Origin: Dysosmobacter sp.
Lineage (GTDB): Bacteria; Bacillota; Clostridia; Oscillospirales; Oscillospiraceae
DNA: 63,733 nucleotides
Direction: 5' to 3'
Assembly (NCBI GenBank): GCA_045659825.1
Contig: JAZRCP010000102.1
Span: forward strand, 1 to 63,733
The position numbers and the translations under genes were made by a program. Below, one piece after another: positions 1 through 63,733 of this stretch; position 1 is the first letter of the stretch, and the number at the start of each line of letters is the position of its first letter. The notes below the pieces were generated by a model. The model was not told where the DNA came from. It ran no database searches and saw only the letters and a program-made list of their open reading frames with translations.

Positions 1-1
1 G

Positions 2-1102
2 CCACCCGCGGAGGAGCCGCCTGTGCAGGAAGCGCCGGTAATGCCGGAACTGCCTGTGGAAGAGGCGGAGCCGGTACTGGAACCGGAGCCCCTGCCGGAG
101 GAACCGGTAGAGGAACTGGTGGCGGGCATTCCGGGCCTTCCCCCGCTGGACGCGCCCATCGATCCGGAAAAGCCCATGATCGCCATCACCTTTGACGACG
201 GCCCCGGCCCCTATACCGACCGCCTGCTGGACGCCTTTGCCACCTACGGCGGCAAGGGAACGTTCTTCTTAGTGGGACGCAACATCGCCGCCCATGCGGA
301 GACTGTGCAGCGTGCCGCGGCGGAGGGCCATGAGATCGCCAGCCACAGCTGGAACCATCCCCAGCTGCCCAAGCTGGCTAAGGCGGCTGTGGTGGAGCAG
401 ATGACGAAGACCCGCAATAAAATTCAGGAAGTGACCGGCACAGATGCAACCCTGATGCGCCCGCCCTACGGTGCGGTGAACAAGTCCGTGAAAGCCACTG
501 CTGCAGAACAGGGCATCGTGCTGGTCAACTGGTCGGTAGACCCCAAGGACTGGCAGTCCCGCAACGCCGACAAGGTCTGTGAGGCCATCCTCAGCCGCGT
601 GCAGGACGGAGATATCATCCTCTGCCATGACATTCACGAAAGCACGGTAGAGGCCATGGAGCGCCTGATCCCCGTCCTGCGGGTGCAGGGCTACCAGCTG
701 GTCACGGTCACGGAATTGCTGACCAGTCAGGGTGCGGAGATCAAGGCCGGTACGCTGTACCGGGAACGCCCGGAGAAGCCTGCCGAGGTGGAAGTGCCCG
801 CTGAACCGGAAACACCCGCTCAGCCGGTGGCTCCGCCCGCGCCAAAACCCGCGCCTGAACCGACTGTACCGGTAACGCCCGCACCCGAGCCCACCCCCGT
901 GGTGCCGCCGGAACCCGTCACCCCTGTGCCGGAAACGCCGGTTGTCCCCGTGGAGCCTACCGCGCCTGCGCCGGTGAACCCGGTGGTTCCCGCCCCGTCG
1001 GAGGGGCCTGTGGTGCCGGATACTCCTGCGGAACCGGAGACTCCCCCTTCAAGCGAACCGGCCATCCCCGCCGCGCCGGAAGAAACCCCTCCCGCCGCAT
1101 AA
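2..1102 (+). CDS. Polysaccharide/peptidoglycan deacetylase (CE4/NodB domain) with Pro/Glu-rich tail; 5' partial
   Basis: Motifs TFDDGP, HSWNHP, RPPYG, DPKDW, ILCHD; frame stays open to the window start. Confidence 0.9.
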   Translation, partial: PPAEEPPVQEAPVMPELPVEEAEPVLEPEPLPEEPVEELVAGIPGLPPLDAPIDPEKPMIAITFDDGPGPYTDRLLDAFATYGGKGTFFLVGRNIAAHAETVQRAAAEGHEIASHSWNHPQLPKLAKAAVVEQMTKTRNKIQEVTGTDATLMRPPYGAVNKSVKATAAEQGIVLVNWSVDPKDWQSRNADKVCEAILSRVQDGDIILCHDIHESTVEAMERLIPVLRVQGYQLVTVTELLTSQGAEIKAGTLYRERPEKPAEVEVPAEPETPAQPVAPPAPKPAPEPTVPVTPAPEPTPVVPPEPVTPVPETPVVPVEPTAPAPVNPVVPAPSEGPVVPDTPAEPETPPSSEPAIPAAPEETPPAA

Positions 1103-1109
1103 AACAAAT

Positions 1110-1143
1110 GACCGGACTATGCAAAAGCGCAGTCCGGTTTTTA
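1110..1143. terminator. Probable bidirectional intrinsic terminator
   Basis: Stem ACCGGACT..AGTCCGGT followed by T-run on +, and by TTTGTTTT on -. Confidence 0.7.
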
Positions 1144-1152
1144 CATGGAGGA

Positions 1153-1352
1153 ACAGCAAAGCCGACCGTCCTTTCAGACGGTCGCCCCCTATGATAGTGC
1201 TGGTGGTGAGGGGAGCAGCCCCGAGTGGGAGGGGGTGCTCGAGGGGGTAAAACCCACCTCGAATGGAATCGCATGCCCGCGCAGCAAAGTTTCCCGCGTC
1301 CGGCGCGGGGAACGGGCATGACAGCAAAGCCGACCGTCCTTTCAGACGGTCG
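1153..1352. repeat. 32-bp direct repeat ACAGCAAAGCCGACCGTCCTTTCAGACGGTCG (1153-1184 and 1321-1352), each copy a hairpin
   Basis: Exact repeat read from the sequence. Confidence 0.9.
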
Positions 1353-1536
1353 GCTTTGCGTATGATATAGAGAAAGGAGAGGGGAAAATCAAGTAAATTG
1401 ACTTGATGGGTTTATGATATCTGCCCGGTGGAGGAAAGTCAATGCCTTGGGGGGATGCTTCACAAAATGTTTACATCCTGCAGAAAAACCGCTGGTTTGT
1501 TCATAAAATGTTCAAAGTTTCGCAACAAAATGCGCG

Positions 1537-1591
1537 TTGACGTGACAACCGCACCGTGCTATAGTTAGCATGCTAATATTTAGTATGCTAA
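1537..1591 (+). promoter_or_regulatory. sigmaA promoter with two tandem palindromic MarR operators
   Basis: TTGACG-17-TATAGT; TTAGCATGCTAA (1565-1576) and TTAGTATGCTAA (1580-1591). Confidence 0.75.
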
Positions 1592-1612
1592 AAAATGAAA
1601 GGAGTGTCTTGG

Positions 1613-2050
1613 ATGCATGAGATGCAGCTGCTGGGTCCCGTGCTGGGCCGCAGCGCCCATCTGGCCCGGGAGCGGATGGACGCCCGCCTGCGGGACTATG
1701 ACGTGACCCCGGCGCAGATCCATGTGATGTGCTATCTCCACGGCTGCGGCGGTACCGCGCCCCAGTACGAGGTGACGGCTCACCTGCAGGTGAAGCCCTC
1801 CACCGCCGCCGGAATTCTGGACCGGATGGAGGAGCGGGGGCTGGTGGAGCGCTCCGTCAGCACCGCGGACGCCCGCAGGCGGCTGGTAACCCTGACGGAA
1901 AAGGGCGCCGCCCTGCAGGCAGATTGCCACCGGATTTTTTTAGAGGCGGAGGAATTGATGCTGCGGGGCCTGACGGCGGAGGAACAGACCGCCCTGTTCG
2001 GCCTGCTGCGGCGGGTCATCATCAATTTGGAGGAGGATCGAACGGCATGA
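1613..2050 (+). CDS. MarR-family transcriptional regulator
   Basis: wHTH signature LDRMEERGLVER...DARRRLVTLTEKG; RBS AAAGGAG before ATG 1613. Confidence 0.9.
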   Translation: MHEMQLLGPVLGRSAHLARERMDARLRDYDVTPAQIHVMCYLHGCGGTAPQYEVTAHLQVKPSTAAGILDRMEERGLVERSVSTADARRRLVTLTEKGAALQADCHRIFLEAEELMLRGLTAEEQTALFGLLRRVIINLEEDRTA

Positions 2051-3783
2051 TAAAAAAACTCTGGCCCCATGCCCGGCCCTGTGCCGGATGGATCGCTGCA
2101 GGCGTGGCCTGCAGCGCAGGCGAGGCCATTTTTGAACTGCTGATCCCGCTGGTGATGAGTGATATCGTGGATATCGGCATTAAAAACGCCGACGAGGCCT
2201 TCATCCTGCTCAACGGTCTGAAAATGGCCCTGATGGCGCTGCTGTCGCTGGCACTGGGCGTGGGCGCGGCCATCTGTTCTTCGGTGGCAGGCCAGCGCTT
2301 TGGTGCGAACCTGCGGAAGGCCCAGTACGACCACATCCAGAATTACGCCTTCTCCAACATCGAGAAGTTTTCCACCGCGTCCCTTATCACCCGCCTGACG
2401 GGTGACGCCCACTCTTTGCAGATGTCCCTGATGATGGGCATGCGGCTGCTGGTGCGCGCTCCGGTGATGCTAATTTCGGCGCTGATTTTGTCCATCGGCA
2501 TCAGCCTGCAGCTTTCCAGCGTGTTTTTAGTGTCGCTGCCGCTGCTGGCGGTGCTGGTGGCCACCATTCTGGTGCGCACCGGCCCCCTGTTCCGCTCCTT
2601 GCAGGAGAAAACGGACGCACTGAATCTGGTGGTGCAGGAAAACCTGACCGGCATCCGCGTGGTGAAATCCTTTGTGAAAGAGGATTACGAGCAGGAGAAA
2701 TTTACGAAGCGCAACCGTGATCTGAAGGCTACTTCGGAGAAGGCCTTCGGCATGGTGGTCATCAACATGCCCATCATGATGCTGATTGTCAACGCCACCC
2801 TCATCGCCGTTATCTGGTTCGGCGGGCATCTGGTCCACATCGGCGGACTGGATACCGGCGACCTGATGGCCTACTTCACCTATATCATGCAGATCATGGT
2901 GAGTCTGATGATGGTTTCCATGATGTTTATGATGATGACCCGCTCTGTGGCCTGTGCCCGCCGCATTATTGAGGTGCTGGAGGAGCAGCCCGCCATCACC
3001 AACAATGCTGCGGAAACGGAAGCGGAAGTGGCAGACGGCAGCATTGACTTTGAAAACGTATCCTTCAAGTACAGCGAAAAGAGCGCGGAGTGGATTTTAC
3101 AGGATGTGAACCTGCATATTCCCTCCGGCCAGATGGTGGGCATTTTAGGCGGCACCGGCAGCGGCAAGACCTCGCTGGTGTCCCTGATCCCCCGCCTGTA
3201 CGAGGCGCAGGAGGGCACGGTTTCCGTGGGCGGAAGACCCGTGCGGGACTACACCATGGAGCATCTGCGGGATGCCGTGAGCGTGGTGCTGCAGAAGAAC
3301 ACCCTCTTCTCCGGCTCCATTCGGGAAAACCTGCTGTGGGGCGATCCTGATGCCACGGAGGAACAGCTGATGCAGGCCTGCCGCGCGGCCTGTGCCGACG
3401 AATTTTTAGAGCGGCTGCCCGGCGGCCTCGATTACGATTTAGGCCAGGGCGGCGTGAATGTCTCCGGCGGCCAGAAGCAGCGCTTGTGTATCGCCCGCGC
3501 CATTTTGAAGCAGCCTAAGGTGCTGATCTTAGACGACTCCACCAGCGCCGTGGACACCGCCACGGACGCGAAGATTCGTGCAGCCTTTGCAAACGAACTG
3601 AGAAACACCACCAAGCTCATCATCGCCCAGCGGGTCACCTCCGTCATGGATGCCGACCTGATCGTGGTGATGGACGGCGGCCGCATTGCGGCGCAGGGCA
3701 CCCACGCGGAGCTGATGGAAACCTGTGAGATTTATCGGGATGTCTATGAATCCCAGCAGGAAGGGGTGAGCATCGATGGCTGA
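2047..3783 (+). CDS. ABC exporter, fused TMD+NBD, subunit 1 (degenerate site)
   Basis: Walker A GGTGSGKT, VSGGQKQR, ILDDSTS, IAQR; ATGA overlap with the marR stop. Confidence 0.92.
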   Translation: MIKKLWPHARPCAGWIAAGVACSAGEAIFELLIPLVMSDIVDIGIKNADEAFILLNGLKMALMALLSLALGVGAAICSSVAGQRFGANLRKAQYDHIQNYAFSNIEKFSTASLITRLTGDAHSLQMSLMMGMRLLVRAPVMLISALILSIGISLQLSSVFLVSLPLLAVLVATILVRTGPLFRSLQEKTDALNLVVQENLTGIRVVKSFVKEDYEQEKFTKRNRDLKATSEKAFGMVVINMPIMMLIVNATLIAVIWFGGHLVHIGGLDTGDLMAYFTYIMQIMVSLMMVSMMFMMMTRSVACARRIIEVLEEQPAITNNAAETEAEVADGSIDFENVSFKYSEKSAEWILQDVNLHIPSGQMVGILGGTGSGKTSLVSLIPRLYEAQEGTVSVGGRPVRDYTMEHLRDAVSVVLQKNTLFSGSIRENLLWGDPDATEEQLMQACRAACADEFLERLPGGLDYDLGQGGVNVSGGQKQRLCIARAILKQPKVLILDDSTSAVDTATDAKIRAAFANELRNTTKLIIAQRVTSVMDADLIVVMDGGRIAAQGTHAELMETCEIYRDVYESQQEGVSIDG

Positions 3784-5674
3784 AAACAAACGTCCGGTCG
3801 GGCCTCCCCATGGCGGCCCCGGCGGAGGCCCCAATAAGCACGGCTTCCGCAAGCCCAAGGACCTGCGGGGCACGCTGCGCAAGTTACTGGGGTATCTGGC
3901 GGATTATAAGGCCGCGCTGATTTTGGTAGCTTGTATGCTGGTGGTCAGTTCCTTCTGCACCGTGGCAGGCTCCTACATGCTCAAGCCCCTCATCAACGAC
4001 TATATTCTGACCGGCGACTTTCCGGGCCTTGCAAAAATGCTGGTGGTGATGGCGGTCATCTATGTGACGGGTGCCATCTGCTCCTACGGCTACGCCCGCA
4101 TCATGGTGCATGTTTCCCAGACCACTGTGGCGAAGATTCGGGAAGACCTGTTTAAAAAGATGCAGCGTCTGCCGCTTCAGCATTTTGACACCCACACCCA
4201 CGGCGAACTGATGAGCCGCTATACCAACGACATTGAAACCGTGTCCGAGGCGCTGAACAACAGCTTCGGCAGCGTCATCTCCTGCACGCTGAACTTCACA
4301 GGCACCATTGTGATGATGCTGGTGCTCTCTCCCGTCCTGACCCTCATAACCTTTGCTATGCTCGTCATCATGCTGCAGGTGGTGAAGCAGGTGGGCGGAC
4401 GCAGCCGCCGCAGCTTCGCCGCCCAGCAGCAGGCGCTGGGCGAGGTCAACGGCTATATTGAGGAGATGATCGAGGGCCAGAAGGTCATCAAGGTCTTTAA
4501 CCACGAGGAGACCGCCAAGGCGGAGTTTCAGGAGAGAAACGAGGCCTACCGTCAGGCAGGCACCCGCGCCCAGATCTTCGGCGGCATCATGATGCCCATC
4601 ATGGGCAACCTCAACTATTTGAACTATGCCTTAACCTGCTGCCTTGGTGCGGTGTTTGCCATCCGTACCGGCGCGTTTGGGTTGGGCGATCTGGCGGCCT
4701 TTTTACAGTATTCCCGTCAGGTGAGCCAGCCTATCACCCAGATTTCCCAGCAGGTGAACACCATCCTTTCCGCCGTGGCGGGCGCCGAGCGCATCTTCGA
4801 GATCATGGAGACAGAGCCGGAGACGGACGCGGGCAAGGTGCGGTTGGTGCGGGTCACAGAGGACCGTGACGGCCGGCTGACCGAGGCGGACTTTGACACC
4901 GGCTCATGGGCGTGGAAGAAGGACGGCCAACTGGTTCCCCTGCGGGGTGATGTGCGGTTCGACCATGTGGTGTTCGGCTACAACGAGGAAAAGACGGTCC
5001 TGCATGACATCTCCCTCTATGCCAAGCCCGGCCAGAAGATCGCCTTCGTCGGCTCCACCGGTGCGGGCAAGACCACCATCACCAACCTCATCAACCGCTT
5101 CTATGAAATTCAAAGCGGCACCATCACCTATGACGGCATCGACGTGCGGGACATTGCCAAGGAGTCCCTCCGCCGCTCGCTGGGCGTGGTGCTGCAGGAT
5201 ACTCATCTGTTTACCGGAACCGTGGCGGACAACATCCGCTACGGCAGGCTGAGCGCCACCGACGAGGAGGTGGAGGCAGCGGCCAGACTTGCGGGTGCCG
5301 ACAGCTTCATCCGCCACCTGCCGGAGGGCTATCAGACGGTGCTGGAGCGGGACGGCGGCAGTCTCAGTCAGGGCGAGCGGCAGCTGCTGAACATCGCCCG
5401 TGCCGCCTGTGCCAATCCGCCGGTGCTGATCTTGGATGAGGCTACAAGCTCCATCGATACCCGCACGGAAAAGCTGATCGAGCAAGGTATGGACGCCCTC
5501 ATGTCGGGCCGTACGGTATTTGTTATCGCCCACCGGCTCTCCACCGTCCGCAACGCGCAGGCCATCATGGTGCTGGAAAACGGCGAGATCATCGAACGGG
5601 GCGACCACGACGATCTGATTGCCCAGAAGGGGCGCTACTATCAGCTCTATACCGGACAGGCGGAGCTGAGTTAA
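3776..5674 (+). CDS. ABC exporter, fused TMD+NBD, subunit 2
   Basis: GSTGAGKT, LSQGERQ, ILDEATS, IAHRLST. Confidence 0.92.
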   Translation: MAENKRPVGPPHGGPGGGPNKHGFRKPKDLRGTLRKLLGYLADYKAALILVACMLVVSSFCTVAGSYMLKPLINDYILTGDFPGLAKMLVVMAVIYVTGAICSYGYARIMVHVSQTTVAKIREDLFKKMQRLPLQHFDTHTHGELMSRYTNDIETVSEALNNSFGSVISCTLNFTGTIVMMLVLSPVLTLITFAMLVIMLQVVKQVGGRSRRSFAAQQQALGEVNGYIEEMIEGQKVIKVFNHEETAKAEFQERNEAYRQAGTRAQIFGGIMMPIMGNLNYLNYALTCCLGAVFAIRTGAFGLGDLAAFLQYSRQVSQPITQISQQVNTILSAVAGAERIFEIMETEPETDAGKVRLVRVTEDRDGRLTEADFDTGSWAWKKDGQLVPLRGDVRFDHVVFGYNEEKTVLHDISLYAKPGQKIAFVGSTGAGKTTITNLINRFYEIQSGTITYDGIDVRDIAKESLRRSLGVVLQDTHLFTGTVADNIRYGRLSATDEEVEAAARLAGADSFIRHLPEGYQTVLERDGGSLSQGERQLLNIARAACANPPVLILDEATSSIDTRTEKLIEQGMDALMSGRTVFVIAHRLSTVRNAQAIMVLENGEIIERGDHDDLIAQKGRYYQLYTGQAELS

Positions 5675-5729
5675 AAACCTGTTAAAAACGTGGAAGCGGC
5701 AGCCATTTGGCTGCCGTTTCTGTTTGAAA

Positions 5730-5772
5730 AGTTGCTTATGCACCAACCAGCGGAGCACGCATATGGTATGCT
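5730..5772 (+). promoter_or_regulatory. Extended -10 promoter with upstream GTTGC-N4-GCAAC-like site
   Basis: AGTTGCTTATGCACCA 5730-5745; TGgTATGCT 5764-5772; same layout as both rubrerythrin promoters. Confidence 0.45.
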
Positions 5773-5800
5773 GAACGCAGAAAAAAGGGGAGGTGGCGTT

Positions 5801-6067
5801 ATGGCGCTGTTCGGAAAGCGGGAAGTGGTGTTTGAGGTACAGGGCAACAAGGAGCGCTGGCAGGCGGCAAGGGCCGCGCTGGAAGCAGCAGAGATCAAGA
5901 TCATGGAGGCACTGGCCCGGGAGGGCGAGATGCCGATCATCAGCTGTGGTCCCAAGATCGACCACCGCAATTACGGCCCCGAAGGCTGGATCGACAGGCG
6001 TGTTTATTACATCGCTGTCCGGCCGGAGGACACGGAGAGGGCAAGAGAAGTTCTGCGGGGCTGTTGA
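5801..6067 (+). CDS. Hypothetical protein, 88 aa
   Basis: RBS GGAGGTG before ATG 5801; terminator follows. Confidence 0.7.
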   Translation: MALFGKREVVFEVQGNKERWQAARAALEAAEIKIMEALAREGEMPIISCGPKIDHRNYGPEGWIDRRVYYIAVRPEDTERAREVLRGC

Positions 6068-6099
6068 AAAGAAACGCACCGGAATTTTCCGGTGCGTTC

Positions 6100-6321
6100 T
6101 TATTTCTTCGGATAGGGTTCTTTGACGCTGGTACGGCCCAGCAGGTAGTCCACGCTGACCTTGTAAAAGTCGGCCAGTGTGTGAAGCGCAGAAACAGGTA
6201 CATTTACCCGTTCCAACTCATAATCAGAATATGTGGTTTGGTGGACCTGCAGCAGTTCTGCGACTTGTGTTTGATTTAAGTCCTGATCTTCGCGCAGGTC
6301 ACGAAGTCGAAGTTGATACAT
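6100..6321 (-). CDS. XRE-family HTH regulator, module 1
   Basis: LRDLREDQDLNQTQVAELLQVHQTTYSDYE...LADFYKVSVDYLLGRT; RBS GGTGA. Confidence 0.9.
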   Translation of the reverse strand: MYQLRLRDLREDQDLNQTQVAELLQVHQTTYSDYELERVNVPVSALHTLADFYKVSVDYLLGRTSVKEPYPKK

Positions 6322-6346
6322 AACATCACCCGACACCATTATCTGT

Positions 6347-6392
6347 TAAGGGAATATTCCTTATTGCATTTTAAGGAAATATCCCTTAAAAT
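6347..6392 (+). promoter_or_regulatory. Twin operators overlapping the promoter of module 1
   Basis: TAAGGGAATATTCCTTA 6347-6363 and TAAGGAAATATCCCTTA 6372-6388; TTGCAT-17-TAAAAT. Confidence 0.8.
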
Positions 6393-6409
6393 AATAGTGA
6401 GGTGATGTT

Positions 6410-6598
6410 ATGCAAGACTATCAGAAGCTATACACCCTGTTGTTCAATGCCTGCACCGACGCGGTGGAGGCCATGGAGCGGATGGACTTCGGCACGGCAA
6501 AAGCCACCCTCATCTCCGCCCAGCAGCAGGCGGAGGAACGGTATATTGCCTCAGAAGTGCCCGCTGCGGCAGAGACGCTTGCATACAAAACGCGCTGA
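6410..6598 (+). CDS. Small helical hypothetical protein, 62 aa, module 1
   Basis: RBS GAGGTGA; near-identical paralogue at 6921. Confidence 0.85.
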   Translation: MQDYQKLYTLLFNACTDAVEAMERMDFGTAKATLISAQQQAEERYIASEVPAAAETLAYKTR

Positions 6599-6613
6599 CG
6601 GTTTCGTCAGCGC

Positions 6614-6832
6614 TTATTTCTTCGGATAGGGGTCTTTGATGCTGGTGCGGCCCAGCAGGTAGTCCACGCTGACCTTGTAAAAGTCGGCCAGTGTTTCTGC
6701 ATGTTCCAGCGGTAGCACCCGTTCACCGCGCTCATACTTGGAGTACAGCGACTGGTCACAGTGGAGCAGTTCTGCCAGCTGGCGCTGTTTCAAATCAGCA
6801 TCTTCTCTTAAATCACGGATTCGTAAATTCAT
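6614..6832 (-). CDS. XRE-family HTH regulator, module 2
   Basis: IRDLREDADLKQRQLAELLHCDQSLYSKYERGER...LADFYKVSVDYLLGRT. Confidence 0.9.
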   Translation of the reverse strand: MNLRIRDLREDADLKQRQLAELLHCDQSLYSKYERGERVLPLEHAETLADFYKVSVDYLLGRTSIKDPYPKK

Positions 6833-6858
6833 AAATATCACCGAAATCAGCATAGCGC

Positions 6859-6903
6859 AGGACAATACGTCCTATTGACTTTTTGGACAATGTGTCCTAA
6901 AAT
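6859..6903 (+). promoter_or_regulatory. Twin operators overlapping the promoter of module 2
   Basis: AGGACAATACGTCCT 6859-6873 and TGGACAATGTGTCCT 6884-6898; TTGACT-17-TAAAAT. Confidence 0.8.
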
Positions 6904-6920
6904 GACGCTGGGGTGATATT

Positions 6921-7097
6921 ATGCAGGACTATCAGAAGCTATACACCCTGCTGTTCAATGCCTGCACCGACGCGGTGGAGGCCATGGAGCGGATGGACTT
7001 CGGCACGGCAAAAGCCACCCTCATCTCCGCCCAGCAGCAGGCGGAAGAACAGTATATCGGGGCAGATGAGGCTGCTGTCAAAGGAGAACCCAATTAA
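6921..7097 (+). CDS. Small helical hypothetical protein, 58 aa, module 2 (not in the ORF track)
   Basis: MQDYQKLYTLLFNACTDAVEAMERMDFGTAKATLISAQQQAEEQYIGADEAAVKGEPN; RBS GGGGTGA; terminator 7103-7133. Confidence 0.85.
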   Translation: MQDYQKLYTLLFNACTDAVEAMERMDFGTAKATLISAQQQAEEQYIGADEAAVKGEPN

Positions 7098-7157
7098 ATC
7101 ACAAGTACCGGTGCACATGTGCCGGTGCTTTTTTATATCTCCGCTTGGGCAAGACGC

Positions 7158-7214
7158 AGTGGAAAGCATAAGGTTTTCCACAGAAATCAAGAGCTTTCCA
7201 CATACTTTTCCACA
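7158..7214. other. Cluster of DnaA-box-like 9-mers
   Basis: TTTTCCACA 7174 and 7206, CTTTCCACA 7194, inverted copy at 7158. Confidence 0.4.
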
Positions 7215-7392
7215 AAAGTGCCTGTGAGACGCAAGGGAAAAACGCCCCTTTCTCTTACAGTAGCAATAACAATCTCTTTATCTCTTACACTACCGGGAAG
7301 ATTTTACTAAATCTTTGATTGCATGGTTTCGTGCAAGGATTGTATAGGTTGGTGCAAAAAAGGGCGCACCTGTATCGGTGCGCCCTGTGGGG

Positions 7393-9561
7393 TCATTCAG
7401 CGGTTTCTTCCGGCTTGGAAGTGTTTTCGGTTTTGGCGGAGGGTTCGGGGGTGGCAGGTGCTTCGGTTTCTGCGGGAGCCTCGATCTTCTCGGAGATCAT
7501 ATGCACTTTCTTGGCGGGGGCCTCGATGGCTGCATCGCGAGGCTTGGTGGATGCGTAGGGATTCTCCACCAGCGCGGGGTCGCGGCCCTCGATGATAGCC
7601 ACCATCTCGCCGCCGGTGATGGTTTCCTTCTCCATCAGGTAGGCCACCACCTTGTCCATGTCCTCACGGTTGGCTTTCAGGATTTCCACTGCGTCGGCGT
7701 AGGCTTTGTCCAGCAGTTCCTTCACGGCCTTATCCATGCGGGCGGCGGTGTCCTGTGCGCAGTCGATGCCGTAGCCGCCGTCCAGATACTGGCTGCGGCG
7801 GGAGGCCAGCGCCATCATGCCGAACTCGTCGCTCATACCGAACATGGCCACCATGTTGCGGGCCACGGCGGTGGCGTCCTGAATGTCCTGCGCGGCGCCG
7901 TTGGTCATGGTGTCCAGCACCACTTCCTCGGCGGCACGGCCGCCCATGGACACGGCGATGCGGCCCATCAGCTCGTCCTTGGTGCGCAGCTCCGTCTTGT
8001 CCTCCTCGGGCATCAGCAGGGTGTAGCCGAGGCTGCCCTGCGTGTGGGGGACAATGGTGATCTTCTGTACCGGTTCGGCGTTCTTCTGCTTGTAGGCCAC
8101 CATGGCGTGCCCCACTTCGTGGTAGGCCACCAGCTTCTTTTCAAACTCGGTGAGGACGCTGCCTTTTTTCTCCGTACCGGCGATGACCAGCTCGAAGGCG
8201 GCCAGCAGGTCCTCCTGTGTCACCAGCTTGCGGCCCTTGCGCACGGCGCGGAGGGCGGCTTCATTCACGAGGTTTGCAAGGTCTGCGCCCACGCAGCCTG
8301 CGGTGGCGAGGGCGACCTTCTTCAGGTCGACATCCTCACCCAGCTTGATGTTGCGGGTGTGGACCTGCAGTGTGGCGATACGGCCCGCCAGATTGGGGCG
8401 GTCGATGGTGATGCGGCGGTCGAAACGGCCGGGCCGCAGCAGGGCCTGGTCCAGCACCTCGGGGCGGTTGGTGGCCGCCAGCAGGATGATGCCGCGGGTG
8501 GGGTCGAAGCCGTCCATCTCCGCCAGCAGCTGGTTCAGGGTCTGTTCCCGCTCGTCGTTGCCGCCGAGGCGTCCGCCGTCACGGGATTTACCGATGGTGT
8601 CGATCTCGTCGATAAAAACGATGCAGGGGGCGACTTTCGCCGCTTCCTTGAAGAGGTCGCGGACACGGCTTGCGCCCACGCCCAGGAACATCTCCACAAA
8701 GTCGGAACCGGAGATGGAGAAGAAGGGTACATTGGCCTCGCCGGCCACGGCCTTGGCGAGGAGGGTCTTACCGGTGCCCGGAGGGCCTACCAGCAGCGCG
8801 CCCTTGGGGAGCTTTGCGCCGATCTCGGTGTATTTGCCGGGGTTGTGGAGAAAGTCGATGATTTCCGTCAGGGACTCCTTGGCCTCGTCCTGACCGGCCA
8901 CGTCGCGGAAGGTGACGCCGGTCTTGCGTTCCATATAGACCTTGGCGTTGGCCTTGCCCACGCCGCCGATGCCGCCCATGCCGCCGCCGCGCTTGGCCAT
9001 TACGTTCATAATGACGGTCATCACCAGCAGGACGATGAAGAAGGGAGCCAGATTCACAAGGAACAGCAGGATGGGGCTCATGGGAGGCACATAGTCCTCG
9101 TTGATGCGCAGGCTGCCGTCGTCCCACTCGTTCAGGAAGGCGATGGTGGCGTCGTTGGATTCGATCTGCACGGTGAACAGCTGCAGGTGGGCCTGCTGTT
9201 CCTTGCCGTTTTCATCCAGATAGGTGTAGACGCTGTTGCCGTCCTCGTCGGTGGACTTGGTGTGGGCCACGCCCTCGGCATCGGTGTAAACGTAGCCGTC
9301 CTGCGGGGTGATGAGGAGGATGGCCTCCTCGGTGTCAAAGTCCACGCCGGAGACCTGATGCGACTTTACCATGTCGCGGAAGTCGCTGTATTCCACTTCC
9401 ACATTGGAGGCCTGATGGCCCGCGCTGGTCATGTAGTTGCCGGCGTAGCCGAGGATGGTGGTCAGCAGCACCGCCCAGCAGATCAGGGAGAGAAAGCCGC
9501 GCCAGTTGCTGCCGCCCTTTCCGCCCCGGATAGGGGTCTTTTTCTTGTTGTTGGGATTCAT
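7393..9561 (-). CDS. ftsH: ATP-dependent zinc metalloprotease FtsH
   Basis: Two N-terminal TM segments, [39 protein letters not shown]. Confidence 0.97.
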
Positions 9562-9755
9562 GTATTGATACTCCTTTCGGATCGCAGCCGAAATATTTCA
9601 AAGTATAAGGCAGTATATCACAGTTACGGCGCCCTCACAAGAACGAGCCGTGTCTTTTTCGTGAAGTTTCTGTAAATTCACCCTTTATTGTACCCCGCAG
9701 ATATGGTATACTACTACGGAGTATGGATAAAAATCTTCGAACGGGGAGTAACGAT

Positions 9756-10523
9756 ATGGACGAACAGAGAAAAAATGCCATGACCGCCGAAGCCGACGGC
9801 GTCATCGAGGGACGCAATGCCGTCATCGAGGCCCTGCGGGCAGGCGAGAACATCGATAAAATTTACATTCTGAAGGGCGAGACGGACAAGACGCTGGGCC
9901 ACATCGCCTCCAAGGCCCGCGCCGCCGGTATCGTGGTGGTGGACGCGGACAAGCGCAAGCTGGACAACATGAGCCGCACCCACGCCCATCAGGGCGTCAT
10001 CGCGCTGGCCGCCGTGCGGGAATACGTCAGCGTGGAGAGCATTCTCGAAGCCGCTGCCGCCAAGGGCGAAAAGCCCCTGCTGGTGATCTGCGACGAGATT
10101 TCCGACCATCACAACTTAGGCGCCATCATCCGTACCGCCGAGTGTGCCGGAGCCCATGGCGTGGTTATTCCCAAGCGCCGCAGCGCGGGCCTCACCGCCG
10201 TGGTAGCCAAGACCTCCGCAGGCGCCGTGGCTCATGTGCCCGTGGCCCGCGTCCCCAATATTCCCTCTCTGCTGAAGGATTTGAAGAAGCAGGGTGTGTG
10301 GGTGTTCGGCACGGCCGCAAACGGCACTACCAATCTCTATGACGCCGACCTCAAGGGCGCGGCAGCCATCGTCATCGGCAGCGAGGGTGAGGGCATGACC
10401 CGCCTTGCTGAGGAGAACTGCGACTTCCTTGTGAGTATTCCCATGCGGGGCAAGCTGAATTCTCTGAATGCCTCCGCCGCCGCGGCCATTTTGCTGTACG
10501 AGGCCGTGCGACAGAGAAGTTGA
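9756..10523 (+). CDS. rlmB: 23S rRNA G2251 2'-O-methyltransferase (TrmH/SPOUT)
   Basis: GRNAVIEAL, HQGVIA, DHHNLGAIIRTA, GSEGEG, SLNASAA. Confidence 0.92.
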   Translation: MDEQRKNAMTAEADGVIEGRNAVIEALRAGENIDKIYILKGETDKTLGHIASKARAAGIVVVDADKRKLDNMSRTHAHQGVIALAAVREYVSVESILEAAAAKGEKPLLVICDEISDHHNLGAIIRTAECAGAHGVVIPKRRSAGLTAVVAKTSAGAVAHVPVARVPNIPSLLKDLKKQGVWVFGTAANGTTNLYDADLKGAAAIVIGSEGEGMTRLAEENCDFLVSIPMRGKLNSLNASAAAAILLYEAVRQRS

Positions 10524-10543
10524 TCCCACAGTAAGGAGCCTTT

Positions 10544-12589
10544 ATGACAAGCAGAGACGAGACAACCAAATACGGCGCGGCTCTGCCGGAGGACGATTTC
10601 CTGCTGGAGGAAATTCTGGCCGAGTATGGCGGCGGGCGGGAGCAGAAGCTGATGCGGGATGTGGAGCATGAACTGGATCCACTGAAAAAGATGCGTCTGC
10701 AGCCAACCGCACCGATGCCCGAAACGCCTAAGCAGCCGAAAGAGAAAAAGCCGGAAAAGCCGGTTCTGCCCGAGCCTCCCAAGCCCCTTACCCTGAAGGA
10801 TGTGGTGGGAGATACAGTGGAGGCCGTCATGGAGGAAAACCGGGAGAATATCCTGCCTCCCAAGCGGAGCCTCTTTTCCAGACGGAAATTAGAGGAGACC
10901 GAGCAGTTGTACGACACAACGGATGCGCCGGAACCGGAGCCGGAGGTCGTGCCGGAACCCATCGGGCCGGAGAAGGACCTGTACGAGGCTGCGGCCGAAA
11001 ACCGCCTGCAGATGCAAAGTGCCCGCAGTACGCTGCTGCCTGCTTTTTTGACGGCGCTGGTGCCGGTGGTGCTGATGCTGGCGGAGCAGGTGGGCGGACT
11101 GGTGATCCCTTACTGGACGGGGGATATAGGGGTGCAGAGCATCGTGCTGCTGGCCTGCCTGCTCATCACGGCGCTGTTGTGCCGGCAGGTATTGGTGTAT
11201 GCGGTGCGGCAACTGCGGAAGCGGCGCTGTACCTGTGAACTGGTGATTTGTGTGTCCGCGCTGGTTGCCGCCGCGGACTGTGCGGCGTACCTTGCGGCTG
11301 CGGGGCGTACCGCTGTGGCCCCTTACGGCAGCGCGGCTGTGCTGGCGCTGGCCTTTGCCCAGACGGGCGTGTTCCGCCGGTACCGCGGTATGTACGACAC
11401 CTACCGCGCGGCGGCCATCGACGATGCGCCGCCTTATCTGGTGACGGATACCGCCCGCGGTGCCTGTAAGCAGCGGGGTTCCATCGCCGGATTTTATACC
11501 GCTGCTGGGAAGCCGGATACCGCCACCTCCTGGCAGGCGGCGCTGATGCCGGTGGTACTGGTGGGCAGCGTGGTATTTGCCGTGCTCAGTTCCTTCGGAC
11601 AGGGACGCGGAGGCGATTTCCTGCTGAACTGGTCAGTGATTCTGGCGGCAGGCGCCACCTTTTCTATGCCCCTGAGCTGGCCGCTGCCGTGGTCCAAGCT
11701 GACGGCTCATCTGCAAAAGACCGGCTGTGCCGTGGCGGGCTGGTACGGCGCGGAGGCCATCAGCCGCCATAAGAGCATGATCGTCACGGACGCGGACCTG
11801 TTCCCGCCCGGCACCATCCAGCTCAACGGCGTGAAGGTTTACAGCGAGGAGATGCGGGTGGCCGTGTCCCACGCCGCCACGGTGGCCCGTGCCGCCGGCA
11901 GCGGACTGGAGCGGCTGTTTGACGGGCTGCTTCGCAGTGAGCTGGGCCATTACGAAACGCTGGAGGACTTCAGCTTCTATGCCGAGGGCGGCTGGTCCGG
12001 CACCATCCGGGGCGAGAGCATCCTGCTGGGAACGGCCTCGTTTATGAAGAAGATGGACGTGCGCATCCCACCGGACATCAACCTGAAAACCGGCATCTTT
12101 CTGGCGGTGGACCGCCAGCTGACGGCGGTGTTTGCCGTGAAGTACCAGCCTTCGGAGCATGTGGACTTTGCCTTGCGGATGACCCAGCGCAGCCATATTA
12201 CGCCGATTCTGGCGGTGCGGGACCCCAACATCACGCCGCAGCTGCTGCAGCGCAAGTTCCACAAGGGCGTACGTGTCCAGTATCCGGACATCACCACCCG
12301 CGTGGCCCTCAGCGAGGCGGAAAACGACCGGGATCTGCCCCGGGCCTTGCTGCAGCGGGAGGGCATGCTGCCCTTTGCCGAGGTGGTGGCAGGCAGCCGT
12401 CGGCTGTGTCAGGCAGTGCGGCGGTCCGTGGCGCTGTCGCTGCTGGGCAGCATCGTGGGCACGCTGTTGGCCTTCTACCTGATGTTCCTCGGGTCCTACG
12501 CCCTGCTGACGCCCATGGCGCTGGTGGCATTCCTGCTGCTGTGGACGCTGCCGGTGCTGCTGATGGCGGACTGGACGGGACGATATTAA
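10544..12589 (+). CDS. Membrane protein, degenerate heavy-metal P-type ATPase-like
   Basis: Multi-TM; C-terminal half follows P1B-ATPase segments by eye but lacks CPC, DKTGT, TGES and GDGxND. Confidence 0.6.
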   Translation: MTSRDETTKYGAALPEDDFLLEEILAEYGGGREQKLMRDVEHELDPLKKMRLQPTAPMPETPKQPKEKKPEKPVLPEPPKPLTLKDVVGDTVEAVMEENRENILPPKRSLFSRRKLEETEQLYDTTDAPEPEPEVVPEPIGPEKDLYEAAAENRLQMQSARSTLLPAFLTALVPVVLMLAEQVGGLVIPYWTGDIGVQSIVLLACLLITALLCRQVLVYAVRQLRKRRCTCELVICVSALVAAADCAAYLAAAGRTAVAPYGSAAVLALAFAQTGVFRRYRGMYDTYRAAAIDDAPPYLVTDTARGACKQRGSIAGFYTAAGKPDTATSWQAALMPVVLVGSVVFAVLSSFGQGRGGDFLLNWSVILAAGATFSMPLSWPLPWSKLTAHLQKTGCAVAGWYGAEAISRHKSMIVTDADLFPPGTIQLNGVKVYSEEMRVAVSHAATVARAAGSGLERLFDGLLRSELGHYETLEDFSFYAEGGWSGTIRGESILLGTASFMKKMDVRIPPDINLKTGIFLAVDRQLTAVFAVKYQPSEHVDFALRMTQRSHITPILAVRDPNITPQLLQRKFHKGVRVQYPDITTRVALSEAENDRDLPRALLQREGMLPFAEVVAGSRRLCQAVRRSVALSLLGSIVGTLLAFYLMFLGSYALLTPMALVAFLLLWTLPVLLMADWTGRY

Positions 12590-12838
12590 ATCCATTACGC
12601 GGAAACCGGAGAAAGCACCTTCGGTTTCCGCGTTTTTTTGAGCGGAAGTGAAAAAAATCGCAGGCGTTTTTTGACTTCCTGCCCAAAATGTGAAAGCTGT
12701 TGAAATTTTAGTTGTATTAGTGCGGGGAACATTGTATAATTCATACATTAGGGTTTTCACGGTCCCGTGTGGCTTGGCAACAGGCTGCGGCACCGTCTGG
12801 AACGCTTTGAAAGCATCAACATAAGGAGTGTAAATCAA

Positions 12839-14914
12839 ATGAGCAATTCTGTACAGAACATCCGCAACGTCTGCTTGCTGGGACACAGCGGCAGCGGCAA
12901 GACCGCCCTGACGGAGAGCCTGCTTTATATGACCGGTGCCATCGACCGCATGGGCCGCGCTGTGGACGGCAACACCGTCTGCGACTACGATCCCGAAGAA
13001 GTCAAGCGGCAGATCTCCCTGTCCACCTCTGTGGCACCCGTTGATTTTACCGGCTGCCGCATCAACGTGCTGGACACCCCGGGCGCATTTGATTTCGCCG
13101 GCGAAGTGATGGAGGCTCTTCGCGCTTCCGACGCTGCCATCATCGTCTGCTCTGCCAAGGACGGCGTGTCCGTTGGTCTGGAGAAGGCATGGAAGTACTG
13201 CGAAGAGCGCAACATGCCCCGCTTCATCTATATTTCCAAGACCGATGAGGAAAACAGCGACTACAACGCCACCTTCGAGGCCCTGCGCGAGAAGTTCGGC
13301 AACAAGATCGCTCCTCTGGTCGTGCCCATCTGGAACGCTGACAGAAAGGTCACCGGCATCATCGACGTGCTGAACAAGCGCGCCTATGAGATGCAGAACC
13401 TCAAGCGCGTGGAGATCGAGCTGCCCTCCGACAAGCAGGACGTGGTGGAAGAGTTCCACGATGCACTGAAGGAATCCGTCGCTGAGACCAGCGAGGAGTT
13501 CATGGAGAAGTTCTTCGGCGGTGAGGATTTCACCTACGCCGAAATGATCCAGGGTCTGCGTCAGGGCGTCCGCGATCTGAGCATGTTCCCCGTGTTCTGC
13601 GGCAGCGCCGTCAACTGCATGGGCAGCCTGATGCTGATGGACTACATCGTGGACCTGCTGCCCAACCCCACCGAGGGCAACTATCACAAGGCCACCACCG
13701 CCGACGGCGCCACCCAGGAATTCGTGGTTTCTCCCGGCGGCGTGCCCACCGCATTCGTGTTCAAGACCGTTTCCGATCAGTACGGCAAGTACTCCTTCGT
13801 GAAGGTCCTCTCCGGCAGCATCACCCCCGATATGGCCATGGTCAATGCCCGTACCGGCAGCAGCGAAAAGCTGGGCCGCCTGTACTCCATGCGCGGCAAG
13901 AAGACCACCGAAGTCAAGGAACTGGGCTGCGGCGACATCGGCGTTATCGCCAAGATGGATAAGGTCAAGACCGGCGACACCCTGTGTGACGCCCGTAAGG
14001 TCGTGTCCCTGAAGAACATCCCCTTCGCAGAGCCCTGCTACTCCGTGGCCATCGTGCCCAAGACCCGCGGTCAGGAAGACAAGATCGCTCAGGGCCTGAA
14101 CCGTCTGAACGAGGAAGATCCCTCCTTCTCCGTCACCAACAACGCCGAGACCCACCAGATGGTCCTCACCGGCGCCGGCGATATTCAGGTCGACGTTCTG
14201 GTCAGCAAGCTGAAGACCCGCTTCAATGTGGAAGCCGAGCTGAAGCCCACCCGCGTTGCCTATCGTGAGAAGATCCGCAAGACCGTCCAGAAGCAGGGCC
14301 GTCATAAGAAGCAGACCGGCGGCAGCGGCCAGTTCGGTGACGTTTGGGTCCGTTTCGAGTACAACCCCGATGAGGAAGAGATGGTCTTCGCAGAAGAAGT
14401 CTTCGGCGGCTCCGTGCCCCGCAACTTCTTCCCCGCCGTCGAAAAGGGACTGCGCGAGGCCTGCGTCCATGGTCCTCTGGCCGGCTATCCCGTCGTGAAC
14501 CTGAAGGCCGTTCTGTACGATGGCTCCTACCATCCCGTCGACTCCTCCGAAATCGCTTTCAAGACCGCCGCTCAGCTGGCCTTCAAGGCCGCTCTGCCCG
14601 AGGCAAATCCCTGCCTGCTGGAGCCCGTCGGTGAGCTGAAGGTCACCGTGCCCGACAGCTACATGGGCGACGTCATCGGCGACCTGAACAAGCGTCGCGG
14701 CCGCGTCATGGGTATGGATCCCACCGGCGACGGTGAGCAGATCATCTCCGCGGAAGTTCCCATGGGCGAGATGGGCAGCTATGCCATCGATCTGCGCTCC
14801 ATGACTCAGTCCCGCGGCAGCTTCACCTTCCACTTTGTCCGCTACGAGGATTGCCCCCCCGCAGCACAGGAGAAGGCTATCGCTGAAGCCAAGGCTCTGG
14901 CTGAACAGAACTAA
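12839..14914 (+). CDS. fusA: Elongation factor G paralogue (EF-G2-like)
   Basis: GHSGSGKT, DTPG, HKKQTGGSGQFG, DGSYHPVDSSE; stand-alone, outside the str operon. Confidence 0.9.
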   Translation: MSNSVQNIRNVCLLGHSGSGKTALTESLLYMTGAIDRMGRAVDGNTVCDYDPEEVKRQISLSTSVAPVDFTGCRINVLDTPGAFDFAGEVMEALRASDAAIIVCSAKDGVSVGLEKAWKYCEERNMPRFIYISKTDEENSDYNATFEALREKFGNKIAPLVVPIWNADRKVTGIIDVLNKRAYEMQNLKRVEIELPSDKQDVVEEFHDALKESVAETSEEFMEKFFGGEDFTYAEMIQGLRQGVRDLSMFPVFCGSAVNCMGSLMLMDYIVDLLPNPTEGNYHKATTADGATQEFVVSPGGVPTAFVFKTVSDQYGKYSFVKVLSGSITPDMAMVNARTGSSEKLGRLYSMRGKKTTEVKELGCGDIGVIAKMDKVKTGDTLCDARKVVSLKNIPFAEPCYSVAIVPKTRGQEDKIAQGLNRLNEEDPSFSVTNNAETHQMVLTGAGDIQVDVLVSKLKTRFNVEAELKPTRVAYREKIRKTVQKQGRHKKQTGGSGQFGDVWVRFEYNPDEEEMVFAEEVFGGSVPRNFFPAVEKGLREACVHGPLAGYPVVNLKAVLYDGSYHPVDSSEIAFKTAAQLAFKAALPEANPCLLEPVGELKVTVPDSYMGDVIGDLNKRRGRVMGMDPTGDGEQIISAEVPMGEMGSYAIDLRSMTQSRGSFTFHFVRYEDCPPAAQEKAIAEAKALAEQN

Positions 14915-15072
14915 AAGACTTATGAAAATGTCCGGAGAGAAATCTCCGTACATTTTTTGTTAGGGTAATTTTGGCTCACGCAGGATCTGTCGGTGTCCAC
15001 TACATATAAATAAAATGACTGCCCGGTTCGCGGCAAGAATGCCTTTTCTCCGCCGGACCGGAAAAATTTTGA

Positions 15073-15142
15073 AAATAAATAGTAATAATTCTTATTATTG
15101 TTGCAAAAGCCACAGGCAAACATTCGAATATGCTGTTATACT
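15073..15142 (+). promoter_or_regulatory. Rubrerythrin-1 promoter with Fur/PerR-like AT-rich palindrome
   Basis: TAATAATTCTTATTA 15083-15097; GTTGCAAAAGCCAC 15100-15113; TGtTATACT. Confidence 0.5.
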
Positions 15143-15213
15143 TCAATCATCCCAAGGGGAACAACAAAGAACTAACAAAAAATAATATAAAATCATCTGA
15201 GGAGGAAAAAAGT

Positions 15214-15801
15214 ATGAAGAAGTGGGTCTGCAACGTTTGCGGTTATGTGCATGAAGGTGAGAGCGCTCCTGAGAAGTGCCCCGTCTGCAAGGTTCCGGCT
15301 GAGAAGTTCAGCGAGGTCAAGGGCGAGATGAAGCTGGCTGCCGAGCACGAGTATGGGATCTACGGCAAGACCGTGAAGAACAATCCCGACATTTCTGAGG
15401 AAGATAAGAAGTACATCTTCGAGCAGCTGATGGCCAACTTCAATGGCGAGTGCGCTGAGGTCGGCATGTACCTGTGCATGGCCCGCATCGCCCACCGCGA
15501 GGGCTATCCCGAGATCGGCCTGTACTGGGAGAAGGCAGCCTACGAGGAGGCTGAGCACGCTTCCAAGTTTGCAGAGCTGCTGGGCGAGGATCTGGAGCCG
15601 CAGATGCGCGCCGACACCAAGTCCAACCTGGCCTGGCGTGTGGACTGCGAGTACGGTGCTACCAACGGCAAGTTCGATCTGGCCAAGGTCGCCAAGATGA
15701 ACAACCTGGATGCCATCCACGACACCGTCCACGAGATGGCTCGCGATGAGGCCCGTCACGGCAAGGCTCTGGAGGGCTTGCTGAATCGTTACTTCAAGTA
15801 A
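15214..15801 (+). CDS. rbr: Reverse rubrerythrin (NADH peroxidase), copy 1
   Basis: N-terminal CxxCGY..CPVC; ferritin-like EEAEHA and DEARHG. Confidence 0.93.
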
Positions 15802-15834
15802 ACTGTTCCGAAAGAAGATAAGGAGGATTTTGAT

Positions 15835-15990
15835 ATGGAAAAGTATGTATGCCCCTGCGGTTATGTTTACGATCCCGCCGTCGGTGATCCCGATAACGGC
15901 GTAGCTCCCGGCACCGCCTGGGAGAATGTACCTGAAGACTGGGTGTGCCCTACCTGCGGTTTGGGCAAGGACGTTTTCGAGAAGGAATAA
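15835..15990 (+). CDS. rd: Rubredoxin, 51 aa (not in the ORF track)
   Basis: [51 protein letters not shown]; RBS AAGGAGG. Confidence 0.93.
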
Positions 15991-16058
15991 GTGCTGAACA
16001 GGGGGGCGGGAATCCGCTCCCCTGTTTTTGCGAAATGTGTTGAAAAAGGGGAAACCGT

Positions 16059-16670
16059 ATGGATCAAAAGGCGCTTTACAAACTGACCTATGGTCTGTAT
16101 CTTCTGACCGCCCGGGAGGACGGGCGGGATAATGGCTGCATCATCAATACGGCGGTGCAGGTGGCAAACGATCCCGTTCGCATTTCTGTCAGCGTCATCA
16201 GGGGGAATCATACCTGCGTTATGATCCGCCGCACCGGGGTGTTCAATGTGTCCGCCATCACCATGGATGCAAGCTTTGCGCTGTTTCAGCACTTTGGGAT
16301 GCAGTCCGGACGGGATACGGACAAGTTTGCAGGCTTTGACGGCGTGAGCCGCAGCGAAAACCGCCTGTACTACCTGACAAAGACCGCAGGTATGTACCTC
16401 TCCGCGCGGGTGGTGCAGGAGAGCGATCTGGGCAGCCATATGCTGTTTATTGCGGAGGTGACGGACGGGGCTGTGACCGGCAGCGCGCCGGAATGCACCT
16501 ATGCCCACTACCAGAACGAGATCAAACCGAAGCAGAAACAGAACGACGGAAAGAAACGCTGGGTCTGTTCGGTATGCGGCTATATTTACGAGGGTGAATC
16601 CGTGCCGGACAACTTCCTCTGCCCGCTGTGCAAGCACGGAAAAGAGGATTTCGTGCTGACGGAAACATAA
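16059..16670 (+). CDS. Flavin reductase-rubredoxin fusion (Hrb-like)
   Basis: YGLYLLT..NGCIINT flavin-reductase domain; C-terminal CSVCGY..CPLCKH. Confidence 0.88.
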   Translation: MDQKALYKLTYGLYLLTAREDGRDNGCIINTAVQVANDPVRISVSVIRGNHTCVMIRRTGVFNVSAITMDASFALFQHFGMQSGRDTDKFAGFDGVSRSENRLYYLTKTAGMYLSARVVQESDLGSHMLFIAEVTDGAVTGSAPECTYAHYQNEIKPKQKQNDGKKRWVCSVCGYIYEGESVPDNFLCPLCKHGKEDFVLTET

Positions 16671-16720
16671 CAGCGAGGGAGGCCCCAAAGGCCTCCTTTT
16701 TTTGAAAAAAACTTTTTAAA

Positions 16721-16764
16721 AGTTGCTTATGCAACTGTTGAATATTCGAATATGCTGTTATACT
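16721..16764 (+). promoter_or_regulatory. Rubrerythrin-2 promoter with perfect palindrome AGTTGC-N4-GCAACT
   Basis: Palindrome 16721-16736; TGtTATACT 16756-16764. Confidence 0.6.
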
Positions 16765-16839
16765 AAGACCATCTCAAGGGGAAAACAAAACAAATAAAAA
16801 ACAGTAAAGCATATAAAGAATTCAAGGAGGAAATGAGTT

Positions 16840-17427
16840 ATGAAGAAATGGGTCTGCTCTGTTTGCGGTTATGTGCACGAGGGTGAAACTGCTCCCGAAA
16901 AGTGCCCCGTCTGCAAGGTTCCCGCTGAAAAGTTCAACGAGGTCAAGGGTGAGATGAAGCTGGCTGCCGAGCATGAGTACGGCATCTACGCCAAGACCGT
17001 GAAGAATAACCCCGACATTTCCGAGGAAGATAAGAAGTACATCTTTGAGCAGCTGATGGCCAACTTCAACGGCGAGTGCTCCGAGGTCGGCATGTACCTG
17101 TGCATGGCCCGCATTGCTCACCGTGAGGGTTATCCCGAGATCGGCCTGTACTGGGAGAAGGCCGCCTATGAAGAGGCCGAGCATGCTGCCAAGTTCGCAG
17201 AGCTGCTGGGCGAGGATCTGGAGCCGCAGATGCGCGCCACCACCAAGGACAACCTCAAGTGGCGCGTGGACTGCGAGTACGGCGCAACCGCCGGCAAGTT
17301 TGATCTGGCCAAGGTCGCCAAGATGAACAATCTGGATGCCATCCATGACACCGTCCACGAGATGGCCCGCGATGAGGCCCGTCACGGCAAGGCTCTCGAG
17401 GGTCTCCTCAACCGTTACTTTAAGTAA
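16840..17427 (+). CDS. rbr: Reverse rubrerythrin, copy 2
   Basis: Near-identical protein to copy 1. Confidence 0.93.
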
Positions 17428-17530
17428 GAAGTACATAATAGGAGGGAGCGGAAATTCCGCTCCCTCTTTTCTGTCAAAATAACGCAAAAACACCCCGTTG
17501 TATCCAACCGGATACAACGAGGTGATTCTT

Positions 17531-19300
17531 TTACAGAGATGCGATGTGCTGGAGGTACTTCTTGCTGTATGCCTCGTAGAAGTCAGCGTATTCGCTGCCG
17601 CCCTCGCGAACGGCTTTGGAGTAGTCGTGGAGGTCCAGCTTCTGGTGGCTCAGCTCGATGACGCAGCCGGCAATGTTGGAGCAGTGGTCAGCCACACGGC
17701 CCAGATTGGTTAGCAGGTCAGACCAGACGAAGCCTGCCTCGATGGTGCATTCGCCCTTCTGCATCCGGAGGATATGGTGAGAACGCAGCTGCGCTTTCAG
17801 CGCGTCCACGATCTGCTTCAGGGGCTCCACTCGCATGGCGGCGGAGAGGTCGTTGGTCTCGTAAGCAGTGACAGCCAGATCCACCGTCTCGTTCAGGGCT
17901 TCCCGCAGAATGGCCAGTTCCTTCTGTGCCTGCGGGGTGAAGACGATGCCCTTGTCCCGCAGCTCCTCGGCGGAGGCGAGGATGCCCACGGCATGGTCGG
18001 AAATGCGTTCCAGGTCGCCGATCATGTGTAGCAGTTTGGCGGATTCGAGACTGTCGGCGTTGTTGAGGTCGTGGGTGCTCAGCTTGACCAGATAGCTGCC
18101 CAGTGTATCCTCGTAGTGGTCCGCTTTTGCCTCCGCCTTGCGGATGGCGGCGGCGCTGTCGGCGTCGTAGGCGTTGAGCTGCTCCAGTGCCTGCTTCAGG
18201 GACTGAATGGAGAGACTTGCCATGGTGCCGGTGACCACACGGCACTGCTCCAGTGCCACAGCGGGGGTGGTCATCAAACGCTCATCCAGTTCCACCGTTT
18301 CCTCGTCCTTCTCGGTGGCAGGCTCGGGGATCAGCTTGTAGGACAGCTTCTCCAGCAATCCGGAGGCAGGCAGCAGCATGGCGGTACAGAGGATGTTGAA
18401 GGTGGTGTGGGCGATGGCGATGGTGGTCTCGCTGGCGGTACCGTTCACAAAGCCGGACAGGTTGAACAGGGCCTGCGCCAGACAGAACAGCGTCAGCAGA
18501 ACCGCGGTGCCGATCACGTTGAAGGAAAGATGCACCAAAGAGGTGCGGCGGGCGTTGCGGTTGGTGCCGATGGAGGAGAGCATGGCGGTGACGCAGGTGC
18601 CGATGTTCTGACCCATGATGATGGGGATACTGGTGCCGACGGTGATCTGGCCCGTGGAGGACAATGCCTGCAGGATACCCACGGAGGCGGAGGAGGACTG
18701 GATGATGGCAGTCAGGATGGCACCGGCCAGCACACCGAGGATGGGGTTGGAGAACAGCAGCAGAATGTTGCGGAAGCCCTCAACCTCTTTCAGACCGGCT
18801 ACGGCGGCGCTCATGGTCTCCATACCCACCATCAGCGTGGCAAATCCCAGCAGAATGGTGGCAGTGTCCTTCTTCTTGCCGTTGGAGCCGGGAGCCATCA
18901 TCAAAATGATGCCGATCAGCGCTAAAACGGGGGTGAAGGAGGAGGGCTTGAGCAACTGGATGAACAGATTGCCGCTTTCAATGCCCGTCAGGCTCAGCAG
19001 CCATGCGGTGACCGTGGTGCCCACGTTAGCGCCCATGATGACGTTGATGGCCTGCTTGAGGGTCATAATGCCGGAGTTGACGAAGCCCACCACCATGACT
19101 GTAGTGGCGGAGGAGGACTGGATGATGGCGGTGACGCCAAGACCGGTCAGAAAGCCGGCCATCTTACCGGAGGTGAGCTTGCCCAAAAGGGTGGTCAGGC
19201 CGTGACCGGCACGGCGTTCCAATGCGGCACCCATCAGGTTCATGCCGAAGAGGAACAGACACAGTCCGCCGATCAGTTCCAGAATGTCAAATAGATCCAT
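17531..19300 (-). CDS. Na/Pi cotransporter with C-terminal PhoU domains
   Basis: Two QSSS..GxNxGT repeats; DLERISDH and RVADHCSNI. Confidence 0.93.
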   Translation of the reverse strand: MDLFDILELIGGLCLFLFGMNLMGAALERRAGHGLTTLLGKLTSGKMAGFLTGLGVTAIIQSSSATTVMVVGFVNSGIMTLKQAINVIMGANVGTTVTAWLLSLTGIESGNLFIQLLKPSSFTPVLALIGIILMMAPGSNGKKKDTATILLGFATLMVGMETMSAAVAGLKEVEGFRNILLLFSNPILGVLAGAILTAIIQSSSASVGILQALSSTGQITVGTSIPIIMGQNIGTCVTAMLSSIGTNRNARRTSLVHLSFNVIGTAVLLTLFCLAQALFNLSGFVNGTASETTIAIAHTTFNILCTAMLLPASGLLEKLSYKLIPEPATEKDEETVELDERLMTTPAVALEQCRVVTGTMASLSIQSLKQALEQLNAYDADSAAAIRKAEAKADHYEDTLGSYLVKLSTHDLNNADSLESAKLLHMIGDLERISDHAVGILASAEELRDKGIVFTPQAQKELAILREALNETVDLAVTAYETNDLSAAMRVEPLKQIVDALKAQLRSHHILRMQKGECTIEAGFVWSDLLTNLGRVADHCSNIAGCVIELSHQKLDLHDYSKAVREGGSEYADFYEAYSKKYLQHIASL

Positions 19301-19411
19301 AGATGATTTCCTTTTTCTTTCTGTAAAATTTCATGTAATTGTGGTTAGCTTTGTCCATCCTCAATATATCATGCAGAGCCTTGGAAAAAAAGCTTGGAGT
19401 TGTTTGGAATA

Positions 19412-19428
19412 TGTTAAGAAAGTGTTAA
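19412..19428 (-). promoter_or_regulatory. Pho-box-like direct repeat upstream of the Na/Pi symporter
   Basis: TTAACA-N5-TTAACA on the minus strand, 11-bp period as for Firmicute PhoP. Confidence 0.55.
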
Positions 19429-19571
19429 GATTATGGGGCGAATGGAGCAGATGTAATCGCGTCAGAACGGAAAAATAATTGCAAAAAACGGGGAAACGGA
19501 CGTGAAAAAAGCTTGCAGAGGCAGGAAAAGGATGGTACACTTTTTTACAGAACGCAGAAGGGAGGAGGGCC

Positions 19572-20234
19572 ATGTACCGCTACCTGTTTTTTGATCTGGA
19601 CGGCACCCTGACGGACTCTAAAGAGGGCATTATCAACAGTGTGCGCTATGCGTTGGAGAACATGAATTTGCCGATTCCGGAAACGACGGTTTTGCTGAAC
19701 TTTATCGGCCCGCCTCTGCATGAAGCGTATATGGAGTATTGCGGCCTGAGCCGCCAGCAGGCTCTGGAGGGCGTGACGCTGTTCCGGGAACGCTATAACG
19801 TGACCGGCTATCTGGAAAACGCGGCGGCACCGGGCATGCTGGAGCTGTGCCGGCGGCTGAAGGAGAAGGGCTTTGTGATGGCAGTGGCCTCCTCCAAGCC
19901 GGAGTGTATGTGCCTGCCCATTTGCCAGCGGTTCGGCTTTGCGGATGTGATGGATGTCATCGTGGGCAGTCAGCCCGGTGAAGACTGGAAGAAAGCCGAC
20001 GTGATCAGGGAAACCATGCGCCGCCTGCGCCTGACGGAGGCCGATAAGCCCTCCATTTTGATGATCGGCGACCGGAAATTCGACGTGCTGGGTGCCAAGG
20101 AATGTGGCATCGACTGCGCCGGTGTGGAGTTTTTCGGCTATGCGGCGACCGGTGAATTGAAGGATGCAGGCGCCGTGGCGGTGGCGGACACAGTGGACGC
20201 ACTGGAACAGTTCATTCTCCGGCACGCAGAATAA
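19572..20234 (+). CDS. HAD-IA hydrolase (phosphoglycolate phosphatase / 5'-nucleotidase-like)
   Basis: FDLDGTLTDS; MIGDRKFD. Confidence 0.9.
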   Translation: MYRYLFFDLDGTLTDSKEGIINSVRYALENMNLPIPETTVLLNFIGPPLHEAYMEYCGLSRQQALEGVTLFRERYNVTGYLENAAAPGMLELCRRLKEKGFVMAVASSKPECMCLPICQRFGFADVMDVIVGSQPGEDWKKADVIRETMRRLRLTEADKPSILMIGDRKFDVLGAKECGIDCAGVEFFGYAATGELKDAGAVAVADTVDALEQFILRHAE

Positions 20235-20295
20235 AAGAAGCAGAAAAAAGGACGTCCCGTCAGGGACGTCCTTTTTGTATGTATAGGGAACGGGT

Positions 20296-21591
20296 TCATT
20301 CTGTGTCTCCGGCATGCTCGATAGCACGGACTTCCTCCAGTGTTTTACCGACGACGGTGAGGTCAGCTTCCATCACCGGATTGACCGGAACCGCGAGGTA
20401 CATGTTGTTGCCGTAGATATAGGCACCGGAGGTAACCGCAATTACCTTGCCGTACTCGTTCAGCAGCGCACCGCCGCTGCTGCCCTGAGAGATGTCGGCG
20501 CTGTTGACCACGCAGGGGAGCTGATAGCCCTCCACATCGTGGGCGGTGGAGCCGATGATGCCGCTGCTGATGGCAAGCCCCAGCCCCAGCGGATTGCTGA
20601 TGGCATAGACGATGTCGCCGTTACAAATCTCGCTGGTGCCTTCCAGCTCCAGATAAGCAAAGGCAGAGGTGGTTTTCAGCTCCTTGGAGGTACGGGAGAC
20701 CCGGATCACGGCAATGTCGATCTCTGTATCGTAGTAGAGGACTTCCTCAATGGGATAGACCTCGCCGCTGGCGGTGGTGGCCATGGCATAGGCTGCACCG
20801 TCGATGGAGTGGTAATTGGTGACTGCCAGACCGTCCGGGGAGATGAAAAAGCCTGAGGCGTTGCCGCTGGGCAGTTCGGCGTACATCTGGTCGATGGTCC
20901 CGAACGTGTCCATGCAGAATACGGCGGCCATGTGGCGGTCAGCGATCTGACGGGCGGTGAGCTGCTTGTTCAGCAGACCCAGTGCATTGGCGGCGGCTTT
21001 GGAGCAGTTGCCCTGCCGCACCAACCGTTCGATCACGGTCTCGCTGCCGTCCTTGTAGGAGAAAAACAGCGCATCGTACATCGTCTCGAACACATCGCCC
21101 CGGGTCATGGGGCCCTCATAGCTTCGCGAGACCAGGCCGATGCGGCGGGCAAAGGCGGCGGCGTCGGACACGGCGAAGTCACCGGCCTGATCGCTGTATC
21201 CCAGCATCCGCAGCAGCATGGTGCACCATGCGTTGGCGGTGAGGGCGTTGTCAGGTTTGAAGTCCAGCACTGTCACACCGGTGATCCAGCCCTGATGGGC
21301 GGCGTAGGTGATGGGGGTATAGGCCCAGTCCGGCACATCCCGGAAGCCGGAGATCCAGAGATCATTTCGGGCGGCCTCCTCCGCACCGGCCAGACGCACC
21401 AGCAGCACGGCGGCGTGGGCACGGGTGGCGGGGGCATTTAGCGCATAGCCGTTGGCATTTCCCTGAACAAGGCCCAGGGTGGCCAGTGTGTCCGCGGCGC
21501 GGGCGGTGTCGCCCTCCAGCGCACCGGCGGAGGGAACTACACCCAGCAGCAACAGCAGGGCACAGAGAAGTGCGGTGAAACGGATTTTCAT
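20296..21591 (-). CDS. Secreted S-layer-homology protein with trypsin-like serine protease domain
   Basis: Signal peptide; FRDVPDWA and TRGD SLH-like segments; TNYH, DIAVI, GSSGG triad. Confidence 0.85.
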
Positions 21592-21745
21592 AGGGGGTTC
21601 CTCCAGTGATTTTCATGGTGCCATTTTAGCACTGCCCCGGTGGTTTCGCAAGCTTTTCGCGAAGCGGGGCTCCCATCTGGACAGAGGGGCCAAACCTTGC
21701 TATACTGGCGTTAACCATGAATTTACCGTAAAGGAGAACGCGGAA

Positions 21746-22405
21746 ATGGAATTGAAAGAGATCCTGAGCAAATGCGACCATACCCTGCTGGCCCAGACCG
21801 CCACATGGGATGAGATCCGCGCCATCTGTGACGATGGCATCAAATACGGCTGCGCCAGCGTGTGCATCCCCGCCAGCTTTGTGAAGCAGGCCGCGGCGTA
21901 TGTGGAGGGTAAGCTGCCCATCTGCACCGTCATCGGATTCCCCAACGGATATGCCACCACCGCCTCCAAGTGCTTTATGACTGCCGATGCCGTGGTAAAC
22001 GGCGCGGACGAGGTGGATATGGTCATCAACATCGGTTGGGTGAAGGAGCAGAAGTGGGACGAACTGCTGGAGGAGATCCGTGAGATCAAGGCTGCCTGCA
22101 ACGGCAAGCTGCTAAAGGTCATCATTGAGTGCTGCTTCCTGACGGACGAGGAGAAGATCAAGCTGTGCGAGATCGTTACTGCCTCCGGCGCGGACTATAT
22201 CAAGACCTCTACCGGCTTTGGCGGCGGCGGAGCCACCCGAGAGGATGTGGCCCTGTTTGCAAAGCATGTGGGTCCCAACGTGAAGATCAAGGCCGCCGGC
22301 GGCATCGCCAATCTGCAGGATGCGGAGGATTTCATCAACCTCGGCGCATCCCGCCTCGGCACCAGCCGCGTGGTGAAAGCTGTCAAGGCACAGGAAAACC
22401 AATAA
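21746..22405 (+). CDS. deoC: Deoxyribose-phosphate aldolase
   Basis: [34 protein letters not shown]. Confidence 0.96.
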
Positions 22406-22450
22406 AGACCCAAAAAATGTCCTCTCCACACGGAGAGGATATTTTTTGCT

Positions 22451-23359
22451 TCAAAACAAGACAGGCACGGCCGCGGCGGCAAGAATGGCGGAAAGAAGCC
22501 CCTGCATGAGCTTTCCTTTCAGGCAGCAGCGCAGGCGCAAAGGGGTGCCGTCCAGCGCGGCGGCGGTCTGAGCCAGCACGGAAAGTCCCCCCCAGCCGCT
22601 CATGCCTGCCGCCAGCAGAAAGCTGAAGGCATCGTTTTGCAGCATAGGCGTGAGGGAAAACAGCTCCACTGCCCCCACCAGCGCTGCCGCCGTCCGCCCA
22701 CCAAGGCCTTTCAGCGGGGCGACCAGCACATAGAACAGCACCACAAACGCGCAGATGGACAGCATCCCTGCCGCGGCGTCCCGCACCGAGGAGACGAAGG
22801 CGGACGCAAAGGACGGGGGCGCAGCCACAGGGCGGTGGCTGCCGCGGCGAAGAGCGGGTGCTTTTTTACCGCGAAAGAGAAGCCCTGTCAAAAGGGCGGA
22901 GAGAATGTGGATGAGCCACAGCCAAAGGCCGGTCCGCGCACTGCCGAACACCCCTGCCCCCAGCAGGCTGATGAGAAAGGCGGGGTTGGAATTGTTGCAG
23001 AAGGCCAGCAGCCGTTCCGTCTCCTCCTGTGTCAGCGCACCTTGTTTGTATAACTCTACCGCTGTGCGGGCTCCGATGGGATACCCGCCTGCAAGCCCCA
23101 GCATGAGTGCGCTGCCCGCGCTGCCGGGCAGGCGAAAAAGGGGTGTCATCAGCCCGGAGAGCAAGGGGGAGAGCCAGTCTCCGAACCCCATGGCCACCAG
23201 CAGGCCGGATACGGCCAGAAAGGGGAACAGTGCGGGGATCACGGACGCGGCACACAGGGCCAGCGCCTCGGACGCGGCAGAGCGCAGATGGACGGCGTCC
23301 GTCAGGAACCAGATCAGTACGGCGCAGAGGATCAGGCAGAGATTGCTTCGCTTTTTCAT
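22451..23359 (-). CDS. ylbJ: Sporulation integral membrane protein YlbJ-like
   Basis: VIPALFPF, GGYPIGA, FCNNSNPAF, GWGGLSV. Confidence 0.8.
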   Translation of the reverse strand: MKKRSNLCLILCAVLIWFLTDAVHLRSAASEALALCAASVIPALFPFLAVSGLLVAMGFGDWLSPLLSGLMTPLFRLPGSAGSALMLGLAGGYPIGARTAVELYKQGALTQEETERLLAFCNNSNPAFLISLLGAGVFGSARTGLWLWLIHILSALLTGLLFRGKKAPALRRGSHRPVAAPPSFASAFVSSVRDAAAGMLSICAFVVLFYVLVAPLKGLGGRTAAALVGAVELFSLTPMLQNDAFSFLLAAGMSGWGGLSVLAQTAAALDGTPLRLRCCLKGKLMQGLLSAILAAAAVPVLF

Positions 23360-23439
23360 ACACATCACCGCAAAATCCTATGCGCGGCGGGCAAGTTTCA
23401 GACCCGCGGCACATAGAGTAAAGGCGAGGTGAAGCCTGT

Positions 23440-23742
23440 ATGGAACGAAAACGAAAAGCGTGGAGCAGCGGCGTGATGGACAGCGTGGCGGAACTGTTTG
23501 ACCTGCCTGCGGACATTATAGCGGGCCTGCCCCATCTGGAACTGGTAGGCAACCGGCAGCTATTTTTAGAGCGCCACACGGGAATTCTAAGTTACAGTGA
23601 GGAACAGATCGACGTGAATACCGTCTCCGGCGTGGTGCGGGTGCGGGGACAGCGGCTGACCCTCGTGGCCATGACGGCGGAGGAGGTGCGCATCGGCGGT
23701 GTGATCTCCGCTGTGGAACTGGTGGGGGCGGAGCCATGCTGA
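23440..23742 (+). CDS. yqfC: YabP/YqfC family sporulation protein
   Basis: DLPADII..ERHTGILSYS; lies upstream of yqfD-phoH. Confidence 0.85.
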   Translation: MERKRKAWSSGVMDSVAELFDLPADIIAGLPHLELVGNRQLFLERHTGILSYSEEQIDVNTVSGVVRVRGQRLTLVAMTAEEVRIGGVISAVELVGAEPC

Positions 23743-24938
23743 AGGAGGTCGTCAACCGCCTGCGGGGACAGGTGCGCATCCGGGTGGAGTGCGCCTTTCC
23801 CGAACGGGTCCTGAATCTTTGCAGCGCCAGAAATTTGGCTTTCTGGGACCTTGCGTGGGAATCGCCTACGGCTTTTACCTGCCGCCTGTCCCGTCAGGAC
23901 CTTCGGGCGCTTCGCCGCTCGGCAGAGAAGCTGAGTTGCACCATCGAGGTGCTGCGGCGGGAGGGAGCGCCCTATTTTTTCAGCCGCTTCCGCCGCCGCA
24001 CGGCGCTGTGGGTAGGTTTGGTGGCCTGTGGACTTGGTCTGTTTCTCGGCTCCTTTTTTATCTGGGAATTTGAGATTGAGGGCAACACCACCGTGCCGGA
24101 TACCGCCATTCTCCGTGCGCTGGAACGCTGCGGTGTCCGGCGCGGCACCTTCGGCCTTTCGCTGGACGGAGAGGACCTGCGCAACCATGTGCTGTTGGAA
24201 CTGCCGCAGCTTTGCTGGCTGGCTGTCAATGTCTCCGGCTGCCGCGCCCACGTGCAGGTGCGGGAGCGCATCGATGCCCCGTTGCTGCTGAATGAGGCCA
24301 CGCCCACCAACATCGTGGCCCGGCGGAGTGGACTTATCCTGCGGGTGGAGGCGCTGGACGGCGTGCAGTGCGTGCTCCCCGGCAGCGCCGTCACGGAGGG
24401 ACAGCTGCTGATCTCCGGCGTGGAGGATATGGAGACCTTCGGCGCCCGCACTGCGGCAGGACGGGGCACTGTCACCGCCCGGACGTGGTACGCCCTGACT
24501 ACCTCCGTTCCGCTCAGCGGTACCGAGCGGCAGTACACGGGGACGGAGACCACCTGCGCGGCCGTCGTCATCGGCACGCGGCGGATAAAATTCTTTGCAA
24601 ACAGTAGCATCGAAGATACAAAATATGATAAAATAACAAAAAGACATGCCTGTGCCCTCTTTGGCGTGCCGCTGCCGGTCACATGGGTGACGGAAACTCT
24701 CCGGTTTTACGAGCCGGTTTCCGTGACGCGGGATGTCGTGGCGGCCGAGCACGCGGCGGAAGAGGCCCTGACAGGATATCTCCACGCGCTGGTGGCACCC
24801 TATGGAGAAGTGAAAAGCACCCTCTGCACCTCCCGCCAAAAGGGCGATGTGCTGGAAGTGACGCTGACGGCGGAGTGTGTGGAGTCGATTGGCAGAAGCG
24901 TGCCGATTTTGACGGAAGAAGCGGAGAACGATCCGTAA
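23736..24938 (+). CDS. yqfD: Stage IV sporulation protein YqfD
   Basis: FIWEFEIEGN, NIVARRSG, GQLLISG; conserved synteny. Confidence 0.88.
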   Translation: MLKEVVNRLRGQVRIRVECAFPERVLNLCSARNLAFWDLAWESPTAFTCRLSRQDLRALRRSAEKLSCTIEVLRREGAPYFFSRFRRRTALWVGLVACGLGLFLGSFFIWEFEIEGNTTVPDTAILRALERCGVRRGTFGLSLDGEDLRNHVLLELPQLCWLAVNVSGCRAHVQVRERIDAPLLLNEATPTNIVARRSGLILRVEALDGVQCVLPGSAVTEGQLLISGVEDMETFGARTAAGRGTVTARTWYALTTSVPLSGTERQYTGTETTCAAVVIGTRRIKFFANSSIEDTKYDKITKRHACALFGVPLPVTWVTETLRFYEPVSVTRDVVAAEHAAEEALTGYLHALVAPYGEVKSTLCTSRQKGDVLEVTLTAECVESIGRSVPILTEEAENDP

Positions 24939-24952
24939 GATACAGGAGTGAA

Positions 24953-25936
24953 GTGAATTTGGAACAGAGAATCAGCATTGAACGTCTGGAACAGGTCGTG
25001 AACATTTTTGGTTCATTTGATGAGAATATCCGCCTGCTGGAGCAGGAGTTTTCCGTCACCGTGGTGAACCGCGAGGGCGAACTGCGGGTAGAGGGCGAAC
25101 CGGAGGACACCATGCTGGCCTGCAAGGCTATTCAGGCATTGCTGACCCTCTCTGCCCGCGGCGAGAGCATCGGCGAGCAGAATGTGCGCTACGTCATCGG
25201 ACTGGTGCGCGCGGGCAAGGAGGAGCAGGTGACGGAGCTGACCGGCGATGTGCTGTGTATCTCCGCCAAGGGTCGTCCCATCAAGCCCAAGACCATCGGC
25301 CAGAAGGAGTATATCAAGTCGGTGCTGAGCAACACCATCACCATCGGCGTAGGCCCTGCCGGTACCGGCAAGACCTACCTTGCCGTGGCGGCGGCGGTGC
25401 AGGCCTTCCGTGACAAGCAGGTCAACCGCATCATCCTCACTCGCCCTGCGGTGGAGGCCGGCGAGCGCCTGGGCTTCCTGCCCGGCGACCTGCAGAGCAA
25501 GGTAGACCCCTACCTGCGACCCCTGTACGACGCCCTCTTTGACATGCTGGGCGCCGAGACCTATCAGAAGTATTTGGAGCGGGGCAACATTGAAGTGGCA
25601 CCGCTGGCCTATATGCGCGGCCGCACGCTGGACGACAGCTTCATCATCCTCGACGAGGCCCAGAACACCTCCCGCGAGCAGATGAAGATGTTCCTGACCC
25701 GCTTGGGCTTTGGCTCTAAGATCGTCATTACCGGCGACGTGACCCAGATCGACCTGCCCGACGGCAAGGCTTCCGGCCTCAAGGAGGCCATGCGGGTTCT
25801 CCGGGATGTGGAGGGCATCGGCATCTGCCAGCTGACCAATTCCGACGTGGTGCGTCATGTGATGGTGCAGCGCATCGTCAAGGCCTATGAGGACTATGAA
25901 AACGCCAAAAACGGCGGAAAGGGGAAGAAAGCATGA
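24953..25936 (+). CDS. phoH: PhoH-family ATPase
   Basis: [28 protein letters not shown]; start GTG 24953 or TTG 24959. Confidence 0.95.
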
Positions 25937-26433
25937 GAAAGACCCACTATCTCCCTGTCACCGCCGATGTACCGGTGGCAAATGAAAGAGCGGTTGCCGC
26001 TCTGATCCGCAAGGTGATTCGCACGGCGCTGGCGGCGGAGGGCATGACTTATCCCTGTGAGGTGAATGTGAATCTCACCGATGACGCGGGCATCCATGAG
26101 ATCAACCGCGAGATGCGAAATGTGGACCGCCCCACCGATGTGCTGAGCTTTCCCGTATTTGACCTCACCCCCGGTGAACTGCCGGATGAGCTGGACGCCG
26201 ATCCCGGCTCCGGACTCATTCCCTTGGGCGACATGGTGATTTCCATGGAGCACGCGGCGGTACAAGCGGTGGAATACGGCCACTCCCAGAAGCGGGAGCT
26301 GGCGTACTTAGTGACCCATTCCGTGCTGCATCTGCTGGGCTACGACCATCTGGACGAGGGCGAGCAGAAGAAGCAGATGCGGGCGCGGGAGGAAGCCATT
26401 TTAGCAGAGCTTGGTATTACACGGGAGGATTGA
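25933..26433 (+). CDS. ybeY: rRNA maturation endoribonuclease YbeY
   Basis: PTDVLSFP; HSVLHLLGYDH. Confidence 0.96.
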   Translation: MRKTHYLPVTADVPVANERAVAALIRKVIRTALAAEGMTYPCEVNVNLTDDAGIHEINREMRNVDRPTDVLSFPVFDLTPGELPDELDADPGSGLIPLGDMVISMEHAAVQAVEYGHSQKRELAYLVTHSVLHLLGYDHLDEGEQKKQMRAREEAILAELGITRED

Positions 26434-26437
26434 ACCC

Positions 26438-26611
26438 ATGAAAAAGGAAGATTTGTTTGCCTGTCTGGATCAGGCCAGCGCTGCCTTTGCACAGCGGGTG
26501 CAGGAAGCGGCTGTGGAACCGGAACTGGAGCAGGAAGAGGACGATTTTGAACTGCAGATGCAGGAAGAGGAACTGGCTGCGCTGGTGGCCAAGGAACTGG
26601 GTCTGCTGTAA
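26438..26611 (+). CDS. Small acidic hypothetical protein, 57 aa
   Basis: RBS GGAGG; fills the gap in the operon. Confidence 0.6.
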   Translation: MKKEDLFACLDQASAAFAQRVQEAAVEPELEQEEDDFELQMQEEELAALVAKELGLL

Positions 26612-26660
26612 CGCACACCGGACGAGCTGCGGCACATACACTGTCCTGAGGTGATTTGGG

Positions 26661-26993
26661 ATGGTATTGCTGCAAGAGGGACTGGTGGCCTTTCTCTCCG
26701 CTGTGGGGCTGACCACGGTGGTGTGGCTGGCGGCGGGTGCGCTGCTGCACACCGGCAGGCCCGCGATCCCGGGACTGCTGCTGGTGCTGCCCCTGCGGGG
26801 GGAGGCGCTGGCTATGGAGTCGGATGTGCGGGAACTGCGGCGGGTGCAGAACCGTCTGCCGGGGGCGAAAATTTTACTGGCGGACTGCGGCCTCAGCGAG
26901 GATGCCCGGGGTCTTGCCCAGTATCTGGCGGACCGGCAGGAGGATGCCGCGCTGCTGGACGCCAAGGATATTCAACTATTCAACGGAAGTTAA
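26661..26993 (+). CDS. Hypothetical protein with N-terminal TM segment
   Basis: RBS GAGGTGA; operonic position. Confidence 0.7.
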   Translation: MVLLQEGLVAFLSAVGLTTVVWLAAGALLHTGRPAIPGLLLVLPLRGEALAMESDVRELRRVQNRLPGAKILLADCGLSEDARGLAQYLADRQEDAALLDAKDIQLFNGS

Positions 26994-27006
26994 AGGAACG
27001 AAACGC

Positions 27007-29211
27007 ATGGAAGAGCTGACCTGCTGCGCAGGCACCGTACATAGTGTCATTTTTCAAAACGCGGAAAACGGCTATACGGTCCTCCGCCTCCTCACCGAGG
27101 AGGGGGAGGTCGTTACCGTGGTGGGCTGTATTCCCTGTGCCGCGCCGGGCGAACGGCTGACGGTGTCCGGTGTGTGGGAGCAGCACTCCCAACACGGCGA
27201 GCAGCTGCGGGCCATGGAAGTGGACCGGGCCCTGCCGGAGGACGAGGACGAGATCTTCAACTATCTTTGCTCCGGCGTCTGTAAGGGCGTGGGCCCTGCC
27301 ACTGCCCGCCGCATTGTGGAGCGCTTCGGCACCGATACGCTGGACGTGCTGGAGCGGGAACCGGAGCGGCTGAGCCTGCTGAAGGGCATCACCGCCAAAA
27401 AGGCACAGGAGATCGCCGACAGCTTCCGCCGCCATTTGGGGCTGCGGCGGCTGATGCACTTCCTCGCCCAGTACCAGCTGCCGCCCGTTCTGGCCATGCT
27501 GCTGCGCCAGCGCTACGGCGAAGCGGCACTGGAGATGGTAAAGGACAACCCCTATCTTCTCTCCGCCGACGGCTGCGGCGTGCAGTTTTCCGTCACGGAT
27601 GAGATCGCCATGAGCATGGGAATGGCTGCCGACAGCGAGGAACGGCTGCAGGCGGCTGTGACCTTTGAACTGGCCCACAACGAAAATAACGGGCATGTAT
27701 TTTTGCCCCGCAATAAATTAGTGGATGCCACCTGTCGCCTGCTGGACTGCGGCAGTGAGGCCGTGGAACAGGCGCTGGACGCCCTGATCGAAAAACGGGT
27801 GGTGGTGCAGGAGCCGTTGGCCAATGTGGAGGCTTGCTACCTGCGCCGGCTCTGGGAGGCGGAAGTTTCCGCCTGTGCCAGACTGAACAATCTGCTCGCC
27901 GCAGAGACGGATGTAAGCCGTCAGGTCCAGCGGGTCATTTCCGAGATTGAGACTTCCGCCGGAATCACCTATGCCGCCCAACAGCGGCAGGCTGTGGAAC
28001 TGGCGGCAACATGCGGCGTGCTGATTTTGACCGGCGGCCCCGGTACCGGCAAGACCACCACGGTGCGGGGCATCGTGGCGCTGTTTCAGCGGATGGGACT
28101 GGACATCGTGCTGGCGGCTCCCACAGGCCGCGCGGCCAAGCGCATGAGCGAACTGGCAGGGCTGGAGGCCCAGACCATCCATCGCCTGCTTGGCATGAAG
28201 TGGGACGAGGCTACCCGTCAGGTGACGTTCCAGAAGAGTGAGCAGGAGCCGTTGGAGGCGGATGCCGTCATCGTGGACGAGATGAGCATGGTGGACCTGA
28301 GCCTGTTTTCCGCCCTGCTGAGGTCTCTGCGGCCGGGAACCCGACTGGTGCTGGTGGGCGATGCCGACCAGCTGCCCTCCGTGGGGGCGGGCAATGTCTT
28401 TTCCGATCTCATTCGCAGCAAGCGGGTGGAGACGGTCTTTTTGCGGGAGGTGTTCCGTCAGGCGGAACGCTCCGCCATTATCCGCAACGCCCATAAGGTC
28501 AATCTGGGTGAGCCGCCGGTGCTGACCAACGATCAGGACGATTTCTTCTTCCTCTGCCGACGGGACGGCGAACGGGCGGCAGCCACGGTGGTGGAACTGT
28601 GCAAAACCCGCCTGCCGGAGAAAATGGGCATCCCTGTGGAGCACATTCAGGTGCTGACCCCAACCCGCAAGGGCCCCTGCGGGACCCTGAACTTAAATCG
28701 CCTCCTGCAGGAGGCGCTGAATCCACGCAGAAGCGACCGGCGGGAGATCCAGTGGGGGGAGCGGCTGTTCCGCGAGGGCGACCGCATCATGCAGACCCGC
28801 AACGACTACGATGTGGTCTGGGGCAAAGAGGACGGCACCATCGGCACCGGCATTTTCAACGGCGACGTGGGCCGCATCGTGCAGATCGACCCCAGCGGCG
28901 AGTGGCTGGCGGTGGACTTTGACGGCCGCAGCGCCACCTATGGCGTGGAAATGCTCAGTGAGGTGGATCTGGCCTATGCCCAGACAGTCCATAAGGCACA
29001 GGGCAGCGAGTACCCTTGTGTGGTGTTGGCGGCCATGCCCTCCGCGCCCAGTTTGATGGTGCGGGGCGTGCTGTATACCGCCCTGACCCGCGCGCGGGAG
29101 CTGCTGATCGTGGTGGGCGACGATGCTGCTATTCGCGCCATGGCCGCCAACGACAAGCAGCAAAAGCGCTACTCCGGCTTGAAGTGGAGGCTGTCCCACA
29201 ACGGCGAATAA
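27007..29211 (+). CDS. recD2: ATP-dependent RecD-like helicase RecD2
   Basis: GGPGTGKT, APTGRAAKR, VDEMSM, GDADQLPSV, TVHKAQGSE. Confidence 0.95.
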   Translation: MEELTCCAGTVHSVIFQNAENGYTVLRLLTEEGEVVTVVGCIPCAAPGERLTVSGVWEQHSQHGEQLRAMEVDRALPEDEDEIFNYLCSGVCKGVGPATARRIVERFGTDTLDVLEREPERLSLLKGITAKKAQEIADSFRRHLGLRRLMHFLAQYQLPPVLAMLLRQRYGEAALEMVKDNPYLLSADGCGVQFSVTDEIAMSMGMAADSEERLQAAVTFELAHNENNGHVFLPRNKLVDATCRLLDCGSEAVEQALDALIEKRVVVQEPLANVEACYLRRLWEAEVSACARLNNLLAAETDVSRQVQRVISEIETSAGITYAAQQRQAVELAATCGVLILTGGPGTGKTTTVRGIVALFQRMGLDIVLAAPTGRAAKRMSELAGLEAQTIHRLLGMKWDEATRQVTFQKSEQEPLEADAVIVDEMSMVDLSLFSALLRSLRPGTRLVLVGDADQLPSVGAGNVFSDLIRSKRVETVFLREVFRQAERSAIIRNAHKVNLGEPPVLTNDQDDFFFLCRRDGERAAATVVELCKTRLPEKMGIPVEHIQVLTPTRKGPCGTLNLNRLLQEALNPRRSDRREIQWGERLFREGDRIMQTRNDYDVVWGKEDGTIGTGIFNGDVGRIVQIDPSGEWLAVDFDGRSATYGVEMLSEVDLAYAQTVHKAQGSEYPCVVLAAMPSAPSLMVRGVLYTALTRARELLIVVGDDAAIRAMAANDKQQKRYSGLKWRLSHNGE

Positions 29212-29253
29212 CGCATAAAAAGAAAAGGAACCGGAGAATCCGGTTCCTTTTTG

Positions 29254-29721
29254 TTATTTCAGAAGGGCTGTGTGCACATCCAGCTTTCCGCCGATGATCG
29301 TCACCACACCGTAGGTGGGCCGCAGACGGTCGCCGATACTGCCGGGGTTCAGGAAGAACGTCTTGCCTCGCATGTCCACCAGCGGCATGTGGGTGTGGCC
29401 GAACAGAAAGAGGTCCAGTTCCTTTTCTTCGGAGGCATATCCTGCCAGAAGCAGGGACTGTTTTACCCGATAGGTGTGACCGTGGCAGAGAAGGATGCGC
29501 TTGTCCTCCAGACATAGAAGCTGCTCCGTCGGCTCATTGGGCAGAAAATCGCAGTTGCCCGGCACCTGTTGGAGCGGAATGTCGGGGACATGGTCCCGCA
29601 GCCGTTCCGCGTCCCGCCAGCAATCTCCCAAATGGAAGATCATATCCGGCCGCTCTGCTTCCACAGCTCGCACCATGTGGGAAACATTCCCGTGAGAATC
29701 CGATAGTACCAGAATCTTCAT
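29254..29721 (-). CDS. Metallophosphoesterase (YsnB/MJ0936 family)
   Basis: SDSHG, HLGD, GNCD, HGH, GHTH, NPGS. Confidence 0.9.
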   Translation of the reverse strand: MKILVLSDSHGNVSHMVRAVEAERPDMIFHLGDCWRDAERLRDHVPDIPLQQVPGNCDFLPNEPTEQLLCLEDKRILLCHGHTYRVKQSLLLAGYASEEKELDLFLFGHTHMPLVDMRGKTFFLNPGSIGDRLRPTYGVVTIIGGKLDVHTALLK

Positions 29722-29876
29722 CGTGCCATCTCCTTTGCTTCTAAGGGCAGTATACGGCAAACGGCACCGTTTCGCAATGGGCAGAGGCCAAAAACTGCCG
29801 CGCAGGAGTGCTCTTGCCGGAAAAATTTTTCAAAAAAGGGATTGACAAGCAGGGAGTAGGATGCTATAGTAAACAC

Positions 29877-30005
29877 AAGGTTAGTCAAAACTAACTAAAG
29901 GGCGCGCAGAAGGGCGGACCCCCTCTGTGTGCTGCTAAATTCAGACTTATCTCCTTTTTCCCCTCAAATAAGACCCCGCACGGCCGCCATTCCGTGCGGG
30001 GTCAA
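29877..30005 (+). ncRNA. Candidate metal-regulated small RNA, about 130 nt
   Basis: TTGACA(29842)-17-TATAGT(29865); operator at +3; hairpin, C/U-rich loop, strong 3' hairpin; no ORF. Confidence 0.6.
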
Positions 30006-30429
30006 CTCCTGAACAGAAAAACAAGAAAAAGTTGTTTGGATAACTTGACAAATATATGCAGGAGTGCTAATATTCCATATGAAGAGGTTAGCTAAAGCTA
30101 ACCATTTATAAACAAGGAGAGTTAGCCAAAACTAACAGAGAGGTGAGAACGATGACTTTGATGCAGGCACAGGAAGGAAAAGAGTATATCATCCGCGGGA
30201 TTGAAACGGACGATGAGGAGTTGAATGCCTTTTTGTTCTCTCTCGGCTGTTACACCGGTGAGCCCATCACGGTGATCGCCCGGAAGAAGCGAAACTGTGT
30301 GGTTTCCATTAAGGACGGCCGCTATAGCATTGACAATCAGCTGGCCGCGTCCATTTCCATTTGATATTTAAAATTGGGGTGATGCAATGCACCCCCCTTT
30401 TTACAGCAGGAGGTTAGCTCTGTCTAACC
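29879..30429. promoter_or_regulatory. Four GTTAG-N6-CTAAC boxes (DtxR/MntR-type)
   Basis: At 29880-29895, 30087-30102, 30121-30136, 30413-30428; feoA promoter TTGACA(30045)-17-TAATAT. Confidence 0.8.
30152..30364 (+). CDS. feoA: Ferrous iron transport protein A
   Basis: FLFSLGCYTGEPITV..RYSIDNQLA; adjacent to feoB. Confidence 0.92.
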   Translation: MTLMQAQEGKEYIIRGIETDDEELNAFLFSLGCYTGEPITVIARKKRNCVVSIKDGRYSIDNQLAASISI

Positions 30430-30472
30430 AAAAACAATTGAAAGAAGAACCGATGGAGGAGGAAATTTCCCC

Positions 30473-32494
30473 ATGAGAATTGCATTTGCAGGCAATCCCA
30501 ACAGCGGCAAGACCACCATGTATAATGCCCTGACCGGCCGGAAGGAGCGCGTAGGCAACTGGGCGGGCGTGACCGTGGAGAAGAAGGAAGCCCTGATCAA
30601 AAAGCGTTATTACGCCGGTGAGGAACTGGTGGCGGTGGATTTGCCCGGCGCCTATTCCATGTCTCCCTTCACGGCGGAGGAGAGTGTCACCAGCACTTAC
30701 ATCAAGAACGAGCATCCCGATGTCATCATCAACATTGTGGACGCCACCAATTTGAGCCGCAGCCTGTTTTTCACCACGCAGCTGCTGGAACTGGGCGTAC
30801 CTGTGGTGGTGGCGCTGAACAAGAGCGATCTCAGCGCCAGAAAAGAGACCGTCATTGACGCGGCGGCCCTCAGCGATAAACTGGGCTGCCCCGTGGTGAA
30901 GACGAGTGCCCATACGTCCGGAGACAAGGGACTGGTCGAGGTCGTGAAAGCCGCTGTGGCCCTGCGGGGCCGGAGCCAGAAGGTACCCTATGTTCAGACC
31001 GACGTGGATCTCACGAGCAAGGCCGCTGTTGAGGTCGCAGATCGCGAGCGGTTTGCCTTCGTTAACGCCATCGTGGCCGAGGTGGAAAAGCGCAGGGTGT
31101 TCACCAGAAATAAGAACGCACAGGATACCATCGACGAGGTGCTGACCCATCCCATCGGCGGTCTGGCTATTTTTGCAGGCGTCATGTTCCTCGTCTTTCA
31201 GCTTTCTCAGGCATGGGGCGGCCCCTGGATTGCAGATATGCTGGTGGGTTGGATCGAGGCCTTTATGGAAGTGGCAGGCGGCTGGATGGAGAACGCGTCT
31301 CCCGTTCTGCAGGCTCTGGCGGTGGACGGCATCATCGGCGGCGTAGGTGCTGTTGTGGGCTTCCTGCCGTTGGTCATGGTCATGTATTTCCTGATTGCCC
31401 TGCTGGAGGACTGCGGCTACATGGCCCGTGCCACCGTGGTGCTGGACCCCATCTTCAAGAAAGTGGGCCTGTCCGGCAAGTCCGTGATTCCCTTTGTGAT
31501 CGGCACCGGCTGCGCCATCCCCGGTGTGATGGCGGCCCGCACCATCCGTAACGAGCGGGAGCGCCGCGCCACCGCCATGCTGGCACCGTTCATGCCCTGT
31601 GGTGCCAAACTGCCGGTTATCGCCCTGTTTGCCGGTGTGTTCTTTGACAATGCCGGCTGGGTAGGCACGCTGATGTATTTTGCAGGCATCATGCTGATCT
31701 TCTTCGGCGCCCTGCTGGTGAACAGAATTGCCGGACACAAGCGCCGTCATTCTTTCTTCATTATTGAACTGCCGGAGTACAAGGTGCCCTCCCTGAAGCT
31801 GGCTGTTCACTCCATGGTTGCCCGCGGCTGGTCCTATATCGTCAAGGCCGGTACCGTGATTCTAATCTGCAACACCGTGGTGCAGATCATGCAGACCTTC
31901 AACTGGAGATTTGAGGTAGTGGAAGCAGGTATGGAGAACACCTCTATCCTTGCAACCGTTGCTGCACCGATTGCCGTTCTGCTGATTCCCGTGGTGGGGT
32001 TTGCCTCCTGGCAGCTGGCTGCCGCTTCGGTGACCGGCTTCATCGCCAAGGAAAATGTGGTGGGTACGCTGGCTGTCTGCTTTGCCATCACCAACTTCAT
32101 CGATACCGATGCGTTGGCACTGACCGGCGGCAGCGCGGAAGTTGCCGCAGCCTTTGGCCTGACCAAGTCTGCCGCATTGGCCTATCTGATATTCAACCTG
32201 TTTACGCCGCCCTGCTTTGCGGCGCTGGGTGCCATGCGCTCTGAGATCAACAGCCGCAAGTGGTTCTGGGGCGGAGTGGCGTTGCAGTTTGCCACCGGTT
32301 ATGTCGTGGCATTTCTGGTCTATCAGATCGGCACGCTGGTAACGGAGGGCCGCTTCGGCGCAGGCTTCGTGCCCGGACTGATTGGCGTGCTGACCGTCGC
32401 TGCGGTGGTGGCCTATCTCATCCGCAAGGGCGACAAAGCCGTGACTGCAGAATGCAGATACAGCAAAGAAATGGTGAGGGGTGTATACTTATGA
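30473..32494 (+). CDS. feoB: Ferrous iron transporter B
   Basis: GNPNSGKT, VGNWAGVTVE, DLPG, NKSD, LEDCGYMAR, PFMPCGAK. Confidence 0.96.
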   Translation: MRIAFAGNPNSGKTTMYNALTGRKERVGNWAGVTVEKKEALIKKRYYAGEELVAVDLPGAYSMSPFTAEESVTSTYIKNEHPDVIINIVDATNLSRSLFFTTQLLELGVPVVVALNKSDLSARKETVIDAAALSDKLGCPVVKTSAHTSGDKGLVEVVKAAVALRGRSQKVPYVQTDVDLTSKAAVEVADRERFAFVNAIVAEVEKRRVFTRNKNAQDTIDEVLTHPIGGLAIFAGVMFLVFQLSQAWGGPWIADMLVGWIEAFMEVAGGWMENASPVLQALAVDGIIGGVGAVVGFLPLVMVMYFLIALLEDCGYMARATVVLDPIFKKVGLSGKSVIPFVIGTGCAIPGVMAARTIRNERERRATAMLAPFMPCGAKLPVIALFAGVFFDNAGWVGTLMYFAGIMLIFFGALLVNRIAGHKRRHSFFIIELPEYKVPSLKLAVHSMVARGWSYIVKAGTVILICNTVVQIMQTFNWRFEVVEAGMENTSILATVAAPIAVLLIPVVGFASWQLAAASVTGFIAKENVVGTLAVCFAITNFIDTDALALTGGSAEVAAAFGLTKSAALAYLIFNLFTPPCFAALGAMRSEINSRKWFWGGVALQFATGYVVAFLVYQIGTLVTEGRFGAGFVPGLIGVLTVAAVVAYLIRKGDKAVTAECRYSKEMVRGVYL

Positions 32495-32658
32495 CAGATA
32501 TCATTGTAATTGCCATTCTGACCGTGATTCTCGGCGCTGCCGTGGGTTACATTTATAAGGCAAAAAAGAGCGGTGCCAAGTGCATTGGCTGTCCCGCAAC
32601 CAACTGCTCCGGCTGCTGCAGCTGCTGTGCTGCAGGCTGCGGAAGCGAAGAGGAATAA
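32491..32658 (+). CDS. FeoB-associated Cys-rich membrane protein
   Basis: N-terminal TM followed by KKSGAKCIGCP..CSGCCSCC. Confidence 0.88.
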   Translation: MTDIIVIAILTVILGAAVGYIYKAKKSGAKCIGCPATNCSGCCSCCAAGCGSEEE

Positions 32659-32762
32659 AAAAACGATTTCTATGTGAAGCACCCCGTTTCCTGCGGGGTG
32701 CTTTGTTATTTGACAGGCGGAAGGGGATTTGGTATCCTGTTTGAAGAAAGTGAGGCAGAAGC

Positions 32763-33074
32763 ATGGATCATTTTGCATTTTTAGATATGAATTTCTTCAC
32801 CCGCGCGGCGGTGTTTCCCGGCAGCGTGGGTGCGTTTCGCTACCGCTTTCAGCGGACCGGCTGGATCGGGGACGGCGCCATTCAGGCGTGGGTCTATGAG
32901 AACATTAGCTTTGAGTTGGCGCAGAACATCGAAACGGAGAGTTTTCTCTGGACAGAGGACGGCATTGCCGCCCTGAAGGCATGGCTGAAGCAGAAATTGG
33001 CGGAGCGGGGAGAGGAACCCTACCGCATTCCTTATCCCCCAAAAAAGAACGATGTACTGGAACCGGCTGAGTGA
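32763..33074 (+). CDS. Hypothetical protein
   Basis: Upstream TTGACA/TATCCT promoter and RBS GAGG. Confidence 0.7.
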   Translation: MDHFAFLDMNFFTRAAVFPGSVGAFRYRFQRTGWIGDGAIQAWVYENISFELAQNIETESFLWTEDGIAALKAWLKQKLAERGEEPYRIPYPPKKNDVLEPAE

Positions 33075-33948
33075 CCGCCTGCGGGAGGCCTATGGCGGGA
33101 AGGTGTATAAGCTGGCCCTGTCCTCCGGCTGTTCCTGTCCTAACCGGGACGGTATGATCGATACACGGGGCTGCATCTTCTGTGACGGCGCAGGGGCCTT
33201 TGCCGCGGCAGGGGATATCCCCGCACAGCTGGCGGAGGCCAAACGCCGCGTAGCGGCCAAAGTGGGGGAGAATCCCCGCTACATCGCCTATTTTCAGTCC
33301 TCCACCAATACCCACGGCTCCGTGGAGCAACTCCGGACGCTGTATCTGCAGGCGCTGGTAGACCATGAGGTGGTGATCCTGTCCATTGCCACCCGCCCCG
33401 ACTGTCTGGGGGAAGAGGTCATGGCCCTGCTGCGGGAACTGAATACTATTAAGCCTGTCTGGGTGGAACTGGGGCTGCAGACCATCCATCCCGCCACGGC
33501 TGCCTACATCCGGCGGGGCTATGACCTGTGCGTGTTTGAGGAAGCAGTGGCAAAGCTGCGCGCCGCCGGGATTGAGGTCATTGTCCACCAGATTCTGGGT
33601 TTGCCGGGTGAAACCGCCGATATGATGACAGAAACTGCGCAATATATTGGACAATCTGGCGCACAAGGCGTTAAGTTTCACTTGCTCCATATTCTGCGGA
33701 ATACCGATCTTGCAGCGGACTGGCAGGCGGGAAATGTGCCGGTCATGGACATGGAAACCTACATCTCCGTGCTGGAGTCATGTGTCCGCCGCATCCCGCG
33801 GGAGATGGTCATTCACCGCCTCACCGGCGACGGGGCCAAGCGGGATCTGCTGGCTCCTCTCTGGAGCAGCGATAAAAAGCGGGTGCTGAATGCCATCCAT
33901 GCCGCCTTTGTGCGGGACGATGTGGAGCAGGGAAGTGCCCTGCAGTAA
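33052..33948 (+). CDS. Radical SAM protein, TIGR01212/YhcC family
   Basis: CPNRDG..GCIFC, IAYFQ, ATRPDC, ELGLQT, HRLTGD. Confidence 0.92.
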   Translation: MYWNRLSDRLREAYGGKVYKLALSSGCSCPNRDGMIDTRGCIFCDGAGAFAAAGDIPAQLAEAKRRVAAKVGENPRYIAYFQSSTNTHGSVEQLRTLYLQALVDHEVVILSIATRPDCLGEEVMALLRELNTIKPVWVELGLQTIHPATAAYIRRGYDLCVFEEAVAKLRAAGIEVIVHQILGLPGETADMMTETAQYIGQSGAQGVKFHLLHILRNTDLAADWQAGNVPVMDMETYISVLESCVRRIPREMVIHRLTGDGAKRDLLAPLWSSDKKRVLNAIHAAFVRDDVEQGSALQ

Positions 33949-34023
33949 GAGGAATAAACAAAAAAGTGATGCCGCAAGGCATCACTTTTCTTATGAAGAA
34001 GCAATTCTGCTGCGCACTGAAAT

Positions 34024-34566
34024 TTAGTCCAGCGGCGCAAATTCCTCGCCGGTCTTTAACTTGTGCCAGCGGAACACGCCGTCCGTCAGCGTCATGTAGC
34101 TGCGGGGGGTGTTCTCCTTGGGCAGCGACAGGGAGCCGGGGTTGAGGTAGGTGGTCTCGCCCATTTTGCGGCGGACAGGCAGGTGGATGTGACCGCAAAG
34201 CAGATAATCGCCTGCCGTCAGGGGCGGCAGCTTGTCAGGGCCGTAGTTGTGGCCGTGGGTGGAGCAGACATTCACGCCGTCCACCGACAGGAAGGCATAC
34301 TCGGCCAGCATGGGGAACTCCAGCACCATCTGGTCCACCTCGGAGTCACAGTTGCCCCGTACGCACAGCAGCTTGTCTTTCATGCTATTCAGCAGCGCGG
34401 TGACGGCAAAGGTGTCGTATTCCTCGGGGAACGGGTTGCGGGGGCCGTGGTACAAAAGATCGCCCAGCAGCACGATGCGGTCGGCCTGTTCCCGTTCAAA
34501 GGCTGCCAGCAGTGCGCGGCAGCAGGCAGCGGAGCCGTGAAGATCGGATGCAATCAGTAATTTCAT
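34024..34566 (-). CDS. yfcE: Phosphodiesterase YfcE
   Basis: SDLHG, GDLLYHGPRN, RGNCDSEVDQMVL. Confidence 0.9.
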   Translation of the reverse strand: MKLLIASDLHGSAACCRALLAAFEREQADRIVLLGDLLYHGPRNPFPEEYDTFAVTALLNSMKDKLLCVRGNCDSEVDQMVLEFPMLAEYAFLSVDGVNVCSTHGHNYGPDKLPPLTAGDYLLCGHIHLPVRRKMGETTYLNPGSLSLPKENTPRSYMTLTDGVFRWHKLKTGEEFAPLD

Positions 34567-34697
34567 GGCATATTCTCCTTTGTTGGGTTGAAACTATACA
34601 TATATTGTATCCCAAACTCGACACAAACGCAACTTGCAAGCGGTGGTCCGCTGGTATATAATGCGAGTGAAAAGCCAAATAGACAGGAGCGATGCAG

Positions 34698-35360
34698 ATG
34701 GAACTGAATACAACGAAACTGCTGGACCTGACCCACACCCTCGCGGGAGCGTATCTGGAACAGTTTGAATACCCCTGGCAGGCATTGGACGGCATTAAGA
34801 ATCTGATTCTGGAACTGGGCGCTTCTTTGCCTGCCGAAGAATACGACCAACCCAGCCCCAACGTCTGGGTGCATAAGACGGCAAAGGTGTTTCCCTCGGC
34901 CTATCTGGGTGCGCCCTGCATCATCGGCCCCGAGACAGAGGTGCGGCACTGTGCCTTCATCCGCGGCAGCGCGCTGGTAGGCGCCAAGTGCGTGGTGGGC
35001 AACTCCGTGGAACTGAAGCATGTGGTCCTGTTCGACAATGTCCAGACCCCCCACTATAACTATGTGGGCGATTCCATCCTCGGCTACAAGAGCCACATCG
35101 GGGCCGGCTCCATCACCTCCAACGTCAAGAGCGACAAGACCCTCGTGGTGGTGAAGAACGGTGCGGAGCAGATCGAAACCGGCCGCAAGAAGTTCGGCGC
35201 GATCTTAGGCGACGGCGTGGAAGTGGGCTGTAACAGCGTGCTGAACCCCGGCACTGTGCTGGGCCGCGGCGTCAGCGTGTACCCCACCTCCTGTGTGCGG
35301 GGCGCCATTCCGGAAAACCATATTTTCAAGGCTCCCGGAAACATCGTGGAACGCAAGTGA
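34698..35360 (+). CDS. Hexapeptide-repeat acyltransferase (GlmU C-terminal-like)
   Basis: PHYNYVGDSILG, KFGAILGD, GCNSVLNPG. Confidence 0.85.
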   Translation: MELNTTKLLDLTHTLAGAYLEQFEYPWQALDGIKNLILELGASLPAEEYDQPSPNVWVHKTAKVFPSAYLGAPCIIGPETEVRHCAFIRGSALVGAKCVVGNSVELKHVVLFDNVQTPHYNYVGDSILGYKSHIGAGSITSNVKSDKTLVVVKNGAEQIETGRKKFGAILGDGVEVGCNSVLNPGTVLGRGVSVYPTSCVRGAIPENHIFKAPGNIVERK

Positions 35361-35393
35361 ATCAAAAAGCACCGCCTTTCGGCGGTGCTTTTC

Positions 35394-36686
35394 TTATAAC
35401 TGCTTCAAAATTTTCTCCACGGATTCTTCTGTGCGGCGAGCAACCGCTTCCAGATCAAGCGTGGTGTAAAGACCGTCGCGGTAGAGCACCTTGCCGTCCA
35501 CCATGGTCAGGCACACATCGGTGCCCATGGCGGAAAAGACCACATTGTTGGCCATGTTGTGGCAGGGGCGGAGATAGGGCTTGTTTTGCAGGTCCAGCAC
35601 GATCAGGTCGGCCCGGAATCCCTCCTTCAAAAGGCCGCAGTCTGCGCGGCCCTGTGACAGGGCGCCCGCGCGGGTGGCCGCATAGAGGGCCTCCCGAGGG
35701 GTAATAGCGGTGGGGTCTCCGGTGGTGGCCTTGAACAGGGTGGCGAACAGCTTCACTTCCTCCAGCATGTTCAGGTTGTTGTTGCTGGCGACGCTGTCGG
35801 TGCCGAGGGCCACATTGATGCCGTGTTTCAGCATCTGCGGTGCACGGCAGAAGCCGCTGGCCAGCTTCAGATTACTGACGGGACAACTGGCTACCGTGAC
35901 GTTTTTTTCTTTCAGGATATCGAAATCCTCGTCTTCCAGCCACACGCAGTGAGCGGCGGTGGTGGGTGCGTCAAACACACCAGAATCGCTGAAGTAGCGG
36001 GCAGGCGTGCGGCCGCCGTGGCGCTGCTTGCATGCCTCATGCTCGGCCTGCGTTTCGGAGAGGTGCAGATGCATGTGCAGACCGGCCTCTTTGGCAATGT
36101 CCGCCATATCCTCCACCACGCGGGGGGTGGAGGTGTATTCCGCGTGGATGGCCAGATCCAGTTTGAAGCGTTCCCCGCCTGCGTTGTGGAATCGGCGCAG
36201 GGTGTCCAGCATCTCCTGATGCACGGGCAGCTCCCGTGCACCCCGGGCATCAAAGCAGGTGGTGGAAAGACTGAAATTCATTTTAATGCCGCTCTCCAAC
36301 ACGGCGCGGCTGACCGCCTCGCCGTCGAAGTACATATCCGTAGTAGATACAATGCCGAAGCGCAGCATCTCCGCCGCTGCCAGCATGGTGCCGTTGTAAA
36401 TGGCCTCGCTGTTTAGCTTGGCCTCGAAGGGGAAGATGCGGGTGTTCAGCCAGTCGGACAGGGCCAGATTTTCGCCGTAGCCCCGCATGAGTGTCATGGC
36501 GGAGTGGCTGTGGGCGTTGACAAAACCGGGCATCAGCAGCTTGCCCGTGCCGTCATAGACCTCGCCGAAGTCCTCTGCGGGCTTCTCCGCGCCGATATAG
36601 GCAATTTTGCTGCCGATCACGCCGACGTATTGTCCCATGTGATGCTGAAACTGCTCGTCCAGAATGTCAATGTTTGCAAACAGCAT
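35394..36686 (-). CDS. mtaD: Amidohydrolase, MTA/SAH deaminase-like
   Basis: PGFVNAHSH, HLHLSET, AHCV, SNLKLASG, LGTDSVASNN. Confidence 0.8.
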   Translation of the reverse strand: MLFANIDILDEQFQHHMGQYVGVIGSKIAYIGAEKPAEDFGEVYDGTGKLLMPGFVNAHSHSAMTLMRGYGENLALSDWLNTRIFPFEAKLNSEAIYNGTMLAAAEMLRFGIVSTTDMYFDGEAVSRAVLESGIKMNFSLSTTCFDARGARELPVHQEMLDTLRRFHNAGGERFKLDLAIHAEYTSTPRVVEDMADIAKEAGLHMHLHLSETQAEHEACKQRHGGRTPARYFSDSGVFDAPTTAAHCVWLEDEDFDILKEKNVTVASCPVSNLKLASGFCRAPQMLKHGINVALGTDSVASNNNLNMLEEVKLFATLFKATTGDPTAITPREALYAATRAGALSQGRADCGLLKEGFRADLIVLDLQNKPYLRPCHNMANNVVFSAMGTDVCLTMVDGKVLYRDGLYTTLDLEAVARRTEESVEKILKQL

Positions 36687-36861
36687 CGTTTGTCCCTCCA
36701 TCCAGTCCAATGTGTGAGTGAATACTCGTGCTATCAATTATAAAGGACGCTTTGCAGCATTGTCAAGAAAGGGGAAAAGGCGCTTGCATTGGAGAATCGG
36801 CGGATATATAATGAAAAAATACATTGTGAAGCTCAGTGTATAGAAGTTAGGAGGAGATTTT

Positions 36862-37977
36862 ATGGAAAACGTGATTCGTTACCGCCGTGACTTGCATCAG
36901 ATTCCTGAAGTGGGATTTTGTGAGGTGCAGACGGCTGCATATATTCGGGAGCATTTGTCCCAACTGCCCTGCAAATGGGAGGCGGTGGACGAAACTGGTA
37001 CGATTGCCTTTTTCGATCACGGGGCCGGGGAGACCATTGCGTTTCGTGCCGATATTGACGCGCTGTCCATTGCAGAGGAAACGGGACTGCCGTTTGCTTC
37101 CCGGAATGGCTGTATGCATGCCTGCGGACACGATGCCCATACCGCCATGCTGCTGGGCCTGGCGGATCATCTGGCGGAGCATGGGACGGCATATCAAAAG
37201 GATATTCTACTGATCTTTCAGGCTGCTGAGGAGGCGATGCTGGGCGCCGGTGGTGCCAGATTGATTTGCGATGCCGGTGTGCTGGAGCGGTTCCATGTGA
37301 CGAAGATTTTTGGTCTCCACGTCTGGCCGCAGGTGAAAGCGGGAAGCATTGCCGTTCGTCCCGGACCGATGATGGCGCAGGCTGCCAATCTGGAACTGGT
37401 CGTTCAGGGAAAGAGCTCCCACTGTGCCCGTCCGGATCTGGGCATTGATGCGCTGGCGGCGCTGGCGGATATTATTTCCGAATTGAGCCGCTACAAGCGG
37501 GAGGATATCCCCGCCGGAACAGAATTCCTGCTGCATCTGGGCACCATCTCCGCCGGAGATGCGGCCAACATTGTTTGCCAGAACGCCCGTGCCGAGGGTA
37601 ATATCCGTGCCTATGAGCCGCTGCTGTTCGATGAGTTGTGTCAAAAGGTGCGGGAGACGGCAGCGGAGATCGACCGAAAGTACGGTACGGTGACGGAAGT
37701 GCGCATCGGCCAATCCTATCCGCCTGTTTTCAATGATGCCGAACTGGTCGAGGTGTACAAAACTGCCCTGACCGATGCGGGCATCGAGGTGCTGGAAGCG
37801 AACAAGACCATGATCAGCGAGGATTTCTCCCGCTATCAGCAGCGCGTTCCCGGTGTGTTTGCATTCCTTGGACTGGGAGATGTGCCTGCGCTGCACAACA
37901 ACCGCTTTGCCTTCGATGAAGAACTCATGGCCGTAGGTGTCCGCGCATTTATTGCGTTACTCAAGCAGTTTGCATAA
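36862..37977 (+). CDS. M20D amidohydrolase (N-acetyldiaminopimelate deacetylase-like)
   Basis: RRDLHQIPE, RADIDAL, HACGHD, FQAAEE, EDFS. Confidence 0.88.
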   Translation: MENVIRYRRDLHQIPEVGFCEVQTAAYIREHLSQLPCKWEAVDETGTIAFFDHGAGETIAFRADIDALSIAEETGLPFASRNGCMHACGHDAHTAMLLGLADHLAEHGTAYQKDILLIFQAAEEAMLGAGGARLICDAGVLERFHVTKIFGLHVWPQVKAGSIAVRPGPMMAQAANLELVVQGKSSHCARPDLGIDALAALADIISELSRYKREDIPAGTEFLLHLGTISAGDAANIVCQNARAEGNIRAYEPLLFDELCQKVRETAAEIDRKYGTVTEVRIGQSYPPVFNDAELVEVYKTALTDAGIEVLEANKTMISEDFSRYQQRVPGVFAFLGLGDVPALHNNRFAFDEELMAVGVRAFIALLKQFA

Positions 37978-38023
37978 AATGTGAAATGAAACAAAAAACC
38001 GCTTCCTGTTGGAAGCGTTTTTT

Positions 38024-38099
38024 TGGTGACCCGGCGGGGATTCGAACCCCGGACCCACTGCTTAAAAGGCAGTTGCTCTGCCTGCTGAGCTACCGGATC
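38024..38099 (-). tRNA. tRNA-Lys(TTT)
   Basis: Cloverleaf, anticodon loop CTTTTAA, GGTTCGAATCC, CCA. Confidence 0.96.
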
Positions 38100-38127
38100 A
38101 TATGCATTCTTTTGAGGCGTAAGGGGG

Positions 38128-38202
38128 TGGCTGGGACGGCTGGATTCGAACCAGCGGATGAGGGAGTCAAAGTCCCTTGCCTTACCACTTGGCGACGCCC
38201 CA
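38128..38202 (-). tRNA. tRNA-Gln(TTG)
   Basis: Anticodon loop CTTTGAC, T-arm, CCA. Confidence 0.96.
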
Positions 38203-38251
38203 ATGTGGAAAGAAACAGGGGACCGGGGTAAACCCGATCCCCTGTCTTGTC

Positions 38252-38328
38252 TGGGGTGGGTGATGGGACTCGAACCCACAACGCCCGGAACCACAATCCG
38301 GTGCTCTGCCAATTGAACTACACCCACC
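38252..38328 (-). tRNA. tRNA-His(GTG)
   Basis: Anticodon loop TTGTGGT, G-1, CCA. Confidence 0.96.
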
Positions 38329-38370
38329 ACATCTTGATGTGAAAACGTTTGCTGACGGTTTCGAAGAAAG

Positions 38371-38447
38371 TGGTACGCCAGAAGGGACTCGAACCCCTGG
38401 CCTACTGCTTAGAAGGCAGTTGCTCTATCCAGCTGAGCTACTGGCGC
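38371..38447 (-). tRNA. tRNA-Arg(TCT)
   Basis: Anticodon loop CTTCTAA, CCA. Confidence 0.96.
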
Positions 38448-38454
38448 GAATACA

Positions 38455-38529
38455 TGGAGCAGGTGACGGGAATCGAACCCGCATCCCCAGCTTGGAAGGC
38501 TGGTGCCCTGACCATTGTGCTACACCTGC
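38455..38529 (-). tRNA. tRNA-Gly(TCC)
   Basis: Anticodon loop CTTCCAA, CCA; upstream TTGACA/TACTAT promoter on minus. Confidence 0.96.
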
Positions 38530-38617
38530 GTGGCCTTCCGCAAATCGTCAGCTTTGATATAGTAGCATGAAACTGCGGGCCTGTCAAGCGGTAAAGGCTG
38601 GAATCCTGTAAAAATTT

Positions 38618-39220
38618 TTAGGATGTCAGCGATAAAAACCACCGGAACAGCTGCTGCCGCACGGCAAACTCCATTCGCTCCGGGTGCCATTGCACGCCCC
38701 ACACCGGCAGCGTGCGGTGCCCCAGGGCTTCGATGACGCCGTCCGGTGACCATTGCAGGGCGGAAAGTCCGCAGCCAAGGCGGTCTGCCGCCTGATGGTG
38801 GGCGCTGTTGACGATGCTGGAGTCTCCACAGATTTTCCGAAGAGGTGAGGGGGCACATTGGACGCGGTGTCGGCGGTCGATGCCGTCTGCGGCACTGTGG
38901 CCCACAATATCCTGCAGTAGTGTACCGCCAAAATAGACGTTGATGACCTGCAATCCCCGGCAGACGCCCAGTACCGGCTTTTTCAACAGGACAAACCGCT
39001 GCAGCAGTTCCAGTTCCTCTGTGTCGCGCAGGGTATCAATGCCGCGGCTGGCAGTGTTTGCCTGTCCGTAGCGCCACGGGGCCAGATCTGCGCCGCCGGG
39101 CAGCAACAATGCATCGCAGGTTTCTGGATCCGTAAAACGGACGGACCCGCCTGCATCCTCCACCGCGCGGCAGTAATTGGCAAAGCGGACGGCGTCACCC
39201 CAAAGGTAAATCGTTTTCAT
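38618..39220 (-). CDS. Peptidase C26 / gamma-glutamyl-GABA hydrolase family glutamine amidotransferase
   Basis: LLLPGGAD, GVCRGLQ, VNSAHHQA, GVQWHPE. Confidence 0.9.
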   Translation of the reverse strand: MKTIYLWGDAVRFANYCRAVEDAGGSVRFTDPETCDALLLPGGADLAPWRYGQANTASRGIDTLRDTEELELLQRFVLLKKPVLGVCRGLQVINVYFGGTLLQDIVGHSAADGIDRRHRVQCAPSPLRKICGDSSIVNSAHHQAADRLGCGLSALQWSPDGVIEALGHRTLPVWGVQWHPERMEFAVRQQLFRWFLSLTS

Positions 39221-39310
39221 TTGGCATCCCTCCCGCAGTATTCTATGCAGCGCGGGAATTTCTCTTGCAACGGCGGAGAAAATATGGCATAATGACCGAT
39301 GGAATGATTC

Positions 39311-39352
39311 GGAGATGCACCCAAGTGGCTGAAGGGTCTGCACTCGAAATGC
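39311..39352 (+). pseudogene. 5' half of native tRNA-Ser(CGA), interrupted after the anticodon loop (left junction)
   Basis: GGAGATG acceptor pairs with CATCTCC-GCCA at 48711-48721; shared core CTCGAAATGC. Confidence 0.9.
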
Positions 39353-39399
39353 TGTGCGATAGGGTGGTTATTGGTTTTAAAAGTGAATAGTTGTTACAC

Positions 39400-39441
39400 G
39401 GAGGTGTATCGAAGTGGTTATAACGAGCTTGACTCGAAATC
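39400..39441 (+). pseudogene. 5' half of a second, element-type tRNA-Ser(CGA)
   Basis: Close match to the first 42 nt of the intact copy at 39477; breaks right after CTCGAAATC. Confidence 0.85.
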
Positions 39442-39476
39442 GCGTGATTCGTCTCCAAAACTGCATATTTTTACAC

Positions 39477-39565
39477 GGAGACGTATCGAAGTGGTCGCAA
39501 CGAGCTTGACTCGAAATCAAGTTGTCCGCAAGGGCACGTGGGTTCGAATCCCACCGTCTCCGCCA
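39477..39565 (+). tRNA. tRNA-Ser(CGA), intact, island-borne
   Basis: 89 nt, long variable arm, loop CTCGAAA, GGTTCGAATCC, GCCA; terminator 39567-39602. Confidence 0.94.
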
Positions 39566-39644
39566 CAAAACCCTTGGAAACAATAAGTTTCCAAGGGTTT
39601 TCTTGTTGGACATAATAAACTTTTGATGGAGACCGATACTCAAA

Positions 39645-39765
39645 TGGTGCCCGTGGTACCCTGTTTTGTGGTGCCAAAGCCCAGGACGGCATTCATCAGC
39701 AATGAATGCCGTGGGGCCCAAATGGTACCCGGAGGGGTGGTAAAAGGCTATGAAGTTGGGTGCCA
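39645..39765. repeat. Six short TGGT(G/A)CC-like repeats plus an inverted repeat; possible integrase arm sites
   Basis: Copies at 39645, 39654, 39669, 39712, 39723, 39758. Confidence 0.5.
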
Positions 39766-39936
39766 CAGCAAAAGTGATTTATTTGGCGATTGAAAAAAGA
39801 CCATAGCGCTATGGGGAATTATGCTGTGATATGGGGATTTCCTTACCATCCAGTCAGCCTGACAGATGCCATAGTCGTATTTTTTTAGGATCACTGTTTT
39901 GCGGCCATTGATGTGTTCTTGTTACAGAAGGGGGCG

Positions 39937-41316
39937 TCAGATAGTTTTTTCTTCGGGACCAAGATTCAGCAGGACGTTGCCATCTTCGTCGTAACGGACG
40001 GCGTCACGATCCAGGATTAAACTATCCATATAGGCAAGGTAGTCTGGGATGGAAGGGAACCGGGGAGTGAAGTCGGCAATGATCTCTTTTGCCCGGGCGG
40101 CTCCATCGCTGAGGAGCAATTCCAGCATCAGAGCGTGGGATTTGGCGATATCCAGACAGTTTGCGGCGGCATCGGAGAAACCGTAGTTGTCGCCATGATC
40201 GATGCCGCAGGCGCCGCCAATAAAGGGGTGGATGGCGGGCATGACACAGGAAACATCGCCCATATCGGTGCTGCCCATGTTCCAGCCAGCGGATTCGAAC
40301 ACAACGTTCTCCAAGCAGCATTCCATAGCTTCACGGGCCAGCTGCAGGAAAGCAGGATCGTTGATGCAGGGAGCATAGCCGGGACGGTCACAGAGAGTTA
40401 CGCCGGCACCCAGTGACGCGGCGGAAGCGGCCAACGCCCGGTTGACCTTGCGGTTAGCGTCCTGGATAGCCTCCGTGGTTTTGCCGCGGACGAAACTCTC
40501 CATCGTCACGCGGTCGGGGATGGCATTGACCACGGTACCGCCGGAAGTGATGATGGGATGTACGCGGACATGTGCGCTGTCCTGGAAGGTTTCCCGCAGC
40601 GCATTGATGGCAGAGAGCGCCTGATTGGCAGCATACAGCGCGTTGATGCCCTGATGTGGCGTACCGCCGGCGTGAGAAGAGCGGCCGGTGAAGGTGATCT
40701 TCTTGCAAAGGCAACCGTTTAGTCCACCTGCGAGATAGCCGCTGTGGGGAGGAAGATTGGCGGCAGTGTGGATCATCATGGCTATATCCACGCCGTCCAT
40801 CATACCTCGGCGCATGAATTCCTGCTTGCCGCCGAAATAGGAAATGACGCCGTTCTGACGCAGCTGTTCACGGTATTCGATCTCAATGAGTTCCTCCGCA
40901 GGAACAGCCATCAGGCGGATGCGGCCACAAAGACCGTCCAGTGCACCGGGTTCTTCCAGGGCGGCAGCGAGGCCCAGCAAAGCTGCTGTTTGAGAGCAGT
41001 GTCCGCAGGCGTGAACGGCACCGGTTTCCGGGTCAGCTGCGGGATGGGTGGGGACGATGAGGGAGTCCAGCTCACCCATGACCAATACGGTGGGGCCGGG
41101 GATACCGGTATCCAGATCGGCATAGAAACCGGGGATGTTGCCGGCGGCTACTGGTTCATATCCCAGGGAGAGGAAGGCGTCCCACAGATACTTATGGGTC
41201 TTCCATTCCCGGTAGCCGGTCTCAGGATTGGCCCAGATATAATCAAAGGTATCCATGGTTAACTGGCGGAATTTTTCGACGTTTTGGATGTGAAGAGCCT
41301 GTCTTGCAGAATTCAT
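39937..41316 (-). CDS. M20 amidohydrolase (Acy1-like 2 / AbgB-like)
   Basis: NPETGYRE, GELDSL, HACGH, VPAEE, GSTDMGDVS. Confidence 0.88.
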   Translation of the reverse strand: MNSARQALHIQNVEKFRQLTMDTFDYIWANPETGYREWKTHKYLWDAFLSLGYEPVAAGNIPGFYADLDTGIPGPTVLVMGELDSLIVPTHPAADPETGAVHACGHCSQTAALLGLAAALEEPGALDGLCGRIRLMAVPAEELIEIEYREQLRQNGVISYFGGKQEFMRRGMMDGVDIAMMIHTAANLPPHSGYLAGGLNGCLCKKITFTGRSSHAGGTPHQGINALYAANQALSAINALRETFQDSAHVRVHPIITSGGTVVNAIPDRVTMESFVRGKTTEAIQDANRKVNRALAASAASLGAGVTLCDRPGYAPCINDPAFLQLAREAMECCLENVVFESAGWNMGSTDMGDVSCVMPAIHPFIGGACGIDHGDNYGFSDAAANCLDIAKSHALMLELLLSDGAARAKEIIADFTPRFPSIPDYLAYMDSLILDRDAVRYDEDGNVLLNLGPEEKTI

Positions 41317-41607
41317 AAATACCTCCGTGTTTGAAGCATGAAGCCATGTGCGAAGGCTATGTTCCGGCATTTTTCATGAAGTCGGAGCCTTCATTGGAAT
41401 CAGTTTGGCAGCGATTTTGCTGTTAATTTTTTTATTATAGTGCCAAAAATTGAAAAGTCAAGGAATTTTGGCCGGGCACACCACAGAACTCCGACAACGA
41501 CACCCCGCAATTTGGCAGTATGTCAAACGGGAGCAGACGAAAATCTACTCCCGTTTCTTCAGGCAGTAACGCCACGGTATGCCCGTCTTCCGCATTCCGG
41601 GGAACAA

Positions 41608-41898
41608 AGTAACGTAGGCATTACCGTCACTGTCAAAAAGATCAATTCTGCGGCAATTAAAGCTGCTGTTAAGGACGGAAAGTTTGATGCCCTGATCTAT
41701 AACATCTCCCTGTAACCTATCGGTGACCGTTTTGCCCTCATCCCCAATATCAACCATTCCACTAAACGCACTAAGTATGATAATCCTGAAATGATGGAAA
41801 AGTTTGCGGCGGCTCTGGCGGGAAATGACGATGCCAAGCGCAAGGAAATCTACAAGGAAATCCAGGTCGAGCTCCACGAGGAACTTCCTGCTGTATGA
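41608..41898 (+). pseudogene. Fragment of peptide ABC substrate-binding protein (family 5, C-terminus)
   Basis: VGITVTVKK..GKFD and, in another frame, YDNPEM..KRKEIYKEIQVELHEELP. Confidence 0.6.
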
Positions 41899-41989
41899 TT
41901 TCGGTAAGAATCCTATTGGGCAGTAGAATGGTCGGGTTTATATTACCAGCCTTACTGCAGGACGCTATTATGTGTATGCACTGGAAAAC

Positions 41990-42450
41990 GAGGCTTATGT
42001 TGTTGATGGGGAACTGAAAACCGTTTATGTGCAGTCTGGAGAGACAACGGAAATCACATGGGAGAATACTCCTGTTGGTGGTTAAATCCAGATCATCAAG
42101 AAGTCTGCCAACGATAGCCCCATCAACGGCCTGCCTGCCGGTATGCTGCTGGAGGGTGCAGTATTTGAGATTTACGACAAGGCCGGAAACCGGGTAAATA
42201 CCATCCAAAGTGACCGAAATGGCCGCGCTGTATCCAAACTGTTGCCTCTGGGGCGATACGCCATCTGTGAAGTGTCTGCCCACAACTATTACTCCCAAAA
42301 TTCCACCGTAATGACGGCTTATCTGGAGCATGAGGGGAAGATCGTTACCTTTGAGGTGGAGAATGTCAGTGTATCCGCCGGTGTTTCCATCAAAAAGACC
42401 GGCTATAACGAGGTCATGCCCGGACAGCCCATCAAGTACACCATGCATTT
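41990..42450 (+). pseudogene. Fragment of SpaA/Cna-B-type pilin/adhesin
   Basis: LEGAVFEIYD..GRAVSKLLPLGRY..EV; upstream in-frame stop; truncated. Confidence 0.7.
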
Positions 42451-42682
42451 TAAGAGACCTTTTGGATATTTCCGTCAATATTTTTGCGTGCTATAAAATG
42501 TGCTACATGTTACACACGCCCTGTCAATATCTATCCGTATGGGGCATTATTCCCGATTTAATAGGCCTCGCTGAGTCAAATTTGCACACCCTATAAAAGA
42601 AAAAACCCTTTAAATAATTCCACAAAAGACTATTGATGCTACGGTTATATCCGTGTACTATATGAACAAAGGAGCTGTTGAT

Positions 42683-42907
42683 ATGAAAACAAAAGAAGCG
42701 ATAAGAGAAATTATGAAACAACAGAATGTTGGCATATCTGCGCTGGCCTCCAGAATAGGAAGGACACCCCGGTTAGTTTCAGACCGCCTTTCTCAGGGAA
42801 ACATCAGTATTGAAAAGCTTAACGAACTACTCCGCGCCTTGGACTATAAGGTAGTTGTTGTCCCTGGATCCTGCGTGACAAAAAGCGGCGAATACGAGAT
42901 AGAGTAA
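42683..42907 (+). CDS. Small HTH DNA-binding protein
   Basis: EAIREIMKQQNVGISALASRIG..LNELLRALDY; RBS AAAGGAG. Confidence 0.7.
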   Translation: MKTKEAIREIMKQQNVGISALASRIGRTPRLVSDRLSQGNISIEKLNELLRALDYKVVVVPGSCVTKSGEYEIE

Positions 42908-42909
42908 GA

Positions 42910-43399
42910 TGGCGACAAGATGAGAGGCAAGAGGATGGACCGTTCGGATTACCATAGGATGATTGCGAAGCTCGTACCAAGCAACATAGTGATATTCTCC
43001 AGCTTGGACCGTATGAGTCGTAATTACGAAAATATTGCCCATGAGTGGGAGTAAATCCCGAAAGAGCTTAAATGCGATATTCTGATTCTGGATGTGGCAG
43101 ATTTGCTGGATACCCGTAAGAGTAAGGAGCTAATAGGGGCATTGATTTCTGATTTGGTTATGTGATTGCTTAAGTATTTAGCTCAAACGGAGCGCGAAAC
43201 AATGGCATATACCAAGCGGACGGTATTGCCGCAATGGCTGTCGATGAAGAGGAGTATAAAGCAAACAAAAAAACTGGCTGCCAGAGTGTGGATGTTGATT
43301 TGGAATTGTTGGGTGGAGAAACAATAGCAGAGGCGTGTGATCGGATAGGTATCAGCCGGACAACGTATTATCAGAAGATGCGGGAAATGTGGACATAAT
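42910..43399 (+). pseudogene. Frameshifted resolvase/invertase (small serine recombinase)
   Basis: SSLDRMSRNY, LLDTRK, LAQTERE and terminal HTH GISRTTYY across frames with stops. Confidence 0.75.
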
Positions 43400-43574
43400 C
43401 AAATAAAAGTCCGCTACATTGCAAAAGAGGTTTACAGACAGCATGTGCTGTTGCGCTTTGTACAAAAAATGACACGAATAATTGTTCCAAAAACAAAACT
43501 CGAAGAGGTATGCTTAATCTACAGTTTTGTTGCATTACTTGTTCGGGGCATTGGGGAGCAAAGAAAGGCTCGAT

Positions 43575-44723
43575 ATGTTTATTTCTGAAGATATTGCCAG
43601 TCTGATTGTTCAGGACATTAAAAAAATAACTGGCTATGATATAAATATCATGGATGAACAAGGGATCATCTTTGCTAGCACGGATTCCGCTCGAATTGGG
43701 CAACATCATGAGGGCGCCAAAATCATTCTCGCCGAGAAACTGGATTGGTTGACTGTGGAAAAAGACGCCTCCCTTAACGGAGCGCGGCCAGGAATAAACT
43801 TGCCGATTGAGGTTGAGGGAAAGGTAGTCGGGATAATTGGTATTACTGGATTACCAGAAAAAGTTTCTCCCTTAGGAGCTGTGATAAAACGGCTGACGGA
43901 AATCATGGTGCGCGATGCTCGGCAAAGAGAAAATGGCGTTATCCTGAATGAAGCAAGAAGACACTTTATTGAAAATTGGCTATTCGACGAAATGTTTGAT
44001 GAGCAAGAAATGGCAATGCGTGGAAAGCTGATTGACATTGACATTTATCAGCAATGGACTGTAGCAGTTTTGGATATATCGGAACCGGAAGATATGTCTA
44101 AAATCGAAAATAGCCCTGTTACCTTGGAGATTCGCAATGCACAAGTTCTAAAGACCATCCAGCTTTGTCTACACAGCGAGGATCACTGCTTATGCGCCGT
44201 AGTCAACCAGCGGGTTCTTTTGCTGTTTTCTGGCATTAGGGCGAAAGCGGTCGCGGATCGGCTCGCTGAGATTAGGTCCGTGTTGAAATCTACTTTTAAT
44301 ATCAGCGTTTGTGGCGGAATCAGTGCAAACAGTTACTGCGGAAAATCTGTCCAGCAAGGGTATAGAGAAGCAAAAGCTGCCTGTAAAATTGCTTTTTTTG
44401 GAGCGAAGAAAATCAAACAGTATAACGAAATGTCGTTGGAGTTTGTGACGAATTCTATTCCTGAGGATATTCGCGCAAATTTGAGAGACATCCTGTTTCA
44501 CTCATGTAATAGTGAAGAACGCAAAGAAATGATAGAGACCTTGCAAATTTATTATAAATACGACGGGAACATATTAAGGGCTTCTGAAGAATTATATATT
44601 CATAAGAACACACTTCACTATCGCCTGCGCAAGATTGAGGATAAGACCGGATACAGTGTGCATAATCCTATAGGGAATATCATGCTTTATTTGGCGCAAT
44701 TTGTTTCGACTATGGATAAGTAA
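43575..44723 (+). CDS. cdaR: CdaR-family sugar-diacid/glycerate-responsive regulator
   Basis: INIMDEQGIIFAST..RIGQHHEGA, GINLPI, LYIHKNTLHYRL. Confidence 0.9.
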   Translation: MFISEDIASLIVQDIKKITGYDINIMDEQGIIFASTDSARIGQHHEGAKIILAEKLDWLTVEKDASLNGARPGINLPIEVEGKVVGIIGITGLPEKVSPLGAVIKRLTEIMVRDARQRENGVILNEARRHFIENWLFDEMFDEQEMAMRGKLIDIDIYQQWTVAVLDISEPEDMSKIENSPVTLEIRNAQVLKTIQLCLHSEDHCLCAVVNQRVLLLFSGIRAKAVADRLAEIRSVLKSTFNISVCGGISANSYCGKSVQQGYREAKAACKIAFFGAKKIKQYNEMSLEFVTNSIPEDIRANLRDILFHSCNSEERKEMIETLQIYYKYDGNILRASEELYIHKNTLHYRLRKIEDKTGYSVHNPIGNIMLYLAQFVSTMDK

Positions 44724-44749
44724 AAGATCTAAGGATAGAAACCGAGCAT

Positions 44750-45064
44750 ATCTTTATGCGCCAATTATGTTTCTTGCGATGAGGCTCGCCCCGATATGGT
44801 GTCGCCCGTATTCATTCCTGAGAAGTGTTTAAGACAAATGCCCCAACCATCTTGCTTACCGCTGAACTTGATAGCCTTCGGGACCAGGGTGAACGCATGG
44901 GGCCCCTACTGTATGAGAATGGAGATCCTGCTTTGATTAAGCGCTATCAGAATATGCCTCATGGATTCCTTCTGCAAACCAGCTGTGACAAAGCGGAGGA
45001 CAAGTATATAGATCAAGTTTGGACAGAGCAATTTCTGCCAGGATTACGAGCGTTTCTCCTATAA
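44750..45064 (+). pseudogene. C-terminal fragment of alpha/beta hydrolase (HSL-like esterase)
   Basis: PTILLTAELDSLRDQGE..YQNMPHGF without an N-terminus. Confidence 0.6.
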
Positions 45065-45157
45065 ATGACATGTGTCGATTGCGTTAAAGGTGGATTCGGC
45101 TTGTAATAATACCAATGTGTTTAACTGAACTACATTTCGAAGGAGAGACGTGAAGCG

Positions 45158-46441
45158 ATGGCAGTGGTTCAATTTCCTTACGGCAAGGACTATCTGAAAT
45201 TTCAGGTTCCTGAAGAGCGTTATATAGGCACCTTGGTTTCGAGAATGCATCACTATGTGAGCGAACAAAATGAAACGGAGTTGGTGCGCGCTGCGTTGGA
45301 GCACCCTATCGGGACGCCCAGGCTGCGTGAAATGAGCCGTGGAAAGGACAAAATCGTAATCATTGCATCCGACCACACCCGTCCAGTCCCTTCAAAAATT
45401 ATTGCACCATTGCTTCTTGCAGAAATCAGGGAGGGAAATCCTGATGCGGATATTACTTTCCTGATTTCCACCGGCTGCCACCGCTGTACCAGCGAGGAAG
45501 AATTGGTGGATAAATTTGGATCTGAAATTGTTCGGAATGAAAAAATCTACATTCATGACTGCGATGACGAGAGTATGTTGGTGAATGTGGGGACACTTCC
45601 TTCCGGTGGAGAACTGATTTTGAACCGGTTGGCCATGGAGGCCGATCTGCTGATTGCAGAGGGCTTTATCGAACCGCACTTTTTCGCCGGTTTTTCCGGC
45701 GGAAGAAAGAGCGTTCTGCCCGGTGTTGCAGCAAGAAAAACAGTGCTCTACAACCACAACGCTGCATTTATTGATGCGCCGGGTTCTCGTACCGGTGTGT
45801 TGGAGAACAATCCGATTCATGAGGATATGCTGTATGCTGCCCAGGCTGCCCATCTTGATTTCATCTGTAATGTTGTCATCAACTCCGAGAAAAAGGTGAT
45901 CTGTGCAGTGGCCGGTGATGCAGAGCTTGCCCACGCGAAGGGGCGGGAGTTCCTGTGCAGCCAATGTATGGTGGAACGAATTCCATCAGACATTGTAATT
46001 ACAACCAATGGCGGATATCCTCTGGATCAGAATATTTATCAGGCAGTCAAAGGCATGACGGCTGCAGAAGCAACCGTAAACCCGGGCGGCGTGATCATTA
46101 TGCTGGCCAAGTCCAATGATGGGCACGGAGGAGAGTCCTTTTACAAAACGTTTCGGGAGAATAAAGATCTCGACCAATTGATGAAAACGTTCCTTGAAAC
46201 CCCGCCGGACAAGACGATCATTGATCAGTGGCAGTCGCAGATTTTTGCCAGAGTTCTTTTGAAAGCATCTGTCATTTTTGTTTCGGATGCGCCGGATGAT
46301 ATGGTGGAAGACTTGCATATGATTCCGGCACACTCTCTGGAAGCGGCTGTCCAAAAGGCAGATCGTTTGTTAGAAGGGAAAGGAATACACAACGCCGGAA
46401 TTCTCGCAATTCCGGACGGAGTGTCTGTTATCGTTCGATGA
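45158..46441 (+). CDS. larA: Nickel-pincer-dependent lactate racemase family (LarA homologue)
   Basis: SDHTRP, TGCHR, EPHFFAGFSGGRKS, GYPLDQNIYQAVKG. Confidence 0.92.
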   Translation: MAVVQFPYGKDYLKFQVPEERYIGTLVSRMHHYVSEQNETELVRAALEHPIGTPRLREMSRGKDKIVIIASDHTRPVPSKIIAPLLLAEIREGNPDADITFLISTGCHRCTSEEELVDKFGSEIVRNEKIYIHDCDDESMLVNVGTLPSGGELILNRLAMEADLLIAEGFIEPHFFAGFSGGRKSVLPGVAARKTVLYNHNAAFIDAPGSRTGVLENNPIHEDMLYAAQAAHLDFICNVVINSEKKVICAVAGDAELAHAKGREFLCSQCMVERIPSDIVITTNGGYPLDQNIYQAVKGMTAAEATVNPGGVIIMLAKSNDGHGGESFYKTFRENKDLDQLMKTFLETPPDKTIIDQWQSQIFARVLLKASVIFVSDAPDDMVEDLHMIPAHSLEAAVQKADRLLEGKGIHNAGILAIPDGVSVIVR

Positions 46442-46781
46442 TATGCTTTAAACGATCTGAATGCCAAGCTGATTATTTACCGAGGCAATTATTATGAATA
46501 CAAATTAATATATAACTGCACCGGAATCGGTTTTGGTTACAGATAACGTAGCCGCTTACATAATTATGTGTTTAGCAAACTTTTTATAGCAATCCTCAAA
46601 GCAAAATCGGGGCTGGCCACTAGGCCAGCTCTGATTCTTTAAAAACCAACGTCTCAAAAGGCAACACAAACGATGTGTTTTTCAATATTACAGACAGAGC
46701 ACATATGGATTCTACTTTTTTAAAAAGCAGAAAGTATAAAAAGCGAAGGCTTGCAACAACAAACAAGAAGGGATATTATTT

Positions 46782-48026
46782 ATGAATCAATTCCTGCGAA
46801 ATGACGCAAAGCAAATCATCCAACAGGCGATTTCTTCTGTTTTGCCGGATGAAGCTGTACAGCGTGCCCTGCGAGGCAAAGTGTTCACTGGGCGTACCGT
46901 TCTGGTGGCGGTAGGCAAGGCGGCTTGGCAGATGGCAAAGGCCGCTTATGACTGTGTCGGAGACCAGTTTGATGCCGGAGTGATTATCACTAAATATAAC
47001 CATGTGCCCGCTCCCATCACCAACTTTACTTGTTACGAAGCAGGGCATCCTGTGCCAGACGAAAACTCTTTCCGTGCTACGCAGGCAGCCATCGATATAG
47101 TGTCCGACCTGGGAGAGGAGGACACGGTGGTGCTCCTACTCTCCGGCGGCGGCAGCGCCCTCTTCGAAAAGCCCCTGATCCCCGACGAGGAACTGCAGGA
47201 TGTGACAAATCAACTGTTGGCCAACGGAGCTAACATCGTAGAGATGAACACCATACGCAAGCGGCTTTCTGCCGTCAAAGGCGGACGATTTGCTAAGCTG
47301 TGCGGTCCCGCAAGGGTCTTTTCTGTGGTGCTCAGCGATATTCTGGGAGACCCACTGGATATGATTGCCTCCGGCCCTGCCTATCCGGACCAGTCCACCT
47401 GCTCACAGGCACTGGATATTGCCAGGCGATACGGTCTGCAGCTTTCCACTCAAGCATGGGAACTCCTCGGCAAGGAAACTCCCAAAGAACTGGACAATGT
47501 GGAGACTATTATCACCGGCAGTGTGCGAGAACTGTGTGTGGCGGCCGCTGATGCTTGCTGGAGATTAGGATATCGACCTATCATTCTCACAGACTTGTTA
47601 AGCTGTCAGGCCAAAGAGGCTGGCATCTTCCTGTCCAACATTGCCCGCAGCAACGCAAATACCGGATCCTCTCTGGCGTTCATTGCTGGGGGCGAAACGG
47701 TGGTGCAGTTGACTGGAAAGGGAAAGGGCGGTCGTAACCAGGAACTGGCGTTATCTGCCGCAGCTGGTATAGCAGGCCTTGATAATGTTGTGATTTTTTC
47801 TGTGGGATCTGACGGGACTGATGGACCTACTGATGCTGCGGGCGGTTTAGTAGACGGCGATACTGCCATGGAATTGGAGGCACAGGGCATACAAATCCAT
47901 CAAATTCTACAGAACAATGATGCCTATCATGCTCTGCAGAAAGTAGACGGCCTATTGATGACCGGTCCCACAGGCACTAACGTCAATGATGTAGCTGTTG
48001 TTCTAATTCAAGGAAAGAAGCTATAA
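46782..48026 (+). CDS. Glycerate 2-kinase (MOFRL family)
   Basis: GKAA, AGHPVPD, LSGGGSAL, IASGP, GGET, GGRNQE, GPTGTNVND. Confidence 0.92.
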   Translation: MNQFLRNDAKQIIQQAISSVLPDEAVQRALRGKVFTGRTVLVAVGKAAWQMAKAAYDCVGDQFDAGVIITKYNHVPAPITNFTCYEAGHPVPDENSFRATQAAIDIVSDLGEEDTVVLLLSGGGSALFEKPLIPDEELQDVTNQLLANGANIVEMNTIRKRLSAVKGGRFAKLCGPARVFSVVLSDILGDPLDMIASGPAYPDQSTCSQALDIARRYGLQLSTQAWELLGKETPKELDNVETIITGSVRELCVAAADACWRLGYRPIILTDLLSCQAKEAGIFLSNIARSNANTGSSLAFIAGGETVVQLTGKGKGGRNQELALSAAAGIAGLDNVVIFSVGSDGTDGPTDAAGGLVDGDTAMELEAQGIQIHQILQNNDAYHALQKVDGLLMTGPTGTNVNDVAVVLIQGKKL

Positions 48027-48662
48027 TCGTAAATGTCATCTGGAAGGATCGATGTATTAGATTATTTGATTAAAAATGCCCAGATAGTGTATGGCACCGA
48101 TGCGCCTGCTTATCATGCATGTCTTCTTCAATACTTTGCTGAATAATTACTTGATAGAGCACCGAAAGAGCGCCGTTACATTGTAGCGGCGCTCTTTTTT
48201 AATAGACGATATAATTCAGAGCGCCATAGAGTGCCACGAATCGAAGGGGCGGTACTTACTATGAATCTGGAAGCAACAACAGCACCGTATGTTGATGTGA
48301 GGTTAGATCGAATTAAAGTGGTTTTACAGACTTACCATGATGAGATCCTGCCGGAGCACCAGCCTGAAACACAAAAGAAGCAGAGTTGTAAGAAAAATGA
48401 ACAGGTGAAGTAGTCTTTACTTTTTAGGGTGGGAGAATTACATTGTATTTAGGATGCTTACAGTAGATTTGGCGGATGTGTATCAAGTGCGCAGATGATT
48501 CTGTGCAGTAAAATTGCAGTAAAGCTTCAAGAAATGAAGTAATAAGACGTTGCACCAGGTTTTAAGGGGAAACGCGGAAAATCTTGATATTACAGGGATT
48601 GATGGAGAAAAGATAGAAAGCGATTTAAGAAAATAATAGCCAAAAATCTCATCTGCATCGTT

Positions 48663-48721
48663 CTCGAAATGCGGTAGGCGTGTCGAAGCGCGCGGGGGTT
48701 CAAATCCCTCCATCTCCGCCA
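48663..48721 (+). pseudogene. 3' half of native tRNA-Ser(CGA) (right junction)
   Basis: CTCGAAATGCGG, variable arm, GGTTCAAATCC, CATCTCCGCCA, then terminator 48724-48753. Confidence 0.9.
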
Positions 48722-48928
48722 ATGCGCCGCAGGTACTGCCTGCGGTATTTTTTGCTGCCGATCTCGTTGACATTGTGCTGCGGGAAAGGTACGATATATT
48801 TAATAAAACTCTCTGTCCGAGATAAGTATTGGTGTGCATAACTGACCTTTTTATTCATTTTTTATGAATGCCCAATAAAAAGGAGCAAGGTATATTTCAA
48901 CCTTGCTCCTATGGGATATATGCTATTC

Positions 48929-49208
48929 AGTTCAACAAATTCAAGTTTGTCGAACTCTATTATTCTTTCTCAGCCAACATTCTAATGCTTGCGGGGTTGT
49001 CAATGTAAGTTTCAGTATATCCGCACTCAGGACATACAGCACATTTGATTTTTCCCAAGGAGCCTTTGAACATTCCATTTTCTCTAACTTCTATACCATA
49101 ACCACCTCTGGTGACCATAACAGCCAAATCTTCAACCATTGTGGTTTCACACCTTAAACATTTTCTCATACAATCACACTCCTTTGTCAAATTCAAGTTT
49201 GTCTTACT
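48929..49208. repeat. Two directly repeated dif-like sites flanking one passenger gene
   Basis: CAAATTCAAGTTTGTC exact at 48936-48951 and 49188-49203; first copy lies in AGTTCAACAAA-TTCAAG-TTTGTCGAACT. Confidence 0.8.
48960..49169 (-). CDS. Small zinc-ribbon protein, 69 aa (passenger)
   Basis: CLRC..CPECGYTE; leader ACAAAGGAGTGTGATTGT-ATG. Confidence 0.85.
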   Translation of the reverse strand: MRKCLRCETTMVEDLAVMVTRGGYGIEVRENGMFKGSLGKIKCAVCPECGYTETYIDNPASIRMLAEKE

Positions 49209-49491
49209 TGCTCTTTGCTTTCACTGCTGCAATAAGATTTAGAATAACGGTAATGAAAACCAATGCAACAGAGGCAATCAAGACCGCACGAATAGTGTCC
49301 TCAATAGCAGCATAATCACCGAGAAGAACTCGTCTGTTTATCTCAAGCAGTTGAAATACAAGAGAAATTGCACATAGGCTGAAACTTGCCAAGGTATTTT
49401 TATGAGATGTCAATGCTTTTGGGGGTGTGATTGCTAAGCCTCCAAACAACCATGCACAAACACCCAAAATAAGACTTCCTATATTCAACAT
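49204..49491 (-). CDS. Small 3-TM membrane protein (passenger)
   Basis: Hydrophobic helices; leader ACAAAGGGGTGTGATTGT-ATG. Confidence 0.85.
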   Translation of the reverse strand: MLNIGSLILGVCAWLFGGLAITPPKALTSHKNTLASFSLCAISLVFQLLEINRRVLLGDYAAIEDTIRAVLIASVALVFITVILNLIAAVKAKSK

Positions 49492-49564
49492 ACAATCACA
49501 CCCCTTTGTTTCATTAGAATTTGCTCTGTTTCATTTCTGGTGAAACAAAGCAAGTAAAGTACAC

Positions 49565-49828
49565 TTATTTGGTCTTGTCTTTCTTTATCAAGGCTCTAAT
49601 ACCGTCAATCGCCAATCCATAACCTATCATCGTAACGATACTCAAAATGTGCCAAAGGTAAGGAACGGAATTGATAGCATTACAAGCCTCGGAACTGCTC
49701 AAAAGATTAAGAATAGGGTTGAAACCTATGAAAAGGTTAATATCGTCAATTCCAACCAAGTTCAGAACAATACCAATGACACCAACAACAGCAAACCAAA
49801 ATGTAAAGGATTTGAGTATTCTTCTCAT
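49565..49828 (-). CDS. Small membrane protein (passenger)
   Basis: Hydrophobic helices; leader ACAAAGGAGTGATTGT-ATG. Confidence 0.85.
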   Translation of the reverse strand: MRRILKSFTFWFAVVGVIGIVLNLVGIDDINLFIGFNPILNLLSSSEACNAINSVPYLWHILSIVTMIGYGLAIDGIRALIKKDKTK

Positions 49829-49961
49829 ACAATCACTCCTTTGTCATTATCTATATAGACGGAAGAAATCGGTAAAAAGTTCCTAAATACACCTATATCA
49901 TAGCATACGCCTATACTTTTGTCTCACTCCAGAGCGGAGAATTTACAAATTCACAACATTT

Positions 49962-50908
49962 TCAGATTGCTAACCTCTTCATATCAAAGGAAATAGGCTT
50001 GTACTTGAACTTGGCAAGCGGTATCTTCTTCGCCTGATTGGATAACAGCGTGATAATGTCATAGGCTTGTTCAAGATACCTCTCTTTTTCTTCTGTTGCT
50101 CGTGTATGGTCTTCAAGACCTGAATGATTTTCTCTGTCTCCATACTATTGATTGCATTAGAAAATCTCTCTTGTGACCTTAAATCCCCAAGTTCAACATA
50201 GTTCAGCAACTCAGCCTTGCTCTGTTCTTCATTTTTAATGTACTTATGCAAGAAATCTATGTCAAATCCTTGGTTCTCGACATATTCGATTTTCTTCTCA
50301 TAACTCAAATGGGTATATGGCATTCTGCCAAGTGTACCCAAGAAGAACATAGGGTCTTTTATATCCTTGAAAGACAGAGGATAGTAATACTCGTCACTCT
50401 CTGCCAAACTCTTGAAATCGTCCTGATTGCTGACAAGCTGATGGAGGACGGAACACACCCTATGTCTGTTGTGGAGTGCTGTCTGCTTATTGATACCGAG
50501 TTCTTTTGCTATGGTACGGCAACTCTCACCTTGTAAGGTCAACTTGATAAACTCAATCCATTTACCAACAGACAATTTGGAGCGAAAGGCAACTGTACCG
50601 TTGGTATCTCCGAATGTCTTTTCGCAACCCTTGCACAGATATCTCTGTCTGCCTTTGCTCGTTCCATACTTGATAACCTTAACAGAGCCACAATGAGGGC
50701 AGACAACAGTATCCAAATCCTTATCATTGGCATAACTTCTACGCTCTCTGCAACATTGGAAGAATACCTTTTCTTCTTTGGTCAGTTGAGGTCTTGCACT
50801 TCTTCTTGTTTGCAAAGCGGTTACTAACGCTTGGATTTGTTCGTCTGTTAAGTCAGCCACAGCGATTTGTTTTTGTATATCGTTGAAATTGGAATTGAAA
50901 TCAGCCAT
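49962..50908 (-). pseudogene. IS1595-family transposase with internal deletion of the catalytic core
   Basis: Zn ribbon CPHC..CKGC, HTH, ESDEYY, KKKRG, then frame jump to a C-terminal remnant (DIITLLS..KRLAI*). Confidence 0.85.
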
Positions 50909-51060
50909 AAAAATATCCCCCTACAAAAATTGTTTTTGTAAGGGAACATAATTATTTCTGTCAGCAAAAAACTCATTTATGCATAATCATCTATGAAAAT
51001 GTATAATTTTTGTTCACCAATATTTATCTCGGACAGAGAGTAATAAAAAGGAGTGGTGCT

Positions 51061-52104
51061 ATGAAACTGTTGTGGCAGCCGGGGCAGATCGGCCCCATGG
51101 AAGTGAAAAACCGGGTGGTGCGTTCCGCTACCAATGAGCATCTCTCTGAGCCCAACGGCGATTTTACCCAGGCGTGGGTCGATACGCAGGTGGAGCTGGC
51201 AAAGCAGGAAGTGGGTCTCGTGATCACGGGCCACGTCTGCGTGGACCGTACCCAGCGGGCCGATGAGGGCCAGCCGGTGTTGGATCGCACCACAGACACG
51301 GCTTTCCTGCGGCAGGCGGCGGAGGGCGTCCACGCCCATGGCGGCAAAATCGTCATGCAGCTGAGCCACAGCGGCGCGAAAGCTATGGAGGCGGTCAACG
51401 GCCGTCCGGCCAAGGGACCTGCGGATTTTACCGTGGAGGAACTGGCGCAGCTGACCGAGGACTTTGTCTACGCAGCCAAATGCTGTAAGGACTGCGGCTT
51501 TGACGGCGTGCAGATCCACAATGCCCACGGCTACCTGCTTTCCGGTTTCCTCCATCCGGAGGAGAATGTCCGGACAGATACCTACGGCGGCAGCCTAAAA
51601 AACCGGTTCCGCTTGCCCAGTGAGATTATCCGTGCCGTGCGGGCGACCTGCGGCGAAGATTTCGCGATCCTTGTGAAAATGAACTGTAACGGCTGCGGTG
51701 ATCTGCCCGCTGTGCTGCGGCTGTATGAGGAAAGCGGCGTGGACGGCATCGAGGTCAGCGGCGTGGATTTTGCTGCGAAGGCCGGTGTGAAAGAGCCGTT
51801 CTATCTGGAGCAGCTGCTGACCGCCAAGGAGGGTATCCGCACGCCGCTGATTCTGGTGGGCGGTATGTTCTCCGGTGAGAGCGCGGAGCAGGTGCTGGAA
51901 AGCGGCATCGATTTTGTGTCGTTCAGCCGTGCCCTGATCTGTCAACCGGATTTCATTGCCCGCCTGAAGCGGGAAGAGCAGGCGGAAAGCGCCTGCCTTG
52001 CCTGCAACGGCTGTTACCGCGTGTACCGTCAGCGGCCAGTTCGCTGCGTGCAGCATACGGAGCCGATCCTTCAGTTGGAGAAAGTCTTTTTCTCCCACGG
52101 ATAA
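51061..52104 (+). CDS. NADH:flavin oxidoreductase (Old Yellow Enzyme family)
   Basis: KNRVVRSAT, GFDGVQIHNAHGYLLS, RTDTYGGSLKNR, CLACNGC. Confidence 0.92.
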   Translation: MKLLWQPGQIGPMEVKNRVVRSATNEHLSEPNGDFTQAWVDTQVELAKQEVGLVITGHVCVDRTQRADEGQPVLDRTTDTAFLRQAAEGVHAHGGKIVMQLSHSGAKAMEAVNGRPAKGPADFTVEELAQLTEDFVYAAKCCKDCGFDGVQIHNAHGYLLSGFLHPEENVRTDTYGGSLKNRFRLPSEIIRAVRATCGEDFAILVKMNCNGCGDLPAVLRLYEESGVDGIEVSGVDFAAKAGVKEPFYLEQLLTAKEGIRTPLILVGGMFSGESAEQVLESGIDFVSFSRALICQPDFIARLKREEQAESACLACNGCYRVYRQRPVRCVQHTEPILQLEKVFFSHG

Positions 52105-52115
52105 GAGGCAGGCGG

Positions 52116-53858
52116 ATGATGAAAGACACCAATACAACAGGCCGCTTCTGCGACCTGCCAACGCCTTTTGAAACGGCTGCCGGTTCAGACTGGACGGAAT
52201 ACCCGCGCCCTCAACTGCGGCGGCAGGCCTATCTCTCCCTCTGCGGAGACTGGCAGTTATCTGTACGCAGTGGAGGAAAGGAGACTCCGTTGGGCAACAT
52301 TCGCGTGCCGTTTCCGCCGGAATCCCGCATCTCCGGCATCGGCCGTCCGCTGGCGGCAGGGGAGCAGTACCTCTATCAAAAGAACTTTGTGCTGCCGGCA
52401 GAGGCTGCCGGCCGTGTTCTGCTGCACTTCGGCGCCGTGGATCAAATGGCGCGGGTGCTGCTCAACGGACAGCAGGTGGGGCAGCACGAGGACGGCTATT
52501 TGCCCTTTACCCTCGACATCACCGATGCGGTGTGTCAGGGTGAAAATGCCCTGACGGTGGAAGTGACGGACGAATTGGACCCCGACCTGCCCTACGGTAA
52601 GCAGCGCCACAAGCGCGGCGGCATGTGGTACATGCCCATCAGCGGCATCTGGCGGCCGGTCTGGCTGGAGTGGGTGCCGGAGAACTACATCCGCTCCCTC
52701 CGCATTACGCCCACGCTGACCGATATCACTCTCGAAACGGTGGGTGGCGGAGAAGAAAAAACCGTGACGCTGCATCTGCCGGAAGGGGACCAAACGGTTA
52801 CTTTTTGCGGCAATCGCGTGACCATTCCTATCGAAAATCCCATTCACTGGACACCGGAGAACCCCCATTTATACGAGTTCACCCTGACAGACGGCACAGA
52901 TGTCATCGATTCCTATTTCGCCCTGCGCACCGTCACCATCCAGCAGGTGAACGGACAGGCCGTCATCTGCCTCAACGGCAAACCGTGTTTTTTCCACGGC
53001 CTGCTGGATCAGGGCTATTTCAGTGATGGTATCTATCTTCCCGCTGCACCGGAGGGCTACAGCTGGGATATCCGCACCATGAAACGACTGGGCTTCAACA
53101 TGCTGCGCAAGCACATCAAAATAGAGCCGGAGCGGTTTTACTACGACTGCGACCGCTATGGCATGATCGTCTTTCAGGACATGGTCAACAGCGGGCGGTA
53201 CAACTTCCTAATTGATACGGCGCTGCCTACCATCGGACTGCGGCGGGGGATTTCCCACCGTGCTTCCCCACGACGGAAAGCCGTTTTTGCCCGTCATGTG
53301 CGGGTGGTGACGGAGCAGCTTTACAACCACCCTTGTGTGTGCTATTACACCATTTTCAATGAGGGCTGGGGCCAGCATGACGCAGACCGCATCTATACCG
53401 AGCTGAAAGCGCTGGACCCCACCCGCGTGTGGGACGCTACATCAGGCTGGTTTGCAGAGCAAAAGAGTGACGTGACCAGCGAGCATGTCTATTTTAAGCC
53501 CATCCGGCTGAAAGCCGACCCCGCGCGGCCTCTGGTGCTGTCGGAGTTCGGCGGCTATGCCTGCAAGATCGCGGCCCATGCTTATAATCGGGAGAAAACC
53601 TACGGCTATAAACTGTTTCATCAAAAAGAAGATTTTGCCGCAGCGCTGGAGAAGCTGTATCGTGGTGAGATCATCCCCGCTATCCGCGCCGGCCTCTGTG
53701 CTGCCGTGCTGACGCAGCTCAGCGATGTGGAGGATGAAACCAATGGCCTCGTCACCTATGACCGGCAGGTAGTAAAGGTGGAGGAAACTCGGATGATGGC
53801 ACTGGCAGCGGAATTACAAACAGCCTTTGCTGCACGAATGGAGGAACAACATGTATGA
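52116..53858 (+). CDS. Glycoside hydrolase family 2
   Basis: YPRPQL, LHFGAVD, SGIWRPVWLE, GFNMLRKHIK, FNEGWGQ, SEFGG. Confidence 0.9.
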   Translation: MMKDTNTTGRFCDLPTPFETAAGSDWTEYPRPQLRRQAYLSLCGDWQLSVRSGGKETPLGNIRVPFPPESRISGIGRPLAAGEQYLYQKNFVLPAEAAGRVLLHFGAVDQMARVLLNGQQVGQHEDGYLPFTLDITDAVCQGENALTVEVTDELDPDLPYGKQRHKRGGMWYMPISGIWRPVWLEWVPENYIRSLRITPTLTDITLETVGGGEEKTVTLHLPEGDQTVTFCGNRVTIPIENPIHWTPENPHLYEFTLTDGTDVIDSYFALRTVTIQQVNGQAVICLNGKPCFFHGLLDQGYFSDGIYLPAAPEGYSWDIRTMKRLGFNMLRKHIKIEPERFYYDCDRYGMIVFQDMVNSGRYNFLIDTALPTIGLRRGISHRASPRRKAVFARHVRVVTEQLYNHPCVCYYTIFNEGWGQHDADRIYTELKALDPTRVWDATSGWFAEQKSDVTSEHVYFKPIRLKADPARPLVLSEFGGYACKIAAHAYNREKTYGYKLFHQKEDFAAALEKLYRGEIIPAIRAGLCAAVLTQLSDVEDETNGLVTYDRQVVKVEETRMMALAAELQTAFAARMEEQHV

Positions 53859-54354
53859 CGAACTGACGCAGGTGGACATCGACAAGATGCAGGAGGAGAT
53901 CAACCACCGTGTGCGGGTACTGCGCCCGCAGTTGATCGAGGAGGTGCAGACGGCTCGCGCCTTTGGCGACCTCAGCGAGAACTTTGAATATAAATGCGCC
54001 AAGCAGGCGAAAAATCGGAACGAAAGCCGGATCCGCTATCTGGAACGGATGATTCGCACGGCGAAAGTCATCGAGATCAAGCAGACCGCCGACACGGTGG
54101 GCCTGTTCGATCAGGTTACCATCTACAACGAAATGGTAAAGAAAGAGATGACGATTCGCATCGTCACCACGCTGCGGCAGGATGCCCTTAAGGGTCTCAT
54201 CAGCAAGGAATCCCCCGTGGGCAAGACCCTGCTGGGCCGCGCCGTAGGCGACCGCGTGGAGGTAGAGGTCAGTCCCACCATGAAGTATTTTGTGGAGATC
54301 CGCGCCATTGAAAAGGGTGAGGACGATGCTTCGCTGGATATCAGTTCTTATTGA
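53851..54354 (+). CDS. greA: Transcription elongation factor GreA family
   Basis: ARAFGDLSENFEY; ISKESPVG. Confidence 0.92.
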   Translation: MYDELTQVDIDKMQEEINHRVRVLRPQLIEEVQTARAFGDLSENFEYKCAKQAKNRNESRIRYLERMIRTAKVIEIKQTADTVGLFDQVTIYNEMVKKEMTIRIVTTLRQDALKGLISKESPVGKTLLGRAVGDRVEVEVSPTMKYFVEIRAIEKGEDDASLDISSY

Positions 54355-54373
54355 ATGACGAAAAGGAGTTACT

Positions 54374-54724
54374 ATGGTATTCATTTGTTACCCGAAATGC
54401 ACCACCTGCCAGAAGGCGAAGGCCTATCTGGAGGCAAAGGGCATCCCCTATGAGCAGCGGGACATCAAGCTGGAAAACCCCACTTTGGAGGAGTTGACTG
54501 CGTGGTGGAAGCAGAGCGGCCTGCCTTTGAAGAAGTTTTTCAACACCAGCGGTTTGCAGTACAAGGCGCTAAACCTGAAGGGAAAGCTACCGACTATGAG
54601 TGAGGCAGAGCAGTTGGCGTTGCTGGCCACGGACGGTATGCTGGTAAAGCGGCCCCTGCTGGTGGGGGAGGATTTTGTGCTGACGGGTTTCCGTCAGGCG
54701 GAATGGGATGAGAAGCTGACATGA
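54374..54724 (+). CDS. ArsC/Spx/YffB-family protein
   Basis: CTTCQKA, FFNTSG, MLVKRP. Confidence 0.88.
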   Translation: MVFICYPKCTTCQKAKAYLEAKGIPYEQRDIKLENPTLEELTAWWKQSGLPLKKFFNTSGLQYKALNLKGKLPTMSEAEQLALLATDGMLVKRPLLVGEDFVLTGFRQAEWDEKLT

Positions 54725-55686
54725 TCCAACGTTACGACCTTGCGCCGCTGGACGGCATCACCAAGCTAATGTTCCGGCAGGTGTGGCACCGCCATTTCGG
54801 CGGCGCCGACCGGTATTTTATCCCCTTCTTTTCCCCCACGGATCACCATACCATCACACCCCGTGACTTCCGGGAACTGGCCCCCGAGGCCAACCACGGA
54901 CTGCCGTCTGTTCCACAGATCATGACCTGCCGTGCGCCGGACTTCATCTGGGGTGCCGAGCGGATGGCGGAGCTGGGCTATGAAGAGGTCAATCTGAATT
55001 TAGGCTGCCCCTCCGGTACCGTGACTGCAAAGGGAAAGGGCTCCGGATTTCTGGCAAAGCCGGACGAGCTGGACCGCTTTTTTGACGAGGTGTTCAACGC
55101 CACAAGTGTGCCCGTTTCCGTCAAGACCCGCCTGGGCATTGCGGACGAGGCGGAATTTCCCCGCCTGCTGGAGATATACAACCGTTACCCCATTGTTTGC
55201 CTCACCATCCATGCCCGGGTGCAGAAGGAGAAGTACCGGGGCGCCGTCCATCTGGACGCTTTTGGCGAGGCGCTGAAAGCCAGTAAGAACCCTGTTTGCT
55301 ACAATGGTGATCTGAGGACCGTAGGAGAGGTGCGGGATTTTGAAGCCCGTTTCCCTGCGGCAGATGCCGCTATGATCGGCCGCGGTGCGGTGGCGGACCC
55401 TGCCCTGTTGCGCAAGCTAAGAGGTGGAGAGGCAGCCACGCGGGAGGAACTGCAAGCCTTCACACAGGATCTCTATCACTCCTATCAGGAATTTTACGGC
55501 CAGATCGGCACCGCCGCCCAGCGAATGCGGGAGGTGTGGTTCTACCTGATCCACCTCTTTGAGGACGCGGATAAGCTGAACAAGAAGCTACGCCGCTTTA
55601 AGTATCCCAGTGAGTACGAGACCATCGAAGCCGCCATTTTTCAGGAGTTGACGCTACGGACGGATTCCGTGGGAGATTTGATTTGA
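54721..55686 (+). CDS. tRNA-dihydrouridine synthase family
   Basis: LAPLDG, NLNLGCP, SVKTRLG, IHAR, NGDL, MIGRG. Confidence 0.9.
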   Translation: MIQRYDLAPLDGITKLMFRQVWHRHFGGADRYFIPFFSPTDHHTITPRDFRELAPEANHGLPSVPQIMTCRAPDFIWGAERMAELGYEEVNLNLGCPSGTVTAKGKGSGFLAKPDELDRFFDEVFNATSVPVSVKTRLGIADEAEFPRLLEIYNRYPIVCLTIHARVQKEKYRGAVHLDAFGEALKASKNPVCYNGDLRTVGEVRDFEARFPAADAAMIGRGAVADPALLRKLRGGEAATREELQAFTQDLYHSYQEFYGQIGTAAQRMREVWFYLIHLFEDADKLNKKLRRFKYPSEYETIEAAIFQELTLRTDSVGDLI

Positions 55687-55749
55687 ATGGAAAAGAGGAC
55701 ACGCTCTGCGTGTCCTCTTTTTGTGTATGCAAGTTTGGCAGAAATTGCG

Positions 55750-56853
55750 TTACAGCTTCAGATCGCCGTCCTTGACCCAGCCCAGCTTGCGGCAACCCAT
55801 GTTGATCACGGGAGCCAGAATAGCGGGCAGGACAAAGGAGATCAGGATCAGACCCAGCCAGTCAAAGCCGGTGGGGGTGATGGCGGCAGCGCCGTTGGCA
55901 ATGGCCACCTCACTGGGAGAGACCCAGCCGGTCCACACGCCCAGTTGGCCGCACAGGCCGCAGGTGCCCATGCCGGAGTTGATGGCCGCGCCGTTCATCT
56001 CCAGCTTGAAGAGGCAGGTGGCGATGGGGCCGGTGATGGCGGAGGCCACCGTGGGAGCGATCCAGATGCGGGGGTTCTTCACGATGTTGGGCATCTGCAG
56101 CATGGAGGTGCCCAGACCCTGAGAAATCAGGCCGCCCCAGCCGTTTTCCTTGAAGCTCATGACCGCAAAGCCCACCATCTGGGCGCAGCAGCCCGCCACA
56201 GCAGCGCCGCCGGCAAGGCCCGACAGGCCCAGCACGGAGCAAATGGCGGCGGAAGAGATGGGCAGCGTCAGGGCAACGCCCACCAGCACGGACACCAGCA
56301 CGCCCATCAGGAAGGGCTGCAGCTCCGTGGCGTGCATGATCAGCTGGCCGAAGGCACTGGCAGCAGAACCGATGGGCGGCGCAATGATCCATGCCGCGCC
56401 GATACCGATGAGGGTGGTGACGATGGGGGTCACTAAAATGTCGATCTTCGTTTCCTTGCTGATGGCCTTACCACACTCGGCGGCAATGATGGCCACAAAC
56501 AGCACGGCCAGAGGCCCGCCGGCTTTGCCCAGCGCATTGCAGGCATAGCCCACCGTAGCGAGGGAGAACAGCACCATGGGCGGCGCCTGCAGCGCATAGC
56601 CGATGGCTACCGCCATGGCGGAGCCGCTCATGAAGGAGCACATGCCGCCGATGGTGTAGGGAACGCCGTTGATCTCGATGATGGGAGCGGTCAGGAAGCC
56701 GATACCGAACTGGCTGCCGATGGTGTTGAGAATGGTGCCGATCAGCAGTGAGCAGAACAGACCCTGCGCCATGGCGCCCAGTGCGTCAATGCCGTAGCGC
56801 TTGGCAGAGATGACGATGTTTTTGCGTTTGCAGAACGCCTTGATTTTTTCCAT
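55750..56853 (-). CDS. niaY: PTS-EIIC-like (PfoR/NiaY-type) membrane protein, predicted niacin transporter
   Basis: GAMAQGLFCSL, LPISSAA, GTSMLQMPN; NiaR box at its promoter; niaR adjacent. Confidence 0.7.
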   Translation of the reverse strand: MEKIKAFCKRKNIVISAKRYGIDALGAMAQGLFCSLLIGTILNTIGSQFGIGFLTAPIIEINGVPYTIGGMCSFMSGSAMAVAIGYALQAPPMVLFSLATVGYACNALGKAGGPLAVLFVAIIAAECGKAISKETKIDILVTPIVTTLIGIGAAWIIAPPIGSAASAFGQLIMHATELQPFLMGVLVSVLVGVALTLPISSAAICSVLGLSGLAGGAAVAGCCAQMVGFAVMSFKENGWGGLISQGLGTSMLQMPNIVKNPRIWIAPTVASAITGPIATCLFKLEMNGAAINSGMGTCGLCGQLGVWTGWVSPSEVAIANGAAAITPTGFDWLGLILISFVLPAILAPVINMGCRKLGWVKDGDLKL

Positions 56854-56878
56854 GTGGAACACCTGCTTCTATGTAAAA

Positions 56879-56944
56879 ATAGTGGGTTTGCAGGTGTCTT
56901 GGCACCTGCAAACCCACTATACGCATCTTGTGTCGAATTGTCAA
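56879..56944 (-). promoter_or_regulatory. Promoter with NiaR operator embedded in an 18-bp perfect inverted repeat
   Basis: TTGACA-17-TATAGT on minus; TGCAGGTGTCTTGGCACCTGCA 56889-56910. Confidence 0.75.
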
Positions 56945-56953
56945 CCCTTTTCT

Positions 56954-57466
56954 TTAGTCCTCAAGCAAAATATGCTTCTCTAATAACCCTGTGCGCACCC
57001 GTTCAAAGGCGGCTTCATCGGGGCAGGAGAGGGTGTGGAGATGAATGCCCTCGGTCAGGGCGGAGAGGGGCTTGGCCTCGGCGGATTTGTTGCGGAGGAT
57101 GAACTGCTGCACATCGTAGCGGTTGGAAAGCTGCAGCGCACCGGTCAACTGGCCGTAAATGGGGTGTTCCACGATCACGTCCAGCACTGTGCAGCCGTGG
57201 TCTACCATGAGATTCAGCTCATCTTCCATGCCTGTGCCGCCGTGGCAGCAAGCCACTTGGCGGATGCATCCAACCGGATTGCGGCGGATGATGTATCCTC
57301 TGGGGGTAGCGGAAATATCAGCGCCGCTTGCGCGCAGCAGAGCGATGTCGCCCACGATCACCTGCCGGCTGACGGAGAACTGGGCTGCCAGTGCGCCGGC
57401 ACTGACAGGCTGCTTCGCCTGCTGTAATTTTTTCAGGATCGCGTCGCGTCGCTGCGGTGCCTGCAT
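56954..57466 (-). CDS. niaR: Niacin-responsive repressor NiaR (HTH + 3H domain)
   Basis: VSRQVIVGDIALLR, TPRGY, EHPIYG, GIHLHT; similar box CTGTCTTGACAG at 57484-57495. Confidence 0.9.
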   Translation of the reverse strand: MQAPQRRDAILKKLQQAKQPVSAGALAAQFSVSRQVIVGDIALLRASGADISATPRGYIIRRNPVGCIRQVACCHGGTGMEDELNLMVDHGCTVLDVIVEHPIYGQLTGALQLSNRYDVQQFILRNKSAEAKPLSALTEGIHLHTLSCPDEAAFERVRTGLLEKHILLED

Positions 57467-57606
57467 GGAAAAGCCCCCTTTATCTGTCTTGACAGCAGTA
57501 TAACACAGGGGAAATCAAAAGAAAAGAGTGGAGACTGTGGTTTGCCTGAATTTTTGCGGCGGTGGACGAAAACAAGCACCGCTGCAACAGCAGCGGTGCT
57601 TGTTGA

Positions 57607-58863
57607 TTACCAGATCACGGTGGCGAAATAGTCGTCCAGTGTTTCGGCGCGGCGGATCAGTTCCACGGAGCCGTCCTCCTTCAGCATCAACTCCGCAGAG
57701 CGCAGCTTGCCGTTGTAGTTGTAGCCCATGGCGTGGCCGTGGGCGCCGGTGTCGTGGATCACCAGCAGGTCGCCGGATTCGATCTCCGGCAGCATGCGGT
57801 CGATGGCAAACTTATCGTTGTTTTCGCACAGACCGCCCACCACGTCGTACTTGTGGTCGCAGGGGGCGTGTTCCTTGCCCATGACGGTGATGTGGTGGTA
57901 GGAGCCGTACATGGCGGGGCGCATCAGGTTGCAGGCGCAGGCGTCCACACCAATGTATTCCTTGTAGATGTGCTTGGCGTGGATGGCGCGAGTGACGAGA
58001 TGGCCGTAAGGAGCCAGCATGAAGCGGCCCAGCTCGGTGTAAATGGCGACATCGTCCATACCGGCCGGCACGAGGATTTCCTCGTAGGCCTTCCGCACGC
58101 CCTCGCCGATGGCGAAGATGTCGTTGGCGGGCTGGTCGGGATGGTAGGAAATGCCCACACCGCCTGAGAGGTTGATGAAGGTGATATGCACGCCGGTCTC
58201 CTGCTTCAGTTCCACAGCCAGCTGGAACAGGATACGGGCCAGTGCGGGATAGTAGTTGTTGGAGAGGGTGTTGGAGGCCAGGAAGGAGTGGATGCCGAAT
58301 TCCTTGGCGCCCATGGCGGAAAGGCGGGTAAAGGCCTCGGCGATCTGGGAGCGGGTCATGCCGTATTTGGCGTCGCCGGGGTTGTCCATCACCTGCACGC
58401 CTTCGTGGGTCTCGCCGAGGGTGAAGATGCCGCCGGGGTTGTAGCGGCAAGAGATCTTTTCGGGAATGCGGCCGATGGAAGCAGCCAGATAGTCCACCAT
58501 GGTCAGATCGTCTAAATTGATGATGGCGCCCAGACGGTCGGCCAGCTGATACTCCTCTGCGGGGGTCTCGTTGGAGGAGAACATGATGTCCTCGCCGGTA
58601 ATGCCGCACTTCTCGCTCATCAGCAGCTCTGCCTCAGAGGAACAGTCACAGCCGCAGCCCTCCTCGTGGAGCAGCTTCAAAATGGTGGGGGTGGGGGTGG
58701 CGTTCACGGCGAAACACTCCGCGTAACCGGGGAGCATGTAAAAGGCCTGTTTCAGGGCGCGGGCATTCTCACGGATGCCTTTTTCGTCATAGATATGGAA
58801 CGGAGTGGGATAGCGGGAAATGATGTCCTCCAACTGCTGCTGCGTCACAAAGGGTGTTTTCAT
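57607..58863 (-). CDS. lysA: Diaminopimelate decarboxylase (PLP lysine appears substituted)
   Basis: YPTPFHIYDE, AKYG, NLSGG, ELGR, LCENND, GAHGHAMGYNYNG. Confidence 0.9.
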   Translation of the reverse strand: MKTPFVTQQQLEDIISRYPTPFHIYDEKGIRENARALKQAFYMLPGYAECFAVNATPTPTILKLLHEEGCGCDCSSEAELLMSEKCGITGEDIMFSSNETPAEEYQLADRLGAIINLDDLTMVDYLAASIGRIPEKISCRYNPGGIFTLGETHEGVQVMDNPGDAKYGMTRSQIAEAFTRLSAMGAKEFGIHSFLASNTLSNNYYPALARILFQLAVELKQETGVHITFINLSGGVGISYHPDQPANDIFAIGEGVRKAYEEILVPAGMDDVAIYTELGRFMLAPYGHLVTRAIHAKHIYKEYIGVDACACNLMRPAMYGSYHHITVMGKEHAPCDHKYDVVGGLCENNDKFAIDRMLPEIESGDLLVIHDTGAHGHAMGYNYNGKLRSAELMLKEDGSVELIRRAETLDDYFATVIW

Positions 58864-59091
58864 GGAACCGTACCTCGAATCTTTTGGCTTGGAGCATATG
58901 CTCGAACAAAGCCTATTTTACGAGTACAAGACGGCATCTGTCAAGGAATTTGCGGGAAAAGGCGGGAAAGCAGTGGAAAACAGGTGGCGAAAGCGGATAT
59001 TCTTTTGAAAAAACAACCCCTTGTGTTTCATCGAGAGAGAGGATACAATAAAATTAGAAACAACATCCGCGACGAAACAGGAGGAGTTGCT

Positions 59092-59709
59092 ATGGGTAAG
59101 ATCACAGTTGATGCCGTGGGAAAGCAGTGCCCGATCCCGGTGGTGGAGGCCACCCGCGCGCTGCGGGCCATGACCGAAAGCGGAACGCTGGAGGTTTTGG
59201 TGGATAATGAGATCGCCGTGCAGAACCTCACCCGCATGGCGGCAGGCCACCATCTGACGGCGAAAGTGGAAAAGCGGGGAGATGCCCTGTTTGCCGTGAC
59301 CGTGGAGGTTTCCGGGCCGGTAGGCGAGGTTCCCGTGGAGGAGGCTCCGCTGGCCTGTATTCCCGATGCGCGGGGTGAACTGGTGGTGGCCATTGATACG
59401 GACGCCATGGGCCGCGGCAGTGAGGAACTGGGCCGGACACTGATGAAGGGCTTTGTGTTTGCCGTCAGCCAGCTGCCGCGGCTGCCGAAAACCATCCTGC
59501 TGTATAACGGCGGAGCCAAGCTGTCCGTGGAAGGCTCCGATTCTCTGGAGGACCTGAAGAACATGGAGGCGCAGGGGGTGGAGATCCTCACCTGCGGCAC
59601 CTGCCTGAACTTCTATGGTTTGTCGGAGAAATTGGCCGTGGGCAGCGGGACCAATATGTATGCCATCGTGGAGAAACTGGCGGGAGCCGGAAAGGTGATC
59701 AAGCCATGA
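59092..59709 (+). CDS. yedF: Sulfurtransferase-like selenium metabolism protein YedF (TusA + DsrE domains)
   Basis: GKQCPIPVV, LVDN, ELGRTLMKGF, CGTCL. Confidence 0.88.
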   Translation: MGKITVDAVGKQCPIPVVEATRALRAMTESGTLEVLVDNEIAVQNLTRMAAGHHLTAKVEKRGDALFAVTVEVSGPVGEVPVEEAPLACIPDARGELVVAIDTDAMGRGSEELGRTLMKGFVFAVSQLPRLPKTILLYNGGAKLSVEGSDSLEDLKNMEAQGVEILTCGTCLNFYGLSEKLAVGSGTNMYAIVEKLAGAGKVIKP

Positions 59710-60842
59710 TCTATCTGGATAATGCGGCAACCAGCCGCCCCAAGCCGCCCTGCGTGGCAGAGGCGGTGGTGGCGGCCATGGAGGGCTTCGGCAACTGCGG
59801 GCGGGGCGTCCATAATGATGCCCTGTCGGCGGCACGGACGGTGTTTTCCGTGCGACAGAAGGTGGCGGCCCTGTTTGGGGCCAGACCGGAGCGGGTGTGC
59901 TTCACGCCCAACTCCACCATGGCGCTGAATATTGCCATCAGTGGGTTGCTGACGGTGGAGGACCATGTGATCTCCACCGATCTGGAGCACAACTCCGTCC
60001 TGCGGCCGCTGTACCGTTTGCGCGAGCAGGGGATGGGACTGGACTTTGTCCCTGCCGATCGCTGGGGAAGACCCGATTACGACGCTTTTGAAAAGCTGCT
60101 GCGGCCCAACACACGGGCGGTGGTCTGTACCCATGCCTCCAATCTGACGGGCAATCTGATGGATATCCAGCGTGTAGGCGCATTTTGCCGGCAGCATGGA
60201 CTGCTGTTTATCGTGGATGCCTCCCAGACAGCGGGCGTGTTCCCCATTGATATGGAACGCCAGCACATCGATGTGCTGTGCTTTACGGGCCATAAGAGTC
60301 TGCTGGGACCGCAGGGCACCGGTGGACTGTGTGTCGGTCCGGATGTGGAGGTCCGCCCCTTTGCCGTGGGCGGTACCGGCGTGCAGAGCTATGCGGAATC
60401 CCAGCCGGTGGAATATCCCACCCGTCTGGAGGCCGGTACGCTGAACAGCCACAGCTTGGCGGGCCTTGGCGCCGCGCTGGATTTTTTAGAGCAGACGGGG
60501 ATCGATACCATCCGGCAGCATGAAATGCAGCTGGCACGCCGCTTTTATGAGGCGGTGCGGCAAATTGCCAGCGTCACAGTCTACGGCGATTTCTCGCAGG
60601 CAGAGCGGGCCCCTGTGGTGGCGCTGAATTTGCGGGATTATGAGTCCGGACAGGTGTCGGACGAACTGGCGGAGCGCTTTGGTATTGCCACTCGCCCCGG
60701 TGCCCATTGTGCCCCCAGAATGCACCGGGCTTTGGGCACGGAGCAGCAGGGAGCCGTCCGGTTTTCGTGGAGCTTTTTCAATACGGCGGAGGAAACGGAC
60801 ACCGCGGTGGAGGCCATTCGCCTCTTGGCCATGGAGGATTGA
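59706..60842 (+). CDS. Cysteine desulfurase / selenocysteine lyase-like aminotransferase class V
   Basis: YLDNAAT, EHNSV, DASQ, GHKSLLGPQG, EAGT, GAHCAP. Confidence 0.9.
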   Translation: MIYLDNAATSRPKPPCVAEAVVAAMEGFGNCGRGVHNDALSAARTVFSVRQKVAALFGARPERVCFTPNSTMALNIAISGLLTVEDHVISTDLEHNSVLRPLYRLREQGMGLDFVPADRWGRPDYDAFEKLLRPNTRAVVCTHASNLTGNLMDIQRVGAFCRQHGLLFIVDASQTAGVFPIDMERQHIDVLCFTGHKSLLGPQGTGGLCVGPDVEVRPFAVGGTGVQSYAESQPVEYPTRLEAGTLNSHSLAGLGAALDFLEQTGIDTIRQHEMQLARRFYEAVRQIASVTVYGDFSQAERAPVVALNLRDYESGQVSDELAERFGIATRPGAHCAPRMHRALGTEQQGAVRFSWSFFNTAEETDTAVEAIRLLAMED

Positions 60843-60843
60843 G

Positions 60844-61080
60844 ATGCGGCAGAAAGAGGAGCGGTGCATCGTGACGTTCCGCACGACTGCCGCGGCCATG
60901 GAAATGGAACGGGTTTGTAAGGAATGCGGCGTTCCTGGCCGACTGATCCCGGTGCCGCGGGCCATCACCGCAGGCTGCGGCATGTGCTGGTCGGCACCGC
61001 CGTCCGCGCGGGAGACCTTAGAGGAACTGGTGATCGATCGGCACTTGATGATTGAGGGGATTTATGCGATACTGCTGTAG
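60844..61080 (+). CDS. DUF3343-like putative Se/S carrier
   Basis: VTFRTT..LIPVPRAITAGCG. Confidence 0.8.
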   Translation: MRQKEERCIVTFRTTAAAMEMERVCKECGVPGRLIPVPRAITAGCGMCWSAPPSARETLEELVIDRHLMIEGIYAILL

Positions 61081-61091
61081 AGGTGATGGCA

Positions 61092-61265
61092 ATGGCAAAC
61101 AATTGTGAAGAGTGTGTCCACTACGACTATGACGACGAGATGGACGCCTACTATTGCACCATGGATCTGGACGAGGACGAAATGGAGCGTTTTCTGCGCA
61201 GCGCCAACAGCGCCTGTCCCTTTTACCGGCGGGGCGATGACTATATGACAGCACGGAGGCAGTAA
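61092..61265 (+). CDS. Small Cys/acidic hypothetical protein
   Basis: CEECVHY..C..LDEDE..CPFY; RBS GAGGTG. Confidence 0.75.
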   Translation: MANNCEECVHYDYDDEMDAYYCTMDLDEDEMERFLRSANSACPFYRRGDDYMTARRQ

Positions 61266-61267
61266 GC

Positions 61268-61783
61268 ATGGAATGGGTGGATTTGTATGACGAGAATCGC
61301 GTTCCGTTGGGGAAAACCGCGGAGCGTTACGGGAAAAAGCAGGCGGGCGAGTACCGTACGGTAGTGCATGTGTGCATCTTTGACCCACAGGGCCGCCTGC
61401 TGATCCAGCAGCGCAGCCCGCAAAAGTACATCTGCCCCAACCAGTGGGATGTGTCGGCGGCCGGCGGCGTGGACGCGGGGGAGACGCCCCGCGAAGCGGC
61501 GGAACGGGAAGCACGGGAGGAACTGGGCTATGCACTGGACCTCACCGGCGTGCGTCCTTCGGTCACGGTGAATTTTTCTGGTGGCTTTGATGACTTTTTC
61601 ATCGTGCAGCGGGAGGTAGACATTGCATCCCTGCGCCTGCAGACCGAGGAAGTCAGCACCGTCCGATGGGGTACGAGGGAGGAAGTGCTGGCCATGTTGG
61701 ACGCGGGAGCGTTCATCGGGTACCCCAAAAGCTTTTTGGAGTTCCTCTTTGATATGCGGAACCAGTTTGGATTTGCGATGTAA
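61268..61783 (+). CDS. NUDIX hydrolase (IPP-isomerase-like)
   Basis: LLIQQRS..WD..GGVDAGETPREAAEREAREELG. Confidence 0.9.
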   Translation: MEWVDLYDENRVPLGKTAERYGKKQAGEYRTVVHVCIFDPQGRLLIQQRSPQKYICPNQWDVSAAGGVDAGETPREAAEREAREELGYALDLTGVRPSVTVNFSGGFDDFFIVQREVDIASLRLQTEEVSTVRWGTREEVLAMLDAGAFIGYPKSFLEFLFDMRNQFGFAM

Positions 61784-61821
61784 ATATAAAAAGAAGCGGC
61801 ATATGCCGCTTCTTTTTTCTG

Positions 61822-62439
61822 TCAGGGGATGTTTTCCTCCGGTGTTTCCAGCAAATGCATCATGGAAACCTCATAGGCCGTGCGCTGTTCCACTGTGCCG
61901 TCGGGCAGGATTTTCTGATAAGTACGGCTCTGTACCCGCCCTTCCAGCGACAGATGCTCGCCTACGACTTTTTCGCTGGCGCAAATGGCAAGCTGTCCCC
62001 ATGCGATGACCGGCAGATAGTCCGCCCGGCCATAACGCCGCGGTACGGCCAGCATCAAATCGCAGATGCTGCGGCCCAGCGGTGTCCTGCGGAAAATCGG
62101 CGGCTTGCACAGGGCGCCGGAGAGGACGATCGTGTTGCAGAAAGTGTCCTCCGCAGGCAGAAGCTCCTGCGCGTAGACGGTCAGCACCAGCTTGTTGCCC
62201 ACCCCGCTGCGGTTGTTGAAGGAGCGAAACTGGCCCCGTACCCGCAGGGGGATTTCTGGTGTGACCTGTTGCTGCATCCCCTCCGGCAGCAGTATCGGCA
62301 GCACATCCGGTGTGCCGGACAGGCGGGGAACCTGCAGGGAAAAACGGTAAAACTGCGTGCCGTGGTTTTTGTGTGAGGGGGCGGGGAAGTCCTGCGGCAC
62401 ACCCTCTAAAAGCACTTCATTTCGGCTCAGTGTTGTCAT
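61822..62439 (-). CDS. ssb: Single-stranded DNA-binding protein, tandem OB-fold type
   Basis: RLSGTPD..GQFRSFN; then RRTPLGR, DYLPVIAWG, GRVQSRTYQK. Confidence 0.8.
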   Translation of the reverse strand: MTTLSRNEVLLEGVPQDFPAPSHKNHGTQFYRFSLQVPRLSGTPDVLPILLPEGMQQQVTPEIPLRVRGQFRSFNNRSGVGNKLVLTVYAQELLPAEDTFCNTIVLSGALCKPPIFRRTPLGRSICDLMLAVPRRYGRADYLPVIAWGQLAICASEKVVGEHLSLEGRVQSRTYQKILPDGTVEQRTAYEVSMMHLLETPEENIP

Positions 62440-62560
62440 GTTGTCCACCTCTCTCGCGTGATGGAACATCCTATGACCGAAGGACGGGGAATAGACCTCT
62501 TGCGTCCGGGGAAAATGTAGCATATAATGGGAAAAATCCGTTTGGAAAGGAGAGCGTCCC

Positions 62561-63733
62561 ATGGCAAATATTTTAGATTATGTGGACTGGCGGGGTGATC
62601 TGACCCTTGCGCAGTCTCCGTTCAATGAAGTGGATAACCTCATTCTGGCGGAACTGTCCTTTCTGAATTTGAAAGGGATCGTGCCTGCCCCCGGCGAGGG
62701 CGGCAGTGTGTCCCTGCGGCAGGCGGAGGAGGCCTTTTTTGCCCGCATTCCCGCGGGGAAAACGGTGGATATGGGCGTGCTGGTGCCGCAGGCCATTCCC
62801 GATCTGCTGCGCAAGGCGGCGGCTTCCGACCGGTTTGGAGAGATGCGGCTGGCGGGCTTTGTGGATTTGCTGGATGTGCAGAGGGGCGAGCAGTTTGCGG
62901 CGCTGACCGTGGAGACAGGGGACGGCGCGGTGTATCTGGCCTTCCGAGGCACGGACGACACGCTGGTGGGCTGGAAAGAGGACTTTGAAATGGCCTTTCG
63001 GCCGGAGATCCCCGCCCAGAAGAAAGCGCTGGAATATCTGAAAACCATGGCCCGGCAGTATCCCCGTAAAAAGCTGCGGCTGGGCGGGCATTCCAAGGGT
63101 GGAAATTTAGCGGTGTATGCCGCCGTGTTTGCGCCGGAGCGGCTGCAAAAGCGCATTGAAACCGTCTGGTCCAACGATGGTCCCGGCTTCCATGAAAATA
63201 TTCTTGCCCTGCCGCAGCATGCACAGGTTGCGGAGCGCATCCGTTCCATCGTGCCCAAGTCCTCGGTGGTGGGCATGCTGCTGGAGCATGAGGAGGACTA
63301 CGCCGTGGTGGACAGCAGCCAACTGGGCTTTTTGCAGCATGACGGCTTTTCATGGCAGGTGCGGGGCGGTGGCTTTGTGCATCTCCATCAGGTGACGAAG
63401 CAGGCGCGACTCAGCGATCAGGAACTGCGCGCGTGGGTGCAGACCCTGACGGTAGAACAGCGGGAGAAGTTTGTCTCCGCCCTGTTTGACGTGCTGAGCG
63501 CTTCCGGTGCAGTGACATTGACTGATTTGAAGGCGGACAGCATCAAGGCGGTGACCGCCATGGTCAAGGCTGCCAAGGATCTGGATAAGGGGACCCGTGA
63601 GGGCCTTTTGAACTTTGTCAGCATTCTCTTTAAGGGGAACCTCCGCATGGTTCTTGAGGGGATTCAGGAGGAGACGGAGAAAAAGACCACGGTGCTTCGT
63701 GGAAAGAAAAAGAAAGGGGAAAGCGAACCATGA
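62561..63733 (+). CDS. DUF2974 / Mbeg1-like alpha/beta hydrolase
   Basis: FNEVD, QFAA, FRGTDDTLVGWKEDF, GHSKGG, DGPGF. Confidence 0.88.
   Translation: MANILDYVDWRGDLTLAQSPFNEVDNLILAELSFLNLKGIVPAPGEGGSVSLRQAEEAFFARIPAGKTVDMGVLVPQAIPDLLRKAAASDRFGEMRLAGFVDLLDVQRGEQFAALTVETGDGAVYLAFRGTDDTLVGWKEDFEMAFRPEIPAQKKALEYLKTMARQYPRKKLRLGGHSKGGNLAVYAAVFAPERLQKRIETVWSNDGPGFHENILALPQHAQVAERIRSIVPKSSVVGMLLEHEEDYAVVDSSQLGFLQHDGFSWQVRGGGFVHLHQVTKQARLSDQELRAWVQTLTVEQREKFVSALFDVLSASGAVTLTDLKADSIKAVTAMVKAAKDLDKGTREGLLNFVSILFKGNLRMVLEGIQEETEKKTTVLRGKKKKGESEP

What the first reader, a model, noticed from the sequence alone, without database searches (positions are those of the whole stretch)
6099..7097. Tandem mini genetic switches with swapped repressor-operator specificity cassettes
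Seen: two roughly 512-bp units, each an XRE gene (minus), twin operators, and a small gene (plus). The outer parts are almost identical DNA: XRE 3' ends 6099-6180 vs 6613-6694 differ at 3 positions, and 6401-6546 vs 6912-7057 are near-identical. The central 220 bp or so is different. Recognition helix VHQTTYSDYE goes with TAAGG-N7-CCTTA operators; CDQSLYSKYE goes with GGAC-N5-GTCC operators. Geometry is conserved: operators 25 bp apart, one just upstream of the -35 and one in the spacer of a strong TTG...-17-TAAAAT promoter, with only a -10-like element for the XRE gene. Known: this resembles lambdoid PRM/PR immunity switches, but no phage genes are nearby. Inference: a modular system in which a matched HTH/operator cassette is exchanged between conserved flanks, so several independent sensors control the same output protein (for example decoys for phage/ICE anti-repressors, or stochastic bistable switches).
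Basis: partly seen in the sequence, partly recalled or inferred. Interest (0 to 1): 0.8.

Follow-up and report, generated by a model that had tools for sequence, protein, structure and literature searches.

The report
Swappable repressor cassettes guarding sporulation-linked miniprotein
Two side-by-side two-gene modules carry the same small unnamed protein behind two different repressor-plus-binding-site cassettes that were exchanged by recombination; they belong to a large, undescribed family in gut clostridia whose small protein likely acts as a brake on the sporulation master regulator Spo0A.

Summary
Each ~512-bp, terminator-bounded unit has a short XRE gene, two 17-bp operators locked to a sigma-A promoter, and a 58-62-aa two-helix protein ('S'). 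Unit 2 is a true mosaic: its flanks are 93-95% identical to a relative's unit-1-type module at the same site, while its middle is 51-53% identical to it. Across 39 modules and 19 recognition-helix variants, operator and helix co-vary. S has no family match, yet has 3,007 clusters and is found in 139 of 151 genomes of the genus. It sits behind XRE, HTH_26 or ribbon-helix-helix repressors, behind an antisense-RNA leader, or, in a near-core copy and in phage lysis regions, behind Spo0A-box promoters. A Spo0A-S model passed only weakly (0.48 vs control 0.00). Best reading (about 0.35): immunity-type switches that fire a Spo0A/sporulation brake in cells lacking the matching repressor, with swaps creating new specificity groups. 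The anti-repressor decoy idea gained no support. The scan's earlier notes held no look-alike.

The parts
6073..6098 (.). Hairpin terminator closing unit 1 (ends the XRE1 transcript and the upstream 88-aa ORF)
6100..6321 (-). XRE1, 73 aa, HTH_3, recognition helix VHQTTYSDYE; no sensor or peptidase domain
6181..6400 (.). Specificity cassette 1 (XRE1 codons 1-47 plus intergenic region); 92-95% identical to L048 at the same ftsH site
6338..6343 (-). Putative -10 (GATAAT) of the weak leftward XRE1 promoter, 4 bp from O1; no clear -35
   Evidence: sequence; same position in relatives; inferred
6347..6363 (.). Operator O1 of unit 1, TAAGGGAATATTCCTTA
6364..6392 (+). Rightward sigma-A-type promoter of S1: -35 TTGCAT 6364-6369, 17-bp spacer, -10 TAAAAT 6387-6392
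   Evidence: read from the sequence (the scan listed only the unit 2 promoter here)
6372..6388 (.). Operator O2 of unit 1, filling the spacer and overlapping the -10
6410..6598 (+). S1, 62 aa, two-helix S-family protein; its tail runs into the next terminator
6592..6613 (.). Bidirectional hairpin terminator between the units; resembles the XRE terminator of relative L048
6614..6832 (-). XRE2, 72 aa, HTH_3, recognition helix CDQSLYSKYE
6695..6911 (.). Specificity cassette 2 (swapped in): 77-86% identical to L045/L046 and 51-53% to L048, while its flanks are 93-95% identical to L048
6849..6854 (-). Putative -10 (TATGCT) of the leftward XRE2 promoter
   Evidence: sequence; inferred
6858..6874 (.). 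Operator O1 of unit 2, CAGGACAATACGTCCTA
6875..6903 (+). Rightward promoter of S2: TTGACT-17-TAAAAT
6883..6899 (.). Operator O2 of unit 2, TTGGACAATGTGTCCTA
6921..7097 (+). S2, 58 aa, predicted two-helix hairpin (helices 4-23 and 27-54, pLDDT 88); weakly predicted to bind Spo0A
7103..7130 (.). Hairpin terminator closing unit 2, facing the convergent ftsH gene

Best explanation
Each unit is a self-contained switch whose XRE and twin operators were exchanged as a cassette by recombination; the XRE likely binds only its own operators and keeps a strong promoter for the small protein S shut, and S is likely a brake on Spo0A-driven sporulation that would be made in a burst when the module enters a cell lacking that repressor type. 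Shown here: the anatomy, the helix-operator code, the mosaic, the breadth of the family, and Spo0A-box promoters on the stand-alone copies. Inferred: O2 occludes the S promoter; O1 sits in the spacer of the weak XRE promoter (autorepression), and O2 may activate it, as at lambda PRM. Inferred: resident repressors of one group silence incoming modules of that group, so a cassette swap creates a new immunity group. The tandem here would carry two groups. Weakly predicted: S binds Spo0A, acting as a Spo0E-like or DevI-like negative regulator in a lineage where Spo0E was not found. The modules look like phage/ICE accessory units stranded at chromosomal terminators.
For: Specificity code: in 39 modules, identical-helix pairs differ by 0.20 of 4 half-site bases (61 pairs) and different-helix pairs by 2.9 (680 pairs). 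The 13 different-helix pairs with the same half-site all have near-identical helices. Mantel r 0.21, p 0.007 over 19 types. Operators with at most 1 mismatch occur only at their own switch in G000 for TAGGAC and TAAGGG. Mosaic: and contigs in runs X3 and X5. Regulator interchange: 150 of 166 S units have a divergent small regulator, in 9 classes. Close S pairs within one genome have different regulator folds (G017 L013/L029; G104 L071/L105). An RNA-leader version shows loop/target co-variation (G285, 11 copies, cognate -16.6 vs non-cognate -14.1 kcal/mol, permutation p 0.0007). Sporulation link: a stand-alone S scores strongly in 70 of 82 genus genomes. 29 of 33 such promoters carry a TTCGACA-like box, against 14 of 150 regulator-paired ones and 190 of 1,297 background genes. 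The middle box has the same 26-nt spacing to the -10 as 4 of 4 spoIIGA promoters (read by eye). Phage copies next to holin-like genes have such boxes in 25 of 25. 19 of 20 S-bearing genomes outside the genus have spo0A. Spo0E was found in 0 of 41 relatives. Spo0A-S model: score 0.48, best control 0.00, runs agree in at least 91% of contacts, partner pLDDT at least 88. The mark was reached by 116 of 157 solved complexes and 2 of 215 mismatches, but at 0.60 or under by only 18 of the 157 and by both mismatches.
Against: The complex pass is weak. The tool says such passes are more often wrong than right unless likely beforehand, and a helical hairpin may be docked on a receiver domain from memory of solved complexes. 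S lacks the SQELD motif and does not match PF09388. A Spo0A-controlled promoter says when a paralog is made, not what it binds. Five near-complete sporulating genomes of the genus gave no match to the A2 profile, four of them none to A4 either and all five were searched, so S is not required for sporulation. spo0A is common in the class anyway (38 of 46). No integrase or transfer genes lie beside the window modules, and the operator patterns are absent from viral contigs, so entry into naive cells is not shown. The same XRE switch also drives unrelated cargo genes. About 15 cargo-less CDQ-type XREs mostly map to one site upstream of a comF-like gene, so they may be kept for that operon and not as immunity. 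Genomes and phages compared are related, so the counts are not independent.
Confidence: 0.35

Rival explanations
1. Addiction or growth arrest by repression. S is a general toxin or division/replication inhibitor whose target is not Spo0A (for example DnaA or FtsZ; the Spo0A-box copy would then be a SirA-like developmental inhibitor). The XRE is its only antidote, as recalled for RacR/YdaST, P1 c4/icd and P4 CI/kil.
For: S always sits behind a tight repressor of some kind. Second XREs are stacked behind the first without their own operators (L184, L185, L186, L458). Cargo-less XREs are under purifying selection (mean pS 0.70, pN 0.13). Copies are scattered, at up to about 11 sites in one genome.
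Against: S matches no toxin family and is not hydrophobic like type I toxins. One S is fused in frame to its RHH regulator (L348), which is odd for a lethal toxin. The cargo-less XREs are mostly one locus ahead of a comF-like gene.
Confidence: 0.2
2. Dose stacking or bet-hedging. Each autoregulated module supplies a small fixed or noisy dose of a Spo0A modulator. A duplicate adds nothing unless its cassette is swapped to escape cross-repression, so genomes collect orthogonal modules, much as they collect Rap-Phr systems.
For: Single genomes hold several different specificity types (G153 three, G164 two with S). The tandem here has the same S with two cassettes. Twin-operator geometry allows positive plus negative autoregulation (inferred). 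Same sporulation evidence as the best explanation.
Against: O2 overlaps the -10 and fills the spacer, which suggests tight shut-off and not graded leak. Many congeners carry only the stand-alone S.
Confidence: 0.15
3. First reader's decoy model. Each XRE is bait for a phage or ICE anti-repressor or protease, and its inactivation releases S as a defence effector.
For: Several orthogonal XREs control one output. The XREs are small HTH-only proteins of the ImmR kind.
Against: The exchanged segment tracks DNA specificity, co-varying with the operator, as immunity groups would. The operators are not found in viral contigs. RHH, HTH_26, RNA and Spo0A versions of the same module exist. Phages themselves carry S. 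PADLOC was not scanned.
Confidence: 0.12
4. Stranded relics. The modules are silent leftovers of mobile elements, and the near-identical flanks come from gene conversion between two old neighbours, without selection for a swap.
For: Unit 1 and the 88-aa ORF are absent from related strains (joints in X1 and X5). The W1/W2 flanks (96-97%) are slightly closer to each other than to L048 (92-96%), which fits conversion.
Against: S shows purifying selection (pN/pS 0.11-0.68 over 15 pairs). Operators, promoters and helices are intact across the genus. Swaps recur at other sites and across regulator folds.
Confidence: 0.12

Closest known systems
Lambdoid immunity region (cI/cro, PRM/PR, OR operators); details recalled
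   Same: Divergent promoters, 17-bp palindromic operators about 25 bp apart, an XRE/cI-type HTH, and repressor and operators exchanged together as a specificity module.
   Different: Two operators, not three. The repressor is HTH-only with no S24 self-cleavage domain. The output is a helical protein with no HTH match, not Cro. No phage genes are adjacent, and the whole unit is about 512 bp between terminators.
ICEBs1 ImmR-Pxis-devI (PMC8032392, passages read)
   Same: An element-encoded repressor keeps a promoter shut that drives a small protein; DevI (86 aa) inhibits sporulation, likely through Spo0A.
   Different: No ImmA/RapI, integrase or conjugation genes here. S was not compared with DevI by sequence. 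The S modules are single-gene outputs with many specificity groups and many regulator folds.
Spo0E-like aspartyl-phosphate phosphatases (PF09388; bioRxiv 10.1101/2023.03.28.534590, passages read)
   Same: About 50-60 aa, two alpha-helices joined by a loop, an invariant Gln and acidic residue on the second helix, and a weakly predicted Spo0A contact.
   Different: No SQELD (S has AQxxAEE). No PF09388 match. Short S forms lack the turn and differ by heptad indels. S is carried on swappable repressor modules.
Controller (C) proteins of type II restriction-modification systems; recalled
   Same: Small XRE, twin palindromic operators, specificity groups set by the recognition helix, and behaviour tuned to entry into a naive cell.
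   Different: C proteins are co-directional with, and delay, the endonuclease. Here the XRE is divergent, the geometry predicts repression of the output, and there are no R-M genes.
P1 immI c4/icd-ant and P4 CI/kil antisense immunity; recalled
   Same: The RNA-leader version of the S module has a structured leader whose loop is complementary to a site just before a terminator, with copy-specific sequences, controlling a small ORF.
   Different: No Rfam match. It occurs as scattered chromosomal copies. It applies to relatives, not to the window's units.
Rap-Phr systems (PMC5199041, search listing and start of abstract only)
   Same: Several orthogonal specificity variants of one regulatory module per genome, spread by duplication and horizontal transfer, linked to sporulation.
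   Different: Specificity here is protein-DNA or RNA-RNA, not peptide-receptor. There is no secreted signal.

Membership tests
XRE (HTH_3) transcriptional regulator | Pfam PF01381 above the gathering cut-off | tested here: met
   44.6 and 51.8 bits vs cut-off 23
Lambdoid cI/cro immunity switch | Divergent promoters overlapped by palindromic operators recognised by the adjacent HTH protein | tested here: met
   Geometry and helix-operator co-variation; binding itself not assayed
Lambdoid cI/cro immunity switch | Repressor with a C-terminal S24 self-cleavage/cooperativity domain | tested here: not met
   72-73 aa, HTH families only
Lambdoid cI/cro immunity switch | Divergent gene is a Cro-type DNA-binding protein, in a prophage context | tested here: not met
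   S has no HTH, Pfam or PHROG match; neighbours are an ABC transporter and ftsH
ImmR/ImmA ICE switch | Adjacent ImmA/IrrE metallopeptidase, integrase and conjugation genes | tested here: not met
   ORFs in window 1-16000 show none by inspection; the rest of the genome was not searched for ImmA
Spo0E-like phosphatase | Two alpha-helices, 40-100 aa | tested here: met
   Model with helices 4-23 and 27-54, pLDDT 88
Spo0E-like phosphatase | SQELD motif / PF09388 match | tested here: not met
   No PF09388 hit for 32 members at E 0.05; the motif is AQxxAEE
Spo0E-like phosphatase | Binds the Spo0A receiver domain | tested here: inconclusive
   Weak pass, 0.48 vs control 0.00; no interface was given, so the domain contacted is unknown
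Spo0E-like phosphatase | Dephosphorylates Spo0A~P | not testable with these tools
   Needs biochemistry
Type II toxin-antitoxin | Co-transcribed bicistronic operon | tested here: not met
   The genes are divergent; 150 of 166 units have a divergent regulator
Type II toxin-antitoxin | Known toxin fold; antitoxin binds the toxin | tested here: inconclusive
   No family or clear fold match; XRE-S binding was not modelled
R-M controller (C) protein | Adjacent restriction endonuclease/methyltransferase, co-directional | tested here: not met
   None among the neighbouring ORFs by inspection
Direct Spo0A regulon (stand-alone S paralogs only) | 0A boxes (core TGTCGAA; PMC3485338 passages) upstream of a sigma-A -10 | tested here: met
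   29 of 33 chromosomal and 25 of 25 phage promoters vs 190 of 1,297 background. It does not apply to the window's units; regulator-paired promoters score 14 of 150.

The most novel reading that the evidence does not exclude
S is a new, very large family of Spo0A inhibitors unrelated in sequence to Spo0E. The host uses one copy as Spo0A-induced negative feedback, and temperate phages have captured it beside their lysis genes. It also spreads as about 500-bp 'sporulation-brake' modules that fire in naive cells and are silenced by interchangeable immunity devices (XRE, HTH_26, ribbon-helix-helix, antisense RNA). Cassette swapping drives an arms race of specificity groups inside gut clostridial chromosomes.
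Probability: 0.3. Interest if true: 0.88.

Novelty: new variant of a known kind. Interest (0 to 1): 0.7.

Why it matters
How anaerobic spore formers control Spo0A is stated to be poorly defined (bioRxiv 10.1101/2023.03.28.534590, passages), and Spo0E was not found in these gut Oscillospiraceae. An unannotated 3,000-cluster family with Spo0A-box promoters, phage copies and a weak Spo0A-binding prediction gives a direct candidate to test. Separately, and well supported, the modules give a natural recognition code of about a dozen orthogonal 72-aa repressor/operator pairs on one fixed promoter geometry. That is useful for studying how specificity evolves and as compact orthogonal switches for Firmicutes. 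One output placed behind protein repressors of unrelated folds and behind an antisense RNA is an unusual case of convergent immunity logic outside intact phages.

Tried and rejected
Family searches for S: no Pfam, PHROG or NCBIfam match of weight. PDB sequence search gave only helical designs and peptides. Foldseek PDB and viral gave 0 hits at E 0.001. VIA best Z was 7.4, generic for helical hairpins. The ESM Atlas gave only 'hypothetical protein' clusters and no named hit. Plasmids: no match. Annotated phages: one unannotated record. Rfam: nothing credible in the window or in 20 RNA-leader loci. Loss of S does not track loss of sporulation: 5 of 5 genomes without an A2 match have spoIVA. The CDQ twin-operator pattern is nearly confined to close kin: 2 of 401 class genomes, and 0 viral contigs for either pattern. 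Sequencing runs: no RNA holder listed, so no evidence on expression. The tandem junction was not bridged in 8 runs. Considered and dropped: an invertible element (the 12-bp inverted repeat 6319-6330/6401-6412 is the two ribosome-binding sites plus start codons, and no inversion joint was listed); a global regulon for the XREs; a pure assembly artefact of the mosaic (independent contigs span the breakpoints). 'Orphan immunity' was weakened. The S tree was only a quick tree on 57 columns with 17 of 154 branches well supported. In one search the script picked the wrong target in several leaders (for example L360 and L363), and the cognate target was best for only 4 of 11 G285 loops and 6 of 21 overall. 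One class genome (G260) was not scored. Literature searches listed no paper describing this family or module. The library lacks most subscription papers, and no supplements were read, so a mention in a supplementary table cannot be excluded.
Full report
OBSERVATION. The window lies in a 1.55-Mb, 76%-complete assembly. The closest named relatives of the small ORF are in Oscillibacter and other Oscillospiraceae records. Between an ABC transporter operon, an 88-aa ORF and a convergent ftsH are two direct-repeat units. Each has a minus-strand XRE (6100-6321, 6614-6832; HTH_3), an 88-bp intergenic region, and a plus-strand ORF of 62 or 58 aa ('S'; 6410-6598, 6921-7097). Hairpin terminators bound the units. 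The flanks differ at 3 of 82 and 5 of 146 positions; the middle is 50-53% identical. The operators are 17-bp palindromes 25 bp apart. The -35 lies between them, and O2 ends in the first two bases of the -10. Neither unit's score of 22/24 was reached in 2,000 shuffles.

SPECIFICITY CODE. I collected short XREs of this subfamily from all fetched loci. Of 98 distinct regulator regions, 39 kept the same geometry (score at least 20/24, spacer starting TT or CT). The other 59 were dropped, including cargo-less and second-in-tandem XREs. Among the 39, each helix has its own half-site: VHQTT with TAAGG(G/A) (6), CDQSL with (T/C)AGGAC (9), INRRT with TGGCAG (5), xSQRT with TAGAAC (4), CSQQ with TAC(T/G/A)C (4), xxQNT with TATCTG or AATCTC (3), VSQ(T/A)T with TATGCG (2), CTQV with TAAAAC (3, one read out of register), and single cases for CSQRI, MSQTG and VRQTT. 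Identical-helix pairs differ at 0.20 of 4 variable bases and different-helix pairs at 2.9. With one representative per type, the Mantel r is 0.21 (p 0.007). These genomes are kin, so the pair counts overstate independence. In the own assembly, sites within one mismatch of TAGGAC or TAAGGG palindromes occur only at these switches; the TAAGGA variant adds one other site.

THE SWAP IS REAL. Relative L048 has a VHQ-type unit at the same ftsH site. Unit 2 matches it at 95% (XRE 3' end) and 93% (S), and shares its terminator and S tail, but only at 51-53% in the middle. That middle matches the CDQ-type units L045/L046 from another site at 76-86%. Unit 1 matches L048 at 92-96% up to the S tail. A third type (IKQNT) occupies the ftsH site in G164. 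At another site, near-identical S genes follow either a VSQRT cassette (L183) or an INRRT cassette with the VSQRT XRE left behind it (L184, L185). In public runs, X3 has one contig across 6102-6439 and another across 6606-6975. X5 has both cassettes branching at the same boundaries, and X1 and X5 join the ABC gene directly to unit 2. So the chimeras exist independently and unit 1 is polymorphic. The tandem junction itself was not bridged. Cassette replacement and flank conversion cannot be fully separated; both need recombination at the conserved XRE C-terminus and the S ribosome-binding site.

THE OUTPUT PROTEIN. S is coding (pN/pS 0.11-0.68) and folds as a two-helix hairpin (pLDDT 88). It matches no Pfam, PHROG, NCBIfam, PDB or named Atlas family. 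It is abundant: 3,007 clusters at 50% identity, 139 of 151 genus genomes with 425 matches, and 20 of 300 class genomes. I examined 166 distinct units, drawn from the best-scoring hits and so biased to the long form. 150 have a small divergent regulator: 41 of an RHH-like class (the label 'YlcI-like' is recalled; a member had no Pfam hit), 29 Arc RHH, 21 short XRE, 22 longer XRE, 34 HTH_26-like and 3 CopG RHH (Pfam names for one member per class). The regulator class changes at least 40 times on a weakly resolved S tree (minimum 9, shuffled 102), including close S pairs with different folds in one genome. The short-XRE switch in turn drives other unnamed cargo genes. In other clostridial families, short S genes follow a sigma-A promoter and a long structured leader whose loop is complementary to a site just before a terminator. 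Cognate pairing is stronger than non-cognate in G285 (p 0.0007) but is the best match for only 4 of 11; there is no Rfam match. The likeness to P1 c4 and P4 CI is recalled.

LINK TO SPORULATION. A stand-alone S scores strongly in 70 of 82 genus genomes (my count of hits at E 6e-16 or better; the profile included six such copies). Its promoter reads (C/T)TCGACA..TTC(A/G)GACA..TGTGTAT(C/G)AT. TTCGACA is the reverse complement of the 0A box core TGTCGAA (PMC3485338, passages). At least one box within one mismatch occurs in 29 of 33 of these promoters, 14 of 150 regulator-paired ones and 190 of 1,297 background genes. The middle box lies 26 nt from the -10, as does a TTGCGAC box in 4 of 4 spoIIGA promoters (by eye). 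Phage contigs carry S on the opposite strand beside holin-like genes (recognised by inspection) with two or three boxes (25 of 25 have one, 24 have two; only about three independent types). Other phage contigs carry regulator-paired S (L044, L309). An RHH-S fusion lies next to an effector-only Spo0A gene (L348), a form reported from gut phages (PMC10294663, passages). The own genome has spo0A and spoIIGA. PF09388 Spo0E was found in 0 of 41 relatives while ringing in the B. subtilis control. 19 of 20 S-bearing genomes outside the genus have spo0A against 38 of 46 in a class sample, which is weak evidence. I then modelled Spo0A with S: score 0.48 (0.44-0.53), best control 0.00, at least 91% contact agreement, partner pLDDT at least 88. 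That mark was reached by 116 of 157 solved complexes and 2 of 215 mismatches, but at 0.60 or under by only 18 of the 157 and by both mismatches. It is a weak pass, possibly from memory of hairpin-receiver complexes, and no interface was given. S has two helices like Spo0E but no SQELD motif (bioRxiv 10.1101/2023.03.28.534590, passages), so it is not filed as Spo0E.

MECHANISM. Shown: anatomy, code, mosaic, family breadth and promoter motifs. Inferred from geometry: O2 blocks the strong S promoter, O1 gives autorepression, and O2 may activate the -35-less XRE promoter (lambda analogy, recalled). The XRE has no sensor or cleavage domain, so the simplest trigger is absence of repressor, that is, arrival in a naive cell. 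This also explains why specificity diversifies and why unrelated trans-acting repressors, protein or RNA, are interchangeable. A burst of a Spo0A inhibitor would keep a newly entered host vegetative, as DevI does for ICEBs1 (PMC8032392, passages). Against: no mobility genes are adjacent, the operators were not found in viral contigs, S was not found in some sporulating congeners, and cargo-less XREs mostly belong to one comF-linked site. I give about 0.9 to orthogonal cassette exchange, about 0.5 to naive-cell firing and about 0.4 to Spo0A as the target, and about 0.35 to the whole. Rivals: a non-Spo0A toxin under repression (0.2), dose stacking or bet-hedging (0.15), anti-repressor decoys (0.12) and relics (0.12).

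NOVELTY. The switch type is known (lambdoid immunity, ImmR, C proteins), but defining features of each family fail. The S family and its interchangeable-regulator modules were not found in nine literature searches or in the scan's earlier notes. Verdict: a new variant of a known kind, interest 0.7, higher if the Spo0A link holds.

Noticed in passing
L201, L216, L357-L367 (G285); L206, L208, L200, L217, L207, L199, L211: Undescribed structured RNA leader (long stem; loop AAAAAYGYnnRCTCY complementary to GGAGYnnGCGTTTTT just before a terminator) in front of short S genes, at about 11 scattered sites in one genome. No Rfam match. It looks like a c4/CI-type antisense attenuator and deserves its own study.
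   Followed up: partly
G000:C107:12598-12795 (L174); L368-L396: Near-core stand-alone S gene of the genus with a conserved tandem Spo0A-box promoter; a candidate unrecognised early sporulation gene.
   Followed up: partly
L310-L337 (viral contigs), about 3980-4120: Temperate-phage S gene on the opposite strand between a tail/XkdX-like gene and a holin-like gene, with two or three 0A-like boxes just upstream of the holin start. Spo0A binding might also damp lysis-gene expression.
   Followed up: partly
G000:C147:9655-10151, C18:284-747, C95:1769-2317, C70:1174-1704: Other mini-switches in the own genome: XRE plus twin operators driving a WRLWVDT-type protein, a Cys-rich protein and another unknown ORF, and an Arc-like gene with a divergent S.
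   Followed up: partly
L436-L439, L443, L445-L449, L452-L457: CDQ-type XRE that kept both operators but lost the outward -35 and its cargo, mostly at one site directly upstream of a comF-like gene (recognised by inspection); it may autoregulate a competence gene.
   Followed up: partly
L348:5330-5647; L349:5022-5402: In-frame RHH-S fusion (intact in G133, altered at the 5' end in G072) beside an effector-domain-only Spo0A gene, two XREs, small unknown ORFs and a two-component system.
   Followed up: no
window 5801-6067: 88-aa ORF with no Pfam or PHROG match above threshold; absent, together with unit 1, from related strains in runs X1 and X5.
   Followed up: partly
L184:4275-4734, L185, L186, L353, L356, L458: Stacked XRE genes of different specificity types behind one S gene, several without operators of their own.
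   Followed up: partly
window about 42000-51000: Low-GC stretch (37-49% in most 1-kb bins vs about 59% elsewhere), probably an acquired island; not examined.
   Followed up: no
alignment A6: Short S variants differ by exact seven-residue indels between the FNA and AQ motifs, suggesting a coiled-coil dimer that the long hairpin form mimics within one chain.
   Followed up: no

Follow-up and report, generated by a model that had tools for sequence, protein, structure and literature searches.

Exchangeable single-gene cassettes in an IS1595-family slot of Clostridia, with a TvrR-clade hsdS-shuffling recombinase as candidate enzyme

Results

An IS1595-family element with three small cargo genes

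We analysed a stretch of 63,733 nucleotides from Dysosmobacter sp. (GCA_045659825.1, JAZRCP010000102.1:1-63733), hereafter the window, in which an IS1595-family element occupies positions 48809-51040 and is bordered on either side by an 8-bp target duplication, TAATAAAA (left copy 48801-48808, right copy 51041-51048). Its 26-bp terminal inverted repeats lie at the cargo end (48809-48834, plus strand), where relatives have an identical end, and at the transposase end (51015-51040, minus strand). The transposase gene (49962-50908, minus strand), identified by a profile match, is no longer intact, about 370 nt being missing internally near 50075 with a change of frame; it passes PF12760, and its DNA is 83-87% identical to that of an intact relative (L002), whose transposase passes NF033547 (99 bits; cut-off 75). 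The DDE transposase, the terminal inverted repeats of about 25 bp and the 8-bp target duplication agree with the values given for the IS1595 family, namely inverted repeats of about 25 bp and an 8-bp duplication (PMC5704250, in part).

A promoter-like sequence, GAGACA-17-TG-TATGAT (49897-49925, minus strand; a consensus match only), is directed toward the cargo slot, at the end of which stands a predicted intrinsic terminator (48881-48910, minus strand) that is kept behind other cargo genes. The slot holds three ORFs, all on the minus strand: gene A (49565-49828), encoding a hydrophobic protein of 87 aa with 96 database matches, itself included; gene B (49204-49491), encoding a hydrophobic protein of 95 aa; and gene C (48960-49169), encoding a zinc-ribbon protein of 69 aa that matches PF09855 below the cut-off. 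A 21-letter leader pattern is exact in B and C (0.00 occurrences expected by chance), the leader of A (49829-49856, minus strand) is 2 nt shorter, and the 11-letter leader core occurs five times in the 1.55-Mb genome, three of these in the slot. The three small co-oriented genes and their near-identical leaders thus lie where a preliminary description of this DNA had placed them. Relatives of gene A among 220 genomes of the class were limited to three distant matches, two of them at contig ends, with unclear flanks; we also searched for near-identical A or B cassettes elsewhere and for viral relatives of gene B, and found none.

Comparison with other copies of the element showed that their first (left) site has been deleted from the leader of A, the window lacking 25 nt between two TGA triplets relative to L041. 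Since its transposase is broken and its first site deleted, the window copy is probably a partly frozen record of the system.

Several other features accompany the element. The same genome has additional copies or ends of the IS family as well as more cassette-type sites (G000:C22:17-1578, C95:45-1660, the end of C84, C10:2268-2622, C64:270-350 and C93:1061). Just left of the IS, a tRNA-Ser-like 3′ remnant (48660-48722) is 83% identical over 36 nt to the tRNA-Ser at 39477-39565, and the lower-GC block between the two, which may be an older island, contains larA-like, glycerate kinase-like and sugar-diacid regulator-like genes. Metagenome contigs from two runs (X3 and X4; window 48700-51150) join the IS ends and skip 949-2174 nt, and so represent non-autonomous, MITE-like derivatives, one of which, 1191 nt in length, has space for a cassette.

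Recombination sites in the window copy

Gene C is the only one of the three genes with good sites on both sides. The distal site (48929-48956, minus strand; 26.6 bits as a left site) is a hybrid of the left and right types defined below, with two strong arms around the left-type centre CTTGAA, and the B/C site (49181-49208, minus strand; 23.7 bits as a left site) has the same left-type centre and extends into the ribosome-binding site of C. The two share an exact 16-bp direct repeat (48936 and 49188, spacing 252) that is beyond chance, since none of 300 Markov resamplings of the element contained an exact repeat of 16 bp or more, the longest being 14. The distal site is an 11-6-11 palindrome in which 10 of 11 arm positions pair, which taken alone is only modestly unusual (12 of 300 resamplings attain 10/11). 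The preliminary description had reported this repeat bracketing the last gene, the 28-bp palindrome and a single shared terminator 3′ of the distal site (48910-48881), and we recovered all three. Its degenerate site before the middle gene did not hold up as a full site: the sequence reaches 3.7 bits, where right sites have a median of 25, and belongs to another conserved motif, TGTTTCA-N7-TGAAACA-N13-TGAAACA (49503-49547, minus strand), which includes a weak right-type core. This second junction motif, recognized by sequence conservation, was found in 1 of 300 other genomes and in one metagenome contig, and it may be an operator or another site type. Copies also stand before small genes at L113:3944 and at L246:10222 and 11189, and the gene pair 5′ of the motif in these two loci resembles BlaI/BlaR1.

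Judged by its sites, the 252-bp gene C unit, with identical direct sites and equal centres, is the sole unit predicted to excise as a circle; contigs of other samples, from runs that each contained at most 14% of the element's words, included no 252-bp circle joint. Sites with two strong arms, as in the distal site, were present in 6 of 300 other genomes of the class, one of the six probably by chance. A separate idea, that a hairpin at the B/C junction sequesters the ribosome-binding site, was rejected because the junction does not fold (z 0.23).

Cargo is exchanged at the sites in relatives

Scanning GTDB species genomes with the intact transposase yielded 40 IS loci, of which we dropped two whose contigs end in the transposase (L042 and L057) and three distant matches (L068-L070), leaving 35 with readable cargo. 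The usual order of the slot is promoter-like sequence, left site, ribosome-binding site, gene, right site, terminator and inverted repeat. Left sites have the strong arm GTTMGACAAA and a centre that ends in GAA, right sites have the centre TTCCAA and the strong arm TTTGTYGAAC, and a single consensus, CAAA-TTCCAA-TTTGTCGAAC, describes both in opposite orientations, the strong arm being the outer one. The centre TTCCAA is found in 16 of 18 distinct right junctions and left centres are mainly TAAGAA or CTTGAA.

Downstream of the same promoter, the 35 copies carry 22 distinct first genes, and five of them (L031, L032, L033, L037 and L056) carry five different genes despite transposase tails that are 95-100% identical. 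In the window's own genome, a related element (C95) carries a single, different gene with a left-like site on one side and a right-like site on the other. Where two copies have their upstream backbone in common (16 pairs), per-position identity stays at 69-100% across arm and centre and falls to 12% five bases past the centre; where the downstream backbone is the common part (16 pairs), identity climbs from 12-50% to 75-100% at the AAA preceding the centre, the pairs not being mutually independent. Identity between the downstream backbone of the window copy and those of L050 and L064 begins no earlier than the fifth base of the centre, and the sole difference between L043 and L066 is the first three bases of the left centre; these comparisons point to crossovers at either edge of the centre.

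Cassettes also recur in different surroundings, as shown by a cassette catalogue built on a preset list of centres, which biases its own centre counts. One is at least 88% identical at the DNA level between an IS slot (L193) and a non-IS slot (L087), and another is found in three contexts (L148, L151 and L152). Relatives of gene B lie downstream of relatives of gene C (71-81% identity) in L113 and L239, the order in the window being B-C, and in four independent animal-gut metagenome runs many contigs match only positions 49162-49200, that is, the B/C site and leader, and are unlike the window on both sides. None of the 35 IS copies was empty, and no excision was seen at the read level in sequencing runs that each contained at most 14% of the element's words.

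Our confidence that this is some form of cassette system with sites as its borders is very high. With 22 cargos in 35 copies and breakpoints at the sites, the comparison bears out the preliminary description's proposal of exchangeable cassettes bounded by CAAA-N6-TTTG sites, with one promoter and one terminator, between IS1595 ends; the variation in gene number and order with breakpoints at the site, which it had named beforehand as a check, was found, the cargo is not a fixed block, and the window element has no recombinase in cis, in line with the enzyme in trans that it had proposed. The direct-repeat unit that it had described is not the usual one, which has two inversely oriented sites with different 6-bp centres.

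Distribution, arrays and cargo classes

Of 351 order-level genomes, 54 contain an exact match to the right-site pattern (2 for the reversed control), and of 271 genomes of the class, 16 contain a similar one (0 for the reversed control); these counts mix cassettes and R-M loci, since of ten order-level matches with the centre TCCCGA, eight fall in hsdS. Among 15 right sites that were new in the class-level scan, and thus out of sample, 10 lie behind a stop codon, compared with 449 of 3000 random positions. A left site lies at most 70 nt from the start in 4 of 10 out-of-sample genes, compared with 3 of 18 control starts in the same loci, and three further genes, which represent one cassette, have a left site about 110 nt upstream.

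Among 57 cargo proteins, Pfam identified six acetyltransferases, four methyltransferases and two GrpB proteins, together with NUDIX, RibD_C, formyltransferase, HTH and other families; 31 had no Pfam match, and none of the cargo is related to hsdS. An IS variant whose cassette encodes an XRE-family HTH protein is near-identical across many MAGs assigned to different genera (L043-L049, L052, L060, L063, L422, L428 and L429), a recurrence that is a sign of recent spread or of binning artefacts.

Cassette platforms comprise the IS, tandem IMEs (L204) and chromosomes. In L111, six genes form an array whose junctions include single right-type ones and one of about 41 bp in which a right and a left site stand back to back; internal array junctions span 12-20 bp. 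Other loci show variations on this layout. In L204 (G098:C32), three IMEs with near-identical integrases stand in tandem, and behind both the first and the second lies a promoter and left site, with a different cassette in each case. Arrays of at least five cassettes with lineage-specific arm variants are found in L210 (G282:C21) and L440 (G734:C28), and in L210 every cassette has its own repeated promoter module between right and left site. L107 and L005 (G197:C14) have a 23-bp gene-less unit, consisting of a ribosome-binding site only and lying between two right-type cores, before the IS terminator.

Viral contigs had no match for the left site plus leader, the internal junction or the second motif, and scanning them for the full palindrome turned up 19 stretches, most of them attributable to chance and not one adjoining a recombinase. 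Plasmids searched with cassette DNA gave no full match. Upstream of the lnu(C) gene of the IS1595-family transposon MTnSag1 (L411:2350-2930, NZ_CP072508.1) lies a left-type match of 10.6 bits, and downstream of the gene a right-type match of 9.1 bits, both with p 0.002 against local shuffles and both just under the weakest training sites (12.5 and 11.5). No site match was found for lnu(P) and six control genes, and two of nine other plasmid genes had a match, on one side only. By these matches, which are suggestive, lnu(C) may be a former cassette.

A candidate enzyme among hsdS-associated recombinases

A recombinase beside the cassette sites was absent in 235 of 237 loci, the two exceptions being the IME integrase of L204 and a distant enzyme with another site (L233), and the tyrosine-recombinase loci recovered from 15 site-bearing genomes yielded no dedicated recombinase. 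We found a candidate in L436, where a 330-aa recombinase lies amid hsdS fragments with three directly repeated sites, one of them 4 nt 3′ of its stop codon. This enzyme is 65% identical to a recombinase between hsdS genes on CP016746, a record whose invertase is assigned to clade 2, the TvrR clade (PMC7672463 Table S5, in part). TvrR shuffles hsdS segments by excising circles at direct repeats and reintegrating them (PMC6265443, in part), and loci that have no invertase of their own are possibly served in trans (PMC7672463, in part).

Sites of at least 13 bits lie near 10 of 25 members of the hsdS-associated family (32 sites in 128 kb), compared with 10 of 129 other recombinase loci (12 sites in 474 kb), a tenfold higher density per base. 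As the other 15 members have no matching site, only a subfamily fits; seven members with a site behind the stop codon fall in a group of eight (quick tree, SH-aLRT 87; 0 of 500 label shuffles were as clustered). The site consensus is encoded in conserved hsdS codons (DK-SK-F and K-SR-FIE). When hsdS sites were chosen by protein motif, their correlation with the cassette outer arms, unshifted, was 0.89 for right and 0.75 for left sites (p 0.0002), the right-arm value being partly circular in that most right-type hsdS sites were first reached via the DNA pattern, and left-type hsdS sites and 23 viral loci having been selected independently of it. In addition, the back-to-back junction of L111 resembles the hsdS codons FVEQ.DKSK, and the arm of the L210 array, TTTGTCGGTCTG, is identical to the arm upstream of the recombinase in L436, L448 and L449. 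The hsdS centres, TCCCGA and TCAAAA, differ from the window centre CTTGAA. Neither a family member nor a matching hsdS was found in the genome of the window (76% complete), nor was the family found in five genomes with arrays or the IS, where the best matches were 26-32%. The best match for the cassette sites is thus with the sites of TvrR-clade hsdS-shuffling recombinases, in place of the Xer/dif or IntI type that the preliminary description had favoured.

Two further observations concern tyrosine recombinases in these genomes. In L436, L448, L449 and L452, the recombinase gene and an hsdS tail lie between an inverted left and right site, in the same format as a cassette. A common family of 280-aa tyrosine recombinases (L309, L313, L373, L378, L400 and L406) is followed by its own palindrome, of the type CCACATAA-N6-TTATGTGG, which is unrelated to the cassette site.

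The host Xer-like gene and a putative dif site

The genome of the window has one full tyrosine recombinase, which is Xer-like (G000:C84, about 332-1384) and is single-copy in 58 of 60 genomes of the order. A conserved 11-6-11 palindrome, ATTNNRCAAAA-N6-TTTTGYNNAAT, lies upstream of the Xer-like gene or within a few kb (L247-L301, L327 and L328; about 205-234 of C84 in the window's own genome) and was detected in 32 of 57 loci, two of which had been picked by pattern, compared with 0-1 in shuffles. In two closed chromosomes the perfect palindrome occurs once, at 51% of the record. From sequence and position, the host palindrome and the single Xer form a candidate dif system of Clostridia, in a layout like that of xerS-difSL, a single recombinase gene with a nearby site (PMC1914069, in part).

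The cassette sites do not match this putative host dif, a different, single-copy palindrome near the host Xer gene. The inner arm is CAAAA in the host palindrome and ACAAA in the cassette site, and the correlation between the two arms is 0.37-0.40 unshifted and 0.55-0.68 after a 1-bp shift. Some centres, such as TAAGAA, are common to both. Host arms differ among genomes, and cassette arms do not track them (G641 and G645). We also considered the cassette palindrome itself as host dif and rejected it: it is not single-copy in the closed genome G008 (5 matches at 3 mismatches; control 5), and class-wide it was present in only 7 of 301 genomes, once inside a coding region.

Discussion

Taken together, these results lead us to an explanation to which we assign a probability of roughly 65%: the element contains a variable IS1595 slot with 11-6-11 borders, whose cassettes are cut in and out by a TvrR-clade recombinase encoded elsewhere, in type I R-M loci. 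The enzyme would belong to the KSRF-type clade-2 subfamily, be present only when the host has such an R-M locus, and act in trans on the cassette sites. Units such as gene C, whose direct sites have equal centres, would leave the slot as circles and reintegrate, the behaviour published for TvrR, and a unit between inverted left and right sites would be replaced via two crossovers (left with left and right with right), as proposed for dif modules, for which such a replacement has been modelled (PMC13141974, in part). Left and right sites agree in two bases at the 3′ edge of the centre, and rarer crossovers between them at that edge would produce the hybrid junctions seen in arrays and the distal site of the window. 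The IS would contribute promoter, terminator and mobility.

A broader scenario, which we advance tentatively and regard as somewhat less than an even bet, is that a general form of gene capture in gut Clostridia may have arisen from R-M phase variation. In that case, hsdS sites would have become cassette borders, TvrR-clade enzymes would load and shuffle the cassettes in trans with IS1595 elements and IMEs as platforms, and lnu(C) of MTnSag1 would have reached streptococci and enterococci as a cassette.

Several other explanations deserve consideration. If the sites descend from hsdS repeats and are served by a separate, dedicated recombinase that has so far gone unsampled, possibly at a rare integron-like master locus, this would account for our failure to find the hsdS-type enzyme in the array-bearing genomes examined, for the drift of cassette centres from hsdS centres, and for site variants that differ by lineage (L210 and L440). 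We consider this unlikely, as no such enzyme adjoins the sites in 235 of 237 loci and the L210 arm is the same as that upstream of the recombinase in L436, L448 and L449. Slightly less probable still is that these are dif-module sites worked by the single chromosomal Xer of the host, as pdif sites are by XerC/D in Acinetobacter. An enzyme that is single-copy in 58 of 60 genomes of the order and present in the window's own genome would explain activity everywhere; its conserved palindrome resembles the cassette arm after a 1-bp shift and has centres in common with it, and dif modules have the same inverted left/right layout (PMC13141974, in part). Against this stand the inner five bases, CAAAA rather than ACAAA, which XerH reads base-specifically in each arm (PMC5241119, in part) and which lead us to rank the host enzyme as a rival only, together with cassette arms that do not follow the variable host arms, the better, unshifted fit of hsdS sites, and a cassette palindrome that is not single-copy in closed G008.

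That the motif is merely a repressor operator was the reading that the preliminary description had named as fatal to its own; in a fuller form, a portable promoter/operator leader would be bound by a repressor, and genes would be swapped by homologous or illegitimate recombination in the common leader and trailer. Left sites do lie between the -10 box and the ribosome-binding site, and the leader through the ATG is common to many genes, so that it is partly a translation signal. However, right sites are placed between stop codon and terminator, a position at which an operator would have no effect, the same consensus is found inside hsdS coding repeats and behind a recombinase gene, and common blocks of 10-20 bp with a constrained 6-bp centre are a better fit to a crossover region than to the gap of an operator; we regard this explanation as improbable. 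We give least credence, and very little, to an integron-type system with folded, single-stranded attC-like sites and an IntI-like enzyme. It would suit the single promoter, the promoterless single-gene units, the arrays and the cargo rich in acetyltransferases and methyltransferases, and the hybrid junctions fit a single strand exchange; moreover, the core site of integrons is GTTRRRY, with which the GTTAGAC in the cassette arm is compatible. But the B/C junction does not fold, internal junctions are only 12-20 bp, the candidate enzyme scores 84 bits against a cut-off of 265 for integron integrases, and no intI was found near the sites. The TvrR-clade explanation remains our preferred one.

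Integrons and the dif modules of Acinetobacter are known to capture single genes site-specifically. Clostridia dominate the gut, and we found no description of such cassettes, nor anything comparable, for Clostridia in the literature searched, whose coverage left out most subscription journals; the cassette system, which is real, widespread and has a named candidate enzyme, is thus apparently undescribed. It is common (54 of 351 order genomes, a few of them via hsdS alone) and rides on elements of an IS family with resistance genes already among its passengers. Should the proposed enzyme prove correct, a recombinase whose only known role is to switch methylation specificity would also serve in gene capture; this would link phage defence to the flow of accessory genes and would attach a named enzyme and a 28-bp site to the process. 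The site consensus permits cassettes to be called from sequence alone, and the analysis also yields, as a by-product, a candidate site for chromosome dimer resolution in Clostridia, next to a single Xer gene.

Comparison with known systems

The cassette system has features in common with several characterized systems and differs from each. XerS/difSL and XerH/difH also have A-rich inner arms about a 6-bp centre, and it is the host Xer gene and its palindrome that show their layout (PMC1914069, PMC5357621 and PMC5241119, each in part); those are single chromosomal sites, whereas the cassette site is multicopy and differs from the host palindrome in its inner five bases. MTnSag1 (tISSag10, with lnu(C)) and tISCpe8 (with lnu(P)) likewise have an IS1595 transposase, inverted repeats of about 25 bp, an 8-bp duplication and a passenger downstream (PMC5704250, in part), but their transposase is only about 30% identical to that of the window type, whose passengers are exchanged at defined sites.

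Like integrons, the system has promoterless cassettes of an ORF plus ribosome-binding site, arrays behind a promoter, similar cargo classes and carriage by transposons; the common promoter is recognized here by consensus match only, and L210 has promoters between its cassettes. Unlike integrons, the cassettes have neither intI nor a long folded attC, and each unit has two site types in inverted orientation. The resemblance to Acinetobacter dif modules (pdif) lies in inversely oriented 11-6-11 sites with conserved centres around genes (PMC13141974 and PMC12907356, in part), in left centres that are alike and right centres that are alike among exchanged modules, in an enzyme acting in trans, as we infer here, and in fusion units between direct sites, as the same sources describe in part. 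The cassette sites differ in that they do not match the host dif and show no strict C/D alternation, single junctions being found in either orientation, L111 having runs of right-type junctions and the window two consecutive left-type sites; the cassettes also have one common promoter and terminator, reside in Gram-positive hosts, and are probably served by one recombinase and not by XerC and XerD.

The pneumococcal tvr locus (SpnIV, TvrR) and the clade-2 hsdS invertases differ in their published substrates, which are hsdS segments in cis. Here, unrelated single genes lie behind a promoter, far from an R-M locus, in IS elements, IMEs and chromosomes in which the enzyme is absent in cis; the cargo is unrelated to hsdS as a type I R-M substrate, and no hsdS match was found in the window's own genome (76% complete). 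What the systems share is the presence of the cassette consensus at such loci and, probably, the clade of the tyrosine recombinase as judged by sequence (65% identity to that of CP016746). Sites equal to the repeats in hsdS and beside the recombinase were found for one subfamily (10 of 25 loci), and for these systems short repeats inside hsdS, with excision of circles between direct repeats followed by reintegration, have been published (PMC6265443 and PMC7672463, in part).
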